From the NCBI GenBank assembly GCA_027482685.1, contig JAIXVU010000001.1, positions 64,910 to 128,909 on the forward strand: a stretch of 64,000 nucleotides of DNA. The letters are read 5' to 3'. Below are positions 1 through 64,000 of this stretch, piece by piece. The position numbers and the translations under genes were made by a program. Each line of letters begins with the position of its first letter. Within the stretch, counting starts at the first letter, position 1. A model generated the notes under the pieces. It did not search any database and was not told where the DNA came from. It saw nothing but the letters and a program-made list of their open reading frames with translations. This DNA is from a bacterium. GTDB lineage: Bacteria; Patescibacteriota; Minisyncoccia; Phycocordibacterales; UBA5272.

Positions 1-427
1 CCAGAATCCTCAAGTCTACAATGGTGCAGGACATAATGGTGTTGACTTTGGTGTTCCAAGCGGAACTCCATTATATTCAGCAGCTGCAGGTACTGTCCTT
101 GGCACTGGAGATACTGATCTTGCCTGTAGCGGTGTGTCATACGGTAAGTGGGTTTTAATTAAGCATCCAAATGGACTAACCACGCTTTACGCACATCTAT
201 CTGTTATACAGGTGTCTACTGGTCAAGCTGTAACATCCGGGCAAAAAATAGGACTCTCTGGAAATACAGGTTATAGTACTGGACCGCATTTACATTTTAC
301 AGTATTTGCATCTGATGCAGTACGTATCTCGGGGCCAACAGAGTATAAGAGTAGAGTATGCGGTACGTATATGATATTGCCACTTTCTCCGCGATCGGGC
401 TACCTCAACCCACTTACGTACTTTTAG
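1..427 (+). CDS. M23 family metallopeptidase (LytM-like), C-terminal part; 5' end truncated by the window edge
   Basis: The frame is open from position 2. The translation HNGVDFGVPSGTPLYSAAAGTV...GNTGYSTGPHLHF matches the M23 HxxxD / HxH zinc-binding motifs. A TAG stop lies at 428-430. Confidence 0.7.
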   Translation, partial: QNPQVYNGAGHNGVDFGVPSGTPLYSAAAGTVLGTGDTDLACSGVSYGKWVLIKHPNGLTTLYAHLSVIQVSTGQAVTSGQKIGLSGNTGYSTGPHLHFTVFASDAVRISGPTEYKSRVCGTYMILPLSPRSGYLNPLTYF

Positions 428-885
428 TTTTTATGCTGGCTTTTTTTAGTTCTTTACACTAGAATACATCCACGTATGATAGTTATCTCCATCTCCGGTT
501 TCTTAGGATTACTACTTCTTGTTTTGATAATTGGTGTGATACTAGGTTCTAGCTACATTTTATTTAAGTAAGCATAATACTAAGAATAGCCTTTATTCTA
601 GGATATATAGTCGTAAAAGATATATTGTGCGACATTAACATTATACTAAACCCCTATCAAATATAGCTTTGTAAGAGCTAAGCTGATTCATCTACGTTTT
701 TTCTCAAACTCTGTTATATTATTCTTTAATAGAGTTATTAATAACTCCCCTTACGTACCCGCTTTACTTGTATATCTACCTACTATTGTTTATTCATGAT
801 ACGTCATAGTAATAGTTAGCTTGCTAACTATTACATACTTTGCTATACTTGTGGATAACTAGATCTTGCTAGTTGTAGATATCCT

Positions 886-1419
886 ATGCCATCTGTTACA
901 CCTAAAAAAGTAAAACCCCTTAGAGCGCAACCTTCACAGCTCATAGATACAGATGTCGTATCTTGCTCGTCTGATAATTCCAGGGATTTCTCACAGAGCT
1001 TCATGTATAACTTACATCAGATTTTCTTTCTCCTTGAGAAACATCTTGAGTCTACCCTTCTTCGAGATAAGAATATTTCTTTTTCTCAGTTCATGATTCT
1101 TGTAGGGTTTGATTGCCGAAAGGAGAAAAGCATTTCTCAAAAAATGATAGCTGAAAAGTTATATCTTACAGAAGCAACTGTAAGTCGCCATATAAATACT
1201 CTTGTTAAACTCGGCCATCTTGTCCAAACTATTGATAAAGAAAATCGTCGCAAGAAAACGATCGATATAACCCTGTCAGGAAAAAAGGCTTTTGAGAAAG
1301 CTAGAAACAGCATCGATAAAGAACTTAATGTAATTTTTGCTTCTATTTTAGTATCTGACCGAGCATCCATCCTTAAAAATTTTACAAACGTACGTAAACA
1401 ACTTCTTACCAAGAAGTGA
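886..1419 (+). CDS. MarR-family transcriptional regulator; the likely true start is internal, at about 1003 (MYNLHQ...)
   Basis: A winged-HTH-like segment SISQKMIAEKLYLTEATVSRHINTLVKLGHLV is present, the size is about 140 aa from the internal Met, and the gene sits directly upstream of an efflux operon. Confidence 0.6.
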   Translation: MPSVTPKKVKPLRAQPSQLIDTDVVSCSSDNSRDFSQSFMYNLHQIFFLLEKHLESTLLRDKNISFSQFMILVGFDCRKEKSISQKMIAEKLYLTEATVSRHINTLVKLGHLVQTIDKENRRKKTIDITLSGKKAFEKARNSIDKELNVIFASILVSDRASILKNFTNVRKQLLTKK

Positions 1420-1440
1420 TTATTATAAACACATCTATAT

Positions 1441-3072
1441 ATGAACAAACATCTGTCTAGAATCCTAACCTATATCAAACTCATATCACAGCAACTCAAA
1501 GAATGGTTCATGGAGCTAACAATACGTAACAAAGTCCTAGTCATAGTTACCCTTCTTGTCGCTATCTTTATAGTTAGCAATCTCTTTGGTGGTAAAACAA
1601 TCACAGAAGAGGTTGTAAATGCTCCACGTGCGGTTACTCTTGTTACACTTAATGATCTTGCAAACGGTGAGGCGGGTCTTCCTCTTTTAGGAACAGTAAC
1701 ATCAGTGAGTGAGGCAACTATTAGATCAGAATCTTCTGGTAAGCTAACTCGCGTATACAGAAAGTTAGGTGATTTTGTATCTGCTGGACAAGTAATTGCA
1801 GAGTTTGAGAATAGTGCTGAACGAGCTTCGGTTCTTCAAGCGGAAGGTGCGTATGACGCTGCAAAAGCAGCACGTGATATTGCACGTATAAACAGCGGAA
1901 CAACAAATACTTCACTAACTGATACTAAGCAGAGCGCTCTTAATGCTATCTCTAACGCGTATGTAACTATGGATGATAGTATTCGTGTAAAGACCGATGC
2001 CGCATATAAAAATCCTCGTAATGACGACCTGCGGTTCATTGTTTCTGTTCCAGATTCTGCTCTTGTGCTCTCTCTTGAAACAAAAAGAAAGTTGATAGAA
2101 AAAACTCTTCTTGCTCGTGAAGCTCGTAACAAAACCCTAACAACAAGTAGCGATCTTCAATCAGAACTACAACAAGTCCAGAACGAAGTACAAACAGTGA
2201 AGCTTTATCTTGATGATTTAGCTACTGCATATGCCAAAGCAATACCAGATAACACATTCACTCAAGTAGCTCTTGATGGTAATAAAGTAACAGTTGGAGG
2301 AGTACGGTCAGTAATTTCAGGAACAATTAACTCTTTAGTTGGTGCTAAAACCGCTCTCTCTAATAGCTCCGCTGCACAAGAAATTGCCGGTAAGACTAGT
2401 GGTCAAGGAGATACAGGAGTTACAACGGCAGATGCTGGTGTAAAACAAGCACTCGGCGTGTACCAAGGAGCTCTTTCTAGATTAGAAAAGACAGTTATTC
2501 GTAGTCCAATTAGCGGTACCCTTAACTCTCTTTCAATCGAAACAGGAGATTTTATACAAAGTTTTACTGAGATAGGTGTTGTGTCTAATAACGGATCACT
2601 TGAGGTTGTAACCTACGTAACAGAGGATAATAAAAACCGCGCAATTGTAGGAACCCCAGTAGTTATTGATGGTAATGTTAAAGGTGTTATTACACGTGTT
2701 GCAGGAGCGCTTGATCCTCGTACTAAAAAAATTGAGGTTCGTATAGGTATTACAGATAAACAGACAAAACTTATCAATGGTCAATCTGTTCGTATAGAAG
2801 TAACAACTCCAGTCAGTAAAAATACTACTTCAAAAACTCAAGTGAAAAAAGATACCCCAGCTAATGTCCCTCTCTCAGCACTCAAGATAACACCAAAAGG
2901 CAATTTAGTATTTACCGTAGATGCTTCAAGTACTCTTGTTGCAATTCCTGTAACTATTGGAGCATTACTTGGAGATGAGATTCAGATTCTTGATGGACTG
3001 GATGCAAATGTTCAAATTGTAAAAGATGCTCGTGGGTTAAAGGAAGGTCAATCAGTAACAATAAGCGAGTAA
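1441..3072 (+). CDS. Efflux RND periplasmic adaptor subunit (membrane fusion protein, HlyD family)
   Basis: It has an N-terminal TM helix, long coiled-coil segments, a lipoyl/beta-barrel-like motif (VIRSPISGTLNSLSIETGDFI), and lies directly upstream of an RND permease. Confidence 0.7.
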   Translation: MNKHLSRILTYIKLISQQLKEWFMELTIRNKVLVIVTLLVAIFIVSNLFGGKTITEEVVNAPRAVTLVTLNDLANGEAGLPLLGTVTSVSEATIRSESSGKLTRVYRKLGDFVSAGQVIAEFENSAERASVLQAEGAYDAAKAARDIARINSGTTNTSLTDTKQSALNAISNAYVTMDDSIRVKTDAAYKNPRNDDLRFIVSVPDSALVLSLETKRKLIEKTLLAREARNKTLTTSSDLQSELQQVQNEVQTVKLYLDDLATAYAKAIPDNTFTQVALDGNKVTVGGVRSVISGTINSLVGAKTALSNSSAAQEIAGKTSGQGDTGVTTADAGVKQALGVYQGALSRLEKTVIRSPISGTLNSLSIETGDFIQSFTEIGVVSNNGSLEVVTYVTEDNKNRAIVGTPVVIDGNVKGVITRVAGALDPRTKKIEVRIGITDKQTKLINGQSVRIEVTTPVSKNTTSKTQVKKDTPANVPLSALKITPKGNLVFTVDASSTLVAIPVTIGALLGDEIQILDGLDANVQIVKDARGLKEGQSVTISE

Positions 3073-3102
3073 TAATTAGCAACACCTTAACTTTCTACAT
3101 CT

Positions 3103-6100
3103 ATGCACTCACTCTGGATATTTTTTCTAAAAAAACGAGCTTTTACCTATATGGTAATGTTCGCTCTTGTTACTGTTGGGTTATACTCGCTTGTCGCAAT
3201 TCCTAAAGAATCATCACCCGAAGTCATCATTCCTGTTGGGGTTGTATCAACTGTTCTCCGTGGAGCATCCGCTGAAGATACAGAAAAGCTCATCACTAAT
3301 AAGATTGAAGAAGAAGTTGGCAACATTGAAAATATAGATACAGTAACCTCGTCATCTCGTGAAGGTGTGTCTGTTGTTACAGCACAGTTTAACGCGTCTG
3401 CTGATATAGATAAATCTATTCAAGATCTGAAAGACGCTGTAGATAGAGCAAAGCCTGATTTACCATCTGATGCTCTTGAGCCAGTTGTGACTAAGATAAA
3501 CTTCTCTGACCAGCCTATAGTTATTGTGTCTATCTCACAAGATGTATCCCCTGCTACTCTTACTGCTCTTGGAGATGAGCTTGAAAGTGAGATGAAGAAA
3601 ATAAAAGGAGTATCTAAAGTAGAAGTTGCCGGCACAAGGAAACGCGAAGTACAAGTTGTTATTCGAAAGGATCAACTTGCAAAGTATGGTCTCTCGATAT
3701 CGCAAGTCATAGGTGCTGTATCGTCGGCTAATGCATCATTACCTATTGGTCGTATTACTGTAGCTGATGTTGACTATCCGATTACGTTTGCTGGAGATAT
3801 TACAGAAGGCTCTCAAGTGTCTGATATTACTATCACCTCAAATAATGGTGTGCCTATTTATCTTCGTGATGTTGCTTTTGTGTCTGATGGTTTGCAATCT
3901 CCTACAACATTCTCTCGTGTATCTGTTAACGGAGCTCCAGCTGAACAAGCACTCACGCTTAATATTTACAAAAAATCAGGTGGAGATGTTACAAAGATTG
4001 CGTCTGATGTTCGTGCAAAACTTGATGAGCTTAAAAAAACTACACTCGCTTCATCTCAAGTTGTAATTTCTTTTGATAGAGGCTCACTTGTTGAGAAGGA
4101 TCTCAAAGACCTTACTCGTGTGGGGTTAGAAACGGTTGCTCTTGTGATGCTAGTACTATTTCTAACTATCGGGTGGCGTGAGTCTATTGTAGCTGGACTT
4201 TCTATTCCCCTCTCGTTTGTTATTGCGTTTATTGGACTATACGCCTCAGGGAATACGATTAACTTTGTGTCACTCTTTTCGTTGATTCTTGCTATTGGTA
4301 TTTTGGTGGATTCGGGTATTGTGGTAGCCGAAGGGATACATACACGTATGAAAAAATTCGGCAACTCAGAGACTGCTGCACTAGCAACCATAAAAGAATA
4401 TGCATGGCCTCTCATTGCTGGAACAATGACTACTGTTGCTGTGTTTGCACCACTTTTCTTTATTTCAGGGACAACAGGTAAGTTTATTGCATCTATTCCC
4501 TTTACCATTATATTCGTATTGATTGCCTCAATCTTCGTAGCCCTTGGTATGGTTCCCCTTCTTGCTATTTTACTTACAAAGCCTCACAGTGAAGGTCGTC
4601 TTGAAAAGATGCAAGAACATCTCTCAGTATCTGCTCGTGCATGGTATAAGAAATTATTAGGTATTATTTTTGCGAGTCGGAAGCTTCAAAATAGGTTCTT
4701 TCTTGCTCTTGGTGTTGGTTTTGTTATTTCACTGTTGCTTCCTGTGCTTGGGCTAGTAAAAGTACAGTTCTTCCCACAGGATAACCAAGACTTCGTATAC
4801 ATCACTCTTGAAAAGCCACAAGGTACACCACTTTCTGTTACCGATCTTGGTATTCGTCAGGTGGAAGAGAGTCTCTATACAAGTTCGCTTGTAGATTCTT
4901 TCGTAACGACAGTTGGTGCTGGATCTGCATTTGCTGATAACGGAGGCGGAGTAAATACTAAGATTGCAAACATCACTGTTATTCTAAAGAAAGATAGAGA
5001 GCTAACATCTACTGAAGCCATAGAAGTATTCCGTAAAGACTTTTCTCTTATTACATCCGCTGATGTTCGTGTCTCACAAGGTAATAATGGCCCACCATCT
5101 GGTGCTCCTGTCGTTATAAAATTCTTAGGAGATGACTTAGATGCACTGTCCCTCACAGCTGATAACGCAGAGAGAATACTAAAAACAGTTGATGGCACTC
5201 TTGATGTACAGACCTCTCTTCGCGATGATGGTACACAGTTTGAAATTAAGATAGACAGAGCAAAAGCAGCCCAAGTAGGCCTAACTGCAGCATCTGTTGC
5301 TCAGACACTTCGCGCTTCGGTCTCAGGCGTTACCGCAACAACTATCAAGAAACAATCAGATGATATCGATGTCGTTGTAAAGTCTGACCTTAACGGTAAC
5401 TTTATCAACCCAGAAGATACCATTAAAACAACAATAGATAGTATCACTGAACTCCCTATCACAACACCAACGGGTACTATATTACTAGGCTCTCTTGTAG
5501 ATGTTTCTGTTGTTCCTTCACGCGCTGTTATTAATCATGAAGATATGAAGCGTCTCGCAAGTGTCTCCAGCCAGCTCAAGCCTGACGCAACAGCTGTTGA
5601 AGTAGTATCCGCATTTAAAAAACGAGAGAAAGAACTCAATCTCCCAGAAGGTGTATCCATAAATTATGGTGGAGAAAATGAAGAAGTAAATAATTCATTC
5701 CGTGACATGTTCCTCGCTCTCATTGCCGGTATGGTCGGTATGCTTGCAATACTTGTTCTTGAGTTCAATTCATTCCGATTTGCACTGTATCTACTTTTCA
5801 CCGTACCGTTATCGCTTATTGGAGTGTTGGGAGGACTCGCAATCACAGGTAAAACACTATCGTTCTCATCCATGCTTGGATTTATCGCACTCGCCGGAGT
5901 TATCATTAACCATGCTATTATCTTGCTTGATTCTATCTTACATAGACTAGAAGCAGAAAAGATAGCAAAGAGCGGGCTTAAACTATATGACATTGTTATC
6001 GACTCTGCATCTATTCGTCTACGTCCTATCATCCTCACTACCGTTACCACTGTTGTGGGAATGATACCACTAGCAGGAGCATCAGCTCTTTGGGGACCAC

Positions 6101-6210
6101 TTGCGTTTGCCATTATGTTCGGACTGACATTTGCAATGATACTAACACTTATTCTTGTTCCCCTCCTCTTCTATAGATATCCAGGGAAGAAGTATGAAGA
6201 TATGAAGTAG
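3103..6210 (+). CDS. RND efflux transporter permease (AcrB/AcrD/AcrF family)
   Basis: The 1035-aa protein has two 12-TM-like hydrophobic blocks separated by large periplasmic loops, the typical AcrB architecture and size. Confidence 0.85.
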   Translation: MHSLWIFFLKKRAFTYMVMFALVTVGLYSLVAIPKESSPEVIIPVGVVSTVLRGASAEDTEKLITNKIEEEVGNIENIDTVTSSSREGVSVVTAQFNASADIDKSIQDLKDAVDRAKPDLPSDALEPVVTKINFSDQPIVIVSISQDVSPATLTALGDELESEMKKIKGVSKVEVAGTRKREVQVVIRKDQLAKYGLSISQVIGAVSSANASLPIGRITVADVDYPITFAGDITEGSQVSDITITSNNGVPIYLRDVAFVSDGLQSPTTFSRVSVNGAPAEQALTLNIYKKSGGDVTKIASDVRAKLDELKKTTLASSQVVISFDRGSLVEKDLKDLTRVGLETVALVMLVLFLTIGWRESIVAGLSIPLSFVIAFIGLYASGNTINFVSLFSLILAIGILVDSGIVVAEGIHTRMKKFGNSETAALATIKEYAWPLIAGTMTTVAVFAPLFFISGTTGKFIASIPFTIIFVLIASIFVALGMVPLLAILLTKPHSEGRLEKMQEHLSVSARAWYKKLLGIIFASRKLQNRFFLALGVGFVISLLLPVLGLVKVQFFPQDNQDFVYITLEKPQGTPLSVTDLGIRQVEESLYTSSLVDSFVTTVGAGSAFADNGGGVNTKIANITVILKKDRELTSTEAIEVFRKDFSLITSADVRVSQGNNGPPSGAPVVIKFLGDDLDALSLTADNAERILKTVDGTLDVQTSLRDDGTQFEIKIDRAKAAQVGLTAASVAQTLRASVSGVTATTIKKQSDDIDVVVKSDLNGNFINPEDTIKTTIDSITELPITTPTGTILLGSLVDVSVVPSRAVINHEDMKRLASVSSQLKPDATAVEVVSAFKKREKELNLPEGVSINYGGENEEVNNSFRDMFLALIAGMVGMLAILVLEFNSFRFALYLLFTVPLSLIGVLGGLAITGKTLSFSSMLGFIALAGVIINHAIILLDSILHRLEAEKIAKSGLKLYDIVIDSASIRLRPIILTTVTTVVGMIPLAGASALWGPLAFAIMFGLTFAMILTLILVPLLFYRYPGKKYEDMK

Positions 6211-6295
6211 GGTACATTTGTGTTCTTGATAAGAAGGTATTAGGTGATTCGATACGTCGCAAACTCATTGTAAAAGTTTTGTTGTCTTTCTTTGT

Positions 6296-6387
6296 AACCC
6301 CACTATTTCAAAGCACGACAATTTCTTGCTAGAAATTGTCTCTGTTCCGCGCCGTCGCGCTACACAAGGCTTTGAAATAGTGGGGTT
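6296..6387. repeat. Nested inverted-repeat element: 19-bp arms AACCCCACTATTTCAAAGC (6296-6314) and GCTTTGAAATAGTGGGGTT (6369-6387) enclose an inner 9-bp-stem palindrome GACAATTTC-TTGCTA-GAAATTGTC
   Basis: Both arms are exact reverse complements when read directly from the sequence. The element lies at the junction between the AT-rich backbone and the GC-rich cassette. Confidence 0.6.
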
Positions 6388-6404
6388 GGGTGTGGTGGAA
6401 TACA

Positions 6405-6456
6405 ATACAAAAAAGCCCCTCACTCACGTCGTCACGACATTAGTATTGAGGGGCTT
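6405..6456 (-). terminator. Intrinsic terminator for the GC-rich minus-strand gene
   Basis: An inverted repeat AAGCCCCTCA (6413-6422) / TGAGGGGCTT (6447-6456) is followed on the minus strand by a U-tract (plus-strand AAAAAA at 6408-6414), about 40 nt after the stop at 6497. Confidence 0.55.
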
Positions 6457-6496
6457 GGTCATCCATGGGCCTTCACAGGCGGTGGATGACGAGAGT

Positions 6497-7675
6497 TCAC
6501 TTCTGCTTCACATCCACGACTGCATTGGCGCGGTTCGGGATGTAGGCGCAACGTTCGTCCGGTTTCAGCTTCACTCCACCGCAGGTTGTTTGCGGAACGT
6601 TCTTGACGACTTTCGGAGTGAAGGACTGAATGAATGGCGCCTTGGGGGCCTCGATCCTGGGTGCAGGGTCGATGGCGACCGGTGGGGTGAACACCGCTGG
6701 CGGGCGCGGAGTACGGAAGACCTGTGTCTCCGTATATCCACATGGGAGCTTCTGAATGTTGTTTCCGAAGCTCTGGACACCGCCTTGATTGCTCACACCC
6801 AGGGCTCCATTCTGACCGTTTGCGGCAATACCGCTGCCGGCTGAACTGCCAACAATGAAGTTTGTGATCACGGCCTGATAGCCGCTCACACGACGTTGCA
6901 TTGTTACAAGATCCCCATCAATCCCGACAACTTCCCAGTTGTGGAAGACGTGAGAGGATCCGGGCACGGGCACGATCTTGGAGACTGTGCCATTTGACCT
7001 GGTCTTGGTGACCAATCCAAGGAAGGTGGCATGAGTTGCCACGACTTCACGGTCTACCTCGACTGTGAAGTCTCCTCCACAGCTCGTGATGATGCTCATC
7101 CCGAGCTGGCTCGCAGACATGATCTGCGGAGGGAGGCCTACCACTGCCGACTGCACTGGCGCGCGCACTGCTTGGTACACAGTGCCGCCGATCGTAGTGG
7201 TGGTCGTGTTGCCCGCAGCGCCGTTCGCTGAAGCTTGACCGAAACCGCCAGCACCCCCAGTTGCACGAACGTTGTTCGTGATCTGGTTGATGTTCTCGTT
7301 CGCGCTTGTGATGCGCGACTGGAGCTCTGTCCGTTGCTGATTGCGTTGTTCCGCAGTCAGTGTCTGATTCGACTCGAGCGAGGTCATCTGGGTCTGGAGG
7401 CTGTTGAGCTCCGCCCGAGCCGCTGCTAGAGCAGCTTGCTGTTGTGCAGCCGTTGCAGCTGCAGCAGTGTTCAATTCCGACGGAGCCGGTTGCGGGGTTG
7501 CGGGTGTTGTCGGCGGATGGTTGGTCTTCGGGCAGACGGGGTCTGCACTGTGAGCCGAACCAGGTCCGTTCGCACGATCCCAGTCAACGCACTCTTGCTG
7601 AGTCCACGCGAAGGCGGGGCTCGCAAAGAGCATGGCCATGACTGCCGCCGCGATGGCGCTGATGATCTTTTCCAT
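6497..7675 (-). CDS. Secreted Pro/Thr/Ala/Gln-rich coiled-coil protein of foreign (high-GC) composition; function unknown
   Basis: There is a signal peptide MEKIISAIAAAVMAMLFASPAFA, a Shine-Dalgarno GGAGAG (plus-strand CTCTCC, 7682-7687) 6 nt upstream of the ATG, and its own promoter and terminator. The gene is about 58-60% GC against a backbone of about 35%. The overlapping antisense ORFs are artefacts of the high GC content. Confidence 0.6.
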   Translation of the reverse strand: MEKIISAIAAAVMAMLFASPAFAWTQQECVDWDRANGPGSAHSADPVCPKTNHPPTTPATPQPAPSELNTAAAATAAQQQAALAAARAELNSLQTQMTSLESNQTLTAEQRNQQRTELQSRITSANENINQITNNVRATGGAGGFGQASANGAAGNTTTTTIGGTVYQAVRAPVQSAVVGLPPQIMSASQLGMSIITSCGGDFTVEVDREVVATHATFLGLVTKTRSNGTVSKIVPVPGSSHVFHNWEVVGIDGDLVTMQRRVSGYQAVITNFIVGSSAGSGIAANGQNGALGVSNQGGVQSFGNNIQKLPCGYTETQVFRTPRPPAVFTPPVAIDPAPRIEAPKAPFIQSFTPKVVKNVPQTTCGGVKLKPDERCAYIPNRANAVVDVKQK

Positions 7676-7767
7676 TTCGTTCTCTCCGTGGTTGCACGCG
7701 GTCTTTTTTAAATAACCAACGTGCAGGTTGAAATATGAACCTTAAACTTCAAGGTACAGCTGATAAG

Positions 7768-7796
7768 ATTATAGCAGATAAAAGTGCTTTTGTCAA
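7768..7796 (-). promoter_or_regulatory. Consensus sigma70 promoter (TTGACA-N17-TATAAT) reading leftward into the GC-rich gene
   Basis: On the minus strand, TTGACA lies at 7796-7791, followed by a 17-nt spacer and TATAAT at 7773-7768. This is about 85 nt upstream of the start codon at 7675. Confidence 0.55.
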
Positions 7797-7878
7797 TAGT
7801 TATCTTGACAAAATTGAGTATGCTATTTTATATATAAAAATTGCAAAAAAGTATTGTAAAATATAGCTATTAATGAAT

Positions 7879-9156
7879 CTAGCAATGAGTTCCTGCTACG
7901 TAGCCAGTAGTCCAACAGAGTTGGAGACTGTAGCCACCGGATGGTCTATCTATATTAAGCACGTCTCCTGTTATGTAGAGATTCTTTATAATTCGTGACT
8001 CCATAGTTCTAAAATCTACTTCTTTGAGTGCTACTCCGCCGGAAGAGACAACCGCTTTATCTTTTCCAAGTAGTTCTTTTACGTGAAGTGGTACTGCTTT
8101 CAAGAGTTTTACTATCGTTACCCTATCCTCACTACGTACACTGTGGCAAAATGTCTGCCCGTCAATCCCGGACAGTTCTAATATTGTAGCAATAAGTGTA
8201 CTTGGGATTAATTGGCTTAGGATGTTTTTTATTTTTTTATTGCTCTCATTTACTAAAAGAGTCTGAAGACGTTGTTTAAGAGCATTTGTATCGAGCTGTG
8301 GGAAGAGATCAAGCATAACAGTAACATCACCATACTTACATAACTCCCCTACGTCTTTGCTCATGTTAAGGACTGTTGGTCCGCTTATTCCGAAATGTGT
8401 GAAAAGGACTTTACCTTTGTAACTTTCCTGTTTGACGAGAGTTTCGTTATGGCTTTGATAGGTAGTGAGTTTGATATCTGTGAGTGTTAGCCCACTTACT
8501 TTCTTTACCCATGAGTCATGAAGGGCAATAGGTACAAGTGCCGCATCATCAACTGATATTGTATGTCCGAGCTTCTTTAACCAATTGAACCCTTCCCCTG
8601 TTGACCCAGTTTCTGGACGTGATGTTCCTCCAGTTGCGAGAATACACGATGTCGCATCAAATGTATTACCACTTTTGGTGCGTATAGTTATGAGCTCTCC
8701 TCCTTTTTTAATAGATATGCTATCCACTATGGTGCTTTTACGGACAGTTACGTTGTGTTCTTTCATATAAATATCTAGTACATCGTAGACTGATTGTGCA
8801 GAGTCCGATATTGGGAACAGTCTCCCCTCGTTCTCCTCTTTCATTTTCATACCACGGGATTCAAAAAAATCAATTGTACTCTGTACATTAAACTGTGAAA
8901 AAGCAGAGAAAAGAAATTGATCGTTCCCTTTATATTTTGCGAGCATGGTGCGATTATCAGGTTTGTTATTTGTGACATTACATCTGCCTCCTCCTGTGAT
9001 GAGTAGCTTTTTACCAAGAGACGAATTTTTCTCAAGCAGAAGCACACGCTTACCACGAGATGCAGCTGTACCTGCTGCCATCATACCGCTTGCTCCTCCG
9101 CCAATAACTATAACGTCCCAGACTGAGTTAGTATTTATTTTGTTTGTACCATTCAT
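7879..9156 (-). CDS. HI0933/BaiN-like NAD(P)/FAD-dependent oxidoreductase (aminoacetone oxidase family flavoprotein)
   Basis: The N-terminal Rossmann motif VIVIGGGASGMMAAGTAA and the hallmark LLITGGGRCNVTN are present, and the size is about 425 aa. Confidence 0.75.
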   Translation of the reverse strand: MNGTNKINTNSVWDVIVIGGGASGMMAAGTAASRGKRVLLLEKNSSLGKKLLITGGGRCNVTNNKPDNRTMLAKYKGNDQFLFSAFSQFNVQSTIDFFESRGMKMKEENEGRLFPISDSAQSVYDVLDIYMKEHNVTVRKSTIVDSISIKKGGELITIRTKSGNTFDATSCILATGGTSRPETGSTGEGFNWLKKLGHTISVDDAALVPIALHDSWVKKVSGLTLTDIKLTTYQSHNETLVKQESYKGKVLFTHFGISGPTVLNMSKDVGELCKYGDVTVMLDLFPQLDTNALKQRLQTLLVNESNKKIKNILSQLIPSTLIATILELSGIDGQTFCHSVRSEDRVTIVKLLKAVPLHVKELLGKDKAVVSSGGVALKEVDFRTMESRIIKNLYITGDVLNIDRPSGGYSLQLCWTTGYVAGTHC

Positions 9157-9898
9157 AAAGAGTTATTGCTACCGCATTTGATGCGTTTAAGGATTCTGCG
9201 CGTTTACTTATCGGAATAGAGAGACGAAAATCACACAACTCCTCTGTCATCTTTTGCAAACCTCTACCTTCATTGCCAATAACAATTACTGTATCAGTAT
9301 CAAATTTTGTGGTGTGGAGATTGGTCTCACCAGTCCCTGTTAGTCCATAAATCCAGAAGCTGTCTTTCTTAAGTTTCTCAAGTGTTGTATTAACATTACC
9401 AATTTTTATAATTGGAATAGAGAAGTTCATACCGGATGCACTTTTGATTACACTTCCAGTGAGAGCAACTTGCCCATGGGTTGGCATGAGAATAGCGGAA
9501 GCACCGAATGACACTGCGCTACGAATAATAGCTCCAACATTGTGAGGATCCTCTAATTCATCAAGTACTACGAGGAGTCTAGGAGATGCTGATTTTTTAC
9601 CTAGAATTTTTTCTAGTGAGGTGTAGAGCGTATCAGGAATAAGTGTCGCGCATATCCCTTGATGTACAGTGTCTTTACCGACCATACTCTCTATCTCATG
9701 TATTGTACTTAGTGTGTAAGGTTGGTTATAGGTCTGTAACAGGCTCATTGTGTCAGGATTATCAAGCTCACGTTTAGTGATATAGAGAACATCAATGATT
9801 TGACGAGCTTCACGACGTTGTGCAAGAAGGGCTTCTTTGAGTGGATTTTTACCGTAGAGATATGTATGAGATGACATAGATACTTGCCAGTATAGCAA
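9128..9898 (-). CDS. SpoU/TrmH-family RNA 2'-O-methyltransferase (RlmB-like)
   Basis: A SPOUT C-terminal domain (LVVLDELEDPHNVGAIIRSA...GNEGRGL) follows an N-terminal substrate-binding domain. Confidence 0.75.
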   Translation of the reverse strand: MLYWQVSMSSHTYLYGKNPLKEALLAQRREARQIIDVLYITKRELDNPDTMSLLQTYNQPYTLSTIHEIESMVGKDTVHQGICATLIPDTLYTSLEKILGKKSASPRLLVVLDELEDPHNVGAIIRSAVSFGASAILMPTHGQVALTGSVIKSASGMNFSIPIIKIGNVNTTLEKLKKDSFWIYGLTGTGETNLHTTKFDTDTVIVIGNEGRGLQKMTEELCDFRLSIPISKRAESLNASNAVAITLYEWYKQNKY

Positions 9899-9942
9899 AT
9901 ATATGATGTTTTGAGAAGGTATCTATCTATGGAGTTGGTATC

Positions 9943-9981
9943 TAAGAAACACGCGACGCCGTAGGCGTCGCGTGTTTCTTA
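9943..9981. terminator. GC-rich perfect hairpin (15-18 bp stem, 3-nt loop) acting as a putative bidirectional terminator
   Basis: GAAACACGCGACGCC-GTA-GGCGTCGCGTGTTTC was read directly. It lies downstream of the 10016..10582 gene and upstream of the methyltransferase gene. Confidence 0.5.
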
Positions 9982-10015
9982 TAAACTAGATATCTCACTT
10001 CTCGTGTAACAAATC

Positions 10016-10582
10016 TTAGTATGCTGTAAAGTTAACTGTAGATGGAGGGACGAAGTCCTTTTCACTAACAGTAGCGACTTCACAGTCATAATCCCCTATT
10101 TGTTCTGGGTTCCATATGTTACCTTTTACACTAGTATCTCCAGTTGGTTGACCTTCCGCATTATTTTTAAATTTAAAGCCCATCGTTGGCATAACCGATG
10201 TCCATGTGTAGGTAAATCCACCTGTAACAATGAAGTTTACTATTACTGATTTTCCTTCTGCTTGAGTTGCTATTTCACCTTTTACATTATCACCACGTAT
10301 GTATACGATACCCTTAGTTGATGTGGTGCCTGAGTTTTCGTTAATAGTACATTTATATGCTCCGCCTTGCTTAATAAACTGAGCAAACGACATCTTTTTC
10401 TCAGCAGGCACTGCTTGGGATGTTGTTGATGATAACGTAGTAGTGCTTGTATTTATACTAGGATTGGTAGTCACTTGCTCTACTTCTTCGTTAGTATTGT
10501 TAGAATTTGTATAATAATATCCGCCGAACGCAATTATTCCAATAATGATAATTCCTACGATTGATTTTCCTAGTGTTGTCAT
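10016..10582 (-). CDS. Hypothetical secreted/membrane-anchored protein
   Basis: An N-terminal TM helix (IVGIIIIGIIAFGGYYY) is followed by a Thr/Ser-rich linker and a beta-rich C-terminal domain. No recognisable family. Confidence 0.5.
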   Translation of the reverse strand: MTTLGKSIVGIIIIGIIAFGGYYYTNSNNTNEEVEQVTTNPSINTSTTTLSSTTSQAVPAEKKMSFAQFIKQGGAYKCTINENSGTTSTKGIVYIRGDNVKGEIATQAEGKSVIVNFIVTGGFTYTWTSVMPTMGFKFKNNAEGQPTGDTSVKGNIWNPEQIGDYDCEVATVSEKDFVPPSTVNFTAY

Positions 10583-10770
10583 ACGTATAAGTATACTCTT
10601 TTTAGAAAAAATTATGCAATACCCGTGTGCACGTCTGTATGACCGAGAGATTCTAACTCCGTATCATCTGGTGGTACAAGAGTTGTCATTCCCATGTACA
10701 CAATAAGAATTGCAGTTGCAATAAACGCTAGAATTTTAAGTACACGAAAGATCATAGAATTATAATAAAA

Positions 10771-11079
10771 TTATTTTTTAATAAGCACCTCGACGCTAGT
10801 TGTTGCAATATCTCCGCGTATATTCATAAATCTTATACCAGACGGTGTGATACATACTTCACGTCCTTCATATACCAATTGATATCCCTTTTGTTTACAG
10901 CTATCAAAGTTAGTAACAGTATTTTGTATCGGCAAGCTGACATCTTGAAGTGCGTTACCGCTTGCATAAAGTATCAAAAGCCCACCTATGAGTAGACCTG
11001 CAACGAGACTGTATCCAATAGTTCTAAAAAAATTATTCATAGTGTTACTAGAAATTATTTCAGCATATAAATAGCACAC
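10771..11079 (-). CDS. Hypothetical small membrane protein
   Basis: A single TM helix (LVAGLLIGGLLILYA) is present, and the ORF is in tandem with its neighbours. Confidence 0.4.
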   Translation of the reverse strand: MCYLYAEIISSNTMNNFFRTIGYSLVAGLLIGGLLILYASGNALQDVSLPIQNTVTNFDSCKQKGYQLVYEGREVCITPSGIRFMNIRGDIATTSVEVLIKK

Positions 11080-11513
11080 TTGGTAAATAATTCACTTTCT
11101 TGAAAAGAAATAACATCTGCATATTTTTTGCTGAATACTTCACAATATGCGTTTACTTCGCCATTTTCTTCAACTAGTGCATTATTGCGCAAAGCATCTA
11201 ACCAATCTGATAAACACTCCCTATACACAACACCATTTGGTTCATAAAAAGGACAACGTTTATCAATAACATCTGTTGCATAGGTTACGAACGTAGCATC
11301 TGTTATACCATCGTACAGAGAATTGCCTTTTGTTGTCGTTGCATTTGGGATTGTAGCGGGTGGATTCTTTTTTACTTCCTTTTTGGTTACTGTTGGTGGT
11401 TGTGGGGACTTCTCAGTAGTAAAGTTAATAGTATAAAGTTGCAACCCAAGGATCGCAATCAAAAGAAGTGCGATAAAAGAAAGCAATACCTTAACTGATC
11501 TTTGTGTTCTCAT
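11055..11513 (-). CDS. Hypothetical membrane-anchored protein
   Basis: An N-terminal TM helix (LLSFIALLLIAILGL) and a Cys-containing extracytoplasmic domain are present. The ORF overlaps its neighbour by 25 nt, consistent with an operon. Confidence 0.45.
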   Translation of the reverse strand: MRTQRSVKVLLSFIALLLIAILGLQLYTINFTTEKSPQPPTVTKKEVKKNPPATIPNATTTKGNSLYDGITDATFVTYATDVIDKRCPFYEPNGVVYRECLSDWLDALRNNALVEENGEVNAYCEVFSKKYADVISFQESELFTKCAIYMLK

Positions 11514-11560
11514 AAGCTAATACTATTAGTATACAACTAATAACATTCATCTCTACTATG

Positions 11561-12286
11561 CTACTTTCCTTCAAAGGATACTTCCTTGAAATACCCTTGC
11601 AAAAAAAGTCCTTTTGCAATGTCTGCAGGTTTATTCCTATAGAGTACTAGATAGGTGGCTGGTAGCTCTTCTGCGACTTTTAGAACTCTATGGATATAAC
11701 TTACTGAGGTATCTTTCTCTGCATACATCATATGATGAGTATGTGCTACTGTATAGGCGAGGTCGTTTTCTACATCATCGTACTCCCTTGCATAAAGTCT
11801 AGTAATACTGTGATCGGTTGTAGCTAAAGTAAATGTTTCATCATCAAGGTATGGTGTAATAGTTGTGATGTTAGACTTTTGAAATATAGAAAGTAATGTA
11901 AGAAACTCTTTGTCAGAAAGAGTGTTCTCTAGTATGAAGAAGATTCGTATGTTGTAATCATAGAGCTTTTGAAATAGATGCGACATAACAATTTCATGAT
12001 ATCTAAATATCATTTCACTATCATCATCACTTTCATCTAGCGCGTGAAGGTAGAGCTCATTTATTCCAACTAGTACATCTTGTTTAAGGACAGCCTTATC
12101 AATATGAGTAGTTGCAAAGTACTCATCTATCTCGTCAGTGTGTGATGTTAGATATGTTTCTATTACCTGATCTTTTTCTTCATCTGTAATTTCTAGTAGG
12201 TTCAGTTTTGCTATTTGATCTTTGTATGTATAGAAGTGATTGATACACACAAGGAAGATATTAGGATTTGTATGATCTGATTGCAT
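11561..12286 (-). CDS. Hypothetical acidic cytoplasmic protein
   Basis: A 241-aa ORF with good coding appearance and no recognisable motif. Confidence 0.45.
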   Translation of the reverse strand: MQSDHTNPNIFLVCINHFYTYKDQIAKLNLLEITDEEKDQVIETYLTSHTDEIDEYFATTHIDKAVLKQDVLVGINELYLHALDESDDDSEMIFRYHEIVMSHLFQKLYDYNIRIFFILENTLSDKEFLTLLSIFQKSNITTITPYLDDETFTLATTDHSITRLYAREYDDVENDLAYTVAHTHHMMYAEKDTSVSYIHRVLKVAEELPATYLVLYRNKPADIAKGLFLQGYFKEVSFEGK

Positions 12287-12331
12287 GTGTACGTAGTATA
12301 CTATGCACTATTTTGTTAGATAGGTTTTGTT

Positions 12332-13258
12332 CTACTTTTCTTTATAGAGGTCTTGGTTGAATCCTCCTACCCCCACGTGCTCCATCTGACCATCATCATA
12401 GATAATGTGTTCGTATGGCATACAGTGGATACACCCCCCTGCCTTTGTATCATCATTATATGTTCCTTTTGGACAGGCAAATGTTTGTTCACCTTCACGC
12501 TTAGCTTGTACCCGCATTTCTTTTACTTGTAATGCGACATCAAATACAGCATTAAATGCTTCGTCTTTATTTGGTAGTGTAACTTCTACCATCTTGTCAC
12601 TCTCTAGATACCAGTAACTTGCTTTTGTTACAGTTCGACCTTGAAGAGCATTACAGAGAAGGAGATAGATCGGAAGCTGTAGCGATCCATCCCTCTCCTC
12701 ATGCTTTCCGGTTTTGAAATCTACAATATGGAGTGAGTCAGTATCTGGCAGATATTCTATCCAGTCAACAAGGCCGTTGAGAATGATGTTGTGATCTTCG
12801 CTTAGATAAAAGTTCGGTGCCATCGTCTCACGCTTGAGCTTGATGCATTTGTTCGGTAAGAATCGTGGATTCTTGATAACATTGTTGATCATCTCTTTGC
12901 CACGCATTTTGAATTGTTCTTCTTCATCTAATGATGAGAAGCCACCGATAGGACCAGAGACTTTGAGCCACGCTTCTTCAAAGCGTGCACGCAAGTCTCT
13001 GTCCATACGCTCGTGTGATGGGTAGTTAGCAAGATCTTCCAAGACTTCATGGGCCGCAATACCAAGCGACATATGTGGAGATATGATAGATATTTTCCTC
13101 CCGTTTTTATTTTTATAGACATTGTGCAGGTAGTAGAGTCGCGGACATTTGAGAAAGTCTCCCATAGATGAATGCGACACCCACACAGCTGAGTACTTAT
13201 CAGGCATAGTAAGTAGAGTATAGCAAAAACCTCTACATACTATGAACAATAGCCACAT
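12332..13258 (-). CDS. PD-(D/E)XK nuclease with a C-terminal Cys cluster (Cas4 / AddB-nuclease-domain-like); the likely start is internal (MPDKYS...)
   Basis: The RecB-family motif IVDFKTGKHEE and the Cys set FACPKG...GGCIHC (an Fe-S ligand pattern as in AddB/Cas4) are present. The same DFKTGK motif occurs in the neighbouring helicase-nuclease. Confidence 0.7.
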   Translation of the reverse strand: MWLLFIVCRGFCYTLLTMPDKYSAVWVSHSSMGDFLKCPRLYYLHNVYKNKNGRKISIISPHMSLGIAAHEVLEDLANYPSHERMDRDLRARFEEAWLKVSGPIGGFSSLDEEEQFKMRGKEMINNVIKNPRFLPNKCIKLKRETMAPNFYLSEDHNIILNGLVDWIEYLPDTDSLHIVDFKTGKHEERDGSLQLPIYLLLCNALQGRTVTKASYWYLESDKMVEVTLPNKDEAFNAVFDVALQVKEMRVQAKREGEQTFACPKGTYNDDTKAGGCIHCMPYEHIIYDDGQMEHVGVGGFNQDLYKEK

Positions 13259-13340
13259 AACCTTGACAAAATGCGATTATATATACTGTTTTCGTCTTTC
13301 AAGACAAGACGTTCATTAACAAATGCTCAAGGAGAGCAAT

Positions 13341-13955
13341 ATGCAAAAGCAGATCAAGGAAGTTTCCATCTGGGGCGGTCTGATCATCGAGTGCCTCAAG
13401 AAGATGAAAGCTGTTGCCCTTCAAGGCAATGTCATCGCCAAGCAGGAGCTGAACGGTGTCATCGTTCTCGTCGAAGGCAACTCCGACGTGGACCTGCTGT
13501 TCCGCGACCAACAACGTGCGCAGTCGGGTTACATCGACGGCCTCGTTGGCCCTCATTCGAAAGCAGAACTTTCTGCCGACGACATCGCCAACGATCAGCG
13601 TATCCGTGAAGCCAACGAAGCACGTTGGGCGAAGGAAAGCGCTGAACGGAAAGTGATCCAAGACCAGAAGGAACGTGAATTCTTCGCCGAAATCAGTACC
13701 TGCCCTACGATGGATCGCGACGAAGCCAAGTGGCAAGAAGGCATCAAGGCGCAGAAAGGCGACGGCTACGGCCTCGCGGTCTACACCTACGCCGAGTACT
13801 TGGCACGTCTGATGCAGAAGAAAATGGCCGAGGGCTACAAGCTCGAAGCTGTCGCCGACGAGTGCTCCAACAAGGCCGACATCCCGTGTGGCATCTCGGG
13901 ATTTATGTACGGCTGTGCTGTGTCCTCTCTGGCGAACTGCTGGAAGCACGGCTAA
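13341..13955 (+). CDS. Hypothetical protein of foreign (GC-rich) composition, inserted between the AddA-like gene and its nuclease partner
   Basis: The Shine-Dalgarno AAGGAGAG lies 5 nt before the ATG at 13341, a TTGACA box sits at 13262-13267, and there is a strong terminator at 14091-14123. GC is about 57%. The antisense 252-aa ORF is rejected. Confidence 0.6.
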   Translation: MQKQIKEVSIWGGLIIECLKKMKAVALQGNVIAKQELNGVIVLVEGNSDVDLLFRDQQRAQSGYIDGLVGPHSKAELSADDIANDQRIREANEARWAKESAERKVIQDQKEREFFAEISTCPTMDRDEAKWQEGIKAQKGDGYGLAVYTYAEYLARLMQKKMAEGYKLEAVADECSNKADIPCGISGFMYGCAVSSLANCWKHG

Positions 13956-14090
13956 GAACTCCGTGTCTGGCACAACAAGAAGTACCAACTCAAGGACGAA
14001 GGTGACAAGGCAAACGCCTCTGGCGGTGTCCTGAACCCTGCGCTCCTTTCTTATCAATTGATTTCTTAAGAAATCTCGTCACTGACGAAT

Positions 14091-14123
14091 ACCGCTCGCA
14101 ATATCTTGCGAGCGGTTCTTTTA
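14091..14123 (+). terminator. Intrinsic terminator (CCGCTCGCAA-TATC-TTGCGAGCGG followed by TTCTTTT)
   Basis: Read directly from the sequence, 135 nt downstream of the stop at 13955. Confidence 0.6.
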
Positions 14124-14278
14124 TGTCCTACTACTCACACAACTTTTCTATGAGAATTGCCTTGCACAGTGCGACGGCGCGAGCAGAGCAAAAAGCTAGC
14201 AAGCTTTTATGCGTGCAATTCGATGGAAAAGTTAAAAAAGAATTTCACGAAATGTTCATTGTATCGAATCACTTAAAT

Positions 14279-14593
14279 CTATTTCGAAATATCCAAAACA
14301 TCTTGCACGTTCCAGTTATTTTTCTTTAGTTCATTTATCGCATCTATGATCTCTTGCTGATTGCTACCATATACCTTAAACGTCTGCTTGCTACTATTTA
14401 CTACTACAACCATTTCAAAAGTTTCGTTATTTAGTTTTTTTAACTTCACGCTTTTCCCACGCGCCTTTACGTTAGCTTCTATAACACCAGGAGAAACGTA
14501 GGCCTGTATTTTTTTAAGAATCTTAAGGATATCTTTCGCACCTTCTATTGTCGTTGTGTGCGTTCCTCGTTCGTTGATGTGCATCTTTTCCAT
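14279..14593 (-). CDS. Hypothetical small protein (104 aa), likely co-transcribed with the helicase-nuclease
   Basis: It starts 6 nt after the upstream gene's stop, and its composition is like that of the backbone genome. Confidence 0.45.
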   Translation of the reverse strand: MEKMHINERGTHTTTIEGAKDILKILKKIQAYVSPGVIEANVKARGKSVKLKKLNNETFEMVVVVNSSKQTFKVYGSNQQEIIDAINELKKNNWNVQDVLDISK

Positions 14594-14598
14594 AATAC

Positions 14599-17500
14599 TT
14601 ATATTCTACCCTCTATCAAATCATCTTCAAACTGTAACAACCCCTTATAACTTTCGCCATAGGCACTGAGATCAGGCACGATATCAAGGGTTACTATTTT
14701 TTTGTATACGGCTTGTACTAGTTTCTTAGTACGTTCTATTTCTGCTTCGTCAGCATCAAGTACTAGTTCTGTGAACTTCTTCTCTTCTACGAACCAAAGT
14801 GAGAGTTTACCAACGGGGTAGTCTCTGTAATGAATAGAATTCTCAAGGAGAAGTTTGTATACAATGAGCTGTTGGCGATACTTATGAAGCTTGATTTTGT
14901 CACTATCAGTTTTTCCTTCATCCCACCGAGTAAATGCTTTACCGGTTTTAAAATCTACAACATGGTATCGCTTATCTCGTAGTTGTAGTAAATCAAGTTT
15001 TCCGATGATATGAGCTTCCCCTATCATCACACCTTCATCACGCATATCTACCTCTATCTTGTCGTCTTGTGTGAACATACCATCAGTCATCTGATAGAGA
15101 CTTGCTAGCACTTCTTCTCCACGAGAGGATTGCTTGGTGACTTCATACGACGGCAATCTACCACGCGAGAGCTCTTTCTTAAAAATTATCATGAGATGTT
15201 CCATAGATGGATGCTTGCCATCGTTATACTTTGGATACATAACTAACTCTTCAAGTGCTTTGTGTATTGCGGATCCATACACACCGGACGGGTTCATCGG
15301 TTGAGGAAATCGTAAAAGATTCTGCTCAATGAAGTATAACGGCCCTCCGTCTTTGATATTAGTGAAGTTATTAAGGTGAGTAACTGGCATCTTGTAATTC
15401 TGTACGAGACGCTTAAGAAGAGCCCACTCATTCTCCTTAAATGGTGTTTTATAAAGCGAAAGCGCACTCTCATGAGCCTCAACCGGCATATCAGATGTTG
15501 CAAGTAACTCACCAGCTGGCAGATATCTCACAGGAGTATCATGGCTCGTTAGATGAAGTGTATGCTTAGCGCGAGTTATCGCAACATAGAGCAATCGGAT
15601 GAAGTCGTCCTCAGTATCTCCAGCTGGTTGCATGAGTGGTACAAGAGGTGATGGGAGTGGGGCGATGTTGGTCTTTGGAGCTCGTGTCCATGAGCTATCG
15701 TGGACTGATATCAGATACACCACCTCAAATTCTAAACCCTTTGACGCATGTGCAGTCATCAGTTGTACGGAGTTCTCATGCTTCATAAATGGTGACTCAC
15801 TAACAAGAGCAATCTCATGATCTATATGCATCTGAACGAATGGTTCTACATCAGTCACATAAAGCGTCTCCCCTTCTTTCCAGACACGAAGAGATTCGAT
15901 AAATGTCTTAAGTGATGCAAGGAATGCGACGTACGTCGTCGGACTCTTCTGTATAAGTTCTCTAGAAAAATAATAATTCTTGAAACCGCTTCCTTCCATG
16001 AATTTTTCTAAAATATGTTCAAGTGGTGTGGATTCACTTTCAATTGTTAACTGAGCAAAGAGTTTGCCGAGAGTTTGTAGTTTAGTATCTGTTGTTGTTA
16101 TGAGCATCTCAGTCCATGTCATATGTGACTCTTTAGCAGTAACAGCAAGAGTAAACAATGTCTCACGGTCAATCTCGAAGCATGTATGCGATAGAAGATG
16201 TGGCAAAATGTGATCCTTGGTACTTTCATTACGAAGAACTGATGAGATGTATGATGAGAACTCTATGAGAATCTTCACATGAGGCTCATCAAACACATTT
16301 GCCTTCTTTATATACTCATACGGAATGTCTGCTCTATCTAAGTATGGGAGTATCGCACGTAGCTCTTTATGTCCACGACTAAGTATCGCTATCTCCTGTG
16401 CTGGAATACCGGCATCTAGTTGTGCGCGGATACTACGAGCAATATGTGTGTATTCTTCTACATCAGAGGATGATTGTAGTATGTGTATACCCCCACCTTT
16501 TAATGAACTATTTTTTGCGGTTAGAATTTTTTGGATATCATCATATTTGTTTTCTAGCCTTCCTTTACCTTGTGTGATGAGTGTACGAGCAAGATCAAGG
16601 ATAGGCTGTGTTGAGCGATAGTTTTTATCAAGCACTATGGTTGTTACGTCTTTGTAGAGAGCATCTCGGAAGCGCATTATATGTGAAATCTCCGCACCTT
16701 GGAACTTGTATATCGCCTGATCATCATCTCCTACTACACAGACATTTGGTCGCCCTTCGTGTACTCTGTTACTGCTAATGTGACGCACTAGTAACATCTG
16801 AGCCTCATTGGTATCTTGGAACTCATCTATCATAATGTACTGATATTGTTCTTCAAGACTATTACGAAGTATCTCGTTATCGGCAAGTGCATGTACCACC
16901 TCAATTATCATATCGTCGTAGTCATAGAGTGCACGTTTATACATCTCCTCGCTGTATTTTGTATAGAGCTCTGCAACCGCGAATATCTTTTCTTTGTTAT
17001 GACCATCTTTGAGTATCCATACACTATCTACTTTTACCATAAACTTGTCTCTCCAGTCAGCAAGCGGCTCAGTCTTTTCTAACACTTCAGATGCTTCTAT
17101 CGCAGAAGTAAGCGTTGAAGCTAGGTAGAGTGATGTAGTACCTGCGAGATATTGTAATGAGTTGGCAATTTCGGTTAATACGTGTAGGTTTTTTATTGAT
17201 AATCTTTCTGGCCAAGTGGTAAGAATAGTATTTATGCTCTCATATTCCTCAGGAAGTTTACGTATAACTGCAAGGTATTCTTCTGCTGTATATCCGTAAC
17301 TTTTGATATGTTTTATTCTATCCTTTACATGACTTAGATATGAGTAGCCCATCTCTGGGTGAAAGCTCGCGAGCGGATGTCCGTGTGGAAGCGTGGCAAA
17401 AATCGACTGGAGTATCTCTGCGCGTGCTACGTCATTTGCCTGTGAGAAGTGTGATGCTTTCCAAAAATATTCTGGGAATCTCGCTATAATATGATTACAA

Positions 17501-17796
17501 AATCCATGAAAGGTAAATATTGAAACTCTATACGCATCCGCTCCAATTAACCCATGCAATCGTTCTCGCATATTAGTAGCGCCATTATCTGTAAAAGTAA
17601 GACATAGAATATTCTTAGGCGACACGTCACGAGAGCGTAAGATATTACCAACGCGGAGTGATAACAGCTCTGTTTTACCACTTCCTGGACCTGCTATTAC
17701 CATCACAGGACCATCTATTGTCTCAACAGCTAATCGTTGTTCGTTGTTAAGTGTGGCGAGACGTGCATCAAATGATTGTGGTTTACTTTTTTCCAT
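14599..17796 (-). CDS. UvrD/PcrA-like superfamily-1 helicase fused to a C-terminal PD-(D/E)XK nuclease (AddA-like helicase-nuclease)
   Basis: Walker A is AGPGSGKTELL, helicase motifs run through the protein, and the C-terminal nuclease motif is HVVDFKTGKA. The length is 1065 aa. Confidence 0.8.
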   Translation of the reverse strand: MEKSKPQSFDARLATLNNEQRLAVETIDGPVMVIAGPGSGKTELLSLRVGNILRSRDVSPKNILCLTFTDNGATNMRERLHGLIGADAYRVSIFTFHGFCNHIIARFPEYFWKASHFSQANDVARAEILQSIFATLPHGHPLASFHPEMGYSYLSHVKDRIKHIKSYGYTAEEYLAVIRKLPEEYESINTILTTWPERLSIKNLHVLTEIANSLQYLAGTTSLYLASTLTSAIEASEVLEKTEPLADWRDKFMVKVDSVWILKDGHNKEKIFAVAELYTKYSEEMYKRALYDYDDMIIEVVHALADNEILRNSLEEQYQYIMIDEFQDTNEAQMLLVRHISSNRVHEGRPNVCVVGDDDQAIYKFQGAEISHIMRFRDALYKDVTTIVLDKNYRSTQPILDLARTLITQGKGRLENKYDDIQKILTAKNSSLKGGGIHILQSSSDVEEYTHIARSIRAQLDAGIPAQEIAILSRGHKELRAILPYLDRADIPYEYIKKANVFDEPHVKILIEFSSYISSVLRNESTKDHILPHLLSHTCFEIDRETLFTLAVTAKESHMTWTEMLITTTDTKLQTLGKLFAQLTIESESTPLEHILEKFMEGSGFKNYYFSRELIQKSPTTYVAFLASLKTFIESLRVWKEGETLYVTDVEPFVQMHIDHEIALVSESPFMKHENSVQLMTAHASKGLEFEVVYLISVHDSSWTRAPKTNIAPLPSPLVPLMQPAGDTEDDFIRLLYVAITRAKHTLHLTSHDTPVRYLPAGELLATSDMPVEAHESALSLYKTPFKENEWALLKRLVQNYKMPVTHLNNFTNIKDGGPLYFIEQNLLRFPQPMNPSGVYGSAIHKALEELVMYPKYNDGKHPSMEHLMIIFKKELSRGRLPSYEVTKQSSRGEEVLASLYQMTDGMFTQDDKIEVDMRDEGVMIGEAHIIGKLDLLQLRDKRYHVVDFKTGKAFTRWDEGKTDSDKIKLHKYRQQLIVYKLLLENSIHYRDYPVGKLSLWFVEEKKFTELVLDADEAEIERTKKLVQAVYKKIVTLDIVPDLSAYGESYKGLLQFEDDLIEGRI

Positions 17797-18385
17797 GAAT
17801 AGAAGCGAGATTTTCTAGTTCTTCAATGCCTGTCATTAGACGAGAAATTAAAAGATGATCATCACCTAACTTTTTACGGACGATACTGTGAACTTCTTTG
17901 TGATACCATATAGTGCTATCTAGCCCAGACGCAAATGTTTTTAGAAAAACATCATTATCATGGACTGCGCCATGGATAATACTCTCTGTATTGTGAATTT
18001 TATCTGCGAGTGATACTAACGCACTTTCGGTTGTTCCACCTTCTAGTTTTTTTAGATACACTTGTTTACGTGTAAGCCACGGAAGCTGTTCATTTTTGGT
18101 CTTATTAGCATCAAGAGGTTCTGTTACGTTATAAACAATATCCGCAACACGCTTGCCGCAATCTTGTACGAGATTATCATACGTGTAATTAGGCACATCT
18201 TCTAGTGCGTCGTGCATGAGCCCTGCGATGATAACATCTTCATCAGTTGTCACTTCACGTAGCAACATTGCAACAGCAACCAGATGACTGATGTATGGAG
18301 TATTGTGGCTGTCTTTTCGTGATTGGGTGTGATGGAGACGAGATGCAAGTTTGATTGCTTGATTAATTCGTGGAGTAAAATGCAT
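17783..18385 (-). CDS. HD-domain protein resembling the RelA/SpoT (p)ppGpp hydrolase domain (small alarmone hydrolase-like)
   Basis: HLVAVAMLL...IIAGLMHDALEDV matches the SpoT hydrolase HD motif. It overlaps the start of the AddA-like gene by 14 nt. Confidence 0.55.
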   Translation of the reverse strand: MHFTPRINQAIKLASRLHHTQSRKDSHNTPYISHLVAVAMLLREVTTDEDVIIAGLMHDALEDVPNYTYDNLVQDCGKRVADIVYNVTEPLDANKTKNEQLPWLTRKQVYLKKLEGGTTESALVSLADKIHNTESIIHGAVHDNDVFLKTFASGLDSTIWYHKEVHSIVRKKLGDDHLLISRLMTGIEELENLASIHGKK

Positions 18386-18596
18386 ATAGTCTTAGTATAC
18401 CAAATATACAGGTAAGATGTCAGAGTGGGATAGTATACTTTTAATAAACGTCTCCACTATTGATAAAAATGGTAAGTTATAGTAGTATAGAAATGGATTT
18501 TGTAAAGATTGACTTTTCTAAGCGATGTTTTGTTACAACGCCTTATGAGGCAAAGGAGATGACGCATGCAAGATACTTCACTACCCCCCCTACATC

Positions 18597-19040
18597 ATGT
18601 CATGGGGCAAGTTCCAAAGCACGGGTGATCAAGTAGAAGCTCTTGTTTCTCGAAAGCAAGAGAACAGTCTGTGGGCAAGTTTAGACGGCATAACAAAGGT
18701 GCTTCTTGTACTCTATGTTGCCTTGCTGACGGTTCTCTTTGCTGGTATAAGTATGTACATGCTCTACCTCCTGAGCATCTCAAGAGTTTTCGGGGTTAGT
18801 GCGCTTCAAGTCACATCGCTCGTTGCTGTACCTCTTGTTGTGATAGGTCTCTGGCGTATCATCAGGAATAATAAGAGAGTTCTTCACCCAAAGGTGATCG
18901 GACTTGTCTCCGTCGTTTGCCTGTTCAATACATACATCTTGTATGTCAATAACTGGGTACCGATGTGGGCATATCTTGTACTATGTGCAATCTGCATTGC
19001 ATGTATGCTAGTGGCTGCTTACTTCAACAAACGGGCATAA
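18597..19040 (+). CDS. Hypothetical polytopic small membrane protein
   Basis: Three or four hydrophobic helices are present. GC is higher than the backbone, and a GC-rich terminator follows. Confidence 0.45.
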   Translation: MSWGKFQSTGDQVEALVSRKQENSLWASLDGITKVLLVLYVALLTVLFAGISMYMLYLLSISRVFGVSALQVTSLVAVPLVVIGLWRIIRNNKRVLHPKVIGLVSVVCLFNTYILYVNNWVPMWAYLVLCAICIACMLVAAYFNKRA

Positions 19041-19078
19041 CAATATATGCCACCACTGGTTAAGGAGATGACCATAGA

Positions 19079-19110
19079 CCCCCTACAGCGTAATGCTGAG
19101 GGGGTTTCTT
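19079..19110 (+). terminator. Intrinsic terminator (CCCCCTACAGC...GCTGAGGGGG followed by TTTCTT)
   Basis: Read directly. There is one bulged base in the stem. Confidence 0.45.
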
Positions 19111-19265
19111 ATTGATATCTAAAATTTGCAAAGCCATGGCCCTGTACAAGCGTATTTGGTACAAATAATATAGAACTTGACAGAATAAATATAGTAAGTA
19201 TAATATATATCGGATTGTGTCAAGTTCTATGTTTTTCAACCAACGATCACGAAAGGATCCTAACC

Positions 19266-19784
19266 ATGCGCTCACCGACTCAATGGCTGGCCGACCTCAT
19301 CGAGCCCCTCCTCCGTCGCATTGGCAGCTCAAGTCCGCTAAATGCAATCGCGACAAGCGAAAACTTCAAAGGCGTCGACAAAAAAACCAAAAGTCTTGAG
19401 AAGGGCTTCGCCACTTTTGTGAATGGCTTCGAAATCTGGTCTTTTGTCCTCGGATGGATCATCCTGTTAGTGGGGGTCGTCGCTTTTGTGATGAACATCA
19501 CCGGCGTCGTCCCTATCTATGCGGTAGGACTCTCAGGACTTTTCCTGATGATCCTTGGTTCGCTTCCTGTGATGACAGTGAACTTCTGCCGGTTCATGTT
19601 TGCGGGAATGAAATGGCACTTACTGTCTTTTATTCCAGCAGCTTGTATGTTCGCTTATGCGTTGCAGTTCATCCAGACTAAGGGAATTGCTGATATCAAT
19701 GCTGTGCAGAGCATTGTCATGTTCAACGCCTTCCTCGGTGCGCTGTGGACACTGAGATGGTTCTATAACTTCATCAGAAAGTGA
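19266..19784 (+). CDS. Hypothetical polytopic membrane protein (start chosen at the internal Met, MRSPTQ...)
   Basis: AAAGGATCC lies 5 nt upstream of the ATG at 19266. Four hydrophobic helices are present, GC is about 52%, and a GC-rich terminator follows. Confidence 0.5.
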   Translation: MRSPTQWLADLIEPLLRRIGSSSPLNAIATSENFKGVDKKTKSLEKGFATFVNGFEIWSFVLGWIILLVGVVAFVMNITGVVPIYAVGLSGLFLMILGSLPVMTVNFCRFMFAGMKWHLLSFIPAACMFAYALQFIQTKGIADINAVQSIVMFNAFLGALWTLRWFYNFIRK

Positions 19785-19793
19785 TGAAGACAA

Positions 19794-19824
19794 GGCCCGA
19801 GCGCGTACGCGCTCGGGCCTTTCG
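19794..19824 (+). terminator. Intrinsic terminator (GGCCCGAGCGCG-TA-CGCGCTCGGGCC followed by TTTCG)
   Basis: A perfect 12-bp stem was read directly. Confidence 0.5.
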
Positions 19825-19977
19825 CAAGACACACTACTTTGTCTTTACCTTCTTTGGTTTCTTTAACTCTTTTTTGTGATATTTTTCTTCTTTTGCCATA
19901 TGATACTAGTATACGACCTTCTTACATAAATTATGTGTTAGACCTGTGTACAATGCTAATTAAAGTTAAACTTCTAA

Positions 19978-20355
19978 TTATTTATGACAGAGTTTAGATA
20001 ATGTACGACCAGTAGCAATAGCCTCTGCCTCAGTCTTGAAATATATTTTATTTTTAGTGGATATTTTACTTGACCCACTACACCACGTAAATGTATATGT
20101 CTTGCCTTTACTGCTAGCAAATGGAAGATTTGCATCGGGTATACTCCCAGATGCTTCCTGTGGGACTCTCTCTCCTTCTCTATAGCTAACATCGGATGCT
20201 GAGACAGTAATGGTAAGGATATATAGTGTTGTTCCCGTAAGAATAAGACTTGTCGAAGAAACCCCTATTACGTCTAGAATAGATAGCCTGCTATTGATTT
20301 TCTTTGCATAATCTTGTATACTATGTAGCACATTAGGTAGATTAAATCGGTTCAT
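19978..20355 (-). CDS. Hypothetical membrane-anchored protein
   Basis: An internal TM helix (LILTGTTLYILTITV) and a small Cys-containing C-terminal domain are present. It is divergent from rpmA. Confidence 0.4.
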   Translation of the reverse strand: MNRFNLPNVLHSIQDYAKKINSRLSILDVIGVSSTSLILTGTTLYILTITVSASDVSYREGERVPQEASGSIPDANLPFASSKGKTYTFTWCSGSSKISTKNKIYFKTEAEAIATGRTLSKLCHK

Positions 20356-20376
20356 CCGAGTATTATAATATAAGCT

Positions 20377-20649
20377 ATGGCAACAAGAAAAGCCGCAGGT
20401 TCGGCAAAAAACCTAACAGATAGTAAGCCAAAGTACTTAGGTACCAAGCTTTATGCTGGCGAGATAGCATCAGCTGGGGCTATTATCGTGCGTCAGCGCG
20501 GAACTAAGATCCTCCCTGGAAAGAATGTTGGACTTGGAAAAGATCATACACTCTTTGCTCTCAAAGAAGGTAAAGTAAACTTTTCAGAAAAGAAGATGAA
20601 ACATCTGGACGGAAGTATGAAGCGCAAGAAAATTGCAAACGTTGAGTAA
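20377..20649 (+). CDS. rpmA: 50S ribosomal protein L27
   Basis: [12 protein letters not shown]...[25 protein letters not shown] is a typical L27 sequence, and the size is 90 aa. Confidence 0.85.
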
Positions 20650-20659
20650 GAGATTATAG

Positions 20660-20708
20660 ATAGAGATGCAAAGAGCGCGACCGAAGGTCGCGCTCTTTGC
20701 ATCTCTAT
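20660..20708. terminator. Perfect 23-bp-stem hairpin (loop GAA) serving as a bidirectional terminator between rpmA (+) and rplI (-)
   Basis: ATAGAGATGCAAAGAGCGCGACC-GAA-GGTCGCGCTCTTTGCATCTCTAT was read directly, flanked by convergent gene ends at 20649 and 20731. Confidence 0.6.
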
Positions 20709-20730
20709 ATCCAATCAACAATATCAGAAA

Positions 20731-21171
20731 TTATTTCACACTAATTGTAAACGGCTCTCTTTTGCCTGATTGTTTGAGATACACCGTGTGGTTGCCTAGT
20801 GCTTTGATAGGCTTATCAATTTCTAATTGTTTCGGATCAACTGACAAAGATGTAACACTAAAAATTGCATCCACAACATCTTCACTTTTTATTTGAGCAA
20901 AAAGCTGCCCTTTCTCATCATGTTTCTTGCCTGTTACGATAACCTCTTTCCTTCGTAGTTCATCTAGTAATTTAGCAAACACACTCGTTGCTAGTTCTTT
21001 TTTGTGAAGGATCGATTCTTCTTTTTGTTTCCACTTAGCAAGCTCACTAGGGGTTGCTAGGATTGCTTTTTTCTTTGCTAGTAATACATTGATAGCATAT
21101 CCGTCTGCAACCTCCTTCACCTCGCCTCGTTTACCAACTTTTGCAATATCAAGTAATAGAATGACTTTCAT
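20731..21171 (-). CDS. rplI: 50S ribosomal protein L9
   Basis: MKVILLLDIAKVGKRGEVKEVADGYAINVLL matches the L9 N-terminal consensus, and the size is 146 aa. Confidence 0.85.
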   Translation of the reverse strand: MKVILLLDIAKVGKRGEVKEVADGYAINVLLAKKKAILATPSELAKWKQKEESILHKKELATSVFAKLLDELRRKEVIVTGKKHDEKGQLFAQIKSEDVVDAIFSVTSLSVDPKQLEIDKPIKALGNHTVYLKQSGKREPFTISVK

Positions 21172-21180
21172 TCCCTTATA

Positions 21181-22410
21181 CTACTTGATTTGTTTAACAA
21201 CTTCAATAGCTTTTTTCATTTGAATATCTATGAGAGTACCGTCTTTGTTTTTAGGTGATGAAGTTCCGAAACTAACTGGAAAATCTGGCACAATACCGTG
21301 CTCTGAGATAGATACTCCGTTTGGTGTATACCATTTCGCGATAGTTACCTTAAGCGATGAACCGTCTGGTAAATTGATAAGTTCTTGTACAGAACCTTTC
21401 CCAAACGATTTCTCTCCAACGACTTTTGCAATACCGTGGTCACGTAATGCTCCTGCTAATATCTCAGAAGCTGATGCGGAACCATTATCTACAAGAACAA
21501 CCACTTGTATATCGCGAGGAAGACCTGTTATTGCTGTACTTCTGTGATTCACTACTTTTGCATCCTTGCCTTGCTTTTCACTTACAACAACAGTTCCTTC
21601 AGGTAAGAAGTAGCTAGCCATGTTAACAGCAGCTTCTAGATAACCTCCTGGGTTACCTCGAACATCTATGATGAGCTTTTTACTTCCTGATTGTATAAAT
21701 GAAGTTAGTGCGTCACGGAAAGCATCAGGCGCCTCTGCTGAGAAGTTATAGAGATGAATAATGAATACCCCTTCTTTTGTCTCTGTATCTATTGTTGGGA
21801 TCTTAATCTCCTTTCGAATTATTGTAATATCTGTCGTAACTTTTGTTCCTGGGTGGATAACAGTAATTTTAACCGATGTGTCTATTTCACCACGAATAAG
21901 GTTAACGGCTTTATCAGATGATTCCCCTACTACACTTTTACCATCAACAGCAGTTATGATATCTCCTGCCTTTATACCAGCTTTCATTGCTGGTGAATCC
22001 TTAAGTGGAGCAATAACAACAATATTGCCATCCTTCATACCAACAGTCATACCAACTCCACCAAAAGAGCCCTTTACATTCTGTGCGAAACTCTTAGCTT
22101 CAACTGGTGGGAAAAATACAGTATAAGGATCCTTGTAGCTATTTACATAGCCTTGTATCATACCATATTCTAGTTCCTTTGCAGTTGGTGCGGTTGACGA
22201 TGCCTTCCAGAAAATAAACTTCTCATCGATTGTTGCTTTTACTTGACTTAAAAGTGGGCTTTCTATTTTTCCATTTGCTGCGTAGTTGCTATCGTTTGTT
22301 ATTTGCGCCCCAACAAGTACCCCAACCCCAAAAAGTGTTGAGATAATAATAATCCCGCCTAATAACCTAATTGCTCGTTTGTGTAATAGTGTATGTAATG
22401 ATGCTTTCAT
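21181..22410 (-). CDS. S41-family carboxyl-terminal processing peptidase (CtpA-like)
   Basis: A PDZ segment and the S41 catalytic region IDVRGNPGGYL...KSFGKGSVQ are present. There is an N-terminal TM/signal sequence. Confidence 0.8.
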   Translation of the reverse strand: MKASLHTLLHKRAIRLLGGIIIISTLFGVGVLVGAQITNDSNYAANGKIESPLLSQVKATIDEKFIFWKASSTAPTAKELEYGMIQGYVNSYKDPYTVFFPPVEAKSFAQNVKGSFGGVGMTVGMKDGNIVVIAPLKDSPAMKAGIKAGDIITAVDGKSVVGESSDKAVNLIRGEIDTSVKITVIHPGTKVTTDITIIRKEIKIPTIDTETKEGVFIIHLYNFSAEAPDAFRDALTSFIQSGSKKLIIDVRGNPGGYLEAAVNMASYFLPEGTVVVSEKQGKDAKVVNHRSTAITGLPRDIQVVVLVDNGSASASEILAGALRDHGIAKVVGEKSFGKGSVQELINLPDGSSLKVTIAKWYTPNGVSISEHGIVPDFPVSFGTSSPKNKDGTLIDIQMKKAIEVVKQIK

Positions 22411-22456
22411 ACATAAGAGTATATACTAATGGTGTGATAGAATAAAAGGATAACTA

Positions 22457-23872
22457 ATGGTTCCGTGGTGTATGTCAAAAACAATAATTCTCTACAATAC
22501 AGCATCAAAGAAAGAAGAAGTTTTCACGCCGATAGAAACAGATAAAGTAGCAATATACTCCTGTGGGCCTACGGTGTATCATTATCCTCATTTAGGAAAC
22601 CTTCGTGCTGTAGTTTTTGCAGATACTCTTAGGAGAATGTTCATGTTTGCTGGTTACTCTGTTACTCATATTATTAATATCACAGATGTCGGACATCTTA
22701 CATCAGATAGTGATGATGGTGATGATAAGATGGAAAAAGGCGCAGCTCGTGAAGGTAAAAGTGTCTGGGATATTGCAAAGTTCTATACTGATGATTATTT
22801 CAACTCATTAAAGTTACTTAATATTCCGCTAGATGCGTATACATTTCCTCGCGCAACAGACACTATTCCTGAGCAGATAGCACTCATTCAATCTCTCGTT
22901 GATAAGGGATATACGTATACGATTACCGATGGTATATATTTTGATACATCTAAGTTCCCATCATATGCGGATTTTGCTCATCTTGATATCAAAGGCCTTC
23001 AGTCAGGTGCTCGAGTAACAGAAAATGCAAAAAAGAAAAATATTACAGATTTCGCATTATGGAAATTTTCTCCAAAAGATGAACAACGGCAGATGGAGTG
23101 GGATTCTCCGTGGGGTAAAGGTTTCCCTGGGTGGCATATAGAGTGTTCTGCAATGTCCAAGAAAATTCTCGGGCCTCATTTTGATATCCATACTGGTGGA
23201 ATAGATCACATCCCTGTGCATCATACCAATGAGATAGCACAAAGTGTTTGTGCGAATGATGAAAAATATGTAAATTACTGGATGCATGTAAATTTTCTAA
23301 ATGATGCAAGCGGTAAAATGTCAAAATCTAATGGCGATTTCCTGCGTCTTCAGACATTACTTGAGATGAATATTGATCCACTTGTGTATCGTTACTATCT
23401 TCTTATGACTCACTATCGTGCAGAGATAGCCTTTTCTTTCGAATCGCTTCATGCCGCAGAGACTGCATACAATAAACTAATCGCGTATCTGCATGAACAT
23501 AGAGATAGTGAAGGTGTGGTAATTGAAAGCTATAAAAATGCTTTTGAAGATGCTATGTATAACGATCTGGGTACCCCTACTGCTATAGCGCTTATATGGA
23601 AACTTATAAAAGATACCACATGCAATGATGCTGACAAAGTTAGTACTATTTTTGATTTTGATAGTACTCTTGGGCTAGGACTTAAAGAGCAATCAGAAAA
23701 AAAAGATGAGATTGTAATAATCCCTGACGAAATTCAAAAGCTTCTTAATGAAAGAAAGACTGCGAAAGAAAATAAGGACTATAATCACTCTGATCAATTA
23801 CGTACAGAAATAGAAAAGCGTGGCTACATAATCACAGATACTCAAGGAGAACAAAAAGTCACTAAAATATAA
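22457..23872 (+). CDS. cysS: Cysteine--tRNA ligase (the likely start is the internal MSKTIILYN at about 22472)
   Basis: The class I motifs CGPTVYHYPHLGN (HIGH-like) and KMSKSNGD (KMSKS) are present, with a zinc-binding Cys context. The size is 471 aa. Confidence 0.9.
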   Translation: MVPWCMSKTIILYNTASKKEEVFTPIETDKVAIYSCGPTVYHYPHLGNLRAVVFADTLRRMFMFAGYSVTHIINITDVGHLTSDSDDGDDKMEKGAAREGKSVWDIAKFYTDDYFNSLKLLNIPLDAYTFPRATDTIPEQIALIQSLVDKGYTYTITDGIYFDTSKFPSYADFAHLDIKGLQSGARVTENAKKKNITDFALWKFSPKDEQRQMEWDSPWGKGFPGWHIECSAMSKKILGPHFDIHTGGIDHIPVHHTNEIAQSVCANDEKYVNYWMHVNFLNDASGKMSKSNGDFLRLQTLLEMNIDPLVYRYYLLMTHYRAEIAFSFESLHAAETAYNKLIAYLHEHRDSEGVVIESYKNAFEDAMYNDLGTPTAIALIWKLIKDTTCNDADKVSTIFDFDSTLGLGLKEQSEKKDEIVIIPDEIQKLLNERKTAKENKDYNHSDQLRTEIEKRGYIITDTQGEQKVTKI

Positions 23873-23876
23873 AAAA

Positions 23877-23899
23877 AGCTGTCTCACAAAGAGACAGCT
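23877..23899. terminator. Hairpin AGCTGTCTC-ACAAA-GAGACAGCT with the U-tract on the minus-strand side
   Basis: The plus strand has AAAAAAA immediately 5' of the hairpin, so it terminates the minus-strand small gene 23922..24167 and is possibly bidirectional. Confidence 0.45.
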
Positions 23900-23921
23900 T
23901 GCTGAAAAAAGAACAGCGGTG

Positions 23922-24167
23922 TTACCAGCCAACTTCGAATGTGTGGTAAGCTTTCTTGTTTCCAGGCAGACGCCTATACTGGTGAAAAGCATCCCATGGA
24001 CCGAATCGAAGAACTTCAATCCAGTCAAAATAAACCTTGATTGGGACACCCTCTGCGTTTACAACAAACACTGGGAGTACTACAAACTTTCTTGTCCAGT
24101 TCCTGGAATCAGGTGCGTCCACGACAGTATCTGATTTGTTAGGCAGTGTGACACAAATTGAGCACAT
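23922..24167 (-). CDS. Hypothetical small protein (81 aa)
   Basis: AAGGA lies 6 nt upstream of the ATG (minus strand), a terminator with U-tract follows, and GC is higher than in the surroundings. The overlapping plus-strand ORF is judged spurious. Confidence 0.4.
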   Translation of the reverse strand: MCSICVTLPNKSDTVVDAPDSRNWTRKFVVLPVFVVNAEGVPIKVYFDWIEVLRFGPWDAFHQYRRLPGNKKAYHTFEVGW

Positions 24168-24331
24168 AGATTGTCCTTATAAAAAGGTTGTTTATCGGAG
24201 AACATTCCCAAAAATATTATAAAGTAAATAACTATTTTGTCAAATATTACTTTTGCGTTTTCCAAACGCATATTATCCCCACTATCCACCTGAAACCACA
24301 TCCTTTTGATTGGCACAAGTAACACCCCCTC

Positions 24332-25819
24332 GTGTACAATACTTATATGATTCCCCTCGATCAACTTTCCGCACAGTCTAAGAGCCCTTCTAGAAAAAAG
24401 AGTGGTTACGATAAGTATGATAAACGTGGGGAAAAAGCCGATGACCCCCTTCGTGGTCCGCGTATTCCTCCACAGGATTTAGAATCTGAGAAAGCTTTGC
24501 TCGGATCCTTACTCCTTTCATCTGATGCTCTTTTTGAAATATCAGATATTGTTACTTCAGAGAGTTTCTACGCTGCAAAGCATCAGATTATTTTCGAAGC
24601 AATTGATATTTTAGTTAATAAAAAAGAGCCAGTAGATGTGCTCACAGTATCAGCGTTACTTCGTGAACGTAAAGAGTTTGATCAGATAGGAGGTGCGCCC
24701 TATCTTGGTGAATTACTCGGCCTTGTTGGCTCTGCTGCGAATGTTAAGTATTATGCACACATTGTTCGTAAGAAAGAGCTTCTCCGTCGTCTCATTGAGG
24801 CCAGTACTCATATTTCAGAGATTTCGTATGATGAATCTGAACCACTTGAGACCATATTAGAAGATGCAGAACGTCGGGTGTATGAAATAACGACAAAAGG
24901 TAGTTCTTCACAACGTCTTATCGCCTTCCAAGAAATGATAGAAGAAACGTGGGAACGTATCGAAAAATTATCAGAAAATACAGGCGAACTTCGTGGTGTC
25001 CCAAGTGGATTCAAAGCACTTGATAATAAATTATCAGGATTCCAAAAGTCTGACCTTATTATTCTTGCAGCCCGACCATCGGTTGGTAAGACTTCTCTTG
25101 CACTAGACTTTGCACGTCACGCGGCGGTTAAACATAACATCCCTGTTGCAATTTTTTCTCTTGAAATGAGTAAGGAACAGCTAGTTGACCGTATGTTATC
25201 TGCCCAGTCGCAAGTAGACAGCTGGAAACTACGTACAGGCCTCAATAAACATGCCTTAGATGAGGAATTTGCAAGATTAAATCAAGGTATGCATGAGCTT
25301 ATGAAAGCTCCTATCTATGTTGATGACAAAGCAGCAAACTCAATACTTAATATGCGAAGTGTACTACGTAGATTAAGTACTGATAAACCTATAGGTCTTA
25401 TAATTGTGGATTACTTACAGCTCATGAGTACTGCAAAAAATTACGATAACATGGTTAACCAAGTAACCGAAATTTCTCGTTCACTTAAAGCATTGGCAAA
25501 AGAGTTTAATGCTCCTGTTATTGCCCTCTCTCAATTATCTCGTGCAGTTGAAGCGCGTGGTGGCAAACCCAGACTCTCTGATCTTCGTGATTCTGGGTCT
25601 ATCGAACAAGATGCCGATATAGTAATGTTCATTCACCGTGAGAAGGATGAAGCAGGTGATAAAAAAAACATGGTAGAAATTTTGATAGAGAAGCATCGTA
25701 ATGGACCAACGGGGATGGTAGAACTCTACTTTGATGACAAGAAGACATCATTTGTGTCAGTTGAAAAAAGCGAGTTCGGGGATTTTGTACTGCCTTCAAT
25801 GAATATCCCCGATTTCTAA
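24332..25819 (+). CDS. dnaB: Replicative DNA helicase DnaB
   Basis: The DnaB N-terminal domain (DLESEKALLGSLLL), Walker A ARPSVGKTSLAL and the RecA-like C-terminal domain are present. The size is 495 aa. Confidence 0.85.
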   Translation: MYNTYMIPLDQLSAQSKSPSRKKSGYDKYDKRGEKADDPLRGPRIPPQDLESEKALLGSLLLSSDALFEISDIVTSESFYAAKHQIIFEAIDILVNKKEPVDVLTVSALLRERKEFDQIGGAPYLGELLGLVGSAANVKYYAHIVRKKELLRRLIEASTHISEISYDESEPLETILEDAERRVYEITTKGSSSQRLIAFQEMIEETWERIEKLSENTGELRGVPSGFKALDNKLSGFQKSDLIILAARPSVGKTSLALDFARHAAVKHNIPVAIFSLEMSKEQLVDRMLSAQSQVDSWKLRTGLNKHALDEEFARLNQGMHELMKAPIYVDDKAANSILNMRSVLRRLSTDKPIGLIIVDYLQLMSTAKNYDNMVNQVTEISRSLKALAKEFNAPVIALSQLSRAVEARGGKPRLSDLRDSGSIEQDADIVMFIHREKDEAGDKKNMVEILIEKHRNGPTGMVELYFDDKKTSFVSVEKSEFGDFVLPSMNIPDF

Positions 25820-25860
25820 CTCGTGTCTAACCATATGCATTCTCTGGTATACTATGCTTC

Positions 25861-26490
25861 ATGAATTCCATAGACAGGCTGACAGAACTTTTCATGCGCT
25901 TCCCCGGTATTGGACCAAAACAAGCTAGACGTTTTGTATATTTTCTCTTACGTGAGCATTCTCATTATAAGGAGCAACTCATAAAAGCACTTGAAGAGCT
26001 TAAGTTCACAGGCAAGCAATGTGAACTGTGCTTTAGATTTTTTGGTGATAAGTATGCTCAAGCTGAGGATATTACTATGTGTGATATTTGTAGATCAGAT
26101 GCACGCGATACCACAATTCTCATGATTGTTGAGAAAGAGCTCGATATGGATGCAATCGAAAAGACTGGGTCATATAACGGACTTTATTTTATTCTAGGTG
26201 GACTTGTCCCTCCACTTACAGAGAAACCATCTGAGCTTATCCGCATCAGAGAACTTACTTCACGAATTCATGCATCAATCAAAGATAGTGAGCTTAAGGA
26301 AATTATTTTTGCACTTCCTGTGACTGATTTTGGTGATGTAACAACAGAGTATATTGAAAAAACAATCAAACAAATAGTTGGCATAGAAAATATTACCCTC
26401 ACTAAGCTTGCACGCGGATTATCATCTGGTCTTGAACTTGAGTATGTAGACAAGAACACGTTTGATAGCGCTCTCTTACGGAGAAATTAA
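25861..26490 (+). CDS. recR: Recombination protein RecR
   Basis: The HhH motif FPGIGPKQARR, the C4 zinc finger CELCFRF...CDIC and a Toprim domain are present. The size is 209 aa. Confidence 0.85.
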   Translation: MNSIDRLTELFMRFPGIGPKQARRFVYFLLREHSHYKEQLIKALEELKFTGKQCELCFRFFGDKYAQAEDITMCDICRSDARDTTILMIVEKELDMDAIEKTGSYNGLYFILGGLVPPLTEKPSELIRIRELTSRIHASIKDSELKEIIFALPVTDFGDVTTEYIEKTIKQIVGIENITLTKLARGLSSGLELEYVDKNTFDSALLRRN

Positions 26491-26611
26491 TTTTTATATT
26501 GTTAAAATTTTACAGTTGATAGCAGTATTGACTACTCATATAAATCGGAGTAGTCTTACTGAAGAAACATACAAGATGTCTACTCTTTTTTACTTAGAGA
26601 AGGAGACTCAT

Positions 26612-26794
26612 ATGGTATCCAAGATCTTTACTTTCGGGGTGCTTGCATGCTCACTTGTCTTGGTTGCAGTCTACATCATCAGACATCCCTTGTTTGCTGA
26701 TGTGGCACGTTTCATACTCCTACTTGCCGTATTTGGGGTGCTTCTTTTGATATTGCGTGCTCGCAACACACACAAGAATACACCTCTACGATGA
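26612..26794 (+). CDS. Hypothetical small two-helix membrane protein (60 aa)
   Basis: A strong Shine-Dalgarno GAAGGAGA lies 6 nt before the ATG at 26612. The longer annotated ORF from 26462 is probably an upstream extension. Confidence 0.4.
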   Translation: MVSKIFTFGVLACSLVLVAVYIIRHPLFADVARFILLLAVFGVLLLILRARNTHKNTPLR

Positions 26795-26883
26795 GAGCAG
26801 GTAACTCTTTTTATAGCTTCAAAGTTGTCACTCTGCTAAGGTGACAAAATCCCGTTAAGTGGTTTGCTTAACGGGGTTCTTGT

Positions 26884-27201
26884 TTATGCGATAGAATCAA
26901 TTTTGAGACTCATATACGGCTGGCGGTGGCCGTTACGCTTGTGGTATCGTGACTTCTGACGGTAACGTACAATCATAACTTTATCAAGCTTACCTGATTC
27001 CGTAATTGTTGCTCCAACTTTACTTCCTGTGATGTATGGAGCACCAAGAGTGGTAACTTTTCCGTCATCTTTAAGAACGACAGATTCAATAGTGATCTTG
27101 TCTCCTATTTTATAATCTCCAAGTATTTTCTCTACAGCAATTTCATCGCCTACTGCGACTTTATACTGCTTTCCCCCTGTTTGAATAACTGCAAATGACA
27201 T
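26884..27201 (-). CDS. rplU: 50S ribosomal protein L21
   Basis: MSFAVIQTGGKQYKVAVGDEIAVEKI is the canonical L21 N-terminus. Confidence 0.85.
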   Translation of the reverse strand: MSFAVIQTGGKQYKVAVGDEIAVEKILGDYKIGDKITIESVVLKDDGKVTTLGAPYITGSKVGATITESGKLDKVMIVRYRQKSRYHKRNGHRQPYMSLKIDSIA

Positions 27202-27366
27202 AGTTGAATAATTATACAGTATTTTGGTAGTTTCTGCAAGTTAACAAAAGGAGAGGTATTACGTGATTTACGATAGTATTTGACTTCTTTTTGAAAGATC
27301 GTAGCATTATCAATAGTTGCCGTTCTTTACAGCTGTGTATCCTTATCTAGCCAAAGGGAGGTAAAT

Positions 27367-27609
27367 ATGGAGGTTCTCCGTGATTTACTCAAGGAATCTG
27401 TTGGATTCTTAGCCTATTTGATGAATGAAGTTCTTGGTGTTAACAGTGCGTCTTTCATCTTCGCTGTAGTCTTAGTACTAGTTGTTTTTTGTGCGGTACT
27501 AGCTCTGGCGTGGCTCCTCACACGTCTTCGTGGGACAGGCATGAGCGGGGGCACTACTTTTGGAGATGAGGAAATTTTCATCTCGAAGAATCCACAGAAA
27601 TCACTCTAA
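27367..27609 (+). CDS. Hypothetical small membrane protein (80 aa)
   Basis: The Shine-Dalgarno AAGGGAGGT precedes the ATG, one TM helix is present, and the terminator hairpin AAAAAACTGCTTCA...TGAAGCAGTTTTTCG follows at about 27627-27665. Confidence 0.45.
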   Translation: MEVLRDLLKESVGFLAYLMNEVLGVNSASFIFAVVLVLVVFCAVLALAWLLTRLRGTGMSGGTTFGDEEIFISKNPQKSL

Positions 27610-27679
27610 AGCAGGTCAATAAGTAAAAAACTGCTTCACTTATTACAAATGAAGCAGTTTTTCGTTATTATATTTTCAC

Positions 27680-28765
27680 CTAATCCTCATTAATCGAAGG
27701 TTTATCAAGAAGTGGTGGGTCAATACCGACAACATCACCAGTTATCCGCGTAACGTCCTTATCCACTTTTTTAAGTTCTTTGCTTGCATTGTTGTAATGA
27801 TTGGTTGCGGTACTGAGTGTATTACCTAGTTTGTTATGGTACTCCTCATAAGCTTTTAAGTGTTTACCAAGTTCCCCCACTCGTTTTACTATATCTTTTG
27901 CAGATTCTTCAATTTGCATCGCCTTCAAACCCTGTAGAACAGTTTGTAGATAGGCAAGAAATGACGTTGGTGAAACAATTATCACTTTGTATTTTGATGC
28001 TGCGCGCTGTATCAGATTTTCTGTTTCTTCTGTTACAGTTCCGATTTTGTTAATGATTAAATCATAGTAAATTGCTTCATGAGGAATAAACATAAACGCA
28101 AAGTCCATAGTGTTTTGTTCAGGCTGAATATATTTTGCTGTTTCAACGATACGATTCTTTAAATCATTAACAAATATCTTCTCGAACTTTTCCTTTTCTG
28201 CACGGTCAGATGTTTCTGATATTCTATTGTAGTTCTCAAGTGAAAATTTTGAATCAATTGGTATAACTTTATCTTTAACAAAAACAACTGCGTCAACAAT
28301 CGTTCCATCAGGAAATCCATACTGCATCTGATAAGAATTTGACGGCATTACGTTTTTTAATAAAGTCTCTAGGTAGTACTCGCCGAGCACTCCACGTTGC
28401 TTTGGATTCTTGAGAATATCTTGGAGATTTTGTAGTTGTTCTGCCATTGAAAATACCTGCTTACTCCCTTCTTTTACTTCAGTTAGTTCACGAACTATTT
28501 CATTCATGATACGACTTGCCTCTGATGTTTGGCGACTGGATTCTAGCTTTTGGCGATCTAGTACTTCATGCAGGTTGAATGCCGAACGTTCTAGTTTATC
28601 TTCTACCGTCCCACGTAATCTCTCTAGTTGATCTTGGAGAATAAGGAATGTTTGATCATCTTTTTCGTCAACTACTGGTTTCTTAACAATAAGCACAATA
28701 AGTAGTAAGATTATTACGATACCGATAATGACGAGGACAATTTCTACAGGTGACATAATAGGCAA
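27680..28765 (-). CDS. rmuC: DNA recombination protein RmuC
   Basis: An N-terminal TM helix, a long coiled-coil and the RmuC C-terminal nuclease-like domain are present. The size is 361 aa. Confidence 0.7.
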   Translation of the reverse strand: MPIMSPVEIVLVIIGIVIILLLIVLIVKKPVVDEKDDQTFLILQDQLERLRGTVEDKLERSAFNLHEVLDRQKLESSRQTSEASRIMNEIVRELTEVKEGSKQVFSMAEQLQNLQDILKNPKQRGVLGEYYLETLLKNVMPSNSYQMQYGFPDGTIVDAVVFVKDKVIPIDSKFSLENYNRISETSDRAEKEKFEKIFVNDLKNRIVETAKYIQPEQNTMDFAFMFIPHEAIYYDLIINKIGTVTEETENLIQRAASKYKVIIVSPTSFLAYLQTVLQGLKAMQIEESAKDIVKRVGELGKHLKAYEEYHNKLGNTLSTATNHYNNASKELKKVDKDVTRITGDVVGIDPPLLDKPSINED

Positions 28766-28830
28766 AGTATACCATGTACGACATGAGGCAATTACTCACA
28801 TTTATTTTCTAATGCTATACTAGTATAACT

Positions 28831-29277
28831 ATGCAAGAAACAATAAAAGCAGCAATCAAGCCAGCAATGATAGCAAAGGATACCGTTCGCCTCGGTACCC
28901 TTCGCCTCATTTTAGCGGCATTTACTAATGAACTCGTTACTCAAGGTCGCCCACCAACAGATCCACTATCAGATGAGGACTGCATGAAAGTTATCAAAAG
29001 ACTTTCAAAACAACGTAAAGACTCTATCGATCAGTTCGTAGCTGGTGGCCGCCCAGAACTAGCAGAAGATGAAAAAGCAGAACTTGCAATCATTGAAGAG
29101 TTCCTCCCTGCAGCAATGTCAGAAGCAGACATCGAAGCGAAGGTGAAAGCTAAGCTAGCAGAATCTCCACTTGATTCAACTAAGAAAGGTCAGTTCATCG
29201 GTCAGATGATGAAAGAGCTCGGCGATACTGCAGATGGTGCGACAGTGAAAGCTGTTATTGATAGATTAACCGCGTAA
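28831..29277 (+). CDS. GatB/YqeY domain-containing protein
   Basis: MQETIKAAIKPAMIAKDTVRLGTLRLILAA is the canonical YqeY N-terminus. The size is 148 aa. Confidence 0.7.
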   Translation: MQETIKAAIKPAMIAKDTVRLGTLRLILAAFTNELVTQGRPPTDPLSDEDCMKVIKRLSKQRKDSIDQFVAGGRPELAEDEKAELAIIEEFLPAAMSEADIEAKVKAKLAESPLDSTKKGQFIGQMMKELGDTADGATVKAVIDRLTA

Positions 29278-29351
29278 TTTCTTGGTATTGATCCGCCGCA
29301 ATAATTAGATTATAGTAAGAATGGATATCCTAAATTAAACAAGGAGAAATT

Positions 29352-29696
29352 ATGCCACCGAAAGATCCAAGCAAACCACTGACTCCGACTCAACAAGCAA
29401 TTAAGCGACTGAAAGATAAAGTACCAGCTGCAAAAGTCGCTATTGATGAGTATGATGCCAGAAGAGCGCTTGAAGCAAGCCAAGTCGGAGCAGATAAGAT
29501 CAAAGTAAATCAAAGTCCGAAACCCGTGCTTCGCGCGCAACCACATCCTAACGCTAGAGGTAGTTCGATGCGAACTCCGGTTGATGCTATTGAGATTGTC
29601 CCCGATGGCGAAGAGCTAGTACCAGATAAAAAAAATGGCGGCTGGATTATGAAAAAATTCGCCGATGAGAGTTCCAATGATGAAAACGGCGCCTAG
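29352..29696 (+). CDS. Hypothetical protein
   Basis: A strong Shine-Dalgarno AAGGAGA precedes the ATG. The terminator AAAACGGCGCCTAGCGCCGTTTTTTC overlaps the stop codon. Confidence 0.45.
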   Translation: MPPKDPSKPLTPTQQAIKRLKDKVPAAKVAIDEYDARRALEASQVGADKIKVNQSPKPVLRAQPHPNARGSSMRTPVDAIEIVPDGEELVPDKKNGGWIMKKFADESSNDENGA

Positions 29697-29718
29697 CGCC
29701 GTTTTTTCTTTTAGTTAT

Positions 29719-30525
29719 TTACTGGTCACACATTACACGATATGGGAAACGTAGTGGTTGTCTGGTCTGTACGTTTATTGTACCTGACTCAAAGACTAGT
29801 GAACACGGAACATTATTAGGTAGTTGAGCGCCGATAGTTGCTGTGAAGCGTGTCCACCCAGCAATAGTCCAATCAGCAGTTGCAACAGCTTCCCCTATTA
29901 CACCTGAACGGCTTTTGTTATCTATGATAATTAACTTGAACTTCCCACCTTTATCATACATAACATTGCGCGCTTCCCCAGTGAACGTCATGCCTTTTTT
30001 GATGGTAATGCCTTCATAGAGTGAGAGATTACGAACATAAAGACGGCGGACTTCTTCTATTGTTGGTTCGCGTTTCTCTGGTGGTGTAGCAGTTGCTACA
30101 ACTGCTGCGGCTCTTGATGTTGTTCCTTGTACAATAATATAAGGCGAGCCAAAGCCATACGGGTTACTACCACTTGTACCTTGTCGCGCGTTTATGTCGT
30201 AGTATCCCGATGCGATATTAGTACGACCAGTGTCAATGTTATAGTACCCGCTCTCTATATTCGTTGATGTTGCAGTATAGGCTGGCGGTTTTTGTCGAGC
30301 GAGGTTAAGGCTTCCTGGTGCAGGCAACCAGTCAAAATCTAAGATACTGCCTTTTTTAGTCGAGGTAGCAGAAGTGGTGTTGTTTGATTGAAATATTTTT
30401 CCGACAGTGTTACTAAACGATATCTCTGGATAGATAGTAGAGATAAGGAACCAGATGAACGACACAATAGCAAGCGCAACACCGAGACGGAAGAGATACT
30501 TTAGTAATAATTGTATTGTATCCAT
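29719..30525 (-). CDS. Hypothetical membrane-anchored extracytoplasmic protein
   Basis: An N-terminal TM helix (LGVALAIVSFIWFLIS) and a Gly/Tyr-rich region are present. It is tandem with the nuclease gene. Confidence 0.45.
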   Translation of the reverse strand: MDTIQLLLKYLFRLGVALAIVSFIWFLISTIYPEISFSNTVGKIFQSNNTTSATSTKKGSILDFDWLPAPGSLNLARQKPPAYTATSTNIESGYYNIDTGRTNIASGYYDINARQGTSGSNPYGFGSPYIIVQGTTSRAAAVVATATPPEKREPTIEEVRRLYVRNLSLYEGITIKKGMTFTGEARNVMYDKGGKFKLIIIDNKSRSGVIGEAVATADWTIAGWTRFTATIGAQLPNNVPCSLVFESGTINVQTRQPLRFPYRVMCDQ

Positions 30526-30543
30526 GTTACGAGATAGTGTACC

Positions 30544-31104
30544 TTATCTTTGAGCAATACAGGCATCATCATTCCACAGTCCGCGCGTAGATGCTTGTGC
30601 GATGTTCTGTAAACTTTTGAACTCTTGTTGATACTTGTGAGGTTTGAGATATGTATATTCATACGCGTATCCATCAGCTATCATTTTGCGGTTAGCCATC
30701 TGTCCATCTTGTAGATACACATATGCAAGGATATTATTATAGGTATCTCGAGGTTCTTGGCTTAGATCGTACTCAAGGTGTACATCTTTGCCATCTACAA
30801 TATCCGCTAAGCGCTCTGTGGCGACTTTGGTAAAACAGTCTGGTGTGTTAATACCAAGTAACCTTATACGTTCATTTACTCCGTCTATTCCTACCGTGAT
30901 AGTGTCAGCATCAATGACACTACTTACTCTGTATAGAAGTGTTTGTGTAGAATCTTGCTCCTTCGAACCGTCCTTTGATACAACATACGTATCAGAAAGA
31001 AATGTCCATCCATAGAACTGATACGCAAACGCGACAGCGAGAATCACAACTCCCGCCATTGCAAGCTTAGTAACTGTAGGATTATCGGTGCCATGAGCAG
31101 ACAT
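30544..31104 (-). CDS. Thermonuclease (staphylococcal-nuclease SNase-like), membrane-anchored
   Basis: The SNase fold motifs IRLLGINTPDC...AYVYL...MIADGYAY are present after an N-terminal TM anchor. Confidence 0.7.
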   Translation of the reverse strand: MSAHGTDNPTVTKLAMAGVVILAVAFAYQFYGWTFLSDTYVVSKDGSKEQDSTQTLLYRVSSVIDADTITVGIDGVNERIRLLGINTPDCFTKVATERLADIVDGKDVHLEYDLSQEPRDTYNNILAYVYLQDGQMANRKMIADGYAYEYTYLKPHKYQQEFKSLQNIAQASTRGLWNDDACIAQR

Positions 31105-31116
31105 GATATCAAAAGT

Positions 31117-31740
31117 TTAACACACGTTAGGGGTGAGGACTTTACCTGCAAGGCTGTATGTTGCTATACACAGGAAGATGAGGCCGATATAGCCTATTTC
31201 TAGCCCTTGGTACGGCAAGACGTTTAACATAGTAGAAAAGCCCAAGAAGCCTAGCATGACACTAAGAAGGGCAGTTCCGCACGCTGCACAGCCTATTCCA
31301 AAGAATGCTGCAACAAGCCCTAGTCCGCTATAGAGACCGCTACGCACGATAACTTCTCCGCGGATCTTTACATACGTATATGCAAGTGAGAGATTAATGC
31401 CACCGATTAGTGAACCAAGGAACGCTAGCAAGAATGCTCCAAGGGTAAATGTATTAGATATATCAAAAAGCGTAGTTATAAAAAGTGATAGCTTCGTATG
31501 AAGAGCGAGTGTGGTAAAACCAAAGACCGCATGTGCATCTTTGCCATTTTGTGTGATAAGAAGCAAGAGGAAAAAGATAACCGTAGAGATAAGAAGTACA
31601 AGAAGGCTATCCTTTCTTTGCAAAACAACCTGAAGGGCATTACTTAATCGCTTCATACTAATAAAGGGTAGTGTAACAGAATGTGTGCAAGTGTGCTCGG
31701 GGAAATCTGTAGTACAGAAAATGACGTCATATGACGTCAT
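31117..31740 (-). CDS. Hypothetical polytopic membrane protein; the annotated start lies inside the palindrome, and the true start is probably the internal MKRLSN...
   Basis: Five hydrophobic helices are present. A membrane-embedded CAAC pair hints at a thiol-disulfide function, but this is weak. Confidence 0.4.
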   Translation of the reverse strand: MTSYDVIFCTTDFPEHTCTHSVTLPFISMKRLSNALQVVLQRKDSLLVLLISTVIFFLLLLITQNGKDAHAVFGFTTLALHTKLSLFITTLFDISNTFTLGAFLLAFLGSLIGGINLSLAYTYVKIRGEVIVRSGLYSGLGLVAAFFGIGCAACGTALLSVMLGFLGFSTMLNVLPYQGLEIGYIGLIFLCIATYSLAGKVLTPNVC

Positions 31741-31762
31741 TTTCTGTACTACAGATTTCCCC
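31699..31762. repeat. 64-bp perfect palindrome (32-bp arms, no spacer) whose centre is two tandem self-complementary ATGACGTCAT units
   Basis: GGGGAAATCTGTAGTACAGAAAATGACGTCAT|ATGACGTCATTTTCTGTACTACAGATTTCCCC was verified base by base. Confidence 0.85.
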
Positions 31763-31764
31763 TC

Positions 31765-32055
31765 TTACCGTATCTCCCCTCCTACACGTTTCTTGGTTAA
31801 GTAGTCTTCTAACTCTATTATTTCATTTTCTACTGCATCCATCCATTCTTTTTCTGTACCATGAGCTGCGTGTAGCTTCGCCTTGAAGTTAATATAGAGA
31901 GGATAGATAAGGCCTGGGTCATCTCGCAGGATTTTATAAAAATCAAACTGTTCCTCTTCTGTAAGCATCATAAGTCCAGTTGTAAAAGCCCTCATTTCTT
32001 CAAATGATAGCTCTGACTCTTCTATAATTGCTTGGAGGTCTTTTCGTAGTGCCAT
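31765..32055 (-). CDS. Hypothetical acidic protein (96 aa)
   Basis: The ORF has good coding appearance, and its stop abuts the palindrome. Confidence 0.45.
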   Translation of the reverse strand: MALRKDLQAIIEESELSFEEMRAFTTGLMMLTEEEQFDFYKILRDDPGLIYPLYINFKAKLHAAHGTEKEWMDAVENEIIELEDYLTKKRVGGEIR

Positions 32056-32165
32056 GTAAAGTTAAGTATACAACCCTGTATAGCCTTTATAATCAAAGGT
32101 TATTCACAGCCTTACTCTCGCATATGTAGAAATGTATGTCAAGGAATAGGAATATCGTGTATTTA

Positions 32166-32453
32166 TTAGTGGATAGTTACTTTTACCTCTGCACGCATTG
32201 CAGCTATATCTAGTAGCCCGCAAGCATCTGCAATATCGTTAGGTAATTTTGCTTCTTCACGTGCTACTACAGCATTTCTTAACCAAGCAACGGAGTGCTC
32301 AGGTAGTTTTGTATTTTCAACATTACTAAGACCTCCTTCTGTATGAATTTCTTTTGGTACAGATATGTTGTGTGGCTGAGATTCCATAGAGATATAATAG
32401 TGATGTTTTAAAACAAAGTGAGTAATGGATACGAGTATACCCCCACAACTCAC
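32166..32453 (-). CDS. Hypothetical protein (start probably the internal MESQPH...)
   Basis: ORF only; the overlapping alternative ORF 32326..32631 was judged less likely. Confidence 0.3.
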   Translation of the reverse strand: MSCGGILVSITHFVLKHHYYISMESQPHNISVPKEIHTEGGLSNVENTKLPEHSVAWLRNAVVAREEAKLPNDIADACGLLDIAAMRAEVKVTIH

Positions 32454-32648
32454 TATCGCGCAAGTAAAATTTTTGTGGTAGAATTGTGGACAAGTTATTA
32501 AGGTAGTTTCTAGTTAAAAGTTTCAAGTTTTTAGTGAAAATACATACGCTATTTAGATAGCTTATAGTATCCACTTCTTTAATTCTTGAAAAGAATTCTC
32601 CGTATTTGTACCAACTAGAAACTAACAACAAATAACTAGCAACTAATT

Positions 32649-32720
32649 TTGGGTATCGTCTAACGGTAGGACATCAGCTAGCGGAGTTTACGGAGCGATA
32701 AAATAATGCGGTCCTGAGTA
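32649..32720 (+). pseudogene. Degenerate tRNA-Gln-like copy: the 5' half (acceptor/D-arm/anticodon-stem) plus a 32-nt insertion at the anticodon loop, with no T-arm or 3' acceptor
   Basis: TTGGGTATCGTCTAACGGTAGGACATCAG matches 27 of 29 positions of the real tRNA-Gln downstream. GGTCCTGAGTA resumes after the insertion. Confidence 0.45.
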
Positions 32721-32820
32721 CGAAGGACAATAAAGATTTGAAACGTACTTGTATGAATTAAAGTATTTTTGTAATTATGTATTTCACTCATAACTAATTA
32801 CTAAAAACTACTAACTATCT

Positions 32821-32862
32821 TTGGGTATCGTCTAATGGTAGGACATCAGCAAAGCGTAACAA
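32821..32862 (+). pseudogene. Second degenerate tRNA-Gln-like 5'-half copy with a 34-nt insertion at the same position
   Basis: TTGGGTATCGTCTAATGGTAGGACATCAG, then an insertion, then GGTACTGAGCAGG. The insertion is related to the one in copy 1 (both end in ..AATAA(T/A)GC). Confidence 0.45.
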
Positions 32863-32937
32863 CGTGAAGCGGTGGAATAAAGCGGTACTGAGCAGGACCA
32901 GAACAAATCTAAACTGCTCACAGAAGTTAAAAAATAT

Positions 32938-33008
32938 TGGGGTATCGTCTAATGGTAGGACATCAGGTTTTGGTCCTGAGTATCGAGGTTCGAGTCCTTG
33001 TACCCCAG
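32938..33008 (+). tRNA. tRNA-Gln (anticodon TTG)
   Basis: A manual cloverleaf gives acceptor TGGGGTA/TACCCCA, D-arm GTCT..GGAC, anticodon stem TCAGG/CCTGA with loop TTTTGGT, T-arm CGAGG-TTCGAGT-CCTTG and discriminator G. CC follows but is not counted. Confidence 0.8.
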
Positions 33009-33029
33009 CCAACTCGTGCGGAGTTCTGA

Positions 33030-33048
33030 CGCTCGGAGAGCGTCGAAA
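33030..33048 (+). repeat. Left copy of the exact 19-bp direct repeat CGCTCGGAGAGCGTCGAAA (contains the hairpin GACGCTC-GGA-GAGCGTC); putative island boundary
   Basis: It is identical to 48283..48301 and lies 22 nt 3' of tRNA-Gln. Confidence 0.6.
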
Positions 33049-33213
33049 CGTATGAGAGCTCTATACAGTTAATGCATAGCTACTGAGTGTAGCCAGCCAA
33101 ATCTAAAAAGTACCCCAAAAGGGTACTTTTTAGATTTTCCCATTATTACACTTCTTGCACTAAACTAATGACATTAGAGTTAAATTCAATGTTAAAACCT
33201 TCTGCGAGTTTGC

Positions 33214-33600
33214 ATGCAAAATTATGATAGAATAAATAATATGTCAGTAAAAAAAATACCTACAAAAAAGAAAAAAGTGGTAAATGTCTTATTTATTGTT
33301 TCAAAAAGTGGAAGTAATCCTCCACGAATAGACTTTTATGATAAAGGTAAATCTGTTCCAAAAGACAAAATTAAAGTAGTATTCAGAAACTCAAATACTG
33401 GACGTTTTGTTACTGAAAAGTATTCTCACACTCCCCCTATAGATAAAGACCACCCGAGAACTCATCATGTAAATAGAGACTCAAGATCTGGTGCGTTTAT
33501 AACAACAAAATCAGAATCAAGACATCCTTCAACCACCATTACTGAACGCATCTCAAAGGACTCTCCTATACATTTTAGAAAAGATAGCTCTAAAAAATAA
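33214..33600 (+). CDS. Hypothetical basic protein (128 aa), translationally coupled to the RusA-like gene
   Basis: The ORF's stop overlaps the ATG of the next gene (TAATGG). Confidence 0.4.
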   Translation: MQNYDRINNMSVKKIPTKKKKVVNVLFIVSKSGSNPPRIDFYDKGKSVPKDKIKVVFRNSNTGRFVTEKYSHTPPIDKDHPRTHHVNRDSRSGAFITTKSESRHPSTTITERISKDSPIHFRKDSSKK

Positions 33601-34088
33601 TGGAAAATTCATATCAATTTATTATTGATGGTATCATTCCTGCTACACAGCAGGCTTTTAAGAAAGTCACTGGGTTTGACCACTATGTTCGCAAGAATGA
33701 ATCAGCAGCAGTGGCTACATTCAAAAGTGTGGTCACTGAGCAAATTACAAGGGAAAGACCTCCTGCGACTTTCCCAACAACTAACTCTGTTTATGTTGCA
33801 ATTATTCAATTTTTTACATCCAACAGAGATAACTATCAAACTCGTGATGTAGACAACATGGCTAAAACCGTTTTAGATGCATTACAACAGAGTAATCTTT
33901 ACACAAACGATAGCCAAGTAAGAACACTTCTTGTAAGTAAGAGAGTGGACCTTGTGAGAGTTCCTCAAGATTTAGGGTACGTATATATAAAAGTATTAGA
34001 AGACGGAGAAGACATTGATGTTATTGATGACGCACTTGAACAAGCTCTTCAACTTTATGACAGTCTTAAGGCTGGAGAGGTAGAATAA
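33600..34088 (+). CDS. RusA-family Holliday-junction resolvase-like endodeoxyribonuclease
   Basis: RDVDNMAKTVLDAL matches the RusA catalytic D-x-D-N-x-x-K-x-x-x-D-A-L signature. The gene sits in a phage-like context. Confidence 0.6.
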   Translation: MENSYQFIIDGIIPATQQAFKKVTGFDHYVRKNESAAVATFKSVVTEQITRERPPATFPTTNSVYVAIIQFFTSNRDNYQTRDVDNMAKTVLDALQQSNLYTNDSQVRTLLVSKRVDLVRVPQDLGYVYIKVLEDGEDIDVIDDALEQALQLYDSLKAGEVE

Positions 34089-34558
34089 AAAATAATCACC
34101 CTCCTTCCTAGGGTGATTATTTTGTTATTGTCTAACGAGTACTAATTACTTAGTGTCGCCGTGACCTGTTTTCGGGATGCGTTCTACCGTAGTTGTATTC
34201 GGTCTTCGCTGTGCTTCTTTAACTGGAATAAAATGTCCAGTCTTAGAATCTCTCCCGAGAGGAAATGTCTTAGCCATATAGGTTATTAACATATTCGGTT
34301 GATAAATGGTCACTTAATATGTTAGGCTGGGATTACAACATCTTAACTTTACATGCTTAAGCACTGTGAATAAACGACCGGATTTCTGGAAGGAATCCTA
34401 ATCACATAACCTAAGGAACATTGTTTTAGAACAAATGTTCCTATATCTCTACCGTATCAAACTATTTTAATATTGTATAGTGTTATTTTAAACAATTAGA
34501 CAACTTTTTTTATAACTGTCTATATTAATCAAATTGTTGTAGTATTAGGTCATTTAAA

Positions 34559-35758
34559 ATGACAGATTTTACAATAAAAATTAAACGAGGTGGCATAAAA
34601 ATCGACAAACGAGTCTTTCTTTCTCTGTTAGACCTTTCCCCTATAAAAGACTACACAGATTATATTAAAGCTGTAGAGTCAAATGAGATTACTGTAAGTG
34701 ATTTAAAAATACTTGCTCAACGAGCAGATGTTCCATACCCATTATTTTTTGCACCAAAAGAAAAAGTTGACGCTCAACTTAAAGATACCCGAAAAAATCT
34801 ATTTGAAAAACTACCAACCAAGTCTGAAATGCAACTTGCTCTTCGCGGAGAAGCTAGTGTCGCTGATATAGAAATAATAGTGAAAGACATAGGAAGAAAA
34901 CAGGAGTTCTTAAAAAGAAGAGTACTCCCAGCAAGTGGTGACAACCCTTATATAGGATCAATTTCTAAGTTAATTAAGAAAGGTTTACCAAAAAAAGAAA
35001 TAGCTGAGCAAGTTAGATCTTATTTTGGAATCAATCTAGTAGAAATGCGGAAATTATCTAAAGATGATGTTCTTAGTTACATATGTAAAAAAGCTGAAGA
35101 AAAAGAAATCTTCATATCCATGAGTTCTTACAACTACATGCCTCAAAATCTGGATTCAAACCTTGGATTAAGTGGATTGTGTGTTAAAGATAAAAAAGTT
35201 CCTTACATTTTTGTAAACACTAGAGATGGCGATGATAAACCAAAGATATTAGAAACTTCAGGTAGACAAATACTTACAGTCATATCCATGCTTGTGTGCA
35301 TAGGAATAAATAAATTTCTATTAAGCACAAAAACAGGTAAATCCTCAAATACTGACTATAAAAGAATATACTCTATTGCTTCAGAAATTCTAATTCCTAC
35401 CAGCGAACTTAATGTAATAAAAATAAATAGTCTTTCTGATCTAACTAGTTGGGCACGTGTACTTAAAGTAACTCCAAGTATGCTTTTAATCTGTCTTGTA
35501 AATGCAGGTAAAATATCGAGAAAATTAGCTAACTCTTATCTTGAAAACCTGAGAGACGCTATAAAAGAAGTCCAACCAAAACGTAGGCAAGCTTTACCAA
35601 TTAATGGGTACAAAAAATACAACGGTGAAAGATTTTCAAAAGAAATAATTAGTGCATATAAAAATAACAAGATAACCGAAGGAGAAACAAAAAATCTATT
35701 ATTTAGAAAAGGAAAAATGGATAATAATTTATTCCAAGAGTATCTCTCAAAATACTAA
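34559..35758 (+). CDS. Hypothetical 399-aa protein, the upstream partner of the PIN gene. It has a possible HTH-like segment (LTSWARVLKVTPSML) and no recognised family
   Basis: The ORF is separated from the PIN gene by only 2 nt. Confidence 0.5.
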   Translation: MTDFTIKIKRGGIKIDKRVFLSLLDLSPIKDYTDYIKAVESNEITVSDLKILAQRADVPYPLFFAPKEKVDAQLKDTRKNLFEKLPTKSEMQLALRGEASVADIEIIVKDIGRKQEFLKRRVLPASGDNPYIGSISKLIKKGLPKKEIAEQVRSYFGINLVEMRKLSKDDVLSYICKKAEEKEIFISMSSYNYMPQNLDSNLGLSGLCVKDKKVPYIFVNTRDGDDKPKILETSGRQILTVISMLVCIGINKFLLSTKTGKSSNTDYKRIYSIASEILIPTSELNVIKINSLSDLTSWARVLKVTPSMLLICLVNAGKISRKLANSYLENLRDAIKEVQPKRRQALPINGYKKYNGERFSKEIISAYKNNKITEGETKNLLFRKGKMDNNLFQEYLSKY

Positions 35759-35760
35759 TT

Positions 35761-36159
35761 ATGAAATACTTATTAGACACAAACTCTCTATCAAAAAATA
35801 TCATTAACAAAGCCTCAAAAAGAAGTGATGTGTTTATCATTCGAGATGTTTTAGATGAGTACGTTTATTCACCAGAAGAAGAAACAAAATTTAAAAGTAC
35901 AGGTATTGATGTGATAGATCTTGAACAAAAACATTTTGAAAAATTAATAGAGGTCATGAAAAAACATGGTGATAATTTTTCTTTAATAAGGCTCTACACA
36001 GGAAAAGGCACAGCTGATGTTTTAATGTTGGCTTATATACTGGCTGAAACTGAAGTACAAGACACTCTTTTCCCTGAAGAATATACAATAGTCACCCAAG
36101 ACGGAGAACTTATCTCTGTATCAAAAGAATACGGAATAAATTGTATAAATCAATTTTAA
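35761..36159 (+). CDS. PIN-domain protein (VapC-like putative ribonuclease)
   Basis: The N-terminus MKYLLDTNSL carries the PIN first acidic residue, further D/E positions (DVLDEY, TQDGE) follow, and the size is 132 aa. Confidence 0.6.
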   Translation: MKYLLDTNSLSKNIINKASKRSDVFIIRDVLDEYVYSPEEETKFKSTGIDVIDLEQKHFEKLIEVMKKHGDNFSLIRLYTGKGTADVLMLAYILAETEVQDTLFPEEYTIVTQDGELISVSKEYGINCINQF

Positions 36160-36170
36160 TAACCTTAATT

Positions 36171-38492
36171 TTATACTTTTGCGTACAGTTTCTCTTGGAA
36201 TTTGAAGAAAATTGAACGAATCAAATCAATATCACCAAGTACATCTTTTGCATCCTCAAGTGACTGATATTTGTTTGTGAGCAATATAGGTAATTTCTCT
36301 TGGTCTAATTCTTCTACACCTGTTTCGATATACTTACTTAATACGAACTCAATAAACTCTTTTTGTTTATCATTAAGAGATTCAAAAATAGTTTCCTGAG
36401 ATGTTTCCACTCTTATATCTCTTGGTATTGGTTTAATATCACTATTAAATACATATTCCAACACATCAAAAAGATCACTATTCTCAGCATCAATCAATTT
36501 CTGTAATGTAGTTAATTCGTCTTTTCCATATCCTGCTTCGTCTAGTTTTTCTAGTAAACTTTTTCTAGTTATTGGATTACTCCAAATTTCTCGTAATTCT
36601 TCTTCACTTGTAAAGAATTTAGGTAATGTCCCAAACAAGTTTTGTAAAAACTCTTCCACAGAAATAGGTTTACCGTCTGCACCCCAAAATGAAGTTGCAA
36701 TCATGTGCTGTATTTCACGCTCTTTCCCATCTCGTAACTTAATCTTAAGTTTCTTATTCGGTTCAGTTGGTGGTTCTGGTGGAAAAGGTGGTTCACCCTC
36801 TACTCCTTTTGGTGGTTTAGGTTCCGTAGGTTCGTCATCTACTGGACTGATTGGTTCACCATCCCACTCAGGATCTGCAAAATGATGATAGGCATCTACA
36901 AAGTCATAAATAGTGAAGAACTCCTTACCGTCAAATAAACGTGTACCACGCCCCACAATTTGCTTAAACTCAATCATAGAGTTCACTGGTCGCATTAGAA
37001 CAATATTACGAATATTTCTAGCATCTACTCCAGTTGAAAGTTTCTGTGAAGTGGTGAGTATGGTCGGTATAGTTTTTTCGTTATCTTGGAACTCTCTCAA
37101 GAACTGTTCTCCTATTTCTCCGTCGTTAGCAGTAACACGCACACAATAATTTGGATCAGTGCTTTTCTTGTACTGATTAATCAAATCTCGAACAGCAGCC
37201 GCATGATCTTGAGTAGCACAGAAAACAATAGCTTTTTCATTTTGATCAGCTTCATCCATAAATACTTTCACACGCTTTTCCTCTCTCGCTTTAATTTCGA
37301 TTATCTTATTAAAATCAGGTTCGGTATAAAGTTTTCCTTCCTCGATTTCCCCTTCGATGATTTGGTCATCACTTGTATAAATATAATCGTCTAATGTTGT
37401 CTTAATACGCTTAACCTTAAAAGGAGTAAGGAAACCATCATTTATGCCTTCTTTTAGAGAATAAATATATACTGGCTCACCAAAGTATTTATACGTATCT
37501 ACATTGTCCTTACGTTTTGGTGTGGCTGTTAAACCTAATTGCACAGCAGGAGAAAAATATTCCAAGATTCCTCTCCAGTTTCCTTCGTCGTTTGCACCAC
37601 CACGATGACATTCGTCTATAATAATAAAATCAAAGTAATCAGGTGAGTATTCTCCGAAGTATGGGGCAGGATTACCATCTACATCTTTACCACTCATAAA
37701 GGTTTGAAAGATAGTAAAGAATATAGAGCCATTAGTAGGTACACTTCCTTTTTTACTTATCTCTTTTGGATTGATACGTACAAGAGAGTCTTCTGGAAAT
37801 GAAGAGAATGAGTTATATGCTTGGTCAGCTAGTATGTTTCTATCTGCTAAAAATAGAATACGAGGACGACGAGAACCATCACGCTTTAAGTTCCATCTTG
37901 TCTGAAAAAGTTTCCATGCAATCTGAAAAGCAATAGCTGTTTTACCTGTACCAGTGGCTAATGTTAGTAAGATACGATCCTTATTATTTGCAACAGATTC
38001 AAGAACATTTTTTACTGCTATTTCTTGATAGTAACGTAATTGCCAAGATCCACTCTTATCTTCAAATGGAACAGAACTAAACTTTTCCCTCCATTCATTT
38101 TGAACTGCAAAAGTTTTATTCCAAAGTTCGTCAGGAGAAAGATACTCAGAAACTAAACCCTCAATACCTGTTTTCATACAGATACTGTATATTTCTTTTC
38201 CATTTGTGGAATAGGTTGTTTCTATGTTTAATTTCTCTGCGTACTGCTTGGCTTGTGCAACACCTTCACCAACCCCTATGTTTGCACTCTTTGCCTCAAC
38301 CACAGCCAATTTTATGCCTTTGTAGACCAATACATAATCAGCAGTAAGTAACTTTCCTCTTATACCTCCAGTTTGAATTTTACCAGCAGTAATATTGTAT
38401 TCACGGAGTATTTTAGATCCTTCAATAACACCCCAACCACAATCTTTTAGCTTTGGATCAATTAGCTCTGCCCTTGTTTCAGATTCGTTCAT
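36171..38492 (-). CDS. hsdR: Type I restriction enzyme R subunit (HsdR), compact form
   Basis: The N-terminal HsdR nuclease domain (AVVEAKS), the SF2 motifs LATGTGKT and IIIDECHRG, and a position at the end of the hsdM-hsdS operon all fit HsdR. Confidence 0.8.
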   Translation of the reverse strand: MNESETRAELIDPKLKDCGWGVIEGSKILREYNITAGKIQTGGIRGKLLTADYVLVYKGIKLAVVEAKSANIGVGEGVAQAKQYAEKLNIETTYSTNGKEIYSICMKTGIEGLVSEYLSPDELWNKTFAVQNEWREKFSSVPFEDKSGSWQLRYYQEIAVKNVLESVANNKDRILLTLATGTGKTAIAFQIAWKLFQTRWNLKRDGSRRPRILFLADRNILADQAYNSFSSFPEDSLVRINPKEISKKGSVPTNGSIFFTIFQTFMSGKDVDGNPAPYFGEYSPDYFDFIIIDECHRGGANDEGNWRGILEYFSPAVQLGLTATPKRKDNVDTYKYFGEPVYIYSLKEGINDGFLTPFKVKRIKTTLDDYIYTSDDQIIEGEIEEGKLYTEPDFNKIIEIKAREEKRVKVFMDEADQNEKAIVFCATQDHAAAVRDLINQYKKSTDPNYCVRVTANDGEIGEQFLREFQDNEKTIPTILTTSQKLSTGVDARNIRNIVLMRPVNSMIEFKQIVGRGTRLFDGKEFFTIYDFVDAYHHFADPEWDGEPISPVDDEPTEPKPPKGVEGEPPFPPEPPTEPNKKLKIKLRDGKEREIQHMIATSFWGADGKPISVEEFLQNLFGTLPKFFTSEEELREIWSNPITRKSLLEKLDEAGYGKDELTTLQKLIDAENSDLFDVLEYVFNSDIKPIPRDIRVETSQETIFESLNDKQKEFIEFVLSKYIETGVEELDQEKLPILLTNKYQSLEDAKDVLGDIDLIRSIFFKFQEKLYAKV

Positions 38493-38513
38493 AATCTTGA
38501 CATTATAGCACTT

Positions 38514-39680
38514 TTATAGTTCGCCGTTAAATGCTTTTTGAAGAATACTTTTCTTAAGCTCTTCTAAGTCATTTAATTTTTGTTCGTAGATTGATTCAAG
38601 TCTTTTTGTTTCATTTGAAAGTGATTCGAGTTTTTTAACAATAAGTTCTTGCTCCTTTATTGATTTTGGAAAGCTTATTCTAATAAGTTTTAAATTTTTA
38701 AGAATAATTCTTCTTATTGCAACTCCTGTTTTCATCCCCACGGCCTCTTGTAAAAATTCAGGATTTTTCAAAACATATTTCAAAAAAGACGAATCAATGA
38801 TTTTTCTTTTAGGTCTTATGATTGCCAACGAAGACAACACTACAAAATCTTTTTCAAAATCAACAAGGGACACTTTTCCCACAGTCCCATCTTTTGAAAA
38901 AAGAAGATCCCCTTGATTTGGTTTACATCCATTTTTAAGTAAGGATTCATAATCTTTTTTATTTATAAACTTACACCTTTCAAAATTAATTATATCGTTA
39001 TCAATATCTCTTACTGTTATATACGGATATTCATCTTCATTAGATGAATCTGGGGAAAAATGACTTCCGTCCGTAATTTGTTCACAAACATCCATAAGCT
39101 CAACATTTTCCCAATCGCCTCCTTTATTTGTAAACACACTCTGTAAATAACTCTCAAAAAGCTCCTTAGCATTTTTTAGATTTTGTTCAGCATTATCTTT
39201 TACTTTAGATATGTTAGTAAAAGATTCCTCTAAAATAGATACAATGCGTTGTTGTTCTTTAAGTGGAGGAAGTACGATTGGATATTCTTTAATCATCGGC
39301 ACAGTTAATTGTGGTATTGATGACCCACTATGGGTAAAATCAATACCACTAATTACAAACTTAAGAAAAGTTAAACTAACAACATCTGTTTTAGGTATTA
39401 TAACTATGAGTCGCACCACTGGATAAAAAGGTTCCTGTCTTATTTCAGAGTAACCAATTGTACCTCTTGCTGAAATAGTTATGCTTGGTTTTGTTACTCT
39501 TGCGACATTTGTGTAACCATATAATCCCTTATTTTTCTCACCATTTGAAAAGATGGGGATATTATAAAAATCTGTTTTAACTTTAAATGTGTTATTTTTG
39601 TCTACATCACCACCAGCAAAAAGCTCTTCACAAACATCTCCTAACTTTTTTATTTCCCAGTTAGTTTTCATAATCGCCAT
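38514..39680 (-). CDS. hsdS: Type I restriction-modification specificity subunit (HsdS)
   Basis: Two target-recognition-domain halves are separated by the conserved coiled-coil repeats (LKEQQRIVSILE...; KEQELIVKKLESL). Confidence 0.75.
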   Translation of the reverse strand: MAIMKTNWEIKKLGDVCEELFAGGDVDKNNTFKVKTDFYNIPIFSNGEKNKGLYGYTNVARVTKPSITISARGTIGYSEIRQEPFYPVVRLIVIIPKTDVVSLTFLKFVISGIDFTHSGSSIPQLTVPMIKEYPIVLPPLKEQQRIVSILEESFTNISKVKDNAEQNLKNAKELFESYLQSVFTNKGGDWENVELMDVCEQITDGSHFSPDSSNEDEYPYITVRDIDNDIINFERCKFINKKDYESLLKNGCKPNQGDLLFSKDGTVGKVSLVDFEKDFVVLSSLAIIRPKRKIIDSSFLKYVLKNPEFLQEAVGMKTGVAIRRIILKNLKLIRISFPKSIKEQELIVKKLESLSNETKRLESIYEQKLNDLEELKKSILQKAFNGEL

Positions 39681-41106
39681 AGTTACTCTTTATATACTTT
39701 CTCTGCTTCACATATTCAATTAAAAGATTGTAAAACATCTCCTCTTCCTTGTCCTCAGCAACTTTAATAGAGTCACGACCGCTCTCGTCTTTAGTAATTA
39801 AGTACTTCCCCCAGTAAACATTAGAAGTTGTATTATCTGGTACCTTAATACCAAAAGACTTCAGCATGGTTACTGAGTATCTCCCGTAGGGCATTCTTTG
39901 GTCCATTTTTATAGTAGCGTTTTTTATAATTTCTAGCTTCCTTAAGAAAACATCAGTATTTGAAAAACTGTGTATAGTAACCTTTACCGCTATATCGAAT
40001 ATCTTTTGAAAACTATCCGCAAAATGGTCTTCATGATAACTACCTTTTTTTAACTCAAGTAGCTGAAATCTCGTTGCTTTTAGTAATGACCTCAAATTCA
40101 TAATTTCACTATTTATTGCTCTTGAAAAGATATGCCAGAGAAAAAGCTTAATGTACCCACTATTCCCAATAGAAGAACTTAAATTTGGTTCTTCATTCTT
40201 AATACTCATAGCAATTTGCTCAACTGTAGCGAGAATTGCTTTTTTATTATCAAAATAAAATGGACTAACAGTAAAAAACTTGTCCATGTACCCAGAGAAA
40301 TCTGTCTCTGCTCCATACTTATGGTGAAAAAAGTTTTTTAGGTTTGTGTAATCTGCAACAATAACTATTAAATCAAAACCAAATTTATTTTCATGCTCCT
40401 TTTCAAAGTAGGCGGATAATATATTTAATATCCTAAATACGTGCTCAGGGTCTATTCTGTCTAAGTCATCTAAAACAAGAATACTTTTTTTGGTATCTTT
40501 TTGAAGAGTGATTTTTTCTTTCAAGAGATGACTTAGAAAATCTGTTTCAGAAATGTTTTTTGCTTTAATCTGCTCAACATATTTTTCTACTAATGCTTTT
40601 TCTCCGCCTTTATATTCATGCTTAAATTCTTGAAATTCTTTATCTAATTCGAGTAAGTCCTTTAGTGGTCTACCGAGTTTAGTAAGAGAGGATGAAATTG
40701 GGTCTGGAATTGCATCTCCATAGTTTTCTGCAATAGAAAGAGTTGACTGTAAGACAGAATTTACAGTAAATCTATTTCTTGCCCAAGAATAAAAAAGAAG
40801 TGCTGATTCTTTTATTCCATCAACTTTATTACCTTGTAAAATATCCTTATTCTTTTTTAGTAACTCCACAAGAATGTCATATTTTATAAGCTCTAAAATA
40901 TCCTCATTACTGTTAATCTGATAGTTAATAGGATATAAATGAAACACATCATACTTATCTTTTCTGGATTCAAAGAATTCATTTAAGAAAAAAGTCTTTC
41001 CAATGCCGAAAGGTCCAGAGAAAAAAACTCTTGAATTATTTTCCATAACTAAAAAATCTTCAAAAACTTTTTCTACTGTATCAATTGGTATTTTAATATC
41101 TGCCAT
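39661..41106 (-). CDS. KAP-family P-loop NTPase embedded in the Type I R-M operon
   Basis: Walker A is SGPFGIGKT. The KAP-type Walker B is ILVLDDLDRIDPEHVF. The gene overlaps hsdS by 20 nt and starts 6 nt after hsdM. Confidence 0.65.
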   Translation of the reverse strand: MADIKIPIDTVEKVFEDFLVMENNSRVFFSGPFGIGKTFFLNEFFESRKDKYDVFHLYPINYQINSNEDILELIKYDILVELLKKNKDILQGNKVDGIKESALLFYSWARNRFTVNSVLQSTLSIAENYGDAIPDPISSSLTKLGRPLKDLLELDKEFQEFKHEYKGGEKALVEKYVEQIKAKNISETDFLSHLLKEKITLQKDTKKSILVLDDLDRIDPEHVFRILNILSAYFEKEHENKFGFDLIVIVADYTNLKNFFHHKYGAETDFSGYMDKFFTVSPFYFDNKKAILATVEQIAMSIKNEEPNLSSSIGNSGYIKLFLWHIFSRAINSEIMNLRSLLKATRFQLLELKKGSYHEDHFADSFQKIFDIAVKVTIHSFSNTDVFLRKLEIIKNATIKMDQRMPYGRYSVTMLKSFGIKVPDNTTSNVYWGKYLITKDESGRDSIKVAEDKEEEMFYNLLIEYVKQRKYIKSNYGDYEN

Positions 41107-41111
41107 AGAAA

Positions 41112-42578
41112 CTAAATAATCTTTTTAATTAAATTAAGGATATCTTCACTCTCTTTATCTAAAGCTTTCATTTCTTTCAAAATATCTTCAGGTGTTCGTA
41201 GTACTGTTTCCTCTTTTTTATTTGGGTTCTTAGCACTCAAATCAAAAGTTTTTTGGTCTATATCTTTCACGTTTACACTCCATGAGTTTTCACTCTCAGC
41301 TTTTGTTTTTTGAAGCTTAATAAAATCTTCTAAATCTTTTTCACTAAGTGAGTTTGTTTTACCTAAATTTCTATCTAAGTTAAGGTGGTAGAACCAAACC
41401 TTCTTTGTGGATGATCCTTTTTCAAAAAATAACACAACTGTTTTTACTCCTGCTCCAGTAAAAGTTCCAGCAGGTAAATCAAGTACAGTATGCAGGTTGC
41501 AATTTTCTAACAATAACTTTCTTAAGCTAACAGTTGCATTATCTGTATTACTTAGGAATGTATTTTTAATAACGACGCCACCTTTACCTCCAGCTTTTAA
41601 TATCTTGATAAAATGCTGTAAGAAAAGAGATGCTGTTTCTCCTGTTTTAATTGGAAAATTTTGTTGTACTTCTGCTCGTTCTTTTCCGCCAAATGGAGGG
41701 TTTGCTAATACGATATTATAACGGTCTTTCTCTTGTATGTCTGCAAGATTTTCAGCAAGGGTATTGGTATGGATAATATTCGGAGCTTCTATACCATGTA
41801 AAATCATATTCATCGTACCGATGATATAAGCAAGAGATTTCTTTTCCTTTCCATAGAAAGTTTTCTTTTGTAAAATTTCTACATCTTTTGTTGTGAGGTT
41901 TTTACTCTTCTTTAAATAATCAAAAGCTTCACATAAAAACCCAGCACTACCTACTGCACCATCATAAATAGTGTCACCAATTTTTGGAGCAACTACTTTA
42001 ACAATAGTAGTAATGAGTGGTCGTGGAGTATAGTACTCACCACCATTACGCCCAGCGTTCCCCATGTTCTGTATTTTAGATTCATACAAATGACTCATCT
42101 CATGCTTTTCAGCGTGGGTACGGAAACGAAGTTCGTCTATACGATTAATAACTTCACGTAAGTTGTAACCACTATGAATTCTATTTTTTAATTCAGAAAA
42201 AATCTCACCAATCTTATATTCAATAGTATCTGGACTTTCAGCACTTGTTTTAAATTTCTTAAGATAAGGGAAGAGCTTATGATCAACAAAATCTTTCAGA
42301 TCATCTCCTGTTAATTCTTTATGATGATCAAGTTTCCCTGTCTTATCCTTTGGGGTAGCCCACGTAGTCCAACTATATTCAGGAGATATAATATTAGTAT
42401 ATTTTTTTCCTGCAAGTTCAGCCGCTGTTTTCTTGTCTTTCTCTAAATCGTCTAGATACTTCAAAAACAAGACCCATGAGGTTTGTTCAACATAATCAAG
42501 CTCACTTCCGCATCCTGCATCTTTGTGTAAGATGTCGTCTATATTCTTAAAAGTTTGTTCAAACATAAATTTACTCAT
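41112..42578 (-). CDS. hsdM: Type I restriction-modification N6-adenine methyltransferase subunit (HsdM)
   Basis: The HsdM N-terminal domain, AdoMet motif I (DGAVGSAGFL) and the catalytic VLANPPFGG are present. Confidence 0.85.
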   Translation of the reverse strand: MSKFMFEQTFKNIDDILHKDAGCGSELDYVEQTSWVLFLKYLDDLEKDKKTAAELAGKKYTNIISPEYSWTTWATPKDKTGKLDHHKELTGDDLKDFVDHKLFPYLKKFKTSAESPDTIEYKIGEIFSELKNRIHSGYNLREVINRIDELRFRTHAEKHEMSHLYESKIQNMGNAGRNGGEYYTPRPLITTIVKVVAPKIGDTIYDGAVGSAGFLCEAFDYLKKSKNLTTKDVEILQKKTFYGKEKKSLAYIIGTMNMILHGIEAPNIIHTNTLAENLADIQEKDRYNIVLANPPFGGKERAEVQQNFPIKTGETASLFLQHFIKILKAGGKGGVVIKNTFLSNTDNATVSLRKLLLENCNLHTVLDLPAGTFTGAGVKTVVLFFEKGSSTKKVWFYHLNLDRNLGKTNSLSEKDLEDFIKLQKTKAESENSWSVNVKDIDQKTFDLSAKNPNKKEETVLRTPEDILKEMKALDKESEDILNLIKKII

Positions 42579-42591
42579 AATTATATCACTT

Positions 42592-44004
42592 TTAACTAGC
42601 TCGGACTAACTCAATTTCGCTTATATAAATCTTTTTATCTGATAGCAAAATTTTGCTTTTCAAACACCCTAACAACTCTCGTTTCTCTATATCCTTTCCA
42701 TCTCTCAAAATATACTTCGCATAATTTCGTATATCTACATCACCTACACTAGTACTATCCTTAACCCCTAAAACACCTATCTGAAAGCGTTTGAATCTAT
42801 TAACCTCATCTTTTATCTTCTCTTTCATTCCTATCTCGTCTAGGTCAATTTTATCGAACACCTCTTCTAACTGTTTAATAAGATCATCTTCATTAAGGTA
42901 TCCACTTTTACAATGTCTATCCCTCACCTTATTACACCCATAATAGACATATCTATGAATATTCCCATTCTTCTGTTTCTTTAACTTTTCATCGGCACAT
43001 ACTCCTGAACCACATAAACCACAGGTCATAAGTTTAGTGAAAGCAAATTCTTTACTTCCGAATTCTGTTTTTGTAATCTGTCGTGTTATCTGTACTTGGA
43101 CAAGATCAAAGAGTTCTTTTGTGATTAATGGCTCATGTGATCCTTTATACCAGTTACCACTCTTTTTAGGATATTCAAATTCTCCGTAATAGAAAGTATT
43201 TCTTAAGAGGATATGTATCGTACTTAACGTAAGCCCTTTATTACTACTTACCGATCTAAAATTAAGATCAAACTTTAACCAATGATACACTTTTCTACCA
43301 CTCCATTTTTCGTAAGCAACTTTCTCAAACATTTGTTTCATTATATGACCTCTCTCTGGATCAATATATGTCTGACATTTTCTATCTATTCTTTTTTCTT
43401 TAAGATAACCAGTAGGAGCAGGTGCTGGCCATAAACCCATTTCTACTCTTGTCTTTAAACCTCTCTTAACATTAATACTTTTATTATCATTTTCTAACTT
43501 CGCTTGAGAACAAAGAATCATTAATAAAAACTTTTCATTTGGGGAATTAGAAAATGTTTGTCCATAAGTTCTAATTTGAAGAAGTAACTTTTGATCCATT
43601 AAATCAACAAGCGACCCTAGGTCGCCTGCATTTCTACTTAATCTATCTGGTGCCCATGTCAGCACTCCGTTATATCTACCAATTCGTATATCTTCTAAAA
43701 TTTCTTTAAACACTGGTCGCTGTCCTGATTCTTTCGCTGAATGAGATTCTCGTCTAATATCAATAATTTCTAAACCTTCTCTTTCTGCTAACGAAAGCAT
43801 TTCTTTAATTTGTGAATCAATAGAAAGAATTTGTCTTTCTTCTGATTCAGTACTTTTTCTACTATATAAAACATATTTGATTTTTGTTGTTGGAATAACA
43901 GCCATATTACCTATTAGTCCAAATGGTGCTTGTTGTTGCATATATATATTAATGACAGAACCATAATCCCTGCATAGTCTATGCAGAACTAAAAAAGGCG
44001 ACAT
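42592..44004 (-). CDS. Large serine recombinase (resolvase/invertase catalytic domain + recombinase domain + zinc ribbon); the likely start is the internal MAVIPTT...
   Basis: The catalytic Ser context is YVLYSRKSTESEE. The Cys-rich ribbon CGLCGSG...C is present. The size is about 440-470 aa. Confidence 0.8.
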   Translation of the reverse strand: MSPFLVLHRLCRDYGSVINIYMQQQAPFGLIGNMAVIPTTKIKYVLYSRKSTESEERQILSIDSQIKEMLSLAEREGLEIIDIRRESHSAKESGQRPVFKEILEDIRIGRYNGVLTWAPDRLSRNAGDLGSLVDLMDQKLLLQIRTYGQTFSNSPNEKFLLMILCSQAKLENDNKSINVKRGLKTRVEMGLWPAPAPTGYLKEKRIDRKCQTYIDPERGHIMKQMFEKVAYEKWSGRKVYHWLKFDLNFRSVSSNKGLTLSTIHILLRNTFYYGEFEYPKKSGNWYKGSHEPLITKELFDLVQVQITRQITKTEFGSKEFAFTKLMTCGLCGSGVCADEKLKKQKNGNIHRYVYYGCNKVRDRHCKSGYLNEDDLIKQLEEVFDKIDLDEIGMKEKIKDEVNRFKRFQIGVLGVKDSTSVGDVDIRNYAKYILRDGKDIEKRELLGCLKSKILLSDKKIYISEIELVRAS

Positions 44005-44209
44005 TGTGAGAGATTTATTTGTCTACAAAAATGCCTTAGCAAAAGACCTTTTATGCGATATAATCAATAGATTAATACAAGAGTATTAAGAGAAAAAATT
44101 TGCAGTAGCCTAACCCTTTAAGTAATTAAAGGTATGGTGAAAAAGTCCTATCAGATCAAAAACCCCATCATGTGGGCTTTGCTCTGATAGGCCATATCTG
44201 GAAACGGAT

Positions 44210-45040
44210 ATGAAGGTCGCAAGACCTTACTCACGTGGTGGGATTTTTGCTTCCCAACGAGAGATTACTAAGTCCTATCAGACATATATGAACCAATCAG
44301 CATCTCCTTTTGGAGATAATTTTAGATATTTAGTAGAAGAACGAATCAAAAACTTTTGGGGATATGGTAACTTTAAAAGTGATATATGGTTTGTCGGAAT
44401 GGAAGAAGGTCACAGTGGAGATATTGAAAGTTTAGTTAAAAGATTAGAAGCTACGAAAGACAAAGAGACTCTGGATATCTATGATGACATGAAGCATGAT
44501 GTTGCTCATATGAAGTGGTTTGAAGAAGGAGCGAAAACTCAAGCAACGTATCGTCGACTAATTTATATATTACTCTATCTTAAAAACAAGGTAGAGCCGA
44601 CATTAGAGGAGATAAGACAATTTCAAATAAAAGAATTTGGTAGAAAAACATCAAATCATACAGCTCTTGAATTAATGCCACTTCCTGCAAAATCTATTAA
44701 TGCAAAAGATTGGGTATATAAGGAAGCGAATATAGAAGGATTGAATACTCGAAAAGAATATTTAGCAACATATAGACCAAGACGTATAGCACGACTTCGT
44801 GAATTAATTTCTATACATAAACCAAAGATTGTTATTTTCTACTCAAGGGTATATTTACCAGAATGGAGAGAAACGATACCTGTACCTTTAGAAGAAATTA
44901 AGGATACTAAACTTCATATAGCAAAAGACCACAACACGTTATATGTTGTAGTCCCTCACTCAACCTCTTACGGCATATCACTTAGTGATTGGAAGAAGAT
45001 TGCAGAAACATTAGTTAGTCACCATAGTCATCATCATTAA
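44210..45040 (+). CDS. Hypothetical protein (the likely start is internal). It has weak uracil-DNA-glycosylase-superfamily-like motifs (VGMEEGHSG; VVPHSTSYG), which are speculative
   Basis: ORF only; the motif resemblance is by eye. Confidence 0.35.
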   Translation: MKVARPYSRGGIFASQREITKSYQTYMNQSASPFGDNFRYLVEERIKNFWGYGNFKSDIWFVGMEEGHSGDIESLVKRLEATKDKETLDIYDDMKHDVAHMKWFEEGAKTQATYRRLIYILLYLKNKVEPTLEEIRQFQIKEFGRKTSNHTALELMPLPAKSINAKDWVYKEANIEGLNTRKEYLATYRPRRIARLRELISIHKPKIVIFYSRVYLPEWRETIPVPLEEIKDTKLHIAKDHNTLYVVVPHSTSYGISLSDWKKIAETLVSHHSHHH

Positions 45041-45422
45041 TATCGCCAACTACATTTGACGGCATATTTAATGGATCAACGGTATCAATAGTAATTGAAG
45101 TAATTGGTACAAACGGTTTCTTCCAAAAATCTTTTGGTCGTGGTCGCATGTACTCTTTTTTTTGGTTATCAAGATAATACTGGATAGCTCTCAAACTTCC
45201 ATTATTGATATGAGAGATAAGTTTACTCTCTGCAAGATCTATAATAGAGTCAGTCCCACACAAAAGAGCAAGATCTACACTTTCTTGAAACTCTGGATCA
45301 TCTTTACACCAACGATAGATTGTATTCCTCGCTAATCCTACTTTCTCGCAGGCGAGAGAAATATTGGGAACGGTGTTAAGTTGTTCAAGAAAAGCTTTTA
45401 CCTTTTTATCCTTTTTCGCCAT
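45015..45422 (-). CDS. HTH-domain protein, possibly a terminase-small-subunit-like or regulatory protein
   Basis: The N-terminal HTH is NISLACEKVGLARNTIYRWCKDD. The gene overlaps the ParB-MTase gene by 17 nt. Confidence 0.45.
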   Translation of the reverse strand: MAKKDKKVKAFLEQLNTVPNISLACEKVGLARNTIYRWCKDDPEFQESVDLALLCGTDSIIDLAESKLISHINNGSLRAIQYYLDNQKKEYMRPRPKDFWKKPFVPITSITIDTVDPLNMPSNVVGDINDDDYGD

Positions 45423-46692
45423 TTCGGATAACCTTTGCCTTTTTGCCTGTTAATGCTTCGTAACGTCGTATTGTTAAGTCACAAAATATTGGTTCAATCT
45501 CTACAGCATATACTCTACGCTTAAGATTTAGACCAGCCATAATTGTACTTCCTGAACCAGAGAAACTATCGAGAATGATGTCTGTCATTTTTGTACAACG
45601 GCGGATTGCCTTTTCGTATACTTCAGGTGGCTTCATTGTACTGTGTTCGTATTCGTTGCCAGAGAGACGCTTTTCCATCCATACAGTTAGATAATCGTGT
45701 GCTTGTTGTAACAAATCGTTACCTGTTGTCGTGTCGTTATTCATGACTTCATTTAGATCATTCACACCCTTTACGATATATGGCTTACCACGAGTGCCGT
45801 AGGTACAAGGTTCGTAACACTTGTTGAAAGCGACAGATGGGACGGGGTTCTGGGAATTTTTAAGCCATAAACATACTCGACGATTAATAATGCCAAATTC
45901 ACGATACAAAGTTTGTATGAGCCATATATACGCTTGATCGGACCAATAAAATATATGAGCATTTTCCTTGGTTACAGAAAGTGCAGCGACCATGCTCTTT
46001 CTTAAGAAGTCTGAGTATTCCTTGTCTGTCTTGTTGTCATCGACGGTACCACCGTAATTCTGCTTGCCACCAATTCCACTGTTATAGTTTACAGATATAT
46101 TGTAAATTGGATCTGAGATTATCATAGAAGCACGTTCGTCACCAAAGAGCTTTTGAAGTGTCTCTGGAAGAGTGGAATCTCCACATATCAATCGGCAGTC
46201 CCCAAGTTCTATGATATCGCCAACTTGGGTTGTTGCTTTCTTAAGCTTAATCTTCTCAAGTTCGACCTCTGGAGAAAACTTTCCTTGATCGAGTGTTCTG
46301 TTCCAAATATCGTCGAGTTGTTGTTGGTCAAAGCCGATATCAAGAAGTAGATCAAAATCTAATCGTTGGAGCTTGTCGATATCAAACTCACCAGTATTTT
46401 TGCTGAGTCGGACATTCAATTCCTTTTCTTTTTCAAGATCTGAAATATTTACGAAGACAACTGGAACTTCTACCATCTTGAGTTCCTTTGCTACTTCAAG
46501 ACGGAAGTCTCCTCCGATAACGGTATTCTCTCGACCTTTAGCACTGTTACAGATTATCGGATCCACGAATCCGAATCGCTTGATACTCTCTTTAAGCTGA
46601 TTTGCTTGTTCCGTTGTATGTTTGCGAGGATTGTACTCAGATGGATTAAGATTGGTAATCGGGAGATAAACGACTTTAATGTTGTTAGTCAT
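45406..46692 (-). CDS. ParB-like nuclease domain fused to a beta-class N6-adenine/N4-cytosine DNA methyltransferase
   Basis: The N-terminal ParB/Srx motif (PSEYNPRK; VIGGDFRL), MTase motif IV (SDPIYNI) and motif I (DSFSGSGST) are present. Confidence 0.75.
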   Translation of the reverse strand: MTNNIKVVYLPITNLNPSEYNPRKHTTEQANQLKESIKRFGFVDPIICNSAKGRENTVIGGDFRLEVAKELKMVEVPVVFVNISDLEKEKELNVRLSKNTGEFDIDKLQRLDFDLLLDIGFDQQQLDDIWNRTLDQGKFSPEVELEKIKLKKATTQVGDIIELGDCRLICGDSTLPETLQKLFGDERASMIISDPIYNISVNYNSGIGGKQNYGGTVDDNKTDKEYSDFLRKSMVAALSVTKENAHIFYWSDQAYIWLIQTLYREFGIINRRVCLWLKNSQNPVPSVAFNKCYEPCTYGTRGKPYIVKGVNDLNEVMNNDTTTGNDLLQQAHDYLTVWMEKRLSGNEYEHSTMKPPEVYEKAIRRCTKMTDIILDSFSGSGSTIMAGLNLKRRVYAVEIEPIFCDLTIRRYEALTGKKAKVIRNGEKG

Positions 46693-46696
46693 AAAA

Positions 46697-47113
46697 TTAT
46701 TTGTTTAGATCTACTCCACCTAGCTGTAAGAACATTTTTATGTGTCCAATTTTACCATCGCCAGTTGCTTGCTCATAAAGTGAATTAATGACTTCAGGAA
46801 TTCTATCCTTAATCCATCCAGAGATGTTCTTTTGAACAAAGAACGCAAACTTTGGGTGATGCTTCCAGTCTGTTAAGGTGTCTTCGCAAACTCCGACTGA
46901 TGAAGCAAATTCTTTCTGAGTTTTCATCTCGCGAAAATCTCGTGGAGTTGAGTACCACTCAGTGAATTTTAGGAATTCAGGCACATTGTAAATATCTGAG
47001 ATAACTATCGAAATATCGGAGTAAATCGGATTTGTTTCTGTAACCTTTGCACTGTCTGTATGAATTTCTTTCATATGTTTATTAGAATTAACTTTGAATA
47101 AACAAAAGCTCAC
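46697..47113 (-). CDS. Hypothetical protein with a possible HTH (KEFASSVGVCEDTLTDW)
   Basis: ORF only, in tandem with the methyltransferase gene. Confidence 0.4.
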   Translation of the reverse strand: MSFCLFKVNSNKHMKEIHTDSAKVTETNPIYSDISIVISDIYNVPEFLKFTEWYSTPRDFREMKTQKEFASSVGVCEDTLTDWKHHPKFAFFVQKNISGWIKDRIPEVINSLYEQATGDGKIGHIKMFLQLGGVDLNK

Positions 47114-47279
47114 GCACCTTGGGTAAGGTTGCGCGAGCTTTTAGTTAAAAAATCACTCGAGATATTGCTTTTGTATACTCATTATATCACACTAATTTTT
47201 CATGCAAGTTTCTTATTTTCAAAGGGTTTTTTAGAATTTTCGCATTAAAAATTCTGTTTGAGAATAGTTTTAAAAAGAT

Positions 47280-47903
47280 CTATACCTGTTCCTTTTCTTG
47301 TTCGTATCTTCGTCTTCTTTCGTCGAGAGTTTCTTCTTCAAATTCCCAATAAACTGGACCTTGTGCAGGATAAGCAACACCTAACGCCATTTGAGCTGCT
47401 TTAGATAGACTCATTGTTACATCATTAAATAGAACATTGGAACCTTCTGTTAAAGTACACGTAACTTCTGGATTTCTTGTGAAAGTAAATACACTGCCAA
47501 CAGGTAATTCATAAGCTTCAAAATCGTATCTCTTTGTGTACCGTCTTGCTTTGATAAGCGCTTTCTTGTCCTCCTCATATTCAACGATATCTCCTTGTGG
47601 AGTAACTTCTCTAACTTCAGCTAATTTAAGTGCAGCAACAACTCGTTCAGGTGTTTCAGTAAAGAACTCTCTGTTCTCAGCAACTCTTGTTCTTCCAAAA
47701 GCTTCATGTAATTTTCTTTCAACGAAATCCATATCATTTACTTCCGAAGCATAGAAAACTTCAAAAGGAAGAGGTACACCTGAAGCTCTAGAAAGCTCCT
47801 TTACTCTTCTATCGAGGTCATTAGTCTTTCCAATCTTTATGTACCCAGGCATTGCCACGTTAGTTAAAATATAGATGATATTCATATTCAGTAATACTAC
47901 CAT
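47280..47903 (-). CDS. GIY-YIG nuclease-family protein (T5orf172/DUF4357-like)
   Basis: NIIYILTN...GYIKIGKTNDLDRRVKEL is the GIY-YIG core. The likely start is at MNIIYIL. Confidence 0.6.
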   Translation of the reverse strand: MVVLLNMNIIYILTNVAMPGYIKIGKTNDLDRRVKELSRASGVPLPFEVFYASEVNDMDFVERKLHEAFGRTRVAENREFFTETPERVVAALKLAEVREVTPQGDIVEYEEDKKALIKARRYTKRYDFEAYELPVGSVFTFTRNPEVTCTLTEGSNVLFNDVTMSLSKAAQMALGVAYPAQGPVYWEFEEETLDERRRRYEQEKEQV

Positions 47904-48282
47904 AAAAACCCTTCCATATAGTTATACTTATATCTATATGGAACAATATATACATACAAGAAAAGAAGAAGATGAATTAGACTATTTAGCAGAGATATAC
48001 GTGTCAGTATATTTAGAAAATGAAAAAAGTAGATCTTTAGCGAAATTGAATTCTAACGTAGCTAAAAAGCAAGAATCTAATAGTTACCTTACCCAAAATA
48101 GTGACACTAAGCCGTAAATTAATTTTATGTAAAAAGTGTCACTTTTGTCACTTTTTATGAACAACAAAGATAAAAGAAATCCAAATAACTGGACTAAAGA
48201 AGAAACAGATAACATTGTTAATGCCTTCAAATGGCTTATTGAACAAGACAAAATACAGAACCCAAATCTATATAAAAATAAG

Positions 48283-48301
48283 CGCTCGGAGAGCGTCGAA
48301 A
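48283..48301 (+). repeat. Right copy of the 19-bp direct repeat CGCTCGGAGAGCGTCGAAA
   Basis: Identical to 33030..33048. Confidence 0.6.
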
Positions 48302-48388
48302 AGTTAAGTTAATAATTAACAAAAAAGCATTACAGGTCTTGACCGTACTTTTTCTGAGCACGTGCCTCTCAGCTGGTATACTTAAATA

Positions 48389-49033
48389 ATGAAACTAACA
48401 TTTGCATACGAAAGAAGTCGTGATATTTGGTGTATCTTGAATTATGGAAAGACTTCCATGAATTCTCCGACACCAACAAAAGTCTACAAAAATTTGATAC
48501 AACAATACGGAAACAACCCATCAGAAAGTGACATAAGTAATTTTGTCGTATCATACATGCCCCTAAATCAGATTAATACTGATGAAATGATAACTGTACT
48601 ACAAAGACAATGGGATACCATTTCATCTGAGTACCAGAATCGTGCAGAAGAAATATTTGGAATCACGTTACCAGATGATGTGACAGCATACATAACAATT
48701 AACGATCGCCGTCCGTACAGTATCCAAGATAATATGTTTTATGTCACTACTGCATATCCTAATGCGACAAATAAAGCCGCAATGCATGAACTCTGGCATT
48801 TCTATACGTAGTATAAATACGGCATGGAATGGGAACAAAAATTAGGTGCTGAAAAATATAATGAACTAAAAGAAGCATTAACAGTTCTCTTGAATGTGGA
48901 GTGTAGAGATTTACTTCCTAGTGGGATTATAGATAGAGGTTATCCTCAGCATCAAGAACTCCGACAAAGGATTCTCGAACTATGGTCTAAAGATAGGAAT
49001 ATGGATAATTTGTGGCAAGTTCTTATGGCATAG
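48389..49033 (+). pseudogene. HExxH putative metallopeptidase-like gene interrupted by a single in-frame TAG at 48809-48811 (either a pseudogene or a readthrough candidate)
   Basis: ORF 48389..48811 ends ...MHELWHFYT*, and ORF 48824..49033 continues in the same frame (the offset is divisible by 3). The 12 nt between them are also in frame (YKYG). Confidence 0.5.
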
Positions 49034-49094
49034 CCGTTCGAATCAAGCTCCAATATCAGAAAAGTTATAACGATCAACACAATCTGGTACACTA

Positions 49095-50531
49095 GTGGTT
49101 ATGAAAAAGAATTCCTCTCCATGGTTACACCAACTCAATAGAACACGAGAGCCCGTAGTGATAGACAAGAATATCTCCACAGATATCACTATTGTTGGTG
49201 GAGGTATCGCAGGCGTTACTACTGCATACACTCTACTTCGAGATACAAAATATGACGTTGTGCTAATTGATAGCAATCTCATCGGTCACGGTGCAACTGG
49301 ACATAACGCTGGGCAACTTACTACCTATTTCGAAAGACCGTTGTCTGATATTGCGTCACAGTTCGGCGTAGAACTAACCTGTGAAGCTCAAAAAAATGTA
49401 GAATCTGCGTGGCTAGAATTAGATACTATTCAGCGAGAGGTAGGACTAAAAACCCCAATATACAAATTCACTGGTTATGCAGGCATGACGAAGCTCTCTC
49501 ATGTGTTGTTACGTCTTGCTGATAACATGATACGGTATGATGGAGGAATTCCTATAGAAAAAATGCTAATCGCGGATGATTTTGAATTTTTAGATCAGAT
49601 ACCTACTGTTTTTTCTCACCTCTATGAGATAACCAGCAAGCAAAATATACAAAAGATGTTAGAAACAGACAATGACGACTATGTTGCCCTACTTGTCTAT
49701 CCAAAAGGAGCAACTAACAGCGCTAAGATATGTGAAGAGCTGATTGAATATATGCTCACAACATACAAAGACAGATTCCATGTGTATGAAAGAACTCCAG
49801 CTAATACTATTATTCTAGAAAAAGAACATACTCTTATTGAGATTAATTTGAAGAAAGATGAGATGTTGGTTAATGACGCTACTCCAGACTTTACAATGCT
49901 AGCAAAGAAAATCATTTTATGTACGAATGGGTTTGAAGGTTTTAAGATTATCAATAACTTCGGTAAAGACATAGATGGTAAATTCCATCATCAGCTGCAT
50001 GGCCGTGTTAACTTCATGTCTGCATACTTAGACACTCTAGAAAAAGACCCTGTTGCTATAAGTTACTTTCCAAAGAACTCATCAATTGATGCACCTAAGG
50101 ACACTATAACTGGAGAGCAGTATTTCTATATCACCAGGAGACCTCACATGCACGATGGAGTTGAGATGGGGCTCATATCTACCGGTGGACCAGAAAGAAT
50201 TCTGCGAGATGATGAGAAGTACGACAGGAATAATCTGTGTGAAGTATGGGCCGAGCATGATATCGACACCTTTCTAAAAAAGAATTATAAAAAGTATCCT
50301 GGTGAAAAAGTACAATATCAATTTTGCTGGCATGGCCTTCTTGGGTATACCACTACTGGACTACGTCTCATTGGTGAAGAACCTTTAAATAGAACATTAC
50401 TCTATAACCTAGGGTGTAATGGTATAGGAATAATGCCTTCCATTTATGGCGCAAAAAGAATATCGCAAATACTACTAGGAATACCACAACCTCCGAGTAT
50501 CTTCGATCCAAAAATGAATACAGAGGAATAA
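49095..50531 (+). CDS. FAD-dependent oxidoreductase (DAO/glycine-oxidase-like family)
   Basis: The N-terminal dinucleotide-binding motif is ITIVGGGIAGVTTAYTL. The size is 478 aa. Confidence 0.65.
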   Translation: MVMKKNSSPWLHQLNRTREPVVIDKNISTDITIVGGGIAGVTTAYTLLRDTKYDVVLIDSNLIGHGATGHNAGQLTTYFERPLSDIASQFGVELTCEAQKNVESAWLELDTIQREVGLKTPIYKFTGYAGMTKLSHVLLRLADNMIRYDGGIPIEKMLIADDFEFLDQIPTVFSHLYEITSKQNIQKMLETDNDDYVALLVYPKGATNSAKICEELIEYMLTTYKDRFHVYERTPANTIILEKEHTLIEINLKKDEMLVNDATPDFTMLAKKIILCTNGFEGFKIINNFGKDIDGKFHHQLHGRVNFMSAYLDTLEKDPVAISYFPKNSSIDAPKDTITGEQYFYITRRPHMHDGVEMGLISTGGPERILRDDEKYDRNNLCEVWAEHDIDTFLKKNYKKYPGEKVQYQFCWHGLLGYTTTGLRLIGEEPLNRTLLYNLGCNGIGIMPSIYGAKRISQILLGIPQPPSIFDPKMNTEE

Positions 50532-50651
50532 TTCTTTTTATAATAATGCCTATTTCTATACCTTCATTGCAATGATTGTTATGTAGATATTATGCGACAA
50601 AGCAACCTCGTGAGAGGTGCTTTGTAACATACGTATAGAACTTATAATATT

Positions 50652-50891
50652 CTATATTGTCGAGATCTTTGGATTGTATGAGTCTTCCATTGTTGCCTTT
50701 GTTGAAAGGACAACAACACTATACAAAGCAGATAGTCCAACAATACCATAGACAAGTCTAGTGAGCATCGTCGCTTCACCAAAGATGTAACTTACAATAT
50801 CAGTACTGAAGATACTGATAATCCCCCAGTTAATACCACCAACTACAAGTAAAGCAAAAGCTACCCAATCAAACATATTAAGATTTTTCAT
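50652..50891 (-). CDS. DUF378-family small membrane protein
   Basis: MKNLNMFDWVAFALLVVGGINWGIISIF is the DUF378 signature. Two TM helices are present. Confidence 0.55.
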   Translation of the reverse strand: MKNLNMFDWVAFALLVVGGINWGIISIFSTDIVSYIFGEATMLTRLVYGIVGLSALYSVVVLSTKATMEDSYNPKISTI

Positions 50892-51114
50892 GTATGTTTT
50901 TTTAGTTTATTTTTAATAGATATCAAACCAGATACAAGAGTCATTTTATATTAACCACAAAAACTTTTTTGTTTCGTTCTATACACTACCTCAAATGCAG
51001 GTTATGTCGACCGATATTGTATCGATTTGTTAAAGAGATCTAATAAGCTATAACCCTATAAGTAACTATATACCTTTCACAGAAAATAGATAGTACAAGT
51101 AGCATACTAAAATT

Positions 51115-52074
51115 TTGAAGATCAGCTTTAAGAAGTCACATTGTGATGTCTGGTCTTTGCTATACTTACTCTACATGGACACATCTAAGAACAACTCTCA
51201 TATAACACAGACACTTGTTATCTGTATTATTTTTGCATGTGGTGGATATCTCTATTATCAGACACATAGTGTATGCAACTTCCCGATACAATATTCAGTT
51301 GGTGAAGTAGATAGCCGTTTCAAAATTTCTCGCACAGAAGTACTTGAAGTTATAGATACTGCAACTAAAATCTGGGAGACACCAACTGGCAGTAATCTTT
51401 TCGAATATAATCCAGAGGGTAAGCTTAAGATAACTATGATCTACGACGAGAGACAAGAAGCAACAGAAAAAAGAAAAACACTCGAAGAGAATACAGAGAT
51501 ACTCAAAAATCAAGCAAAAAGTGTTCAAGATAGATATAAAAAGTTAGAAGCTGATTTTGATAACGAGCAAGCAGAGTACGAAGCTCTTCTTGTGGAGTAT
51601 AAACGTAATGAAGCGACCTATAATCAAACAGTGCAGTATTGGAATACACGCGGTGGTGCACCAGAAGCAATTTATGAAAGTCTACAACAACAAAAACAAT
51701 CACTTTCAAATACCTATGAAGCTGTTGAGTCAAAGCGTCAATCTGTTAATGCTAAAGTAAATGAGATTAATGCTTTTATGTCAGAATATAATAATATAGC
51801 AGAAAAAGTAAATACAACAATTGATGTAATAAATGAAGACGCGGGTCGAGAGTTTCAAGAAGGAACGTATACACCAAAGACTAAAATAATAACAATCTAT
51901 GAGTTCAGTGATAGGACTAAACTCTTGCGTGTCCTTGCCCATGAACTAGGTCACGCTCTTTCTCTTGATCATAACCCGAACCCAGAGTCCATTATGTACG
52001 AGTTAAATAAAAGCAATACTCTAACCGCATCGAAAGAAGACATAGACTCCCTAAAAGCACTATGCAAACTATAG
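51115..52074 (+). CDS. Matrixin-like zinc metalloprotease with a central coiled-coil (the likely start is the internal MDTSKN...)
   Basis: HELGHALSLDHNPNPESIMY has the form HExxHxxxxxH...M (zincin/metzincin-like). A TM/signal sequence is present at the N-terminus. Confidence 0.6.
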   Translation: MKISFKKSHCDVWSLLYLLYMDTSKNNSHITQTLVICIIFACGGYLYYQTHSVCNFPIQYSVGEVDSRFKISRTEVLEVIDTATKIWETPTGSNLFEYNPEGKLKITMIYDERQEATEKRKTLEENTEILKNQAKSVQDRYKKLEADFDNEQAEYEALLVEYKRNEATYNQTVQYWNTRGGAPEAIYESLQQQKQSLSNTYEAVESKRQSVNAKVNEINAFMSEYNNIAEKVNTTIDVINEDAGREFQEGTYTPKTKIITIYEFSDRTKLLRVLAHELGHALSLDHNPNPESIMYELNKSNTLTASKEDIDSLKALCKL

Positions 52075-53151
52075 TCGCACCGTCTCTTGTAAAACTGGTT
52101 CTTCTACACGCACAATGGTAAATGTAAGCCGTCCAACAATACGCTTGCTATCAGCTTTTATTGTTACCCGCCATAGACCTTCTGCGACATTATTTTTGTA
52201 TGAATACGCTCTATACCCTCCCACTCTCCCTCCTTCACTTATATATGGTATAACTGTGTTTGATACCCATTTTTTCTTATCCTCATCGTAATATTCCCAA
52301 ACCTGAGTAAGTGGAGCGGTGACCTTAGTTGGAGCTTTGACAGTAGCCAGGAAATATACACCTGTGTCATCGCTACTCATATGATACACAGGCCGAGACC
52401 AAAAACGCGGGATGAAATGTTTCTTGGCAACCTCACGCTCAACTATAAAGTCTGCCCCATCGCGTACAACAGAGTGGTATACCCCAGAACTTCCAAGTGA
52501 GAGCGGTACAGCAGGTAGGACATTCAAAAAGTAGAGCATACCTACAAACATAGGTATACCTATTGCAAGAGCATATCCCCTACCGGCTTCATGAGTTGCA
52601 ACTTCTGATCTATTCTTAAGAATGGATATGTATATAAGTCCTATTACTACACTAAGTATCATGCTACCTAAAAATACGAGATCATTTTGAATACTAAGTA
52701 ATATTGGTAATGTGAAAATAATATAAAATAAAAGTGCAACGAAAAGTACAGCAATATCTAATGTAAAACGATATTTATGAGACCCTATCATTTCATTTGA
52801 AATACTACAGATGAGCAATATGACAAGAAATGGCCATGACACTGAAAATGCTGCTCCGCGTATAGCATAGACAAACACAAATGAAAGCGCGGACCCTGAG
52901 AGATATGCAATACAAAATGTAAGCGTGGAGTATACCCTCTGTTCAAGAGCACTTGCTGTGTTACGTGAAGCAACCCATTCACGCACCACGATAAGTACAG
53001 CAATTGACGATATGTATGCAAGCCCAATATAGCGAGTGAGAGCATCGCCAATATCAGGAAGCAGTATCATGTCGATAGTGAACCCTATAACAAAAAGTAT
53101 CGTCGTAGCATGCTTAGTATATGTTGAAAGTGAAAAGAGCTTACGATACAT
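52069..53151 (-). CDS. Hypothetical polytopic membrane protein with a C-terminal soluble beta-rich domain
   Basis: Seven or eight hydrophobic helices are followed by a domain of about 120 aa. Confidence 0.5.
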   Translation of the reverse strand: MYRKLFSLSTYTKHATTILFVIGFTIDMILLPDIGDALTRYIGLAYISSIAVLIVVREWVASRNTASALEQRVYSTLTFCIAYLSGSALSFVFVYAIRGAAFSVSWPFLVILLICSISNEMIGSHKYRFTLDIAVLFVALLFYIIFTLPILLSIQNDLVFLGSMILSVVIGLIYISILKNRSEVATHEAGRGYALAIGIPMFVGMLYFLNVLPAVPLSLGSSGVYHSVVRDGADFIVEREVAKKHFIPRFWSRPVYHMSSDDTGVYFLATVKAPTKVTAPLTQVWEYYDEDKKKWVSNTVIPYISEGGRVGGYRAYSYKNNVAEGLWRVTIKADSKRIVGRLTFTIVRVEEPVLQETVRL

Positions 53152-53160
53152 ACACGTTAA

Positions 53161-54168
53161 TTACTCTATAGTACCTACATATATTGCAATTACTGCGGTC
53201 CATCCATGTACATGTGATATATCAATAAGGTAGCGCTTAGCGAGAAGAAGCTCAATATGCTTTGATGTAAAAAACAAAGGATATTCTTTTGTCAGCCCCT
53301 CAATGAATACTTGCTCTTTTGATGTAGTATGAATACCTGTGGCTTTAATAAGCAACCCTTGGCGGATAATCTCAAGAATATCATCATACAATGCTTGAGC
53401 ATCAATACCTCTGTGTTCAATATCAGCAAGAATTGTGACAAGCGATGAAGTGTCTTTTTTGCATAATGCTGTTATGACTTCAAAAAGCTTCGCCTTGTGT
53501 GAAGTTCCTAAGAAATTCTCAACTAGCTCAGGATCGATTTTCTTTTCTGAAATGCGAAGAACTTGTTCTAGTACCCCAAGAGCATCACGATATGATCCAT
53601 TACCACGACGTGCAATTAAGGTAGCCGATGATTCATCAAGCGTGTATCCTTCTTGCTTTGCAACGTAGATGAGTTGATTACGAAGGACCTCTACTGTTGG
53701 CTGGTTGAATACAATTTTTTGACATCGAGAAACAATAGTCTCTGGAAGTTTATCAGGATCAGTAGTAGCAAGAATAAAAATGACATGTGCAGGCGGTTCT
53801 TCAAGAGTTTTAAGAAAAGCATTTGCTGCTTCTTTTGTGAGCATGTGCGCTTCATCAATGATATATACTTTGTAACGGCTAGAGAAAGGTTGGGTACGCA
53901 CAGCTTCGCGTAAATCACGAATGTTATCAATTAGACGATTACTTGCCGCATCAATTTCAATGATATCTTCATCATTTGAGCCAACACTTTTAGCGAAAAT
54001 TCTTGCAACAGAGGTCTTCCCTGTTCCACGACCACCACAGAAAAGGTATGCATGAGCTATTTTATCCTGCTCAATGCTTTTCTTAAGTAACGATACGAGA
54101 GCATCCTGCCCAACAACACTATCAAAACTCTGCGGACGGTATTTACGATACAGGGCGAGATGATTCAT
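53161..54168 (-). CDS. dnaX: DNA polymerase III clamp-loader subunit (gamma/tau-like, short form)
   Basis: The N-terminus LYRKYRPQSFDSVVGQ, Walker A GGRGTGKTS, and the IDEAH and SRC motifs of AAA+ clamp loaders are present. Confidence 0.7.
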   Translation of the reverse strand: MNHLALYRKYRPQSFDSVVGQDALVSLLKKSIEQDKIAHAYLFCGGRGTGKTSVARIFAKSVGSNDEDIIEIDAASNRLIDNIRDLREAVRTQPFSSRYKVYIIDEAHMLTKEAANAFLKTLEEPPAHVIFILATTDPDKLPETIVSRCQKIVFNQPTVEVLRNQLIYVAKQEGYTLDESSATLIARRGNGSYRDALGVLEQVLRISEKKIDPELVENFLGTSHKAKLFEVITALCKKDTSSLVTILADIEHRGIDAQALYDDILEIIRQGLLIKATGIHTTSKEQVFIEGLTKEYPLFFTSKHIELLLAKRYLIDISHVHGWTAVIAIYVGTIE

Positions 54169-54227
54169 GGGAAAAGTATATCATGTTTACTTTTGTTGGT
54201 GTTGGAAACGGAAACAATCGTAGTGTT

Positions 54228-54257
54228 GTTGACATATACTACTACAGTATGTATAAT
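54228..54257 (+). promoter_or_regulatory. Sigma70-like promoter TTGACA-N18-TATAAT
   Basis: TTGACA lies at 54228-54233 and TATAAT at 54252-54257, about 30 nt upstream of an RBS-bearing small ORF. Confidence 0.45.
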
Positions 54258-54284
54258 GCAATTCCACTTTTGAAGGAGTTTGCA

Positions 54285-54566
54285 ATGATTCACAAAGACG
54301 GAAATCTTGGCATCTCTTTTGAAAGCCAAGAACTTGTTGTTCATGAGTTCGTTCCAGATGTGCCATGGTGGCCAGAACATGGTTCGTGGCGTGAAGTTGC
54401 TCGGTGTACGGAAGTGAAACAATGGGATGAATGTAGTTATTCCAAGCTACTCACTGACCAGTACCTTCAAGATATGATTACGTGGCACTTTATTGACCAG
54501 GTAACTCCTACCCTCACCGGGCAGGAGTTTTTTTATACTTACTCTATATTTGACGTTAACCATTGA
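54285..54566 (+). CDS. Hypothetical small protein (94 aa)
   Basis: The Shine-Dalgarno GAAGGAG lies 7 nt upstream of the ATG at 54285. The longer annotated ORF from 54183 is probably an extension. Confidence 0.4.
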   Translation: MIHKDGNLGISFESQELVVHEFVPDVPWWPEHGSWREVARCTEVKQWDECSYSKLLTDQYLQDMITWHFIDQVTPTLTGQEFFYTYSIFDVNH

Positions 54567-55645
54567 GAAACTTTTTCTTCTACTTCTTTTGCGTTAGTAC
54601 ATTCCATGAGTTCCATACGAAGTTCTTTTGCACCATCAAAACCATTAACATATGCTTTGTAGTGTTTCTTCATAATAGCGAAGCTCTTGATGTCTCCTAA
54701 CTTCTCTTCGTATAATTTTGTATGCTCCACAAGTATCTCTAGTCTTTCCTTCACACTCTTACCTTTGTTATACGCCTCTTCATCAAAGAACCATGGAGTA
54801 CCAAATACTCCACGTCCGATCATTACACCGTTGCAACCTGTCTCGTTAGCAAGCTTTTTACCTTGTGTTACAGAAGTAACATCGCCATTACCTAGAAGTA
54901 TCGTCCCCCCATCTTGTACTTCTCCTGTCATTTGACGAACAAGCGCTACAACTTCGGGCATAAGCTCCCAGTGAGCTGGGACTTTTGACATTTCTTTTCT
55001 CGTACGTAGATGAACAGTAAGAGCTGGGATATTACATTCAAGAATCTTAGGTAGCCATTCCATGAATTCTACTTTGTTGTATCCGATACGGGTCTTAACT
55101 GATACGGGAATATCGCCTGCTCCTTCTTGAGCGGCTCGGATTACCTTTTGTGCCTGTCGCCAGTCTTTGATGTGCGCTGCTCCTGCTCCTTGTTTTTCTA
55201 TACTCTTATCTGGGCATCCCATGTTAATATCTATTCCATCAAAACCAAGTTCACGACATAATGCCGCAGCCTTCTTCATATTCTCAGGAGTAGAGGTAAA
55301 TAATTGCGCAATGATTGGTCTCTCTTTATCAGTAAAAACAAGATCACGCTTAAGAATTTCACGACCGGCACTTGTTAGTCCATCAGCTGATACAAACTCT
55401 GTCCATATAACATCTGGTCCACCACCTTGTTCTCCCATGCGACTATGACGAGCTATCATATCACGGAATACACAGTCTGTAACATCCGCCATAGGAGCAA
55501 GAACGGTAAGCGTCTCACCTTTTGTTAATTTTTCATCTATTAACCTTTGCCAAAAACCACGAACTGGGTTCATGGGAACTTTTTTAATTGTTGTAGGCCT
55601 AACGAGATCTAGTAGATGTCGAATTAGTACGTGTAGAACTTGCAT
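54539..55645 (-). CDS. dus: tRNA-dihydrouridine synthase (DusB-like); the likely start is internal (MNPVRGF...)
   Basis: The TIM-barrel FMN motifs DINMGCP and VHLRTRKEM, and the catalytic Cys context, are present. Confidence 0.8.
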   Translation of the reverse strand: MQVLHVLIRHLLDLVRPTTIKKVPMNPVRGFWQRLIDEKLTKGETLTVLAPMADVTDCVFRDMIARHSRMGEQGGGPDVIWTEFVSADGLTSAGREILKRDLVFTDKERPIIAQLFTSTPENMKKAAALCRELGFDGIDINMGCPDKSIEKQGAGAAHIKDWRQAQKVIRAAQEGAGDIPVSVKTRIGYNKVEFMEWLPKILECNIPALTVHLRTRKEMSKVPAHWELMPEVVALVRQMTGEVQDGGTILLGNGDVTSVTQGKKLANETGCNGVMIGRGVFGTPWFFDEEAYNKGKSVKERLEILVEHTKLYEEKLGDIKSFAIMKKHYKAYVNGFDGAKELRMELMECTNAKEVEEKVSQWLTSNIE

Positions 55646-56438
55646 ATGATGTAGTATCGTCCCCGATTATAGCTTTCTCTGTACCATTTGTAAAACGATA
55701 AAATACTTTGTTTCCAAAACGTGCGTCTAAATATAGTAGTTTTTCTTTTTGAAGTTTACTCTTAAGCGGTTCAGTATCTATAGCACTTACTATTGTTGAC
55801 CAGACAAGCGAAGCATCTGATGATGACGCGACTCTAATCTCAGATTTTGTTTGTTTTGAACGTAGGTATGCATCTCCACGTTCATCAATATAAATCTCAG
55901 TAATAGGAAAAAGCGCTGAACTGATCTTAGTGTGTAAAGTAAAGAGTGCTTGTAGCACTTCAGGTGAAGGTAGAGTTGAAGTACTTGTAATGAGAATTGG
56001 AAGAGTGCTAATATCGTATATTTCCTTGTAAACTACTCCATTAGCACTGATAGCTTGAACATCGTTCTTACGAAATAATGGCGTGTATGGAGTTACGGTT
56101 ATCCGGAGTGTCTGAGGGGTAGGCGGGTAGATGGTTATTGTATCCGTGTTTGGAAGGACTTCACGAATAAGATTTTTTATATCAGTTCTATGATAGGTGA
56201 AAATACTATTCCCAGGGAGAAAGAAAAGAATCTTACGTGTAGAAAGTTCTTGTAAGGTTAAGATAAGATTTTCTTTATAGATATCATCTACTCCTACTAA
56301 GTCATATGTTTTGATAGAGAAAATCGTTGTAAAAAAATAACAAAAAAGAAATGCTATACCTAGAAGTATAATAATAATCCGCGGGAGTAACCTCTTCCAA
56401 AGTAATGCAGAGCGTTTTTTCATCAAATAGATATACAA
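55599..56438 (-). CDS. Membrane-anchored protein with FtsQ/DivIB-like POTRA architecture (tentative)
   Basis: An N-terminal TM helix is followed by a YDLVGVDDIY... beta-rich domain. It sits between dus and serS. Confidence 0.35.
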   Translation of the reverse strand: MYIYLMKKRSALLWKRLLPRIIIILLGIAFLFCYFFTTIFSIKTYDLVGVDDIYKENLILTLQELSTRKILFFLPGNSIFTYHRTDIKNLIREVLPNTDTITIYPPTPQTLRITVTPYTPLFRKNDVQAISANGVVYKEIYDISTLPILITSTSTLPSPEVLQALFTLHTKISSALFPITEIYIDERGDAYLRSKQTKSEIRVASSSDASLVWSTIVSAIDTEPLKSKLQKEKLLYLDARFGNKVFYRFTNGTEKAIIGDDTTSYASSTRTNSTSTRSR

Positions 56439-57710
56439 TTAACTACGAAATGGGGATCCAAGCACTGTTTTACCGTTCATGAATGGTACAAGCACATCTG
56501 GAACACGTATTGTGCCATCAGCCTGCTGATAATTTTCAATAATCGCTGTTAGAAGACGCGGAGTTGCTGCAGCAGTGTTATTAAGGGAATGAGTATATTG
56601 GAGCTTGTCATTATCCTTATATCGAATATTAAGCCGTCGTGTTTGATAATCGTGGAAATAGCTCGCTGAGTGTGTTTCGCGATACTTATTTTGTGATGGC
56701 ATCCATGCCTCTATATCATATTTTTTTACTTGACCCTGTCCAAGATCTCCACCACAATTAATAACAGTGTGATATGGAATGCCTAGCTCTTCCATCATCT
56801 CTTCTGCATGAGCGCGAATCTCTTCATGGAACTTTACTGATGTCTCGTGACTTGCTTCGCAGAGTATAACTTGCTCACACTTATAGAATTCATGTACACG
56901 AACCAGGCCTTTTACATCCTTGCCGTGACTACCTGCTTCTTTTCGAAAACACGGACTCCAAACAATGTATTTTTTTGGAAGAGATGCCTTATCTAACACC
57001 TCATCACTGTGATAGAACATTGTCGCAACCTCTCCAGTGCCTGCCATGTAGTCGTTACCATCTTTATACAAATCATCTTCTCCTTGTGGTAGATATCCAG
57101 TGCCTAGGAGGGCTTCACGTTTAACCAATGATGGGACAAGCATAGGTTCAAAACCCTTTGCCTGCCATCTCTGCATGACGTAGCTCCATATCGCCATCTC
57201 AAGCATTGCTCCATCATTCTTGAGAAAATACCCTCTGAATCCAGCAGTTTTTGTACCACGTTCAAAGTCCACCATAGCATGAGCTTCCATCAGCTCTATG
57301 TGATCAAGTGGAGTAAATGACTTTCCTTCAATATCACCCCAACGCTTGACTTCAACATTATCAGCATCACTTGCTCCTTCAGGGACAGACATATCTGGAA
57401 TGTTAGGCACTGCAAGCATGAGTATACGCCATGACTTCATCACTTCTTCTAATTCTTCTTCTTTTGCTTTTAAGCTCTCTTTTACATTTCGCATCTCATC
57501 GATTAGAGTTGTACGCTCTAATGCCTGTGCTTTTGTGATAGCGTCACTTGCAGCGTTTTGCTTTGCACGGAGATCTTCTACAACTTTTAGGAGTTCTAAC
57601 CGTTTAGAGTCAGCTGCGATGAGATCGTCAACATTGAAAGACATGTGCTTTTTCGTTGCTGCAAGTTTGATGAGGTCACTATTCTCACGAATGAATTTAA
57701 TATCTAACAT
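56439..57710 (-). CDS. serS: Serine--tRNA ligase
   Basis: An N-terminal coiled-coil arm and class II aaRS motifs are present, together with the SerRS-typical sequences (FRKEAGS...; GQGQVKKYDIEAW). The size is 423 aa. Confidence 0.9.
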   Translation of the reverse strand: MLDIKFIRENSDLIKLAATKKHMSFNVDDLIAADSKRLELLKVVEDLRAKQNAASDAITKAQALERTTLIDEMRNVKESLKAKEEELEEVMKSWRILMLAVPNIPDMSVPEGASDADNVEVKRWGDIEGKSFTPLDHIELMEAHAMVDFERGTKTAGFRGYFLKNDGAMLEMAIWSYVMQRWQAKGFEPMLVPSLVKREALLGTGYLPQGEDDLYKDGNDYMAGTGEVATMFYHSDEVLDKASLPKKYIVWSPCFRKEAGSHGKDVKGLVRVHEFYKCEQVILCEASHETSVKFHEEIRAHAEEMMEELGIPYHTVINCGGDLGQGQVKKYDIEAWMPSQNKYRETHSASYFHDYQTRRLNIRYKDNDKLQYTHSLNNTAAATPRLLTAIIENYQQADGTIRVPDVLVPFMNGKTVLGSPFRS

Positions 57711-57778
57711 AATGTGTATAAGTGTAGCATGTTTATAATACCTTATAAAAGTGCACTAGGCACGGTATACTAGGTGAT

Positions 57779-58447
57779 ATGATTATTGACGAAAAAGACG
57801 AAACAATGTATAAAAACATGTCATATGTTACCCCGCATGTATACCGTCATGATACAAGTTACAAACGAATACCTAAAACACTAAGAGAAAAAACTGCTAA
57901 ATGTATTGTGCACTTGCTTGCACTTTTTTTTAATATTGTATTTAAATTTCGATATGGACATCGCGCAATTGTCTTAGAAACAATTGCAGCAGTCCCAGGA
58001 ATGGTTGGGGCGCTCTTCCAACACCTAAAATCACTTCGTCGTATCCAAAAAGATCACGGACGTATACGAGCATTGCTTGATGAGGCTGAAAATGAGCGCG
58101 TACACCTTCTTGTTTATAACCAGATAGCTAAACCAACGACTTTCGAGCGACTACTTATTATCGGAGCACAAATGTTTTTCTTTATATTTTATTTTTGTTT
58201 GTATGCTGTCTCATCGAAAACAGCACACTGCGTCGTTGGATATCTAGAAGAAGAAGCAATTCACAGCTATACAAGATATCATGAACTTGTTGTTATGGGT
58301 ATGCATAAAAATGTACCAGCTACAGAGCTTGCAAAGATGTATTGGAATCTCCCAGATGATGCGCGGTTAACGGACATAATAGATGCAACGATTAAAGATG
58401 AGACACTTCATCGTGATGTAAATCACAAGTTTGCTGATGTACTCTAG
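57779..58447 (+). CDS. Alternative oxidase (AOX; di-iron ubiquinol oxidase)
   Basis: All four AOX di-iron motifs are present: LETIAAVPGMVGA, NERVHL, LEEEAIHSYT and DETLHRDVNH. Confidence 0.8.
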   Translation: MIIDEKDETMYKNMSYVTPHVYRHDTSYKRIPKTLREKTAKCIVHLLALFFNIVFKFRYGHRAIVLETIAAVPGMVGALFQHLKSLRRIQKDHGRIRALLDEAENERVHLLVYNQIAKPTTFERLLIIGAQMFFFIFYFCLYAVSSKTAHCVVGYLEEEAIHSYTRYHELVVMGMHKNVPATELAKMYWNLPDDARLTDIIDATIKDETLHRDVNHKFADVL

Positions 58448-58517
58448 TGTATGCAAATAATGCCCACATCCGATGGATGTGGGCATTTGAAAGATGGACT
58501 TTTCTACTGTGCTATTA

Positions 58518-59171
58518 CTACACACGCATAGTCCAGTTTGTGTTATAACGTTCGGGGTATCGTGGCGTAACCCCGCTATAGAATGCGCGGATATGTTCCA
58601 TGACACTTGCATGATCTTCTGTCGGAGTGATATATCCTCCGATACCTACGTAGCGACAACGGTAGTCGACATATCCGTAGGCAATCGGCACATGTGCCAT
58701 CCGTGCAATATGGTAGAAACCGCTCCTCCATACAGGGGTAAAAGATCTTGTTCCTTCTGGTGCAACCATGACCATCAATGGTCCATCATGTGTTGCAATA
58801 TAATCTGCCATACAGAGAACCTTATCCCCTCGTACATTGCGATTGACGGGAATCATTCCAAGTTTTGTCATGATCGCATGAAATGGGAACCGTGCCAACT
58901 GCTTCTTGCCCATCCAGCGCATTGGTAGACCCAGTTGCAGTCCAGCCAAAAGCATGATCACCACATCGATGTTGCTCGTATGCGGAGCGGCGATCACAAC
59001 GCACTTCTCGATAGATGATGGGAGAATGTTCCTAGCTTCCCATCCCATGATCGACAAGATACGATGAGCGATCCACCCAAGAATGGTGTTGACCCGAGAT
59101 GATTCAAAGATTGTTTTCATCGTACAAAAACCCTTATGATTGAACGTAGGACTTTGCCTACAAAAGAACAA
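58518..59171 (-). CDS. Lysophospholipid (1-acyl-sn-glycerol-3-phosphate) acyltransferase, PlsC family
   Basis: The HxxxxD motif (AAPHTSNIDVV) and the PEGTR motif (APEGTRS) are present. Confidence 0.7.
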   Translation of the reverse strand: MFFCRQSPTFNHKGFCTMKTIFESSRVNTILGWIAHRILSIMGWEARNILPSSIEKCVVIAAPHTSNIDVVIMLLAGLQLGLPMRWMGKKQLARFPFHAIMTKLGMIPVNRNVRGDKVLCMADYIATHDGPLMVMVAPEGTRSFTPVWRSGFYHIARMAHVPIAYGYVDYRCRYVGIGGYITPTEDHASVMEHIRAFYSGVTPRYPERYNTNWTMRV

Positions 59172-59235
59172 CGGAGTATAAGTATGCCTGATAATGAAGA
59201 TATTTACAACGTTTACAGAAAAAGAAGCATATTAG

Positions 59236-59922
59236 TTATGCGTCAGGTGCGTCTATATCTGCACTTATCATGTAGTGGTCTATGTGTCCTATACGATGAG
59301 ATGTTATCTTTGCGTGACTATAGCGCAAATCCTTCGTCACAAAGATTTTATCAAGTGACAAGAACATTCTACATGTAGGCCCTAGATGCTCTAAGATATC
59401 AACATGGTCTTCACAGATAGCATCATATGACTGCTTATCTCGTGTTGAGAGAAACTTCTTGTATAGTATCCAAAAGTTAGTATCCCCAAGAATAACCCCC
59501 TTCTTTCCTGGCAGGTCAGGTAGCAGGTTGCGTGTTTGCATATGTCTCACACGCGGAGAAAATGCGTACAAGTGTATAGGGAAAAAGGTAACACCATTGA
59601 TACGATAATCATGACTATGTGTATGCTCTATATCTTCTATAGGGAATCTACTTATAAAGAGTGATACTGACTCTCGCTCACCTGTATGGATAGAGAGACG
59701 ATACTTGTGATCTTCGAAGTGCTCCGCGATAAGATCACAATCTTCAGGAAGCACCTCTTGCAAGAACATTACATCAGCATTTGCATGCTTGAGAACAGGA
59801 ATCACTTCGTCAATATTATCCCTCTGAAATGCATAATGATCCCTCCCTGGGAAATGTTTGATCCAGATGAAGTTACCTATATTCCACGATACTACTTTCA
59901 TATCATCTAACGATAGCGTCAA
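59236..59922 (-). CDS. Endonuclease/exonuclease/phosphatase (EEP) family protein
   Basis: VVSWNIGNF...DVMFLQEV and the C-terminal SDHYMISADI are typical EEP motifs. Confidence 0.65.
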   Translation of the reverse strand: MTLSLDDMKVVSWNIGNFIWIKHFPGRDHYAFQRDNIDEVIPVLKHANADVMFLQEVLPEDCDLIAEHFEDHKYRLSIHTGERESVSLFISRFPIEDIEHTHSHDYRINGVTFFPIHLYAFSPRVRHMQTRNLLPDLPGKKGVILGDTNFWILYKKFLSTRDKQSYDAICEDHVDILEHLGPTCRMFLSLDKIFVTKDLRYSHAKITSHRIGHIDHYMISADIDAPDA

Positions 59923-60015
59923 AGGTATTTGCTGTCAATGGATATACTATATGTTGGAAATGAGTACAACTTATTAAAATAAAGACCATGTCGTATAACA
60001 TGATTTTTATTACTG

Positions 60016-60088
60016 TGGACCCTAGCGGATTCGAACCGCTCGCCTCTGGAGTGCAAAACCAGTGCTCTACCAAATGAGCTAAGGGCCC
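60016..60088 (-). tRNA. tRNA-Ala (anticodon TGC)
   Basis: The reverse complement folds to acceptor GGGCCCT/AGGGTCC with the G3:U70 Ala identity pair, D-arm GCTC/GAGC, anticodon loop TTTGCAC and T-loop TTCGAAT. CCA is not encoded. Confidence 0.8.
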
Positions 60089-60140
60089 GTATTTAATTGT
60101 GTGATGAGCTTATATTTCGTTTGACAATAATAGTGGTTTT

Positions 60141-60208
60141 GCAGAACCAGTGTCTATTTTTATTTTGCCAAATGAGCTAAGGGCCCATATTTAATCGTCT
60201 GATGAACT
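60141..60208 (-). repeat. Degenerate tandem copy of the tRNA-Ala 5' portion plus about 22 bp of its upstream flank, with a short insertion in the D-arm
   Basis: GCCAAATGAGCTAAGGGCCCATATTTAATCGTCTGATGAACT matches the region 60069..60110 with 5 mismatches in 42. GCAGAACCAGTG matches the anticodon region. Confidence 0.5.
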
Positions 60209-60286
60209 AAAACCTCTTTATTTAAGGTCTCAATATTCTACCAAAAAACCACCTTTTAGGCAAGGTAGTTTTTGTACAGAACTAGG

Positions 60287-62062
60287 TTAGCCTATTTGTT
60301 CGAGCTTCTTCTCTATCTCTTTTTCGGTAATATCGAGGCGTTTCTTGAATTTTTTTAGTATCATGAGCTCTTCTTTTGTAAGTTCACGCTTCTTCTCAGC
60401 TTTTACAAGGAGTGTATGGAACTCTTCAGTGTCTCGACGAAGTGCAAGTACATTAGTCTTAAGAGTTGTCTCCGCATCAAGCATGGTACGTCTCACTTTA
60501 CGTTTGAATCGTGAGAACTGTACAAACGAATACCAGAGTGTGGCAACTACAAGTGTAGACGCAACAATAATAACAAGTAGTACTGATAGCCAATTCATAA
60601 TAAATACACCGAACCTAAGAATAGGTATACTTTCAAATGTTACGACCTTGCTACTTGTGTAATCACTGACTGCACCTTGTGTTGTTATTGCGCGAACTTT
60701 CATCTCGTATGACCCAGATTTCATACGCGCGAGTAACGCAAGCGAATAGTTACCTTGTACATCTGCATTTGTAGTTTCTGTTATACTGTTGCTATCTTTA
60801 TCAATAAGAGTAACCTCAACTGTTGCAGATGGATATGTCACTCCGGTAATGAGTAATGTATTAGTTAACTCTATATTTTTTGTATAGCTTGTTATTGTTG
60901 GAGGATCAATACCTTCTATTGTATATGTTAGTTCTGTTGAAACTTTGTTACGTGCTTTATCATATGCATTTACAATAACGGTATGTTTACCTACCCCTTT
61001 CTTAGGAAGTGAATATAAGTTAGTTGGTACGTAAGGATATACTACCTCCTTGTCACCATTGATTACAAGACCGATACTTCCAATACCTGAGAGTGTATCT
61101 GTTGCTACAACTTGTATAATTGGTTTCGGATTATATGTCGTAGAACCGTCAGGAAATGTTGCTGTTATCTTTTCAGGATTAACTGTGTCTATTTGAAAAC
61201 GATAGTGCGATACAGGTCCCCAGCCAAGCTGATTCTTAAACTGCACATGCATAAACTGAACGCCGTCATCAGAAACTGTAAACGAACGATTAGAGACTGG
61301 AGGATCATATACTCTCGTTGGGATGTCTTTTTCTTCTTCGCCGTATGAGGTTCGAACTGCTGTAACATCAACTGGAAGATTCCAGTCAAACACTATATCG
61401 CGAGAGCGATACCATGCAGTACTATCTGGGTGGGTTGATGATTTAATAACCGGAACGGCGATATCTGTTTCTACAGCATCAGTACTGTTATTAATATCTG
61501 CAATACCATCTAGAATAAATGTTGCGTTTCCAAGAGTCCTTAGAACATTTGTCGCTTCTCCATCATTTGCTAGAACTTCACCCTTTGATAACGTAACAAT
61601 TCCTTGTCCTTTTTTCTTAACTCTAAAATGTAAACTAACAATCTTACCTTGCGAACCACTAAACCCTGGATTAAGGATTGCGCCTTCTAGGGTTGCTCTA
61701 CCGGACGTATTAGAAAAAGTTGGGTCTTCGGTCCATAGTGTAATGATGGAGCCAATTTTTTTAATAGAAGTAAGTTCAAGTGTCTCAGTAGAAAAAGTAA
61801 TACCAGCTGAAACTGCGTTTATCGGATCTTGGTTACTACTCACGTAGAGGTTAACAGAAAATGTCTCCCCTATCTTATACGATCCTGTCGATGGAGAAAT
61901 GATTAGATTAGCAGCATAGACAGATGTACTTGAATATACAGCAACAATACAAAATAAAATAAACAAGTTCTTACAGAAAAGTCTATGTATACTGCTATGA
62001 AAAAAACTTTTTTGTAAGAAATGTTTTAGTTCGAGTAAGAATGTGTGAACTACAGAATACAT
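60287..62062 (-). CDS. Secreted/membrane-anchored cohesin-domain protein with a C-terminal TM helix and coiled-coil tail
   Basis: A signal peptide, a cohesin-like module (NLIISPSTGSYKIGETFSVNLYVSS...), Ig-like repeats, and a C-terminal TM helix plus a KE-rich tail are present. Confidence 0.5.
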   Translation of the reverse strand: MYSVVHTFLLELKHFLQKSFFHSSIHRLFCKNLFILFCIVAVYSSTSVYAANLIISPSTGSYKIGETFSVNLYVSSNQDPINAVSAGITFSTETLELTSIKKIGSIITLWTEDPTFSNTSGRATLEGAILNPGFSGSQGKIVSLHFRVKKKGQGIVTLSKGEVLANDGEATNVLRTLGNATFILDGIADINNSTDAVETDIAVPVIKSSTHPDSTAWYRSRDIVFDWNLPVDVTAVRTSYGEEEKDIPTRVYDPPVSNRSFTVSDDGVQFMHVQFKNQLGWGPVSHYRFQIDTVNPEKITATFPDGSTTYNPKPIIQVVATDTLSGIGSIGLVINGDKEVVYPYVPTNLYSLPKKGVGKHTVIVNAYDKARNKVSTELTYTIEGIDPPTITSYTKNIELTNTLLITGVTYPSATVEVTLIDKDSNSITETTNADVQGNYSLALLARMKSGSYEMKVRAITTQGAVSDYTSSKVVTFESIPILRFGVFIMNWLSVLLVIIVASTLVVATLWYSFVQFSRFKRKVRRTMLDAETTLKTNVLALRRDTEEFHTLLVKAEKKRELTKEELMILKKFKKRLDITEKEIEKKLEQIG

Positions 62063-63023
62063 AAATAAAAGACAATAAAATAATTATACTTATACCTATC
62101 AGTATACGTGATGAACTTGTTTTTATAGGAAGGTTGTCAACAGGAAGTATCGTCCATGTTGTATACGTATTATTTTCGTAAAAGATTTTTATATGTGTAT
62201 ATGTTGTTCGAGATTGATTATCTAGAATATACAACATAGTATTAACCTCCTTCCATTCGGAATTCTTTACGCGAGTAATATCGTATTCTCCTGTTTCAGC
62301 AACTTCTATTTTTGATACCGGGCGAACTGATTGATCTTCGATGATTGATATATACCATTTATTATCACCAATATATGGATCACGACTTGTAACAACCTGA
62401 AGAGTGTTACTATCTCGATATGATAATTCGTTTTGTACACGAGAATACTCGATAGACTGAGTAGGAACTTCTATGTTACGTGTTTGAGTTGATATAGTAA
62501 GCGGTGTTCCTTTATCATTAAAAAGATACGCACGTGCTTCTGATATGCTAATTGGTGTCATTGTTGAGCCAGCGCGATTAATTGGAATTAAAGTAACGAT
62601 AAACAATAATCCTGGGCGCACTCCGTCATAATACGGACTTCGTACACCTTTGTACCCTCCGGGCATGACGCCTTCAAAAACAAGAGTACTTGTCGTACCG
62701 CTCGTGATTATATTTGAACGTTTTGGTTGAGAGAGCCACAGTGACACAACACTACTACGTGTAGTAATACTCTCAACCTTAAATAAGGTCGCGTCGTATG
62801 TAAACTTCCCTTCAATTGCACCAAGAGCACTATCCTCAGCGTCTAATGAAACAACTACATCAAAGGGCTCACTGTTAGATGCAGACATTTTCGGAACGTC
62901 TAAGATAATAGAAGCTGCACTCCCGCTACTAAAAAGCATAAAGACAAGTAGTAGAGCTATAAAAATAGTAAGTGTTGTTTTTTTCATACGAAATATGTAC
63001 TTAACCTGTCCAGCAGTATGCAA
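61995..63023 (-). CDS. Secreted cohesin-like domain protein with a C-terminal membrane anchor
   Basis: A signal peptide, a cohesin-like beta-sandwich segment (IILDVPKMSASNSEPFDVVVSL) and a C-terminal TM helix are present. It overlaps the next gene, consistent with an operon. Confidence 0.4.
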   Translation of the reverse strand: MHTAGQVKYIFRMKKTTLTIFIALLLVFMLFSSGSAASIILDVPKMSASNSEPFDVVVSLDAEDSALGAIEGKFTYDATLFKVESITTRSSVVSLWLSQPKRSNIITSGTTSTLVFEGVMPGGYKGVRSPYYDGVRPGLLFIVTLIPINRAGSTMTPISISEARAYLFNDKGTPLTISTQTRNIEVPTQSIEYSRVQNELSYRDSNTLQVVTSRDPYIGDNKWYISIIEDQSVRPVSKIEVAETGEYDITRVKNSEWKEVNTMLYILDNQSRTTYTHIKIFYENNTYTTWTILPVDNLPIKTSSSRILIGISIIILLSFIYVFCSSHILTRTKTFLTKKFFS

Positions 63024-63993
63024 GAATACTAAAATCTACTAGATCAATAGACTCATCACGACTTAAATCAACGTTTGGAGGAAACCCGTATCTCTTATAC
63101 CAAAATGCCATGATACTAAAATCAAAAAGATTAACAAAAGAGTCATTATTGATGTCACAATAATATGTACTTATCTTACGAATTCCTATATATACATTTT
63201 TATCACCAACACGAAACTTTTGCACAGAAGAACGAGGTGAGGATAGTGCCATATTTTCTGAACGTACATGAACAGTGTAATCACCAAGTGAAATATCTGT
63301 TGATTTAAGAGTATACGACCATTCACCAGACCCAGAAAGCTTAGTAGTGAAGTGAAGGACAGTATCTATATCTTCAGAAGATATAATGTAAAGTTGAAGA
63401 ACTTGATTAGGCGCCCCTTTCCCACTAAGAGTTATGTAATCTCCGAAACGAACTTCACTTTTATCAATAGCAAGTGTTGGTGCAATAAGGATGTTATCGA
63501 TAACCGTTGTTATTCCCGTAGTAACAACAACAGAAAAAGATTGTAGATCCGTACTTCCACTACCAGGAATTTCTGCACGAACAGAAAAGGTATACGTTCC
63601 TGTGTTTAGATCACGTAATGATGAGGAAAAAAATCCTTCGTTGTTAGTTAGAACCCTGTCTACAACGATACCATTCTTAAGAATAGATACTATGCTATTA
63701 GGGTATGAAGTTCCTCTTAGGAGGACGACTTCAGATCCCGCCTCAATTGTTATGGGAACACCGCTTAGAGGATTAGTTGGTTTGTCATAGAGCGGATACG
63801 ACGGGGCAAGCGTGAGAAGAACCTGAGCAGATACAGTTACACTAGTTTCGAGAGACTCTGGGAGAGCGTGAGTAATCAGAGATTGGCTTACAAGAAGTGA
63901 AAACAGGAGAAAATATGTACGTAGTGAGAAACTACTCATCTGAGCGAGACTTTCTTTGCATTCTACGAAGTCTTTCAATGATAGCTTTATCAT
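63001..63993 (-). CDS. Secreted Ig-like repeat protein with a C-terminal dockerin domain
   Basis: Duplicated Ca-binding dockerin segments DINNDSFVNLFDFSIMA and DLSRDESIDLVDFSILA are present, with an N-terminal signal peptide (the start is possibly internal). Confidence 0.5.
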   Translation of the reverse strand: MIKLSLKDFVECKESLAQMSSFSLRTYFLLFSLLVSQSLITHALPESLETSVTVSAQVLLTLAPSYPLYDKPTNPLSGVPITIEAGSEVVLLRGTSYPNSIVSILKNGIVVDRVLTNNEGFFSSSLRDLNTGTYTFSVRAEIPGSGSTDLQSFSVVVTTGITTVIDNILIAPTLAIDKSEVRFGDYITLSGKGAPNQVLQLYIISSEDIDTVLHFTTKLSGSGEWSYTLKSTDISLGDYTVHVRSENMALSSPRSSVQKFRVGDKNVYIGIRKISTYYCDINNDSFVNLFDFSIMAFWYKRYGFPPNVDLSRDESIDLVDFSILAYCWTG

Positions 63994-64000
63994 GTCTCTT

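Follow-up and report, generated by a model that had tools for sequence, protein, structure and literature searches.

A GC-rich gene for a predicted exported protein in a Patescibacteria genome: a self-contained transcription unit from a family with a shared compositional deviation

When a GC-rich gene stands out in an AT-rich genome, recent transfer is the usual interpretation. The gene at 6497..7675 on the minus strand of the 64,000-nt stretch of DNA analysed here (hereafter, the window) is of this kind, and it raises the questions of where it came from, how its composition is maintained, and what its product does. The CPR/Patescibacteria account for a large share of bacterial diversity and live on other cells; to our knowledge, almost none of their surface or effector proteins has been characterised. 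A CPR-confined family of disulfide-bonded proteins that are predicted to be strongly expressed and exported would be a concrete candidate for the host interface. We consider it probable, though well short of firm, that the gene forms a transcription unit of its own that is accessory and horizontally mobile, that its foreign composition is a family trait, and that its product is exported.

Composition and transcription unit of the gene

Overall GC was 0.589 in the gene, 0.385 in the whole window, and 0.380 in the window minus the gene. An earlier sequence-only reading of this DNA had placed the gene at 58–60% GC, in agreement with the measured 58.9%, and far above the backbone; this contrast holds, although its figure of about 35% for the backbone was slightly low (38.0%). 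In 100-nt windows, GC was 0.49–0.66 from ~6300 to 7700 and dropped to 0.24–0.33 at 7700–7900. The GC1, GC2, and GC3 values of the gene were 0.60, 0.52, and 0.65, respectively (GC3 0.649), compared with a backbone GC3 mean of 0.308 (sd 0.084; 53 other window ORFs of at least 120 aa). Codon usage also set the gene apart as a strong outlier: its synonymous-codon log-likelihood under backbone usage was −1.50, against −1.045 ± 0.057 for the backbone (z = −7.9, with 23 backbone genes as the reference), and its two-fold purine-ending codons were shifted from A to G (AAG 0.83, CAG 0.62, GAG 0.57). Re-encoding the 392-aa protein with backbone codons gave a GC of 0.458, and amino-acid content thus accounts for only approximately one-third of the excess. 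The compositional anomaly was not unique to this gene, as other window genes, including one phage-type gene, also showed it.

The sequence-only reading had described a self-contained cassette with a perfect sigma-70 promoter, a GGAGAG Shine-Dalgarno site, and a hairpin/U-tract terminator. All of these parts were found (Table 1), and promoter, ribosome-binding site, ORF, and terminator together form one transcription unit. Only four 12/12 sigma-70 sites occur in the 64-kb window, one of them being the promoter of this gene, from which transcription would start near 7761. A TTGAC(A/G) promoter was present at the same place in four homolog loci (L003, L004, L092, and L204). A GC-rich leader hairpin at 7686–7701 overlapped the first two G of GGAGAG. 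Conservation of a two-hairpin leader was confined to the L003/L004/L092 subgroup. A leader RNA conserved across the whole family was unsupported, the covariation term over five leaders being unfavourable, and the leader (7676–7761) gave 0 matches in Rfam, whether at the gathering threshold or with E allowed up to 5. The terminator was overlooked by a simple scan because of the length of its loop. The L007 homolog has a near-identical terminator 3′ of the gene, and the terminator therefore travels with the gene.

Table 1. Features of the gene, its product, and the adjoining palindrome (nucleotide positions refer to the window).
Feature	Position	Strand	Remarks
Sigma-70-type promoter	7768..7796	−	TTGACA-17-TGcTATAAT; 12/12 consensus, extended −10 (TG before −10)
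5′ leader, ~85 nt	7676..7761	−	small hairpins at 7739–7755 and 7717–7730, read from sequence
Ribosome-binding site	7682–7687	−	GGAGAG, 6 nt before ATG at 7675
CDS, 392 aa	6497..7675	−	modules in the rows below
Signal peptide	residues 1–23		MEKIISAIAAAVMAMLFASPAFA, then WT; judged by eye
Cys loop	residues C29–C48
Pro-rich linker	residues 50–66		contains PTTPATPQPAP
Helical hairpin	residues 68–137
Gly-rich linker	residues 154–163		conserved GNTTTTTIGG motif
Beta-rich core	residues ~158–320		invariant C198 and C311
Pro-rich segment	residues 320–350
C-terminal tail			basic, two Cys
Intrinsic terminator	6407..6456	−	10-bp GC-rich stem AAGCCCCUCA/UGAGGGGCUU (arms 6413–6422/6447–6456), structured 24-nt loop, then U6 on the minus strand
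Three-way-junction palindrome, 92 nt	6296..6387	−	19-bp perfect outer stem
Box GTATCGAATCACCTA	6241..6256	−	30 nt from AcrB stop codon at 6210

The predicted exported product and its family

As judged by eye, the N-terminus has the n-, h-, and c-regions of a signal peptide (MEK, IISAIAAAVMAMLFA, and SPAFA followed by W, respectively) with an AXA motif, which supports the Sec-type signal peptide claimed earlier; full-length family members also carry signal peptides. The proline-rich linker, the Gln/Ala-rich helical stretch, and the Gly/Asn-rich segments described in the same reading were likewise all present in the product. Across the family, C198, G228, G264, and C311 of the core were invariant. 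AF2 modelling with 5 sequences was useless (pLDDT 42), whereas 20 family sequences gave a model usable for the core, with pLDDT values of 77–89 for the helical hairpin and 80–93 for the beta core. Searches of Pfam, PHROGs, and NCBIfam with the protein returned no match beyond sub-threshold coiled-coil noise, to which we assigned the matches to IcmG/DotF, TraP, and HK97 capsid (E above 1e-3). Pfam showed nothing recurrent over all 20 family members, and a PDB sequence profile search with the protein gave 0 matches. Two viral models in BFVD matched the AF2 model (E 2e-7 and 1e-6) with TM-scores of at most 0.23, and helical and low-complexity stretches may account for these matches.

Given this architecture, the promoter would drive high constitutive transcription and the Sec pathway would export the product, with signal peptidase I cutting after AFA. 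The helical hairpin could serve as a stalk or oligomerisation module. The putatively disulfide-bonded beta-rich core, with its long beta-hairpins and Gly/Ser/Asn-rich loop, may form the working head at the cell surface, most likely an adhesin or a membrane-active effector that would bind or perturb the envelope of the cell serving as partner or host.

A word index of 5.8 billion proteins placed the family in 5 clusters, and 28 representatives were found among 1.84 billion proteins. The closest relative of the 392-aa protein was only 44% identical. One homolog has a named source, a Candidatus Moraniibacteriota MAG, and the rest are metagenomic, in CPR-like and partly UGA-recoded contexts. A scan of 185,579 GTDB species-representative genomes with the family motifs gave 186 pattern hits and 0 relatives. 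No match was obtained by tblastn with three family members as queries against 50,697 phage records, in 72,556 plasmids searched for the family, or by blastn (distant mode) with the whole cassette against plasmid DNA, and an IMG/VR scan for the family was empty. These proteins constitute a very small, unannotated family of modular, predicted exported proteins, so far found only in CPR-type genomes.

The GC excess over the flanks was present in all 11 loci, i.e., the window locus and ten homolog loci from independent metagenomes. The gene/flank GC values in the latter were.65/.50 (L003),.65/.58 (L004),.60/.45 (L007),.64/.53 (L009),.59/.40 (L091),.61/.43 (L092),.62/.38 (L094),.60/.47 (L204),.57/.46 (L206), and.62/.51 (L207), and the GC3 of the family gene topped that of its neighbours in 6/6 loci tested gene by gene. 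The family has no conserved neighbours, and its contexts differ between lineages. Synteny was conserved among L003, L004, and L009; the L003 and L004 orthologs had a dS of 0.42 and a dN/dS of 0.14, a sign of purifying selection. In a tandem pair of family paralogs, the excess was retained through duplication. Three loci (L091, L094, and L206) belong to UGA-recoded genomes. The L094 family gene contains 0 TGA among 42 Gly codons, with P 2e-6 under flank usage and 0.07 after scaling for the depletion of A-ending codons; after this correction, UGA avoidance was dropped as independent proof of foreignness. GC-rich, A-ending-poor codons are a family-wide trait, whatever the composition of the host genome.

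Genomic neighbourhood and the 92-nt palindrome

On one side, the gene is flanked by an RND efflux operon (MarR, HlyD-like, and AcrB) whose 3′ end is convergent with it, and on the other by an HI0933-like flavoprotein gene. The SerRS of this genome was 83–85% identical to MAG proteins, the named ones belonging to Candidatus Paceibacterota; the chromosome is that of a Paceibacteria-like member of the Patescibacteria and not of a Saccharibacterium living on Actinobacteria. The nearest HI0933 homolog (67% identical) came from a Saccharibacteria MAG without synteny, and of 80 loci reached via the HI0933 neighbour, the 10 closest were compared, none of which had the efflux operon or the cassette. 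Neither direct repeats nor prophage genes were found flanking the gene, and no mobility gene or tRNA was located near it (the nearest recombinase is at 42.6 kb and the nearest tRNAs at 32.9 kb and 60 kb). A neighbouring GC-rich cassette (13323..13955) matched Pfam Tad4 and PHROG 9822, and Bacillus phages hold homologs that are 46–49% identical to its product; a search of IMG/VR with this Tad4-like protein was empty.

Approximately 20 nt beyond the terminator, and co-oriented with the gene, lies a palindrome that folds at −52.4 kcal/mol (z −6.6). It adjoins the gene unit, yet it is not part of the gene unit of the family, and it was absent from all family homolog loci. It is one copy of a widespread CPR repeat, of which 85 distinct metagenomic copies were found with an invariant three-way junction as their core, common to genomes of 32–59% GC. 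Copies were found in frame in CysRS, LeuRS, TsaD, RecR, MiaA, HrcA, GT4, and PrmC, and Pfam domains were stretched or split at the insert in 6/6 cases checked (CysRS, TsaD, RecR, MiaA, HrcA, and GT4); the CysRS of the window itself is without the insert. The two copies in the window are both intergenic; each closely follows the terminator of a GC-rich cassette and has the same orientation as that cassette. A general link between the palindrome and GC-rich islands was rejected, since the GC profile around 83 distinct metagenomic copies was flat. The box GTATCGAATCACCTA recurs at the second copy (14261–14275, plus strand) and is specific to this genome, 0/89 metagenomic palindrome copies carrying it. 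The palindrome (6296–6387) likewise had 0 matches in Rfam under either cut-off (gathering threshold or E up to 5), and ten further palindrome loci gave only sub-threshold matches to generic miRNA-hairpin models. The element core was not found in IMG/VR, and no literature was found on the core, its peptide, or RPEs in CPR. The palindrome thus poses a separate question, as an apparently undescribed repeat that lies in frame in aminoacyl-tRNA synthetases and other essential CPR genes.

Origin of the gene and comparison with known systems

The usual reading of such a gene calls for caution here, because the same GC excess is found throughout the family in hosts of 38–58% GC, UGA-recoded ones included, and through vertical descent. 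Being common to every family member examined and persisting through a dS of 0.42 and a tandem duplication, the excess is no clock of recent transfer and needs another explanation, either a GC-rich reservoir common to the family or selection acting on its codons or mRNA. In Patescibacteria, horizontal transfer of single genes and islands is reported to be common and to occur mostly between Patescibacteria (PMC12455944). That the gene was acquired we infer from its composition and patchy distribution only, and any direction of transfer is putative; its foreign composition would be kept either by selection or by gene exchange that still goes on in a pool of higher GC. A bolder version, which we regard as unlikely, posits a GC-rich, UGA-free ‘floating’ gene pool among CPR with different genetic codes, whose reservoir would be an unsampled GC-rich vector or partner. 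The product would then be a new type of pore-forming or host-envelope-binding exoprotein that episymbionts use on their hosts, and in this genome such cassettes would have been captured beside copies of a CPR-wide selfish three-way-junction palindrome that marks recombinogenic or permissive sites.

The persistence of the excess through dS 0.42 and tandem duplication is at least as compatible with long residence as with repeated transfer. A native, vertically inherited gene, in which selection (e.g., for mRNA stability, or for very high expression as a major surface protein such as one of the S-layer type) keeps GC-rich codons, deserves some weight, even if it is on balance not probable. It would account for the excess in 11/11 loci and for its retention in the syntenic orthologs, and its consensus promoter, long leader, and strong terminator are features typically seen in surface-protein genes with very high expression. 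However, the family has an extremely patchy distribution and unrelated surroundings from lineage to lineage, the AAG/CAG/GAG shift looks mutational or donor-like rather than like translational selection in an AT-rich genome, and the anomaly extends to other window genes, including the phage-type one. Rather improbable in our view is a moron-like gene from an unsampled higher-GC phage or plasmid of CPR bacteria, left behind or exchanged. Its own promoter and terminator, its foreign composition, the phage-related neighbouring cassette, and the two viral models in BFVD would fit such an origin, but prophage genes do not flank the gene, the searches of phages, plasmids, IMG/VR, and PHROGs were all negative, and the BFVD matches have low TM-scores and may come from helical or low-complexity parts.

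The sequence-only reading had taken the gene for a recent horizontal acquisition, possibly out of a high-GC host or partner organism, and had called its composition actinobacterial-looking. The GC3 and GC1 of the gene would suit a donor of ~55–60% GC, and CPR bacteria live as episymbionts and take up DNA from other organisms. We nevertheless disfavour this origin as very unlikely: Paceibacteria-like genomes form a group without a known actinobacterial host, the only named homolog comes from Candidatus Moraniibacteriota, the nearest relative is distant, and the family lies in AT-richer, CPR-like flanks wherever context is readable (in 10/10 homolog contexts, the flanks have lower GC than the gene). 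The phage, plasmid, and GTDB-representative collections yielded no homolog, none was found in surroundings that match the gene in composition, and ‘recent’ is unsupported for an excess that all family members share and that survived vertical descent and duplication. Site-specific capture of an integron-like cassette, with the palindrome as an attC-like site, is largely refuted and retains scarcely any probability. Both window palindromes lie just beyond the terminators of GC-rich cassettes in the same orientation, and ACCCAAC on the left flank agrees with the consensus RYYYAAC, but GTTACAA at the right end misfits GTTRRRY, there is no integrase or cassette array, and the cassettes have their own promoters. 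Moreover, the palindrome core is invariant, unlike attC sites, its 85 metagenomic copies have no GC-rich neighbour, and it is missing at the homolog loci and also occurs inside genes. Assembly chimerism or a contaminating fragment is extremely improbable. The promoter-side junction is reproduced in Logan contigs assembled from two further read sets, which run across it and match the window for 11.3 kb and 3.3 kb without a mismatch. The 3′ junction was unspanned by these assemblies, both gene-bearing contigs ending at 6332 and the AcrB-side contig at 6335, but this break falls in the loop of the −52 kcal/mol hairpin, the contigs on its two sides meet just as they do in the window, and the compositional pattern is repeated in ten independent loci.

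The favoured reading, an accessory and mobile single-gene unit, places the gene near genomic islets and phage morons, with which it shares a single ORF, an autonomous strong promoter, an intrinsic terminator, a composition and codon usage that deviate from the backbone, a position between unrelated housekeeping genes, and a patchy phyletic distribution with differing contexts. It differs in having no prophage, integrase or transposase, tRNA target, or direct repeat, no homologs in the phage collections searched, and no donor lineage of matching composition; moreover, classical un-ameliorated islets have no compositional deviation that is common to all relatives and hosts and lasts through vertical descent, and this family has both. 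Integron cassettes likewise combine a gene with an imperfect palindrome able to fold single-stranded, but they consist of promoterless ORFs in arrays next to intI, with RYYYAAC...GTTRRRY sites, whereas the gene here has its own 12/12 promoter, no intI or array, and a palindrome that departs from the attC consensus and is common without cassettes. With S-layer and surface-protein genes, it shares a consensus promoter, a hairpin leader of ~85–110 nt, a Sec signal peptide, and its stand-alone organisation; unlike them, the family has no sequence or fold match to S-layer or anchoring domains and is far too rare for a general envelope component.

The predicted core resembles beta-barrel pore-formers (aerolysin/ETX-MTX2, MACPF/CDC, and binary-toxin B) in its very long beta-hairpins, and its Gly/Ser/Asn/Ala-rich loop GSSAGSGIAANGQNGALGVSNQGGVQSFG resembles their amphipathic insertion hairpins. 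The top Foldseek PDB hits were the pore forms of perforin-2, CDTb, perforin, pleurotolysin, and aerolysin-like proteins, all non-significant (E 0.1–1, TM at most 0.13), and with no Pfam match or significant sequence or fold match, this modelled likeness is a resemblance and not membership. The 92-nt element, finally, recalls the RPEs of Rickettsia, to which it is likened by description and not by sequence. It differs from them in its unrelated clade (Patescibacteria), its invariant three-way-junction core, and the intergenic position of both window copies; like them, it is a dispersed palindromic repeat of ~100–170 nt in a reduced symbiont genome, and it lies between genes as well as in the reading frame of housekeeping genes, whose translation would add it to the protein as an extra peptide.

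Composition, surroundings and assembly support of the islet gene

The minus-strand islet gene (6497..7675, encoding a 392-aa exported-family protein) has a GC content of 0.589, against 0.380 in the remaining 64-kb window; in 100-nt windows, the GC-rich tract spans approximately 6300–7700 and falls to 0.24–0.33 across the promoter region. Its GC1, GC2 and GC3 values are 0.60, 0.52 and 0.65, and the mean GC3 of the 53 other window ORFs of at least 120 aa is 0.308 (sd 0.084). When scored with synonymous-codon frequencies taken from 23 long backbone genes (other genes of the window), the islet gene lay 7.9 SD under the leave-one-out distribution of backbone genes. Recoding the protein with backbone codons gave a GC of only 0.458, so synonymous choice accounts for about two-thirds of the excess. 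C- and G-ending codons alike are favoured (AAG 0.83, CAG 0.62, CCG 0.48, ATC 0.75), and ATA, TTA and AGA codons are entirely lacking. The sliding-window GC and codon check proposed in a sequence-only reading of this stretch thus identified a GC-rich (58.9%) codon outlier, as that reading had described, but in a backbone of 38% rather than 35% GC. The promoter, Shine-Dalgarno site and terminator that it had named were all present (Table), and the window contains only four promoter sites with a 12/12 match.

Features of the window, the islet protein and the family leaders
Feature	Position	Strand	Description
MarR / HlyD-like / AcrB operon	886..6210	+	3' end borders cassette
92-nt palindromic element, copy 1	6296..6387	-	~20 nt past islet terminator
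Islet terminator	6456..6407	-	10-bp GC stem, then U6; closes islet unit
Ribosome-binding site	6 nt before islet-gene ATG	-	GGAGAG
Sigma-70-type promoter	7796..7768	-	TTGACA-17-TATAAT, TG before -10; 12/12 match
HI0933-like flavoprotein gene	7879..9156	-	Other border of cassette
Tad4-like cassette	13264-14116	+	Second GC-rich self-contained cassette
Tad4-like gene	13323..13955	+	GC 0.556, GC3 0.71, codon-usage z -7.0
92-nt palindromic element, copy 2	14142..14240	+	Behind terminator of Tad4-like cassette
Membrane-protein ORF	18597-19040	+	Neighbours third unit; atypical codon usage, z -5.2
Third unit	19177-19822	+	12/12 promoter 19177-19204, GC-rich terminator
ORF of third unit	19215..19784	+	Small hydrophobic protein
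Orphan ORF, ~80 aa	24166..23921 (unit 24243-23880)	-	12/12 promoter, own terminator
Orphan ORF, ~80 aa	near 54286 (unit 54229-54545)	+	12/12 promoter, own terminator
LOOT RNA	44107-44228	+	Rfam RF03000, 93 bits
Signal peptide	Islet protein N-terminus		Sec-type, AFA|W
Two-Cys loop, Pro-rich linker	After signal peptide
Helical hairpin	Residues 68-137		pLDDT 77-89
Gly-rich linker			Conserved GNTTTTTIGG motif at its end
Beta-rich core	~residues 158-320		pLDDT 80-93 in most blocks; C198, C311 invariant
Pro-rich segment, basic tail	C-terminal part		Two more Cys in tail
Two-hairpin 5' leader	L003:9888-10000, L004:4312-4420, L092:726-835		Upstream of family gene

The window is chromosomal, with genes for CysRS, DnaB, SerRS, RmuC, a type I restriction enzyme and a large serine recombinase. 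The SerRS shares 83–85% identity with many MAG proteins, of which those with a name are Candidatus Paceibacterota; a search of 185,579 species representatives placed the closest HI0933 homolog, at 67% identity, in a Saccharibacteria MAG without shared synteny. These relatives, together with the gene content, identify the host as a Patescibacteria/CPR bacterium; it uses the standard genetic code. No integrase, tRNA or direct repeat was found at the islet borders.

Two Logan contigs, from read sets SRR16126875 and SRR16126878, encode the identical islet protein, show no mismatch to the window along 11.3 and 3.3 kb, and cross the junction of the GC-rich gene with the AT-rich upstream genes. The promoter-side junction, where the sequence-only reading had wanted chimerism excluded, was thus reproduced by two further read sets. 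Both contigs end at window position 6332, and an AcrB-carrying contig ends at 6335, in the inner hairpin (right arm 6331–6340) of a very stable structure; these contigs adjoin each other as they do in the window, and the 3' junction therefore agrees with the window, but no contig spans it independently. Chimerism is thus very unlikely, the more so since the GC pattern recurs at ten homologous loci in unrelated metagenomes. The ends of these three contigs, from two read sets, fall within 4 nt of one another, which probably reflects coverage or assembly drop-out at the −52 kcal/mol hairpin and may reflect population heterogeneity.

GC excess across the family and origin of the gene

The GC anomaly belongs to the family as a whole. 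In every homolog with fetchable DNA (10 loci), the family gene was richer in GC than its flanks (gene/flank: L003,.65/.50; L004,.65/.58; L007,.60/.45; L009,.64/.53; L091,.59/.40; L092,.61/.43; L094,.62/.38; L204,.60/.47; L206,.57/.46; L207,.62/.51), and its GC3 (0.64–0.85) was the highest among neighbouring genes in all six loci where genes were compared individually. Two tandem paralogs are present in L206 (3012-4361 and 5142-6338), both GC-rich. The orthologs in L003 and L004 differ with a dS of 0.42 and a dN/dS of 0.14, the latter indicating purifying selection on the family; since L003, L004 and L009 share the same neighbours, the gene was inherited vertically across this distance with its GC excess retained.

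TTGAC(A/G)-type promoters precede the family gene in L003, L004, L092 and L204, and terminators are kept within family subgroups, that of L007 being nearly identical to the window's. The two-hairpin leader, with the motif GTCGCATGA..CATGCTTCCGGGACA..GTCCCGTCGGC, occurs in L003, L004 and L092 only; the window leader is laid out similarly but has no alignable motif in common with it. From these shared signals, the unit of inheritance is the whole transcription unit. By eye, the unrelated loci L003 and L092 each have a tRNA-Ser-like gene approximately 250–330 nt downstream from the family gene; in L003 it is followed closely by the start of a copper-resistance island that is AT-richer and includes a large serine recombinase.

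L091, L094 and L206 come from UGA-recoded CPR genomes, with reading frames that become two- to three-fold longer once TGA is not a stop; the family gene in these loci has no in-frame TGA. In L094, the flanking genes contain 62 in-frame TGA codons, and none occurs among the 42 Gly codons of the family gene (P = 2e-6 by flank usage, 0.07 after allowing for scarce A-ending codons). Given the corrected value, TGA absence was rejected as an extra signal; it fits the GC signature and adds nothing to it.

Relatives of the islet protein were found in none of the GTDB representative genomes, 50,697 phage records (three queries), 72,556 plasmids or IMG/VR. The only named relative is from a Moraniibacteriota MAG, and all readable genomic contexts of relatives are CPR-like; nothing pointed to the Actinobacteria, which the sequence-only reading had suspected from the protein's composition. 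Its further proposal of a recent import from a high-GC host is not supported, the GC excess being family-wide and retained over dS 0.42. According to a published survey, Patescibacteria commonly show single-gene transfers and islands, mostly exchanged among Patescibacteria themselves (PMC12455944). In our reading, the islet family is accessory and horizontally mobile, and its GC-rich codon usage is maintained, with selection and a GC-richer reservoir as the candidate causes. The islet gene is better described as accessory, coding for an exported protein of a rare family that is restricted to CPR and for which GC-rich coding is a stable trait.

The putative exported protein

The islet protein had no match in Pfam or PHROG and no meaningful match in NCBIfam. 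A word-indexed search of 5.8 billion proteins retrieved four relatives, and an exhaustive profile search of 1.84 billion representatives retrieved 28, 23 of them with E <=1e-10. In some family members (P0011, P0023 and P0025), the N- and C-terminal modules are retained but flank another central domain, so the family architecture is modular. Among 20 family members no Pfam family was recurrent, and a profile built from them found no relative in the PDB.

Foldseek returned nothing significant for the islet protein model against the PDB. Beta-pore-forming proteins in their pore form (perforin-2, CDTb, perforin, pleurotolysin, aerolysin-like, and anthrax PA) nevertheless made up most of the top-ranked structures (E 0.14–1, non-significant), a ranking due to the model's long beta-hairpins; by analogy, the core's least confident loop, GSSAGSGIAANGQNGALGVSNQGGVQSFG, may resemble the Gly/Ser-rich insertion hairpins of beta-pore-forming toxins. 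Two viral models matched with E values of 2e-7 and 1e-6, but their TM was at most 0.23. On these results, we commit only to an exported, disulfide-stabilised and probably oligomeric protein that is secreted or at the surface. Its leading candidate role, proposed tentatively, would be that of an adhesin or membrane-active effector toward a partner cell.

The palindromic element and other self-contained units

Besides the islet gene, the window holds a second cassette (a gene with its own promoter and terminator) whose 210-aa product matches Pfam Tad4, a Thoeris inhibitor, and PHROG 9822 in its C-terminal domain and has 46–49% identical homologs in Bacillus phages. This cassette appears to be an insertion in opposite orientation, with a UvrD-like helicase / 104-aa ORF on one side and a PD-(D/E)XK nuclease gene on the other. 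In the third unit, the stretch 19267..19784 gave a codon-usage z of -9.6, for a frame that was not that of the ORF itself. Perfect consensus promoters seem to be reserved here for small autonomous accessory genes. With these units and the two orphan ORFs, the genome carries several autonomous, foreign-looking single-gene units, of which the islet gene is the largest. Elsewhere in the window, the LOOT RNA adjoins a large serine recombinase gene (42592-44004, minus strand) at the edge of an AT-rich stretch (38–44 kb, GC 0.28–0.33, strongly negative GC skew) beside a type I restriction R subunit gene (36171-38492), and this region is probably a mobile or defence island.

The 92-nt element lies at the same position and in the same orientation relative to the islet and Tad4-like cassettes. 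In copy 1, a perfect outer stem of 19 bp encloses two inner hairpins. Both copies have additional flanks in common that occur in this genome specifically, among them a TATCGAATCACYTAA box beside stop codons of backbone genes. Scanning metagenome contigs with 20 core bases recovered 108 stretches, 85 of them distinct true copies, mostly on groundwater and sludge contigs of 32–59% GC. The consensus folds as a three-way junction made up of an outer stem that is long and variable, an invariant CGCG-ACGG-CGCG hairpin and a variable hairpin with an AGCA loop; compensatory changes occur at 20 of the 24 consensus pairs. In the orientation written here, G-U pairs are more numerous (197 vs 107) and the folding energy is the lower one in 76 of 87 copies. 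Rfam 15 contains no family that matches the element, and no description of it was found in the literature. Its covariance model hit the window's two copies and no others, with no hit in any homolog locus, and the metagenomic copies had no GC-rich neighbour; the element is therefore not part of the family unit but a native CPR repeat. Its place beside the cassettes is most simply explained if both gather in permissive spacers between convergent genes, while the element may have taken part in cassette capture.

About a quarter of the copies lie inside long ORFs. In-frame copies are found within CysRS, LeuRS, TsaD, RecR, MiaA, HrcA, a GT4 glycosyltransferase and PrmC of other genomes, reading ...LAQRDGASRAIxQQxxMRVL... 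in sense or ...HAYSxAGELLCSRRRxAQG... in antisense. Among the six hosts checked with Pfam (all except LeuRS and PrmC), the domain was stretched or split at the element site in TsaD, RecR, MiaA and the GT4 glycosyltransferase; the window's own CysRS has no insert. The islet unit is kin to a known acquired islet or moron-like unit. The element is the more unusual object and merits its own study; its in-frame presence inside genes is the behaviour of Rickettsia palindromic elements, here in an unrelated clade.

Follow-up and report, generated by a model that had tools for sequence, protein, structure and literature searches.

The DNA analyzed here, a window of 64,000 nucleotides, contains a gene cluster that is best explained as a vertically inherited DNA-end-processing set of the Paceibacteria (Parcubacteria/CPR), in which a helicase-nuclease and a separate, smaller nuclease may act in association. 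We put the chances of this explanation at about even, and consider a DNA-end-processing pair most likely, ahead of a defense system. The set would consist of an active SF1A UvrD/PcrA-type 3'-5' motor with a C-terminal, active RecB-type nuclease that lacks an iron-sulfur cluster and, immediately downstream in the ancestral gene order, a 291-aa Cas4/AddB-type nuclease with a four-cysteine “staple”; a 104-aa accessory protein would join them in some species only, with an HD (SpoT-hydrolase-like) gene lying upstream. Five open reading frames, all located as originally described, make up the cluster, and all but the 104-aa frame, which belongs to no Pfam family, have strong domain matches.

The motor gene (14599..17796, minus strand) encodes 1065 aa, and Pfam and NCBIfam models place it as an SF1A UvrD/PcrA-type helicase with a C-terminal RecB-family nuclease, a form that we call type A. 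As originally predicted, UvrD-helicase (E=1.9e-60) and UvrD_C (1e-36) domains are joined by a C-terminal PDDEXK_1 domain (aa 826-1034, 14695..15321, minus strand; 49.5 bits versus a cut-off of 22, E=7e-13), and the protein bears the motif VVDFKTGK. Among 40 orthologues, the ATPase motifs are invariant throughout, as are the nuclease residues H845, E849, D935, D948, K950, Q976, and Y980 (40 of 40), whereas cysteines are absent from the last 270 aa of most of these orthologues and form no cluster. As judged from its sequence, the protein thus has the feature set of AddA, i.e., an SF1A motor, intact ATPase motifs, and a cluster-less RecB-family nuclease. At the family level, the earlier designation “AddA-like” was rejected, because the AddA models score far below their cut-offs (TIGR02785 addA_Gpos, 109.9 bits versus 707.65; TIGR02784 addA_alphas, 131.3 bits versus 860.75) and PcrA and UvrD are closer. 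The models of the latter two reach 302 and 232 bits, respectively, higher than those of AddA yet below their own cut-offs. The closest solved relatives are likewise PcrA (E=1e-51) and UvrD, with AdnB, AddA (E=2e-12), and RecB far behind; among the helicase-nucleases in the PDB, AdnB is the nearest, ranking below PcrA, UvrD, and Rep.

The second nuclease is encoded at 12332..13207 on the minus strand. Its open reading frame does extend to 13258, as first described, but the family start MPDKY corresponds to M18 (13207), and the protein is 291 rather than 308 aa long. The PDDEXK_1 match (E=4.8e-20, 73 bits versus a cut-off of 22), the motif IVDFKTGK, and cysteines within KCPR...FACP...GGCIHC bear out the proposal of a stand-alone PD-(D/E)XK nuclease with an AddB/Cas4-like cysteine cluster. 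Across 27 sequences, C21, C245, C259, and C262 (one N-terminal, three C-terminal) are invariant, as are the catalytic residues H53, E57, D148, D163, K165, Q177, and Y181; the PF12705 motifs D...D/ExK and QxxxY are invariant both here and in the helicase C-terminus. The conservation of these helicase and nuclease residues argues for catalytic competence of the pair. The canonical cysteine spacing of AddB and Cas4 is C-x2-C-x5-C, whereas that of the solo nuclease is C-x13-C-x2-C, and for this reason iron-sulfur binding is considered putative.

The solo nuclease groups with the AddB/Cas4 iron-sulfur nucleases rather than with an unrelated family. It scores exactly at the cut-off of Pfam Cas_Cas4 (22.7 bits), below that of TIGR00372 (27.4 bits versus 65), and matches the PADLOC profiles for Cas4 (E=1e-8), for Argonaute-associated nucleases, and for DruK. 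As no cas domain was found among its neighbors (helicase, HD, SpoU, and small orphan genes), it is counted as a “solo” Cas4-family enzyme with four invariant cysteines and a putative iron-sulfur cluster, in contrast to a CRISPR-associated Cas4, which would lie beside cas1/cas2 or a CRISPR array. An AF2 model (pLDDT 85) contains the nuclease domain only, and Foldseek ranked ACE1 first (E about 1e-8, TM about 0.6, 17-19% identity), followed by the nuclease domains of AdnA, AddB, and Dna2; ACE1 is also the sole PDB sequence match. ACE1, AdnA, and AddB cleave ssDNA endonucleolytically, their target being the unwound 5' strand (PMC12094033). At about 270 aa, ACE1 is comparable in length to the solo nuclease, and it acts together with a partner protein; its 4Fe-4S cluster is bound by four cysteines, one N-terminal and three C-terminal, an arrangement shared by the solo nuclease, in which binding is putative. 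Unlike cyanobacterial ACE1, which belongs with a long-A Argonaute, the nuclease described here has no Argonaute but a helicase-nuclease as its neighbor. A promoter-like element lies just upstream of the gene (13217-13246), from which the nuclease is probably transcribed.

The solo nuclease and the nuclease domain of the helicase are paralogues (28% identity over about 200 aa, E=1e-7), with an apparent cysteine cluster in the solo one only. This arrangement resembles AddAB in its one active SF1A motor and two RecB-family nuclease modules, in its adjacent, same-strand genes, and in a four-cysteine cluster confined to the non-motor partner, whose predicted fold matches the AddB nuclease domain; the solo protein thus appears to possess the iron-staple RecB-type nuclease domain of AddB/RexB, with cluster binding putative. 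Unlike AddB (about 1100 aa), however, the 291-aa partner is without the roughly 800-aa Chi-reading helicase-like body, its cysteine spacing differs, and its nearest relatives are solo proteins; further, the AddAB family models fall far below threshold (TIGR02774 rexB_recomb, RexB/AddB, 17.6 bits versus 718.35), linkage to the helicase is not universal, and the histories of the two genes differ. Among 1.84 billion cluster representatives, no relative of the solo nuclease was AddB-like, all being either short solo proteins or tandem nuclease arrays, and the AddB-type helicase-like domain was found in none of 626 clusters, the long members of which are tandem nuclease arrays. The idea that this protein is an AddB reduced to its nuclease module therefore holds as an analogy, not as a line of descent. 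AdnAB likewise joins UvrD-like motors to RecB-like nucleases, and the iron-sulfur nuclease domain of AdnA ranks second among the fold matches of the solo nuclease. Unlike this mycobacterial heterodimer of two motor-nucleases, the locus has a single motor-nuclease gene and an unfused iron-sulfur nuclease; AdnAB, which requires two adjacent motor-nuclease subunits, was rejected, as the window locus and those of 40 species have one each.

The 104-aa gene (14279..14593, minus strand) begins 5 nt past the helicase stop. It was originally noted as separating the pair; its approximately 200 homologues (68-84% identity) and its gene position identify it as a conserved Paceibacteria family, a companion rather than a foreign intruder. 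Of the 16 species that have it, 15 carry it against the 3' end of either the helicase (11 loci) or the nuclease (4 loci), which links the two. The protein has an alpha-beta4-alpha fold with a flexible N-terminus and an invariant NERGxHT motif, and its AF2 model (pLDDT 80) gave no significant fold match. At the other side of the helicase, the HD_4 gene (17783..18385, minus strand; 200 aa) runs with its stop 14 nt into the helicase start (17783-17796), just as predicted. It matches PF13328 (60.8 bits versus 27.2, E=1.7e-16), displays the H...HD...ED motif, and matches TIGR00691 over model positions 1-122 only, with no synthetase domain; it is thus a predicted hydrolase of the RelA/SpoT hydrolase-only, small-alarmone-hydrolase-like type. 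In at least 29 of 41 species an HD gene precedes the helicase in the same orientation, and in nine it is the immediate neighbor.

Gene order in related genomes agrees with the expectation that nuclease and helicase were once direct neighbors. In the closest relative (L002), the nuclease follows the helicase by about 50 bp, with no foreign gene between them, and of 66 judgeable species, 41 have the helicase upstream of the nuclease in the same orientation. The flanks are syntenic housekeeping genes, and in many species the nuclease is found between SpoU, HI0933, and ribosomal protein genes. Its conservation is similar to that of such genes: between the window and L002, orthologue identity is 83% for the nuclease, 85% for AcrB, 80% for HI0933, and 79% for the S41 peptidase. 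This level of conservation, together with the syntenic flanks, indicates that the nuclease behaves as a core gene. Across species, the space between helicase and nuclease gathers variable orphan genes, often of elevated GC content.

The two genes have not evolved in concert. Nuclease distances track those of SpoU and HD (Spearman 0.61 and 0.37, respectively), whereas helicase distances track none of these (Spearman 0.15-0.23), and species pairs with nucleases 84-85% identical have helicases only 48-50% identical. In L004 and L006, the nuclease is about 70% conserved versus 44% for the helicase. Two deeply diverged forms of the helicase, type A (about 1065 aa) and type B (about 1100 aa), have been exchanged at one locus, with about 46% identity between close species. 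By these sequence comparisons, the nuclease evolves with its flanking genes, while the helicase has a separate history.

In the mechanism that we propose by analogy with AddAB and AdnAB, the motor would load at a DNA end and track 3'-5' on one strand, its own nuclease would cut the tracked strand, and the small iron-sulfur nuclease, acting as a single-strand endonuclease and perhaps in physical contact with the motor, would cut the displaced 5' strand. The outcome would be either a 3' tail for RecA, as in double-strand-break resection, or degradation of the linear DNA. One motor would be combined with two nucleases as in AddAB, minus AddB's inactive helicase-like (Chi-reading) body; the 104-aa and HD proteins may also have roles in the process. 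The minimal end-resection machine of the original prediction survives here in part: the conserved linkage and the end-processing reading stand, but the unshared histories of helicase and nuclease make an obligate two-subunit machine less likely.

Those histories also suit the foremost competing explanation, which we regard as possible but clearly less probable, namely that the two are independent enzymes in a shared neighborhood: a self-sufficient UvrD-RecB fusion and a nuclease with a housekeeping job of its own, which might be to process flaps or ssDNA during replication or repair or, these bacteria being nucleotide scavengers, to break down imported DNA. On this view the genes would be neighbors by inheritance of gene order and would share no mechanism. 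The far greater conservation of the nuclease does hint at a wider or separate role. In addition, in 25 of the 66 species a stretch of at least 5 kb around the nuclease contains no helicase; in L007 and L008, the nuclease sits between CTP synthase/Gmad2 and cytochrome oxidase genes. Neither the nuclease nor the 104-aa gene was ever found near distant full-length relatives of the helicase-nuclease (23-56% identity, 80 metagenome loci), indicating that the motor-nuclease can stand alone. The whole stretch from HD to SpoU is syntenic in many species, making adjacency by itself weak evidence, and a -10-like element and short leader precede the nuclease even where the genes adjoin. Conversely, in four species just 4-11 bp separate the two genes on the same strand, a spacing suggestive of co-translation; linkage has been kept whether the helicase is of type A, B, or C; the 104-aa gene is attached now to the 3' end of one gene, now to that of the other; and the pairing of a nuclease with a cluster and one without mirrors AddA and AddB. 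We continue to prefer the DNA-end-processing pair to independent enzymes.

In the window, the pair is split by a foreign gene (13341..14069, plus strand), confirming that part of the original prediction. The GC content of the island is 0.56 versus a window mean of 0.384, the GC3 of the gene is 0.69 versus 0.35-0.42 in neighboring genes, and no counterpart was found in 80 related loci or species. The earlier limits of the cassette (13341..13955) were correct at the start, which agrees with homologues and an AAGGAG ribosome-binding site, but not at the end. An in-frame TAA (13953-13955) ends the annotated frame, while homology goes on in frame to 14069, and a strong intrinsic terminator (14091..14116, plus strand; 11-bp stem with seven GC pairs and a T-rich tail) follows 22 nt past the ancestral stop codon. 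A single GAA-to-TAA change has put this stop at the Glu/Asp position conserved in CWKHG[ED]xLR, where the homologues (236-243 aa) have retained Glu/Asp. Four sibling-sample contigs, each assembled independently and one of them spanning the region, carry the cassette, both junctions, and the stop codon with 100% identity, showing that the cassette is not an assembly chimera. About 0.8 kb of foreign DNA, its gene on the opposite strand, has recently split the helicase-nuclease pair.

The C-terminal domain of the foreign gene exceeds the Pfam threshold for Tad4 (PF25186; cut-off 25), with 59.4 bits for the annotated frame and 84.4 bits for a translation continued past the stop, which covers profile positions 5-106 of 113, and also matches phrog_9822. 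Tad4 binds the TIR domain of ThsB and inhibits Thoeris, with a loop entering the active site (PMC13402655). The gene is thus a homologue of this phage Thoeris inhibitor, already hit by a nonsense mutation, and its inhibitor activity is putative: the final third of the Tad4 domain falls beyond the TAA, and the reading frame is not intact. In many viral contigs, the domain is encoded on its own, as a protein of roughly 100 aa. Unlike Tad4, the foreign gene encodes two domains (about 240 aa), a further N-terminal one preceding that of Tad4, and unlike phage-borne Tad4 it stands alone, rich in GC, in CPR chromosomes, truncated in the present copy.

A phage anti-defense homologue at this position, among the GC-elevated orphan genes that vary between the pair, would fit an anti-phage or anti-plasmid module degrading invading linear DNA, comparable to the UvrD-Cas4 fusions of defense islands and to RecBCD as an immunity hub, in which the helicase would diversify under pressure from phage inhibitors. 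In-place replacement of the helicase is indeed typical of arms-race genes, and UvrD-Cas4-like fusions have been proposed as defense components, the UvrD-nuclease fusion family occurring mainly in restriction-modification and Dcm/Vsr contexts (PMC5704561). The helicase matches PADLOC profiles for GajB (E=5e-75) and DRT helicases, to be set beside the Cas4, Argonaute-associated, and DruK matches of the nuclease. These matches, however, reflect generic UvrD and Cas4 similarity, and no GajA, Argonaute, cas, or restriction gene adjoins the two genes in the window. Gabija, which calls for GajB next to GajA, was rejected for the helicase, as no neighbor matches a GajA profile; the GajB profiles also are without the C-terminal nuclease present here. 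Further, defense systems are usually patchy and mobile, whereas the nuclease is conserved like housekeeping genes and tracks its flanks. Because the genes occupy a vertically inherited housekeeping neighborhood, we consider the defense alternative offered in the original prediction improbable.

Least probable of all, and very doubtful in our view, is that the locus is one part of a canonical system with a full-length AddB, RecC, or AdnA elsewhere and a 291-aa nuclease unrelated to helicase function: 64 kb of genome was read, and types A and B resemble AdnA and AdnB in size, but the only window frames of at least 700 aa are AcrB, HsdR, and the helicase, none an AddB/RecC-sized candidate, no locus among 40 species has two helicase copies, both helicase types keep their ATPase motifs and, unlike AdnA, have no cysteine cluster, and the closer metagenome relatives have no adjacent AddB-like protein.

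Most parts of the preferred DNA-end-processing set are already known. CPR genomes without CRISPR, including those of Parcubacteria and Nomurabacteria, are enriched in solo Cas4-family genes, for which roles in repair or defense have been proposed (Hudaiberdiev et al. 2017, PMC5704561). The same study described UvrD helicases fused to pfam12705 nucleases, as well as unfused operons of UvrD and Cas4-like genes in Clostridiales, proposed as repair operons (PMC5704561). In a cyanobacterium without RecBCD or AddAB, a Cas4-like nuclease and UvrD each restrict how well plasmids are maintained (PMC10653904). Unlike the published fusions, the one described here has no cysteine cluster in its nuclease domain and is found outside restriction-modification and Dcm/Vsr contexts. 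What sets this locus apart is that the fusion and a solo, putatively iron-sulfur nuclease occur together, sometimes with the 104-aa protein, in a conserved core context of the Paceibacteria, where they may process DNA ends.

The window is a Parcubacteria/Paceibacteria-type (CPR) chromosomal segment of ~38% GC, whose proteins have homologues annotated as Nomurabacteria, Yonathbacteria or Paceibacterota; it encodes CysS, DnaB, ribosomal proteins L9 and L27, an AcrB-type pump and a type I restriction subunit. The ORFs named in the original prediction are present as described. On the minus strand, a 200-aa HD_4 protein consisting only of the hydrolase part of RelA/SpoT (17783..18385) overlaps by 14 nt the gene for a 1065-aa UvrD/PcrA-type helicase with a C-terminal PD-(D/E)XK nuclease (14599..17796; E=1.9e-60, 1e-36 and 7e-13). 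The gene for a 104-aa protein (14279..14593, minus strand) starts 5 nt past the helicase stop, and a stand-alone PD-(D/E)XK nuclease (PDDEXK_1, 73 bits) occupies 12332..13258, also on the minus strand. Between the latter two lies a plus-strand, GC-rich ORF (13323/13341..13955; 0.56 GC vs the window mean of 0.384).

The stand-alone nuclease belongs to a large, tightly conserved family with 3493 matches, of which the best 120 are 65-83% identical to it, and has a typical length of 294 aa. Both the family alignment and the DNA of the closest relative place the family start at MPDKY; the real start is therefore M18 (13207), which makes the protein 291 aa long rather than the 308 aa first proposed. 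In 27 sequences the catalytic set H53, E57, D148, D163-x-K165 and Q177-x3-Y181 is invariant, as are C21, C245, C259 and C262. The Cys spacing is C-x13-C-x2-C, unlike the C-x2-C-x5-C of the canonical iron-sulfur “staple”, and because of this difference we regard the protein as a putative, rather than an established, iron-sulfur cluster binder. The layout of one N-terminal and three C-terminal Cys is nevertheless the same as that of the staple in Cas4, AddB and AdnA (PMC12094033). An AlphaFold model (pLDDT 85, pTM 0.80) had its best structural match in ACE1 (E about 1e-8, TM about 0.6), an Argonaute-associated, Cas4-family ssDNA endonuclease (PMC12094033), followed by the nuclease domains of AdnA, AddB and Dna2, and then by RecE and Cas4; ACE1 was also the only PDB match by sequence. 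The AddB/Cas4-like Cys cluster attributed to this protein is thus borne out by the four invariant residues and by the presence of the AddB nuclease domain among the fold matches.

We found no indication, by contrast, that the protein is an AddB reduced to its nuclease module, as had been suggested. The AddB/RexB family model scored 17.6 bits against a cut-off of 718, and a profile run against 1.84 billion cluster representatives returned only 626 related clusters, nearly all of them short solo proteins and none with an AddB-like helicase body. Long relatives are few, and these string together two to five nuclease domains in tandem. Taken together, the fold, the relatives and the sub-threshold AddB score identify the small nuclease as a solo Cas4-family, putatively iron-sulfur-binding nuclease that resembles the AddB module. 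Within the tandem arrays, two, three, four or five PD-(D/E)XK domains lie in single polypeptides of 554 to 1297 aa; among five long relatives (P0361, P0443, P0465, P0480 and P0505), one carries a GIY-YIG homing-endonuclease-type insertion mid-protein and the others are tandem arrays. Small GIY-YIG and LAGLIDADG homing-endonuclease-like genes (801-1929) were also seen a few kb upstream of the nuclease in two Yonathbacteria loci, L007 and L008, in which helicase and nuclease are not linked.

In 40 orthologues of the helicase all SF1 ATPase motifs are invariant, as are nuclease residues H845, E849, D935, D948, K950, Q976 and Y980. Its sequence is nearest to PcrA (E=1e-51) and UvrD (9e-48), with weaker similarity to AdnB, AddA and RecB (1e-17 to 1e-12), and it does not reach the AddA or RecB family thresholds. 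The nuclease domain lacks a Cys cluster and is 28% identical to the solo nuclease over about 200 aa (E=1e-7); the two are paralogues. The pair thus mirrors the asymmetry of AddA and AddB, in that a motor with a cluster-free nuclease is accompanied by a paralogous second nuclease with the cluster residues.

Gene order was compared in 80 loci, one genome per species, 66 of which could be judged for the helicase. As the original prediction had anticipated, the closest relative (L002) has the order HD, helicase, nuclease, with a gap of ~50 bp and without the GC-rich gene; its nuclease and helicase are 83% and 75% identical to those of the window, the flanks are syntenic, and the 104-aa gene is likewise absent. 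In 41 of the 66 judgeable loci the helicase precedes the nuclease on its strand, at distances from 4 bp to 3.3 kb (four gaps are ≤11 bp), and at least 29 of these 41 have the HD gene upstream of the helicase in turn. The SpoU methylase, HD and membrane-protein genes around the pair recur in the same order across loci, showing that the region is inherited vertically, and the nuclease is conserved to the level of neighbouring housekeeping genes. In the other 25 judgeable loci no helicase was found within 5 kb or more of the nuclease. A reciprocal test with the helicase profile recovered relatives at 23-56% identity in 80 metagenome loci: neither the solo nuclease nor the 104-aa gene was found near them, the closer full-length relatives had no consistent partner, no AddB/AdnA-like partner was found beside the more distant ones, and AddB-sized upstream genes occurred only beside very distant helicases. 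Outside the clade, then, the motor-nuclease stands alone, and the pairing is clade-specific.

What is shown, then, is the domain content, the conserved active sites, the Cys cluster residues, the gene linkage, the paralogy and the vertical inheritance. The best-supported reading of these observations is that the genes form a DNA-end-processing set passed on by vertical descent, which we hold to be about evenly poised between right and wrong. The main rival is that the helicase and the nuclease are independent enzymes within a conserved neighbourhood; the 25 unlinked loci and the solitary helicase relatives both favour it.

The gap between helicase and nuclease (up to 3.3 kb; L015, L020, L025, L035, L068 and others) contains, in most species, lineage-specific opposite-strand ORFs of about 135-210 aa. 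Their GC is often raised and several share the terminal motif ...VP[IL]A[LF]xxFYxxY, but no Pfam family matched the gap ORFs of other species, among which the 104-aa protein is the only recurrent family. Since the whole stretch from HD to SpoU is rich in fast-evolving small ORFs, we do not regard the gap as a hotspot in its own right.

The 104-aa gene is not foreign. Its family comprises about 200 proteins, 68-84% identical and without a Pfam match, and the gene was found in 16 species loci: directly after the helicase in 11, directly after the nuclease in four that have no helicase near, and as a weak, distant copy in the remaining one. Its usual companion is a helicase of the window's type (type A, defined below). 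The placement of the gene suggests that its product assists one or other of the two enzymes. The protein yielded only sub-threshold matches to Pfam, NCBIfam, PADLOC and PHROGs; its model (pLDDT 80) has an alpha-beta4-alpha fold without an informative fold match and a flexible N-terminus with an invariant NERGxHT motif. The only meaningful structural neighbour was an unnamed 92-aa viral protein in BFVD, A0A5P8D682 (TM 0.62-0.70, 28% identity, E=3e-4), and on the strength of this modelled match viruses may carry a version of the protein.

Across 40 species the helicase takes two or three deeply diverged forms at one locus: type A (1064-1070 aa, including that of the window), type B (1095-1106 aa) and the intermediate type C (1067-1077 aa). 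Identity between A and B falls in a narrow band of 0.43-0.50 across the whole gene, including the nuclease domain. The solo nucleases of A-type and B-type loci interleave in the tree and are up to 85% identical; these trees are neighbour-joining without support values, and the pairwise identities are independent of them. Nuclease pairwise distances correlate with those of SpoU (Spearman 0.61) and HD (0.37), and helicase distances with nothing (0.15-0.23). For instance, loci L016 and L024 share 85% identity in the nuclease and 72% in HD vs 50% in the helicase, and L012 and L016 share 84% in the nuclease and 72% in SpoU vs 48% in the helicase; the corresponding values for L016 and L017, which have the same helicase type, are 85% (nuclease), 61% (HD) and 78% (helicase). 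Among 121 pairs with nuclease identity of at least 75%, 56 have helicase identity below 52%. The species between which the forms alternate at one locus (L012-L091) have similar HD, nuclease and SpoU genes in the flanks. Judged from these sequences, diverged helicases between similar flanks look like either (i) replacement of the helicase in place or (ii) differential loss of ancient tandem paralogues. The discordant histories of helicase and nuclease, and the much higher conservation of the nuclease, again favour independent enzymes, an explanation that we take seriously but think rather unlikely. A role in defence would fit the helicase swapping and the PADLOC matches, though the latter are generic, but it is at odds with the housekeeping synteny and with the lack of any defence partner at the locus, and we consider it improbable.

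The GC-rich gene is foreign and a recent arrival. Its C-terminal part matches Pfam Tad4, the type I Thoeris inhibitor (59 bits vs a cut-off of 25), as well as phrog_9822, and Tad4 has been described as a phage-encoded binder of the TIR domain of ThsB (PMC13402655). When the TAA at 13953-13955 was replaced by X, the Tad4 match extended over profile positions 5-106 of 113 (84 bits). Full-length homologues of 236-243 aa have Glu or Asp at this position (CWKHG-E-LR), so the window's gene (13341..14069, plus strand) carries a single GAA-to-TAA change; conservation persists through the 37 codons past the stop, a sign that the event was recent. As a few homologues end naturally near this position, the truncated protein may keep some residual function. 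A strong terminator follows at 14091-14116, and no sigma-70 promoter above chance was found for the cassette. Its GC3 of 0.69 (0.35-0.42 in host genes) rules out amino-acid composition as the source of its GC content, and an assembly chimera is ruled out by four independent assemblies that reproduce the junctions in contigs 100% identical to the window, one of which spans both.

The Tad4-like gene was absent from all 80 related loci. Elsewhere in CPR the two-domain gene stands alone between unrelated housekeeping genes (GyrB|x|PheT; LeuRS|x|TsaD), and in L095 its GC is 0.58 vs 0.36. The copies (7001-7732 in L092, 7001-7822 in L094, 7001-7627 in L095, and that of the window) occupy a different site in each CPR genome and are usually GC-anomalous. 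They share no flanking DNA, similarity ending at the gene edges, and no target-site duplication or terminal inverted repeats were found in the flanks of the window's cassette. The two-domain gene behaves like a lone mobile gene. Viral contigs commonly encode the Tad4 domain by itself.

Two other parts of the window deserve mention. A type I restriction R subunit with ResIII, EcoEI_R_C and HSDR_N domains (36171..38492, minus strand) heads a run of four more large minus-strand ORFs, up to 44004, which are probably the rest of the restriction-modification system; just past this block is a LOOT RNA (Rfam RF03000; 44107..44228, plus strand) of full model length, scoring 93 bits vs a gathering score of 46. 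The strongest GC island, 6301..7800 (up to 0.63 GC), contains a minus-strand ORF (6497..7675) for a 392-aa, putatively secreted protein. Its start resembles a signal peptide, and long low-complexity stretches in it are rich in Ala/Gln/Thr/Gly/Pro; the protein matched no Pfam or PHROG family and its gene is poorly conserved in the closest relative. We attribute the high GC of this island to the amino-acid composition of its Ala/Gly/Pro-rich product.

If the DNA-end-processing reading is right, the two enzymes would form a physical complex acting in break resection, in which the motor-nuclease would unwind DNA and cut the strand that it tracks, and the small iron-sulfur nuclease would cut the displaced 5' strand. 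AddB, AdnA and ACE1 cut the 5' strand on unwound or single-stranded DNA (PMC12094033). More speculatively, and to our minds doubtfully, a minimal, modular machine for end resection may have taken the place of AddAB/RecBCD in Paceibacteria. It would consist of a motor-nuclease, a free-standing iron-sulfur nuclease to cut the second strand and, as an adaptor in some lineages, the 104-aa protein. Lineages would exchange the entire motor gene (the A, B and C types of one locus), perhaps under pressure from phage inhibitors, and keep the small nuclease nearly constant. Such a machine would resemble AddAB, with motors that can be interchanged and no subunit that reads Chi. Nothing on the AddAB/RecBCD content of CPR genomes was found in the literature searched.

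Solo Cas4-like genes have been described as over-represented in CPR genomes, with function unknown, and both UvrD-Cas4-like fusions and operons of unfused UvrD and Cas4-like genes have been reported (Hudaiberdiev et al. 2017; PMC5704561). To this our analysis adds (i) the fusion and the solo iron-sulfur nuclease, sometimes with the 104-aa protein, as a conserved core-genome set of one clade, (ii) the AddA/AddB-like split of nuclease types and the apparent in-place replacement of the helicase, and (iii) what the inserted Tad4-like gene is and how it has decayed.

Much of bacterial diversity belongs to the CPR/Patescibacteria, whose genomes are tiny and whose members are mostly uncultured, and to our knowledge their double-strand break repair is essentially unknown. 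With a conserved motor-nuclease, a small third protein and nuclease types split as in AddA/AddB, the solo Cas4-like family now has a concrete, testable partner and context. Two side results are useful in themselves: a helicase gene apparently replaced in place between otherwise similar species, and a phage anti-Thoeris (Tad4) homologue that occurs as a lone GC-rich gene at differing sites in CPR chromosomes. Should the enzymes prove independent, the finding would come down to routine annotation of known domain families. A pair that works together would be the smallest known two-nuclease resection machine, and would show what the large body of AddB is, and is not, needed for.

Follow-up and report, generated by a model that had tools for sequence, protein, structure and literature searches.

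The locus and its expression signals

The window analysed in the present study is a 64,000-nucleotide stretch of DNA from a Yonathbacteria-like Patescibacterium, in which a short GC-rich cassette separates two genes that both encode nuclease domains. On one side lies a PD-(D/E)XK/Cas4-like nuclease gene (12332..13258, minus strand; Pfam PDDEXK_1, 73 bits, and Cas_Cas4), the true start of which is probably ATG 13207, at MPDKYSAVWVSHSS; homologues of the nuclease align only from residues 13–18 onward, and a promoter-like site on the minus strand (13246 to 13217) serves as its own candidate promoter. On the other side are an AddA/RecB-like UvrD helicase gene with a C-terminal PD-(D/E)XK domain (14599..17796, minus strand; UvrD-helicase 205 bits, UvrD_C 128 bits, PDDEXK_1 49.5 bits), 68–73% identical to Yonathbacteria and Paceibacterota MAG proteins, and downstream of it a conserved 104-aa ORF (orf104; 14279..14593, minus strand) with 70–80% identical copies in L005, L141, L145, L172 and L178. 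The neighbouring genes are chromosomal (AddA-like helicase, Cas4-like nuclease, SpoU, HI0933 and HD) and syntenic with Paceibacteria MAGs, and among them no phage or mobile-element setting was encountered for the cassette. For the neighbours, PADLOC returned only generic UvrD/GajB-like and Cas4-like matches and a weak match of orf104 to HamA (E = 3e-4), none of which was accepted as evidence of a defence system.

The cassette gene occupies 13341..13955 on the plus strand and comprises 204 codons followed by TAA, as stated in the original prediction. Its Shine-Dalgarno site, AAGGAGAG (13329..13336, plus strand), is situated 4 nt upstream of ATG 13341 and had likewise been recognised; the AAGGAGA motif is conserved upstream of every aligned cassette homologue. 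No database entry is exactly identical to the 204-aa product, the version on record having 210 aa (P0002) and starting at ATG 13323, but the start at 13341 is preferred because it is supported by the Shine-Dalgarno site and agrees with the homologue N-termini. The strong downstream terminator that had been proposed was also recovered (14091..14123, plus strand), and consists of a hairpin with an 11-bp perfect stem and a 4-nt loop (14091–14116) followed by the T-run TCTTTT. Folding of the 61 nt from 14075 to 14135, which include the terminator and a small second hairpin, gave an energy of -23.8 kcal/mol (z = -6.3), and analogous terminator hairpins are present in the homologous cassettes.

The upstream signals are less regular. 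The predicted TTGACA box is present (13264–13269), but no -10 hexamer occurs 16–18 nt from it, the nearest being TATACT (13283–13288) at a non-canonical spacing of 13 nt, and the resulting promoter-like element (13264..13288, plus strand) received no call in a sigma-70 scan. At the equivalent position, the cassettes of L138, L139, L140, L053 and L056 have TTGACA-N16/17 followed by TATAAT, TATACT or similar, while that of L057 has no clear -10 box. No known RNA or tRNA was detected at the cassette site. A 252-aa antisense ORF opposite the cassette gene (13299..14057) was rejected as a gene; its frame is fully open in GC-rich alleles only and broken in AT-richer homologues, and it is therefore a composition artefact, in keeping with the earlier attribution of the antisense ORFs to GC richness.

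The cassette gene belongs to the Tad4 family

The 204-aa product had been described as lacking any recognisable motif. This does not hold, as residues 127–204 match PF25186 (Tad4, type I Thoeris inhibitor) with 59.4 bits (E = 5e-16) against a curated Pfam cut-off of 25 bits, and the ORF also matches PHROG 9822 (E = 8e-17). Reading through the TAA raises the PF25186 score from 59.4 to 84.4 bits, and the match then ends at profile position 106 of 113 instead of 83. No single translated product of the cassette holds a complete Tad4 domain (profile positions 1–113), since the ORF stops at position 83. The read-through protein is 46% identical to the 109-aa Bcp1_225 of a Bacillus phage (Herelleviridae; E = 1e-29), in an alignment of aa 133–237 that spans the stop, and Bcp1_225 itself matches PF25186 with 145.6 bits over profile positions 1–112. 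By tblastn, 32 phage records were matched at 36–48% identity over aa 102–237, 29 of them Bacillus phages, together with Mycobacterium phage Kumao; the Bacillus phage genomes among the matches listed are large (~150–165 kb), for example Bcp1. On these sequence similarities, the cassette gene is a member of the Tad4 family.

The PDB holds no Tad4 structure, and domain limits were drawn from an AF2 model of P0001 (83% identical to the cassette product; pLDDT 94.5). The model delineates an N-terminal alpha/beta domain at aa 1–75 (13341–13565), a long helix at aa 79–118 (13575–13694) and a Tad4 domain beginning at aa 127 (13719), of which the ORF retains the first two-thirds.

A foreign segment in a variable interval

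The whole cassette is contained in a lineage-specific interval of ~1.05 kb (13232..14279) between the nuclease gene and orf104. Homology detected by blastn to L005, L141, L145, L178, L181 and other relatives ends at 13225–13231 and again at 14280–14286, and about 35 bp separate the nuclease gene from orf104 in L145. A Tad4 homologue between helicase and nuclease is absent from 24/24 syntenic relatives, and a search of about 90 related loci likewise brought up none. Homologues at the same position in relatives, the observation on which the proposal of a foreign insertion was to fall, are thus lacking in all 24 syntenic loci, and the proposal stands. The gap between the helicase and nuclease genes ranges from 6 to 6167 bp among these loci and holds varied orphan ORFs, often on the opposite strand and with no significant Pfam match. 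Given this range, the helicase and nuclease are not obligately co-transcribed, and the variable interval argues for insertion into a hotspot and not for clear operon disruption, which had been suggested as a possible consequence; the nuclease, moreover, has the promoter-like site of its own noted above.

Target-site duplications had been anticipated at the borders, but neither these nor terminal inverted repeats were found there; the repeats detected are short, of low identity and attributable to chance. Among flanking inverted repeats, the best extends over 12 nt (92%), and its arm at 13237–13248 is shared with no relative and falls inside the annotated nuclease ORF. No integrase, transposase or tRNA gene adjoins the cassette among its neighbours; the tRNAs of the window lie only at 32.9 kb and 60.0 kb, and its sole recombinase (42592–44004) is 28 kb from the cassette.

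In composition, the cassette ORF is the most extreme in the window, in keeping with its earlier description as GC-rich and foreign, with a GC content of 0.559 and a GC3 of 0.707 (z = 5.3 for GC3), compared with means of 0.381 and 0.305 (sd 0.076), respectively, for the 57 other window ORFs. The GC-rich tract, together with the homologous reading frame, extends past 13955 to about 14058. The best protein match of the cassette product shows 83% identity. At the nucleotide level, an 88.6% identical allele (over 490 nt) is found in L139, where it is equally GC-rich (0.56) but resides on an unrelated contig of 34% GC, adjoining a Prim-Pol gene.

Two other explanations of this pattern were weighed. 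Were the gene native and passed on by vertical descent, a high GC content would be intrinsic to the family, and homologous genes are indeed GC-richer than their own flanks throughout, by +2 to +22 points. However, GC3 varies from 0.27 to 0.74 across the homologues and roughly follows the host where the gene is resident (0.357 versus 0.339 for gene and host in L057, 0.492 versus 0.466 in L053), so that resident two-domain copies are close to host composition, unlike the cassette copy. Vertical inheritance is also at odds with the lack of the gene at this locus in all syntenic relatives, with the unrelated loci of the other Patescibacteria copies and with the close allele on the unrelated L139 contig, and we regard it as very improbable. 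The sharp GC boundaries, observed as they are in a MAG, might alternatively reflect an assembly chimera in which a GC-rich fragment of another organism was mis-joined to an AT-rich contig. Against this, both junctions recur in contig L001 from an independent assembler, the ORF makes up one coherent unit with the AT-rich flanking promoter, Shine-Dalgarno site and terminator, and L139, from a different sample, displays an equally sharply bounded pattern; a mis-join is accordingly the most improbable of the explanations that we considered. The evidence supports a foreign and lineage-specific segment. The search for a more closely related genome in which the site is empty was negative, the best relatives being only 73–75% identical in helicase or nuclease, so that the age of the insertion is only loosely bracketed.

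A premature stop codon removes the end of the Tad4 domain

The TAA that terminates the cassette ORF (13953..13955, plus strand) is a premature stop, occupying codon 205, for which the codon alignment indicates an ancestral Glu codon (GAA) altered by a single G>T substitution. The corresponding codon is GAA in L138, L139 and L057, GAG in L053 and L056, and GAC in L140, and the column is E or D in 19/19 homologues (alignment A1). Beyond the stop, an in-frame gene remnant (13956..14070, plus strand; GC3 0.595) continues for 37 codons to a TAA at 14068–14070 and specifies the remainder of the Tad4 domain (ELRVWHNKKYQLKDEGDKANASGGVLNPALLS...). The read-through protein is covered to 94–98% by the majority of its best database homologues, many of which are 232–243 aa long. 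The 204-aa product is therefore a truncation of a ~240-aa protein (242 aa when repaired).

The residues encoded after the stop are the most conserved of the family (77 homologues), the near-invariant ones being L207, R208, W210, H211, N212, Q216, E220, G221, A224, N225 and G228 to L236. The helices at 204–215, 220–227 and 233–236 of the AF2 model (pLDDT 94.5) also lie in this part. Considering this loss of the last three helices and of the most conserved motif, the cassette copy is most probably a pseudogene of very recent origin, its function probably lost through the truncation; at best it encodes a crippled protein.

Neither an alternative genetic code nor programmed read-through was accepted as an explanation of the in-frame TAA. 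This codon terminates 37/58 ORFs in the window and is its main genuine stop codon, and the stop-codon recoding known from Patescibacteria concerns UGA. The shortness of one database entry (P0113) is attributed to such UGA recoding because its cluster mate P0124 has 240 aa. The premature stop at 13953–13955 had been overlooked in the original prediction.

The stop might alternatively stem from an error in sequencing or consensus calling, or from a polymorphism confined to a minority of the population behind the MAG, in an organism that carries an intact 242-aa gene. It arises from a single-base change, the genome is a metagenome assembly, and the frame downstream of the stop is perfectly preserved, with 94/96 nt (97.9%) as in L139. 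Nevertheless, the sequence from 9687 to 14290, both junctions and the stop included, is reproduced at 100% identity in a second assembly (Logan SRR16126879), although this assembly and the NCBI contig (129,980 bp) may derive from the same reads; the identical base at the stop in both contigs leads us to consider such an error or polymorphism unlikely. A similarly low likelihood is given to the 204-aa protein being still functional, either as a shortened anti-TIR inhibitor or through its N-terminal domain, with the stop tolerated or selected. The truncated ORF remains above the Pfam threshold for Tad4, retains the conserved GI(T/S)GFMYG loop, the conserved segment GISGFMYGCAVS and, further upstream, both the long helix and the N-terminal domain, and its Shine-Dalgarno site and terminator are intact. 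Conversely, among the 33–38 lost residues are two family positions that are invariant and about 16 that are nearly so, three helices of the compact Tad4 domain are predicted to be removed, and no intact homologue ends at the position of the stop, the shorter database entry that was examined, P0113, being accounted for by recoding. The promoter spacer of 13 nt also departs from the 16–17 nt found in most homologues. We estimate a probability of roughly 0.8 that the cassette is a horizontally acquired, then inactivated member of the known Tad4 anti-defence family.

Relationship to phage inhibitors and to intact cellular copies

Phage Tad4 reportedly attaches to ThsB, a TIR protein, and blocks the NAD+-processing active site of ThsB with a loop (PMC13402655 and bioRxiv 10.64898/2026.01.28.702374, both citing Yirmiya et al., Cell 2025). 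The inhibitors Tad3, Tad5, Tad6 and Tad7 are described in the same sources as targeting the same immune pathway, likewise by loop blockage of the NAD+-processing site of ThsB or ThsA, and as differing in sequence and structure (PMC13402655; bioRxiv 10.64898/2026.01.28.702374). The C-terminal domain of the cassette protein, aa 127–237 when read through, is homologous to phage Tad4 (Bcp1 gp225 and those of other large Bacillus phages). By analogy, the two presumably share a mode of action in which the TIR domain of ThsB is bound and a loop blocks the active site (PMC13402655), and the intact ancestor of the cassette gene would thus have had anti-ThsB activity. Phage Tad4 differs in being a stand-alone protein of ~109 aa, to which the cassette protein adds a 125-aa N-terminal region (alpha/beta domain and long helix), and in being phage-encoded, whereas the cassette gene belongs to a cellular Patescibacteria chromosome; in the cassette, furthermore, the domain is cut off at profile position 83 of 113 by the nonsense codon.

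The two-domain architecture is shared with P0004 in L053, P0001, P0124 from Gracilibacteria and a protein of phage L060, which carries terminase and portal genes, the nearest of these proteins being 75–83% identical. Intact solo copies occur at other Patescibacteria loci, including L053 (Yonathbacteria), L056, L057 and one Gracilibacteria copy, and such homologues are 236–243 aa long, in contrast to the truncated cassette copy. Their genes resemble the cassette in being monocistronic, with a TTGACA promoter, AAGGAGA Shine-Dalgarno site and hairpin terminator, and usually in being placed on the opposite strand to adjacent housekeeping genes. Their loci are unrelated (gyrB/peptidase C39, a class I aminoacyl-tRNA synthetase gene/tsaD and vanY/M10). 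Phage 'morons' and solo anti-defence genes are similar to the cassette as well, being single genes with their own signals and distinct composition between unrelated genes, but no prophage, integrase or att site adjoins the cassette, and its host chromosome is that of an ultra-small bacterium.

These features are best explained by the following scenario. The ancestral gene encoded a ~240-aa two-domain protein in which a long helix lies between an N-terminal alpha/beta domain of a rare type and the helical Tad4 domain at the C-terminus. A self-contained unit of TTGACA box, Shine-Dalgarno site, ORF and terminator, ~1 kb in length and with this single gene, was probably transferred horizontally from a phage or another Patescibacterium of higher GC, and inserted on the opposite strand in the variable intergenic hotspot that separates the AddA-like helicase and orf104 from the Cas4-like nuclease. 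A single G>T change then converted Glu codon 205 (GAA) to TAA, which deprived the domain of its three final helices together with its most conserved motif. An orphan GC-rich cassette can in this way be interpreted as a recently transferred and recently broken anti-defence gene.

Patescibacteria (CPR) cells live attached to, and depend on, other microbes. Several lineages of Patescibacteria, Yonathbacteria and Gracilibacteria among them, carry solo, self-expressed and intact two-domain Tad4-like genes interspersed with housekeeping genes. Should these genes be functional, anti-immune proteins seen as phage tools would also be kept by cellular episymbionts, a hint to which the window copy adds little because it is truncated. 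Far more speculatively, and with low expectation that it will prove correct, Patescibacteria might repeatedly have domesticated TIR inhibitors of the phage Tad4 type, keeping them as stand-alone genes on the chromosome, directed against TIR/Thoeris-like immunity of the host cell or used to control their own TIR proteins; the two-domain form would then be the cellular or CPR-phage version, and the window copy would have been caught just after acquisition and loss. In this ultra-small bacterium, the cassette also marks an insertion hotspot that adjoins genes of recombination and repair.

Family assignment and domain architecture

The GC-rich gene at 13341..13955 (+ strand) is best explained, with a probability of roughly 0.8, as a recently acquired member of the Tad4 family (phage Thoeris anti-defence protein 4) situated in a variable intergenic hotspot and recently inactivated by a nonsense mutation. 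The original prediction had found no recognisable motif in its product, which does not hold: the sole Pfam match is PF25186, "Type I Thoeris inhibitor Tad4", at 59.4 bits (cut-off 25 bits; residues 127-204, profile positions 5-83 of 113), increasing to 84.4 bits (profile 5-106) for the ~240-aa read-through protein obtained by translating past the TAA at 13953-13955. PHROG 9822 (function not known) matches the same region, and a tblastn search of phage genomes returned 32 records with 36-48% identity over residues 102-237 (29 Bacillus phages, Mycobacterium phage Kumao and one Xanthomonas phage). The Bacillus phages among the matches listed have large genomes of ~150-165 kb, e.g. Bcp1, a member of the Herelleviridae, Bc431v3, Deep Blue, JBP901 and Bobb. 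The 109-aa Bcp1_225 matches the whole Tad4 profile (145.6 bits) and shares 46% identity with residues 133-237 of the read-through protein, in an alignment that crosses the stop. As described in PMC13402655 and bioRxiv 10.64898/2026.01.28.702374, both citing Yirmiya et al., Cell 2025, Tad4 is among several phage proteins that bind ThsB, the TIR protein of Thoeris defence, directly, placing a flexible loop into the TIR active site.

A confident AlphaFold2 model of the intact homologue P0001 (83% identity to the window protein; pLDDT 94.5) has an alpha/beta domain at its N-terminus (about residues 1-75), then a helix of 40 residues (79-118) and, C-terminally, a domain made of helices (128-236). 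A BFVD search matched this last domain to the Kumao protein (E = 2.9e-9) and also gave alignments of 56-70 columns to uncharacterised phage proteins of 60-75 aa, e.g. ICP1 ORF66 (probability 1.0, target TM-score 0.67-0.78), which probably correspond to the N-terminal domain. The N-terminal domain is rare, with 37 matching cluster representatives among 1.8 billion proteins, many of them in the size range of the two-domain proteins (~200-270 aa). Judged by its sequence, the window gene is a member of the Tad4 family (PF25186), and a defective one; unlike the characterised phage Tad4 proteins it has an additional N-terminal region of ~125 residues, resides in a cellular chromosome and is truncated. 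None of the papers searched ties Tad4 or Thoeris inhibitors to Patescibacteria.

Composition and expression signals

The predicted GC-rich ORF of 204 aa was confirmed, with a GC content of 0.559 and a GC3 of 0.707 (z = 5.3, the most extreme in the window), compared with means of 0.381 and 0.305 (GC3 sd 0.076) for the 57 other sizeable ORFs. All three proposed expression signals are present on the + strand, namely a Shine-Dalgarno site (AAGGAGAG, 13329-13336), a TTGACA box (13264-13269) and a terminator hairpin (14091-14116; 11-bp perfect stem followed by TCTTTT) within a 61-nt segment, 14075-14135, that folds at -23.8 kcal/mol (z = -6.3 versus shuffles). The TTGACA box has no properly spaced partner: no -10 hexamer was found 16-18 nt from it, the promoter scan made no call, and the closest -10-like hexamer, TATACT at 13283-13288, is 13 nt away. 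The window copy thereby departs from the layout common to most cassette copies examined, a TTGACA-N16/17-TATAAT-like promoter, AAGGAGA and a hairpin terminator; the copy at locus L057 has no clear -10. A 252-aa ORF antisense to the gene (13299..14057) was rejected as a gene and attributed to composition, as proposed, its frame being fully open in the GC-rich alleles only (window and loci L138, L139 and L140) and interrupted in the AT-richer homologues at L053, L056 and L057.

A premature stop codon

The GC-rich tract runs past 13955 to ~14058, and translation through the TAA adds 37 in-frame codons before the next TAA at 14068-14070, giving a protein of which 94-98% is covered by most top-ranking database homologues, many of them 232-243 aa long. 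The stop column is occupied by E or D in 19 of 19 homologues in the protein alignment, and in the codon alignment by GAA (L138, L139, L057), GAG (L053, L056) or GAC (L140), so that a single G>T change created the TAA; in the proposed course of events this change would have turned the Glu codon GAA into a stop and inactivated the gene. The 96 nt after the stop retain 97.9% identity with the L139 allele, and therefore essentially no decay has followed the nonsense change. TAA terminates 37 of the 58 window ORFs and is thus an ordinary stop in this stretch of DNA.

Over 9687-14290, a stretch that takes in the stop and both junctions, the Logan assembly of SRR16126879 matches the window sequence at 100% identity. 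Mis-assembly of the cassette into the contig does not fit this second assembly and is hardly credible, while an assembly or population artefact at the stop itself is considered unlikely. Truncation removes three helices of the modelled structure (204-215, 220-227 and 233-236) and the family's best-conserved segment, LRxWHNxxxQxxxEGxxANxxGGVLNPALL, in which two positions are invariant and about 16 nearly so across 77 sequences; given this loss, we likewise think it unlikely that the shortened product keeps a residual function. Shorter database entries of the family are not all genuine truncations, since one Gracilibacteria homologue is 208 aa in one source (P0113) and 240 aa in another (P0124), a difference consistent with sense decoding of UGA in Gracilibacteria.

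Insertion site

The neighbours of the cassette are chromosomal, among them genes for a Cas4-like PD-(D/E)XK nuclease, the conserved orf104 (104 aa; 14279..14593, - strand) and an AddA/RecB-like UvrD helicase-nuclease (68-73% identity with Candidatus Yonathbacteria and Paceibacterota MAG proteins), as well as an HD hydrolase, a SpoU methylase and an HI0933 flavoprotein. About 90 related loci were collected from genomes and metagenomes, 24 of which keep the helicase-nuclease synteny; the closest, L005, retains the order HD, helicase, orf104, nuclease ... SpoU, HI0933. A Tad4 homologue is absent throughout these loci, including the 24 syntenic ones, in keeping with the suggested insertion, and nucleotide homology of the window to relatives stops at ~13231 and ~14280, leaving ~1.05 kb of lineage-specific DNA. 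Native origin, which distribution, synteny and composition do not fit, is accordingly very improbable.

From helicase end to nuclease start, relatives have 6 bp (L175), 82, 222 or 344 bp (L145, with orf104 and nuclease ~35 bp apart) and up to 6167 bp (L010, with large ORFs that by eye look like NrdD/NrdG and NifS/NifU-type genes). The orphan ORFs in gaps of intermediate size are varied and lie mostly on the opposite strand. The cassette thus occupies a natural hotspot, into which a Tad4-family gene with its own signals would have inserted after horizontal arrival. The flanking helicase and nuclease genes are not an obligatory transcription unit, and the suggested operon disruption finds no backing in these variable, often ORF-containing gaps. 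Target-site duplications, envisaged for the cassette borders, were not found, and the searches likewise gave no inverted repeat flanking the cassette, no integrase or tRNA close by and no Rfam element. Hotspot intervals include L005 13724-14351, L141 4769-6000, L172 4797-6000, L178 4954-6000, L146 3591-6000, L010 13196-19361 and L039 13292-16598. L172 and L161 share two types of small ORF, and ten hotspot ORFs (from L172, L146, L181, L178, L008, L141, L169, L174 and L157) gave no significant Pfam match.

Conservation in the nuclease begins at MPDKYSAVWVSHSS, and ATG 13207 is its probable start, which would make the annotated ORF 17 codons too long (within 13205-13258, - strand). A promoter-like TTCATA-N18-TATACT upstream (13246 to 13217, - strand) would give almost no leader with this start, and is overlapped by a 14-nt inverted repeat (13205-13218 / 13231-13244, 93% complementary).

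Homologues elsewhere and source of the cassette

Intact two-domain homologues occur in other Patescibacteria as solo genes, at unrelated loci and with housekeeping genes around them: beside gyrB and a C39 peptidase gene in L053 (gene GC 0.49 versus host 0.47; GyrB 88% identical to named Yonathbacteria proteins), beside a class I aminoacyl-tRNA synthetase gene and tsaD in L056 (0.48 versus 0.42), beside vanY and an M10 peptidase gene in L057 (0.36 versus 0.34), and on a 674-kb Gracilibacteria contig. Members of the nearest clade are GC-richer than their flanks (L138, 0.53 versus 0.48; L140, 0.59 versus 0.49; L139, 0.56 versus 0.34). The intact L139 allele (1767-2618 of a Logan SRR25018348 contig; 283 aa, with a different N-terminus) adjoins a 720-aa Prim-Pol/PriCT primase gene on an otherwise unrelated AT-rich contig, possibly a mobile element that bears this gene, and has GC borders as sharp as those of the window cassette. 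Its DNA identity of 88.6% over window positions 13558-14047 (490 nt), versus 97.9% in the last 96 nt, suggests a mosaic produced by recombination between alleles. Among IMG/VR viral contigs there are 265 relatives; most of the best 80 loci match the stand-alone domain alone, while some carry the two-domain form at 44-48% identity, e.g. L060 with terminase and portal genes, and several of the latter contigs have 50-57% GC. Taken together, the resident copies, nearest clade, phage copies and shared layout indicate that a self-expressed gene has spread horizontally time and again among Patescibacteria and their mobile elements, with a recent arrival in the window from a source of roughly 50-57% GC. 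That episymbiotic Patescibacteria retain phage-type TIR inhibitors for their own use, a reading whose one line of support is the recurrence of intact solo copies, appears doubtful.

Other features of the window

Another GC-rich cassette, the "first" at 6497-7675 (- strand), contains a 392-aa ORF (GC 0.589, GC3 0.649, z = 4.5) with no match in Pfam, PHROG or PADLOC and no homologue in the syntenic loci L002-L010 and L039, of which L005 covers 3.7 kb past HI0933. A block of low GC (28-33%) whose GC skew is strongly negative (36171-44004, - strand) is a defence island, encoding type I restriction-modification HsdR (36171-38492), HsdS (38514-39680) and HsdM (41112-42578), a KAP-family NTPase inserted between HsdS and HsdM (39661-41106) and, at its edge, a large serine recombinase (42592-44004). 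Three small + strand ORFs with GC3 above the host mean of 0.305 (18597-19040, 0.48; 19215-19784, 0.595; 58494-58928, 0.52) gave no Pfam match and may be further foreign single-gene inserts; two of them adjoin the HD gene, at the far end of the helicase gene cluster.
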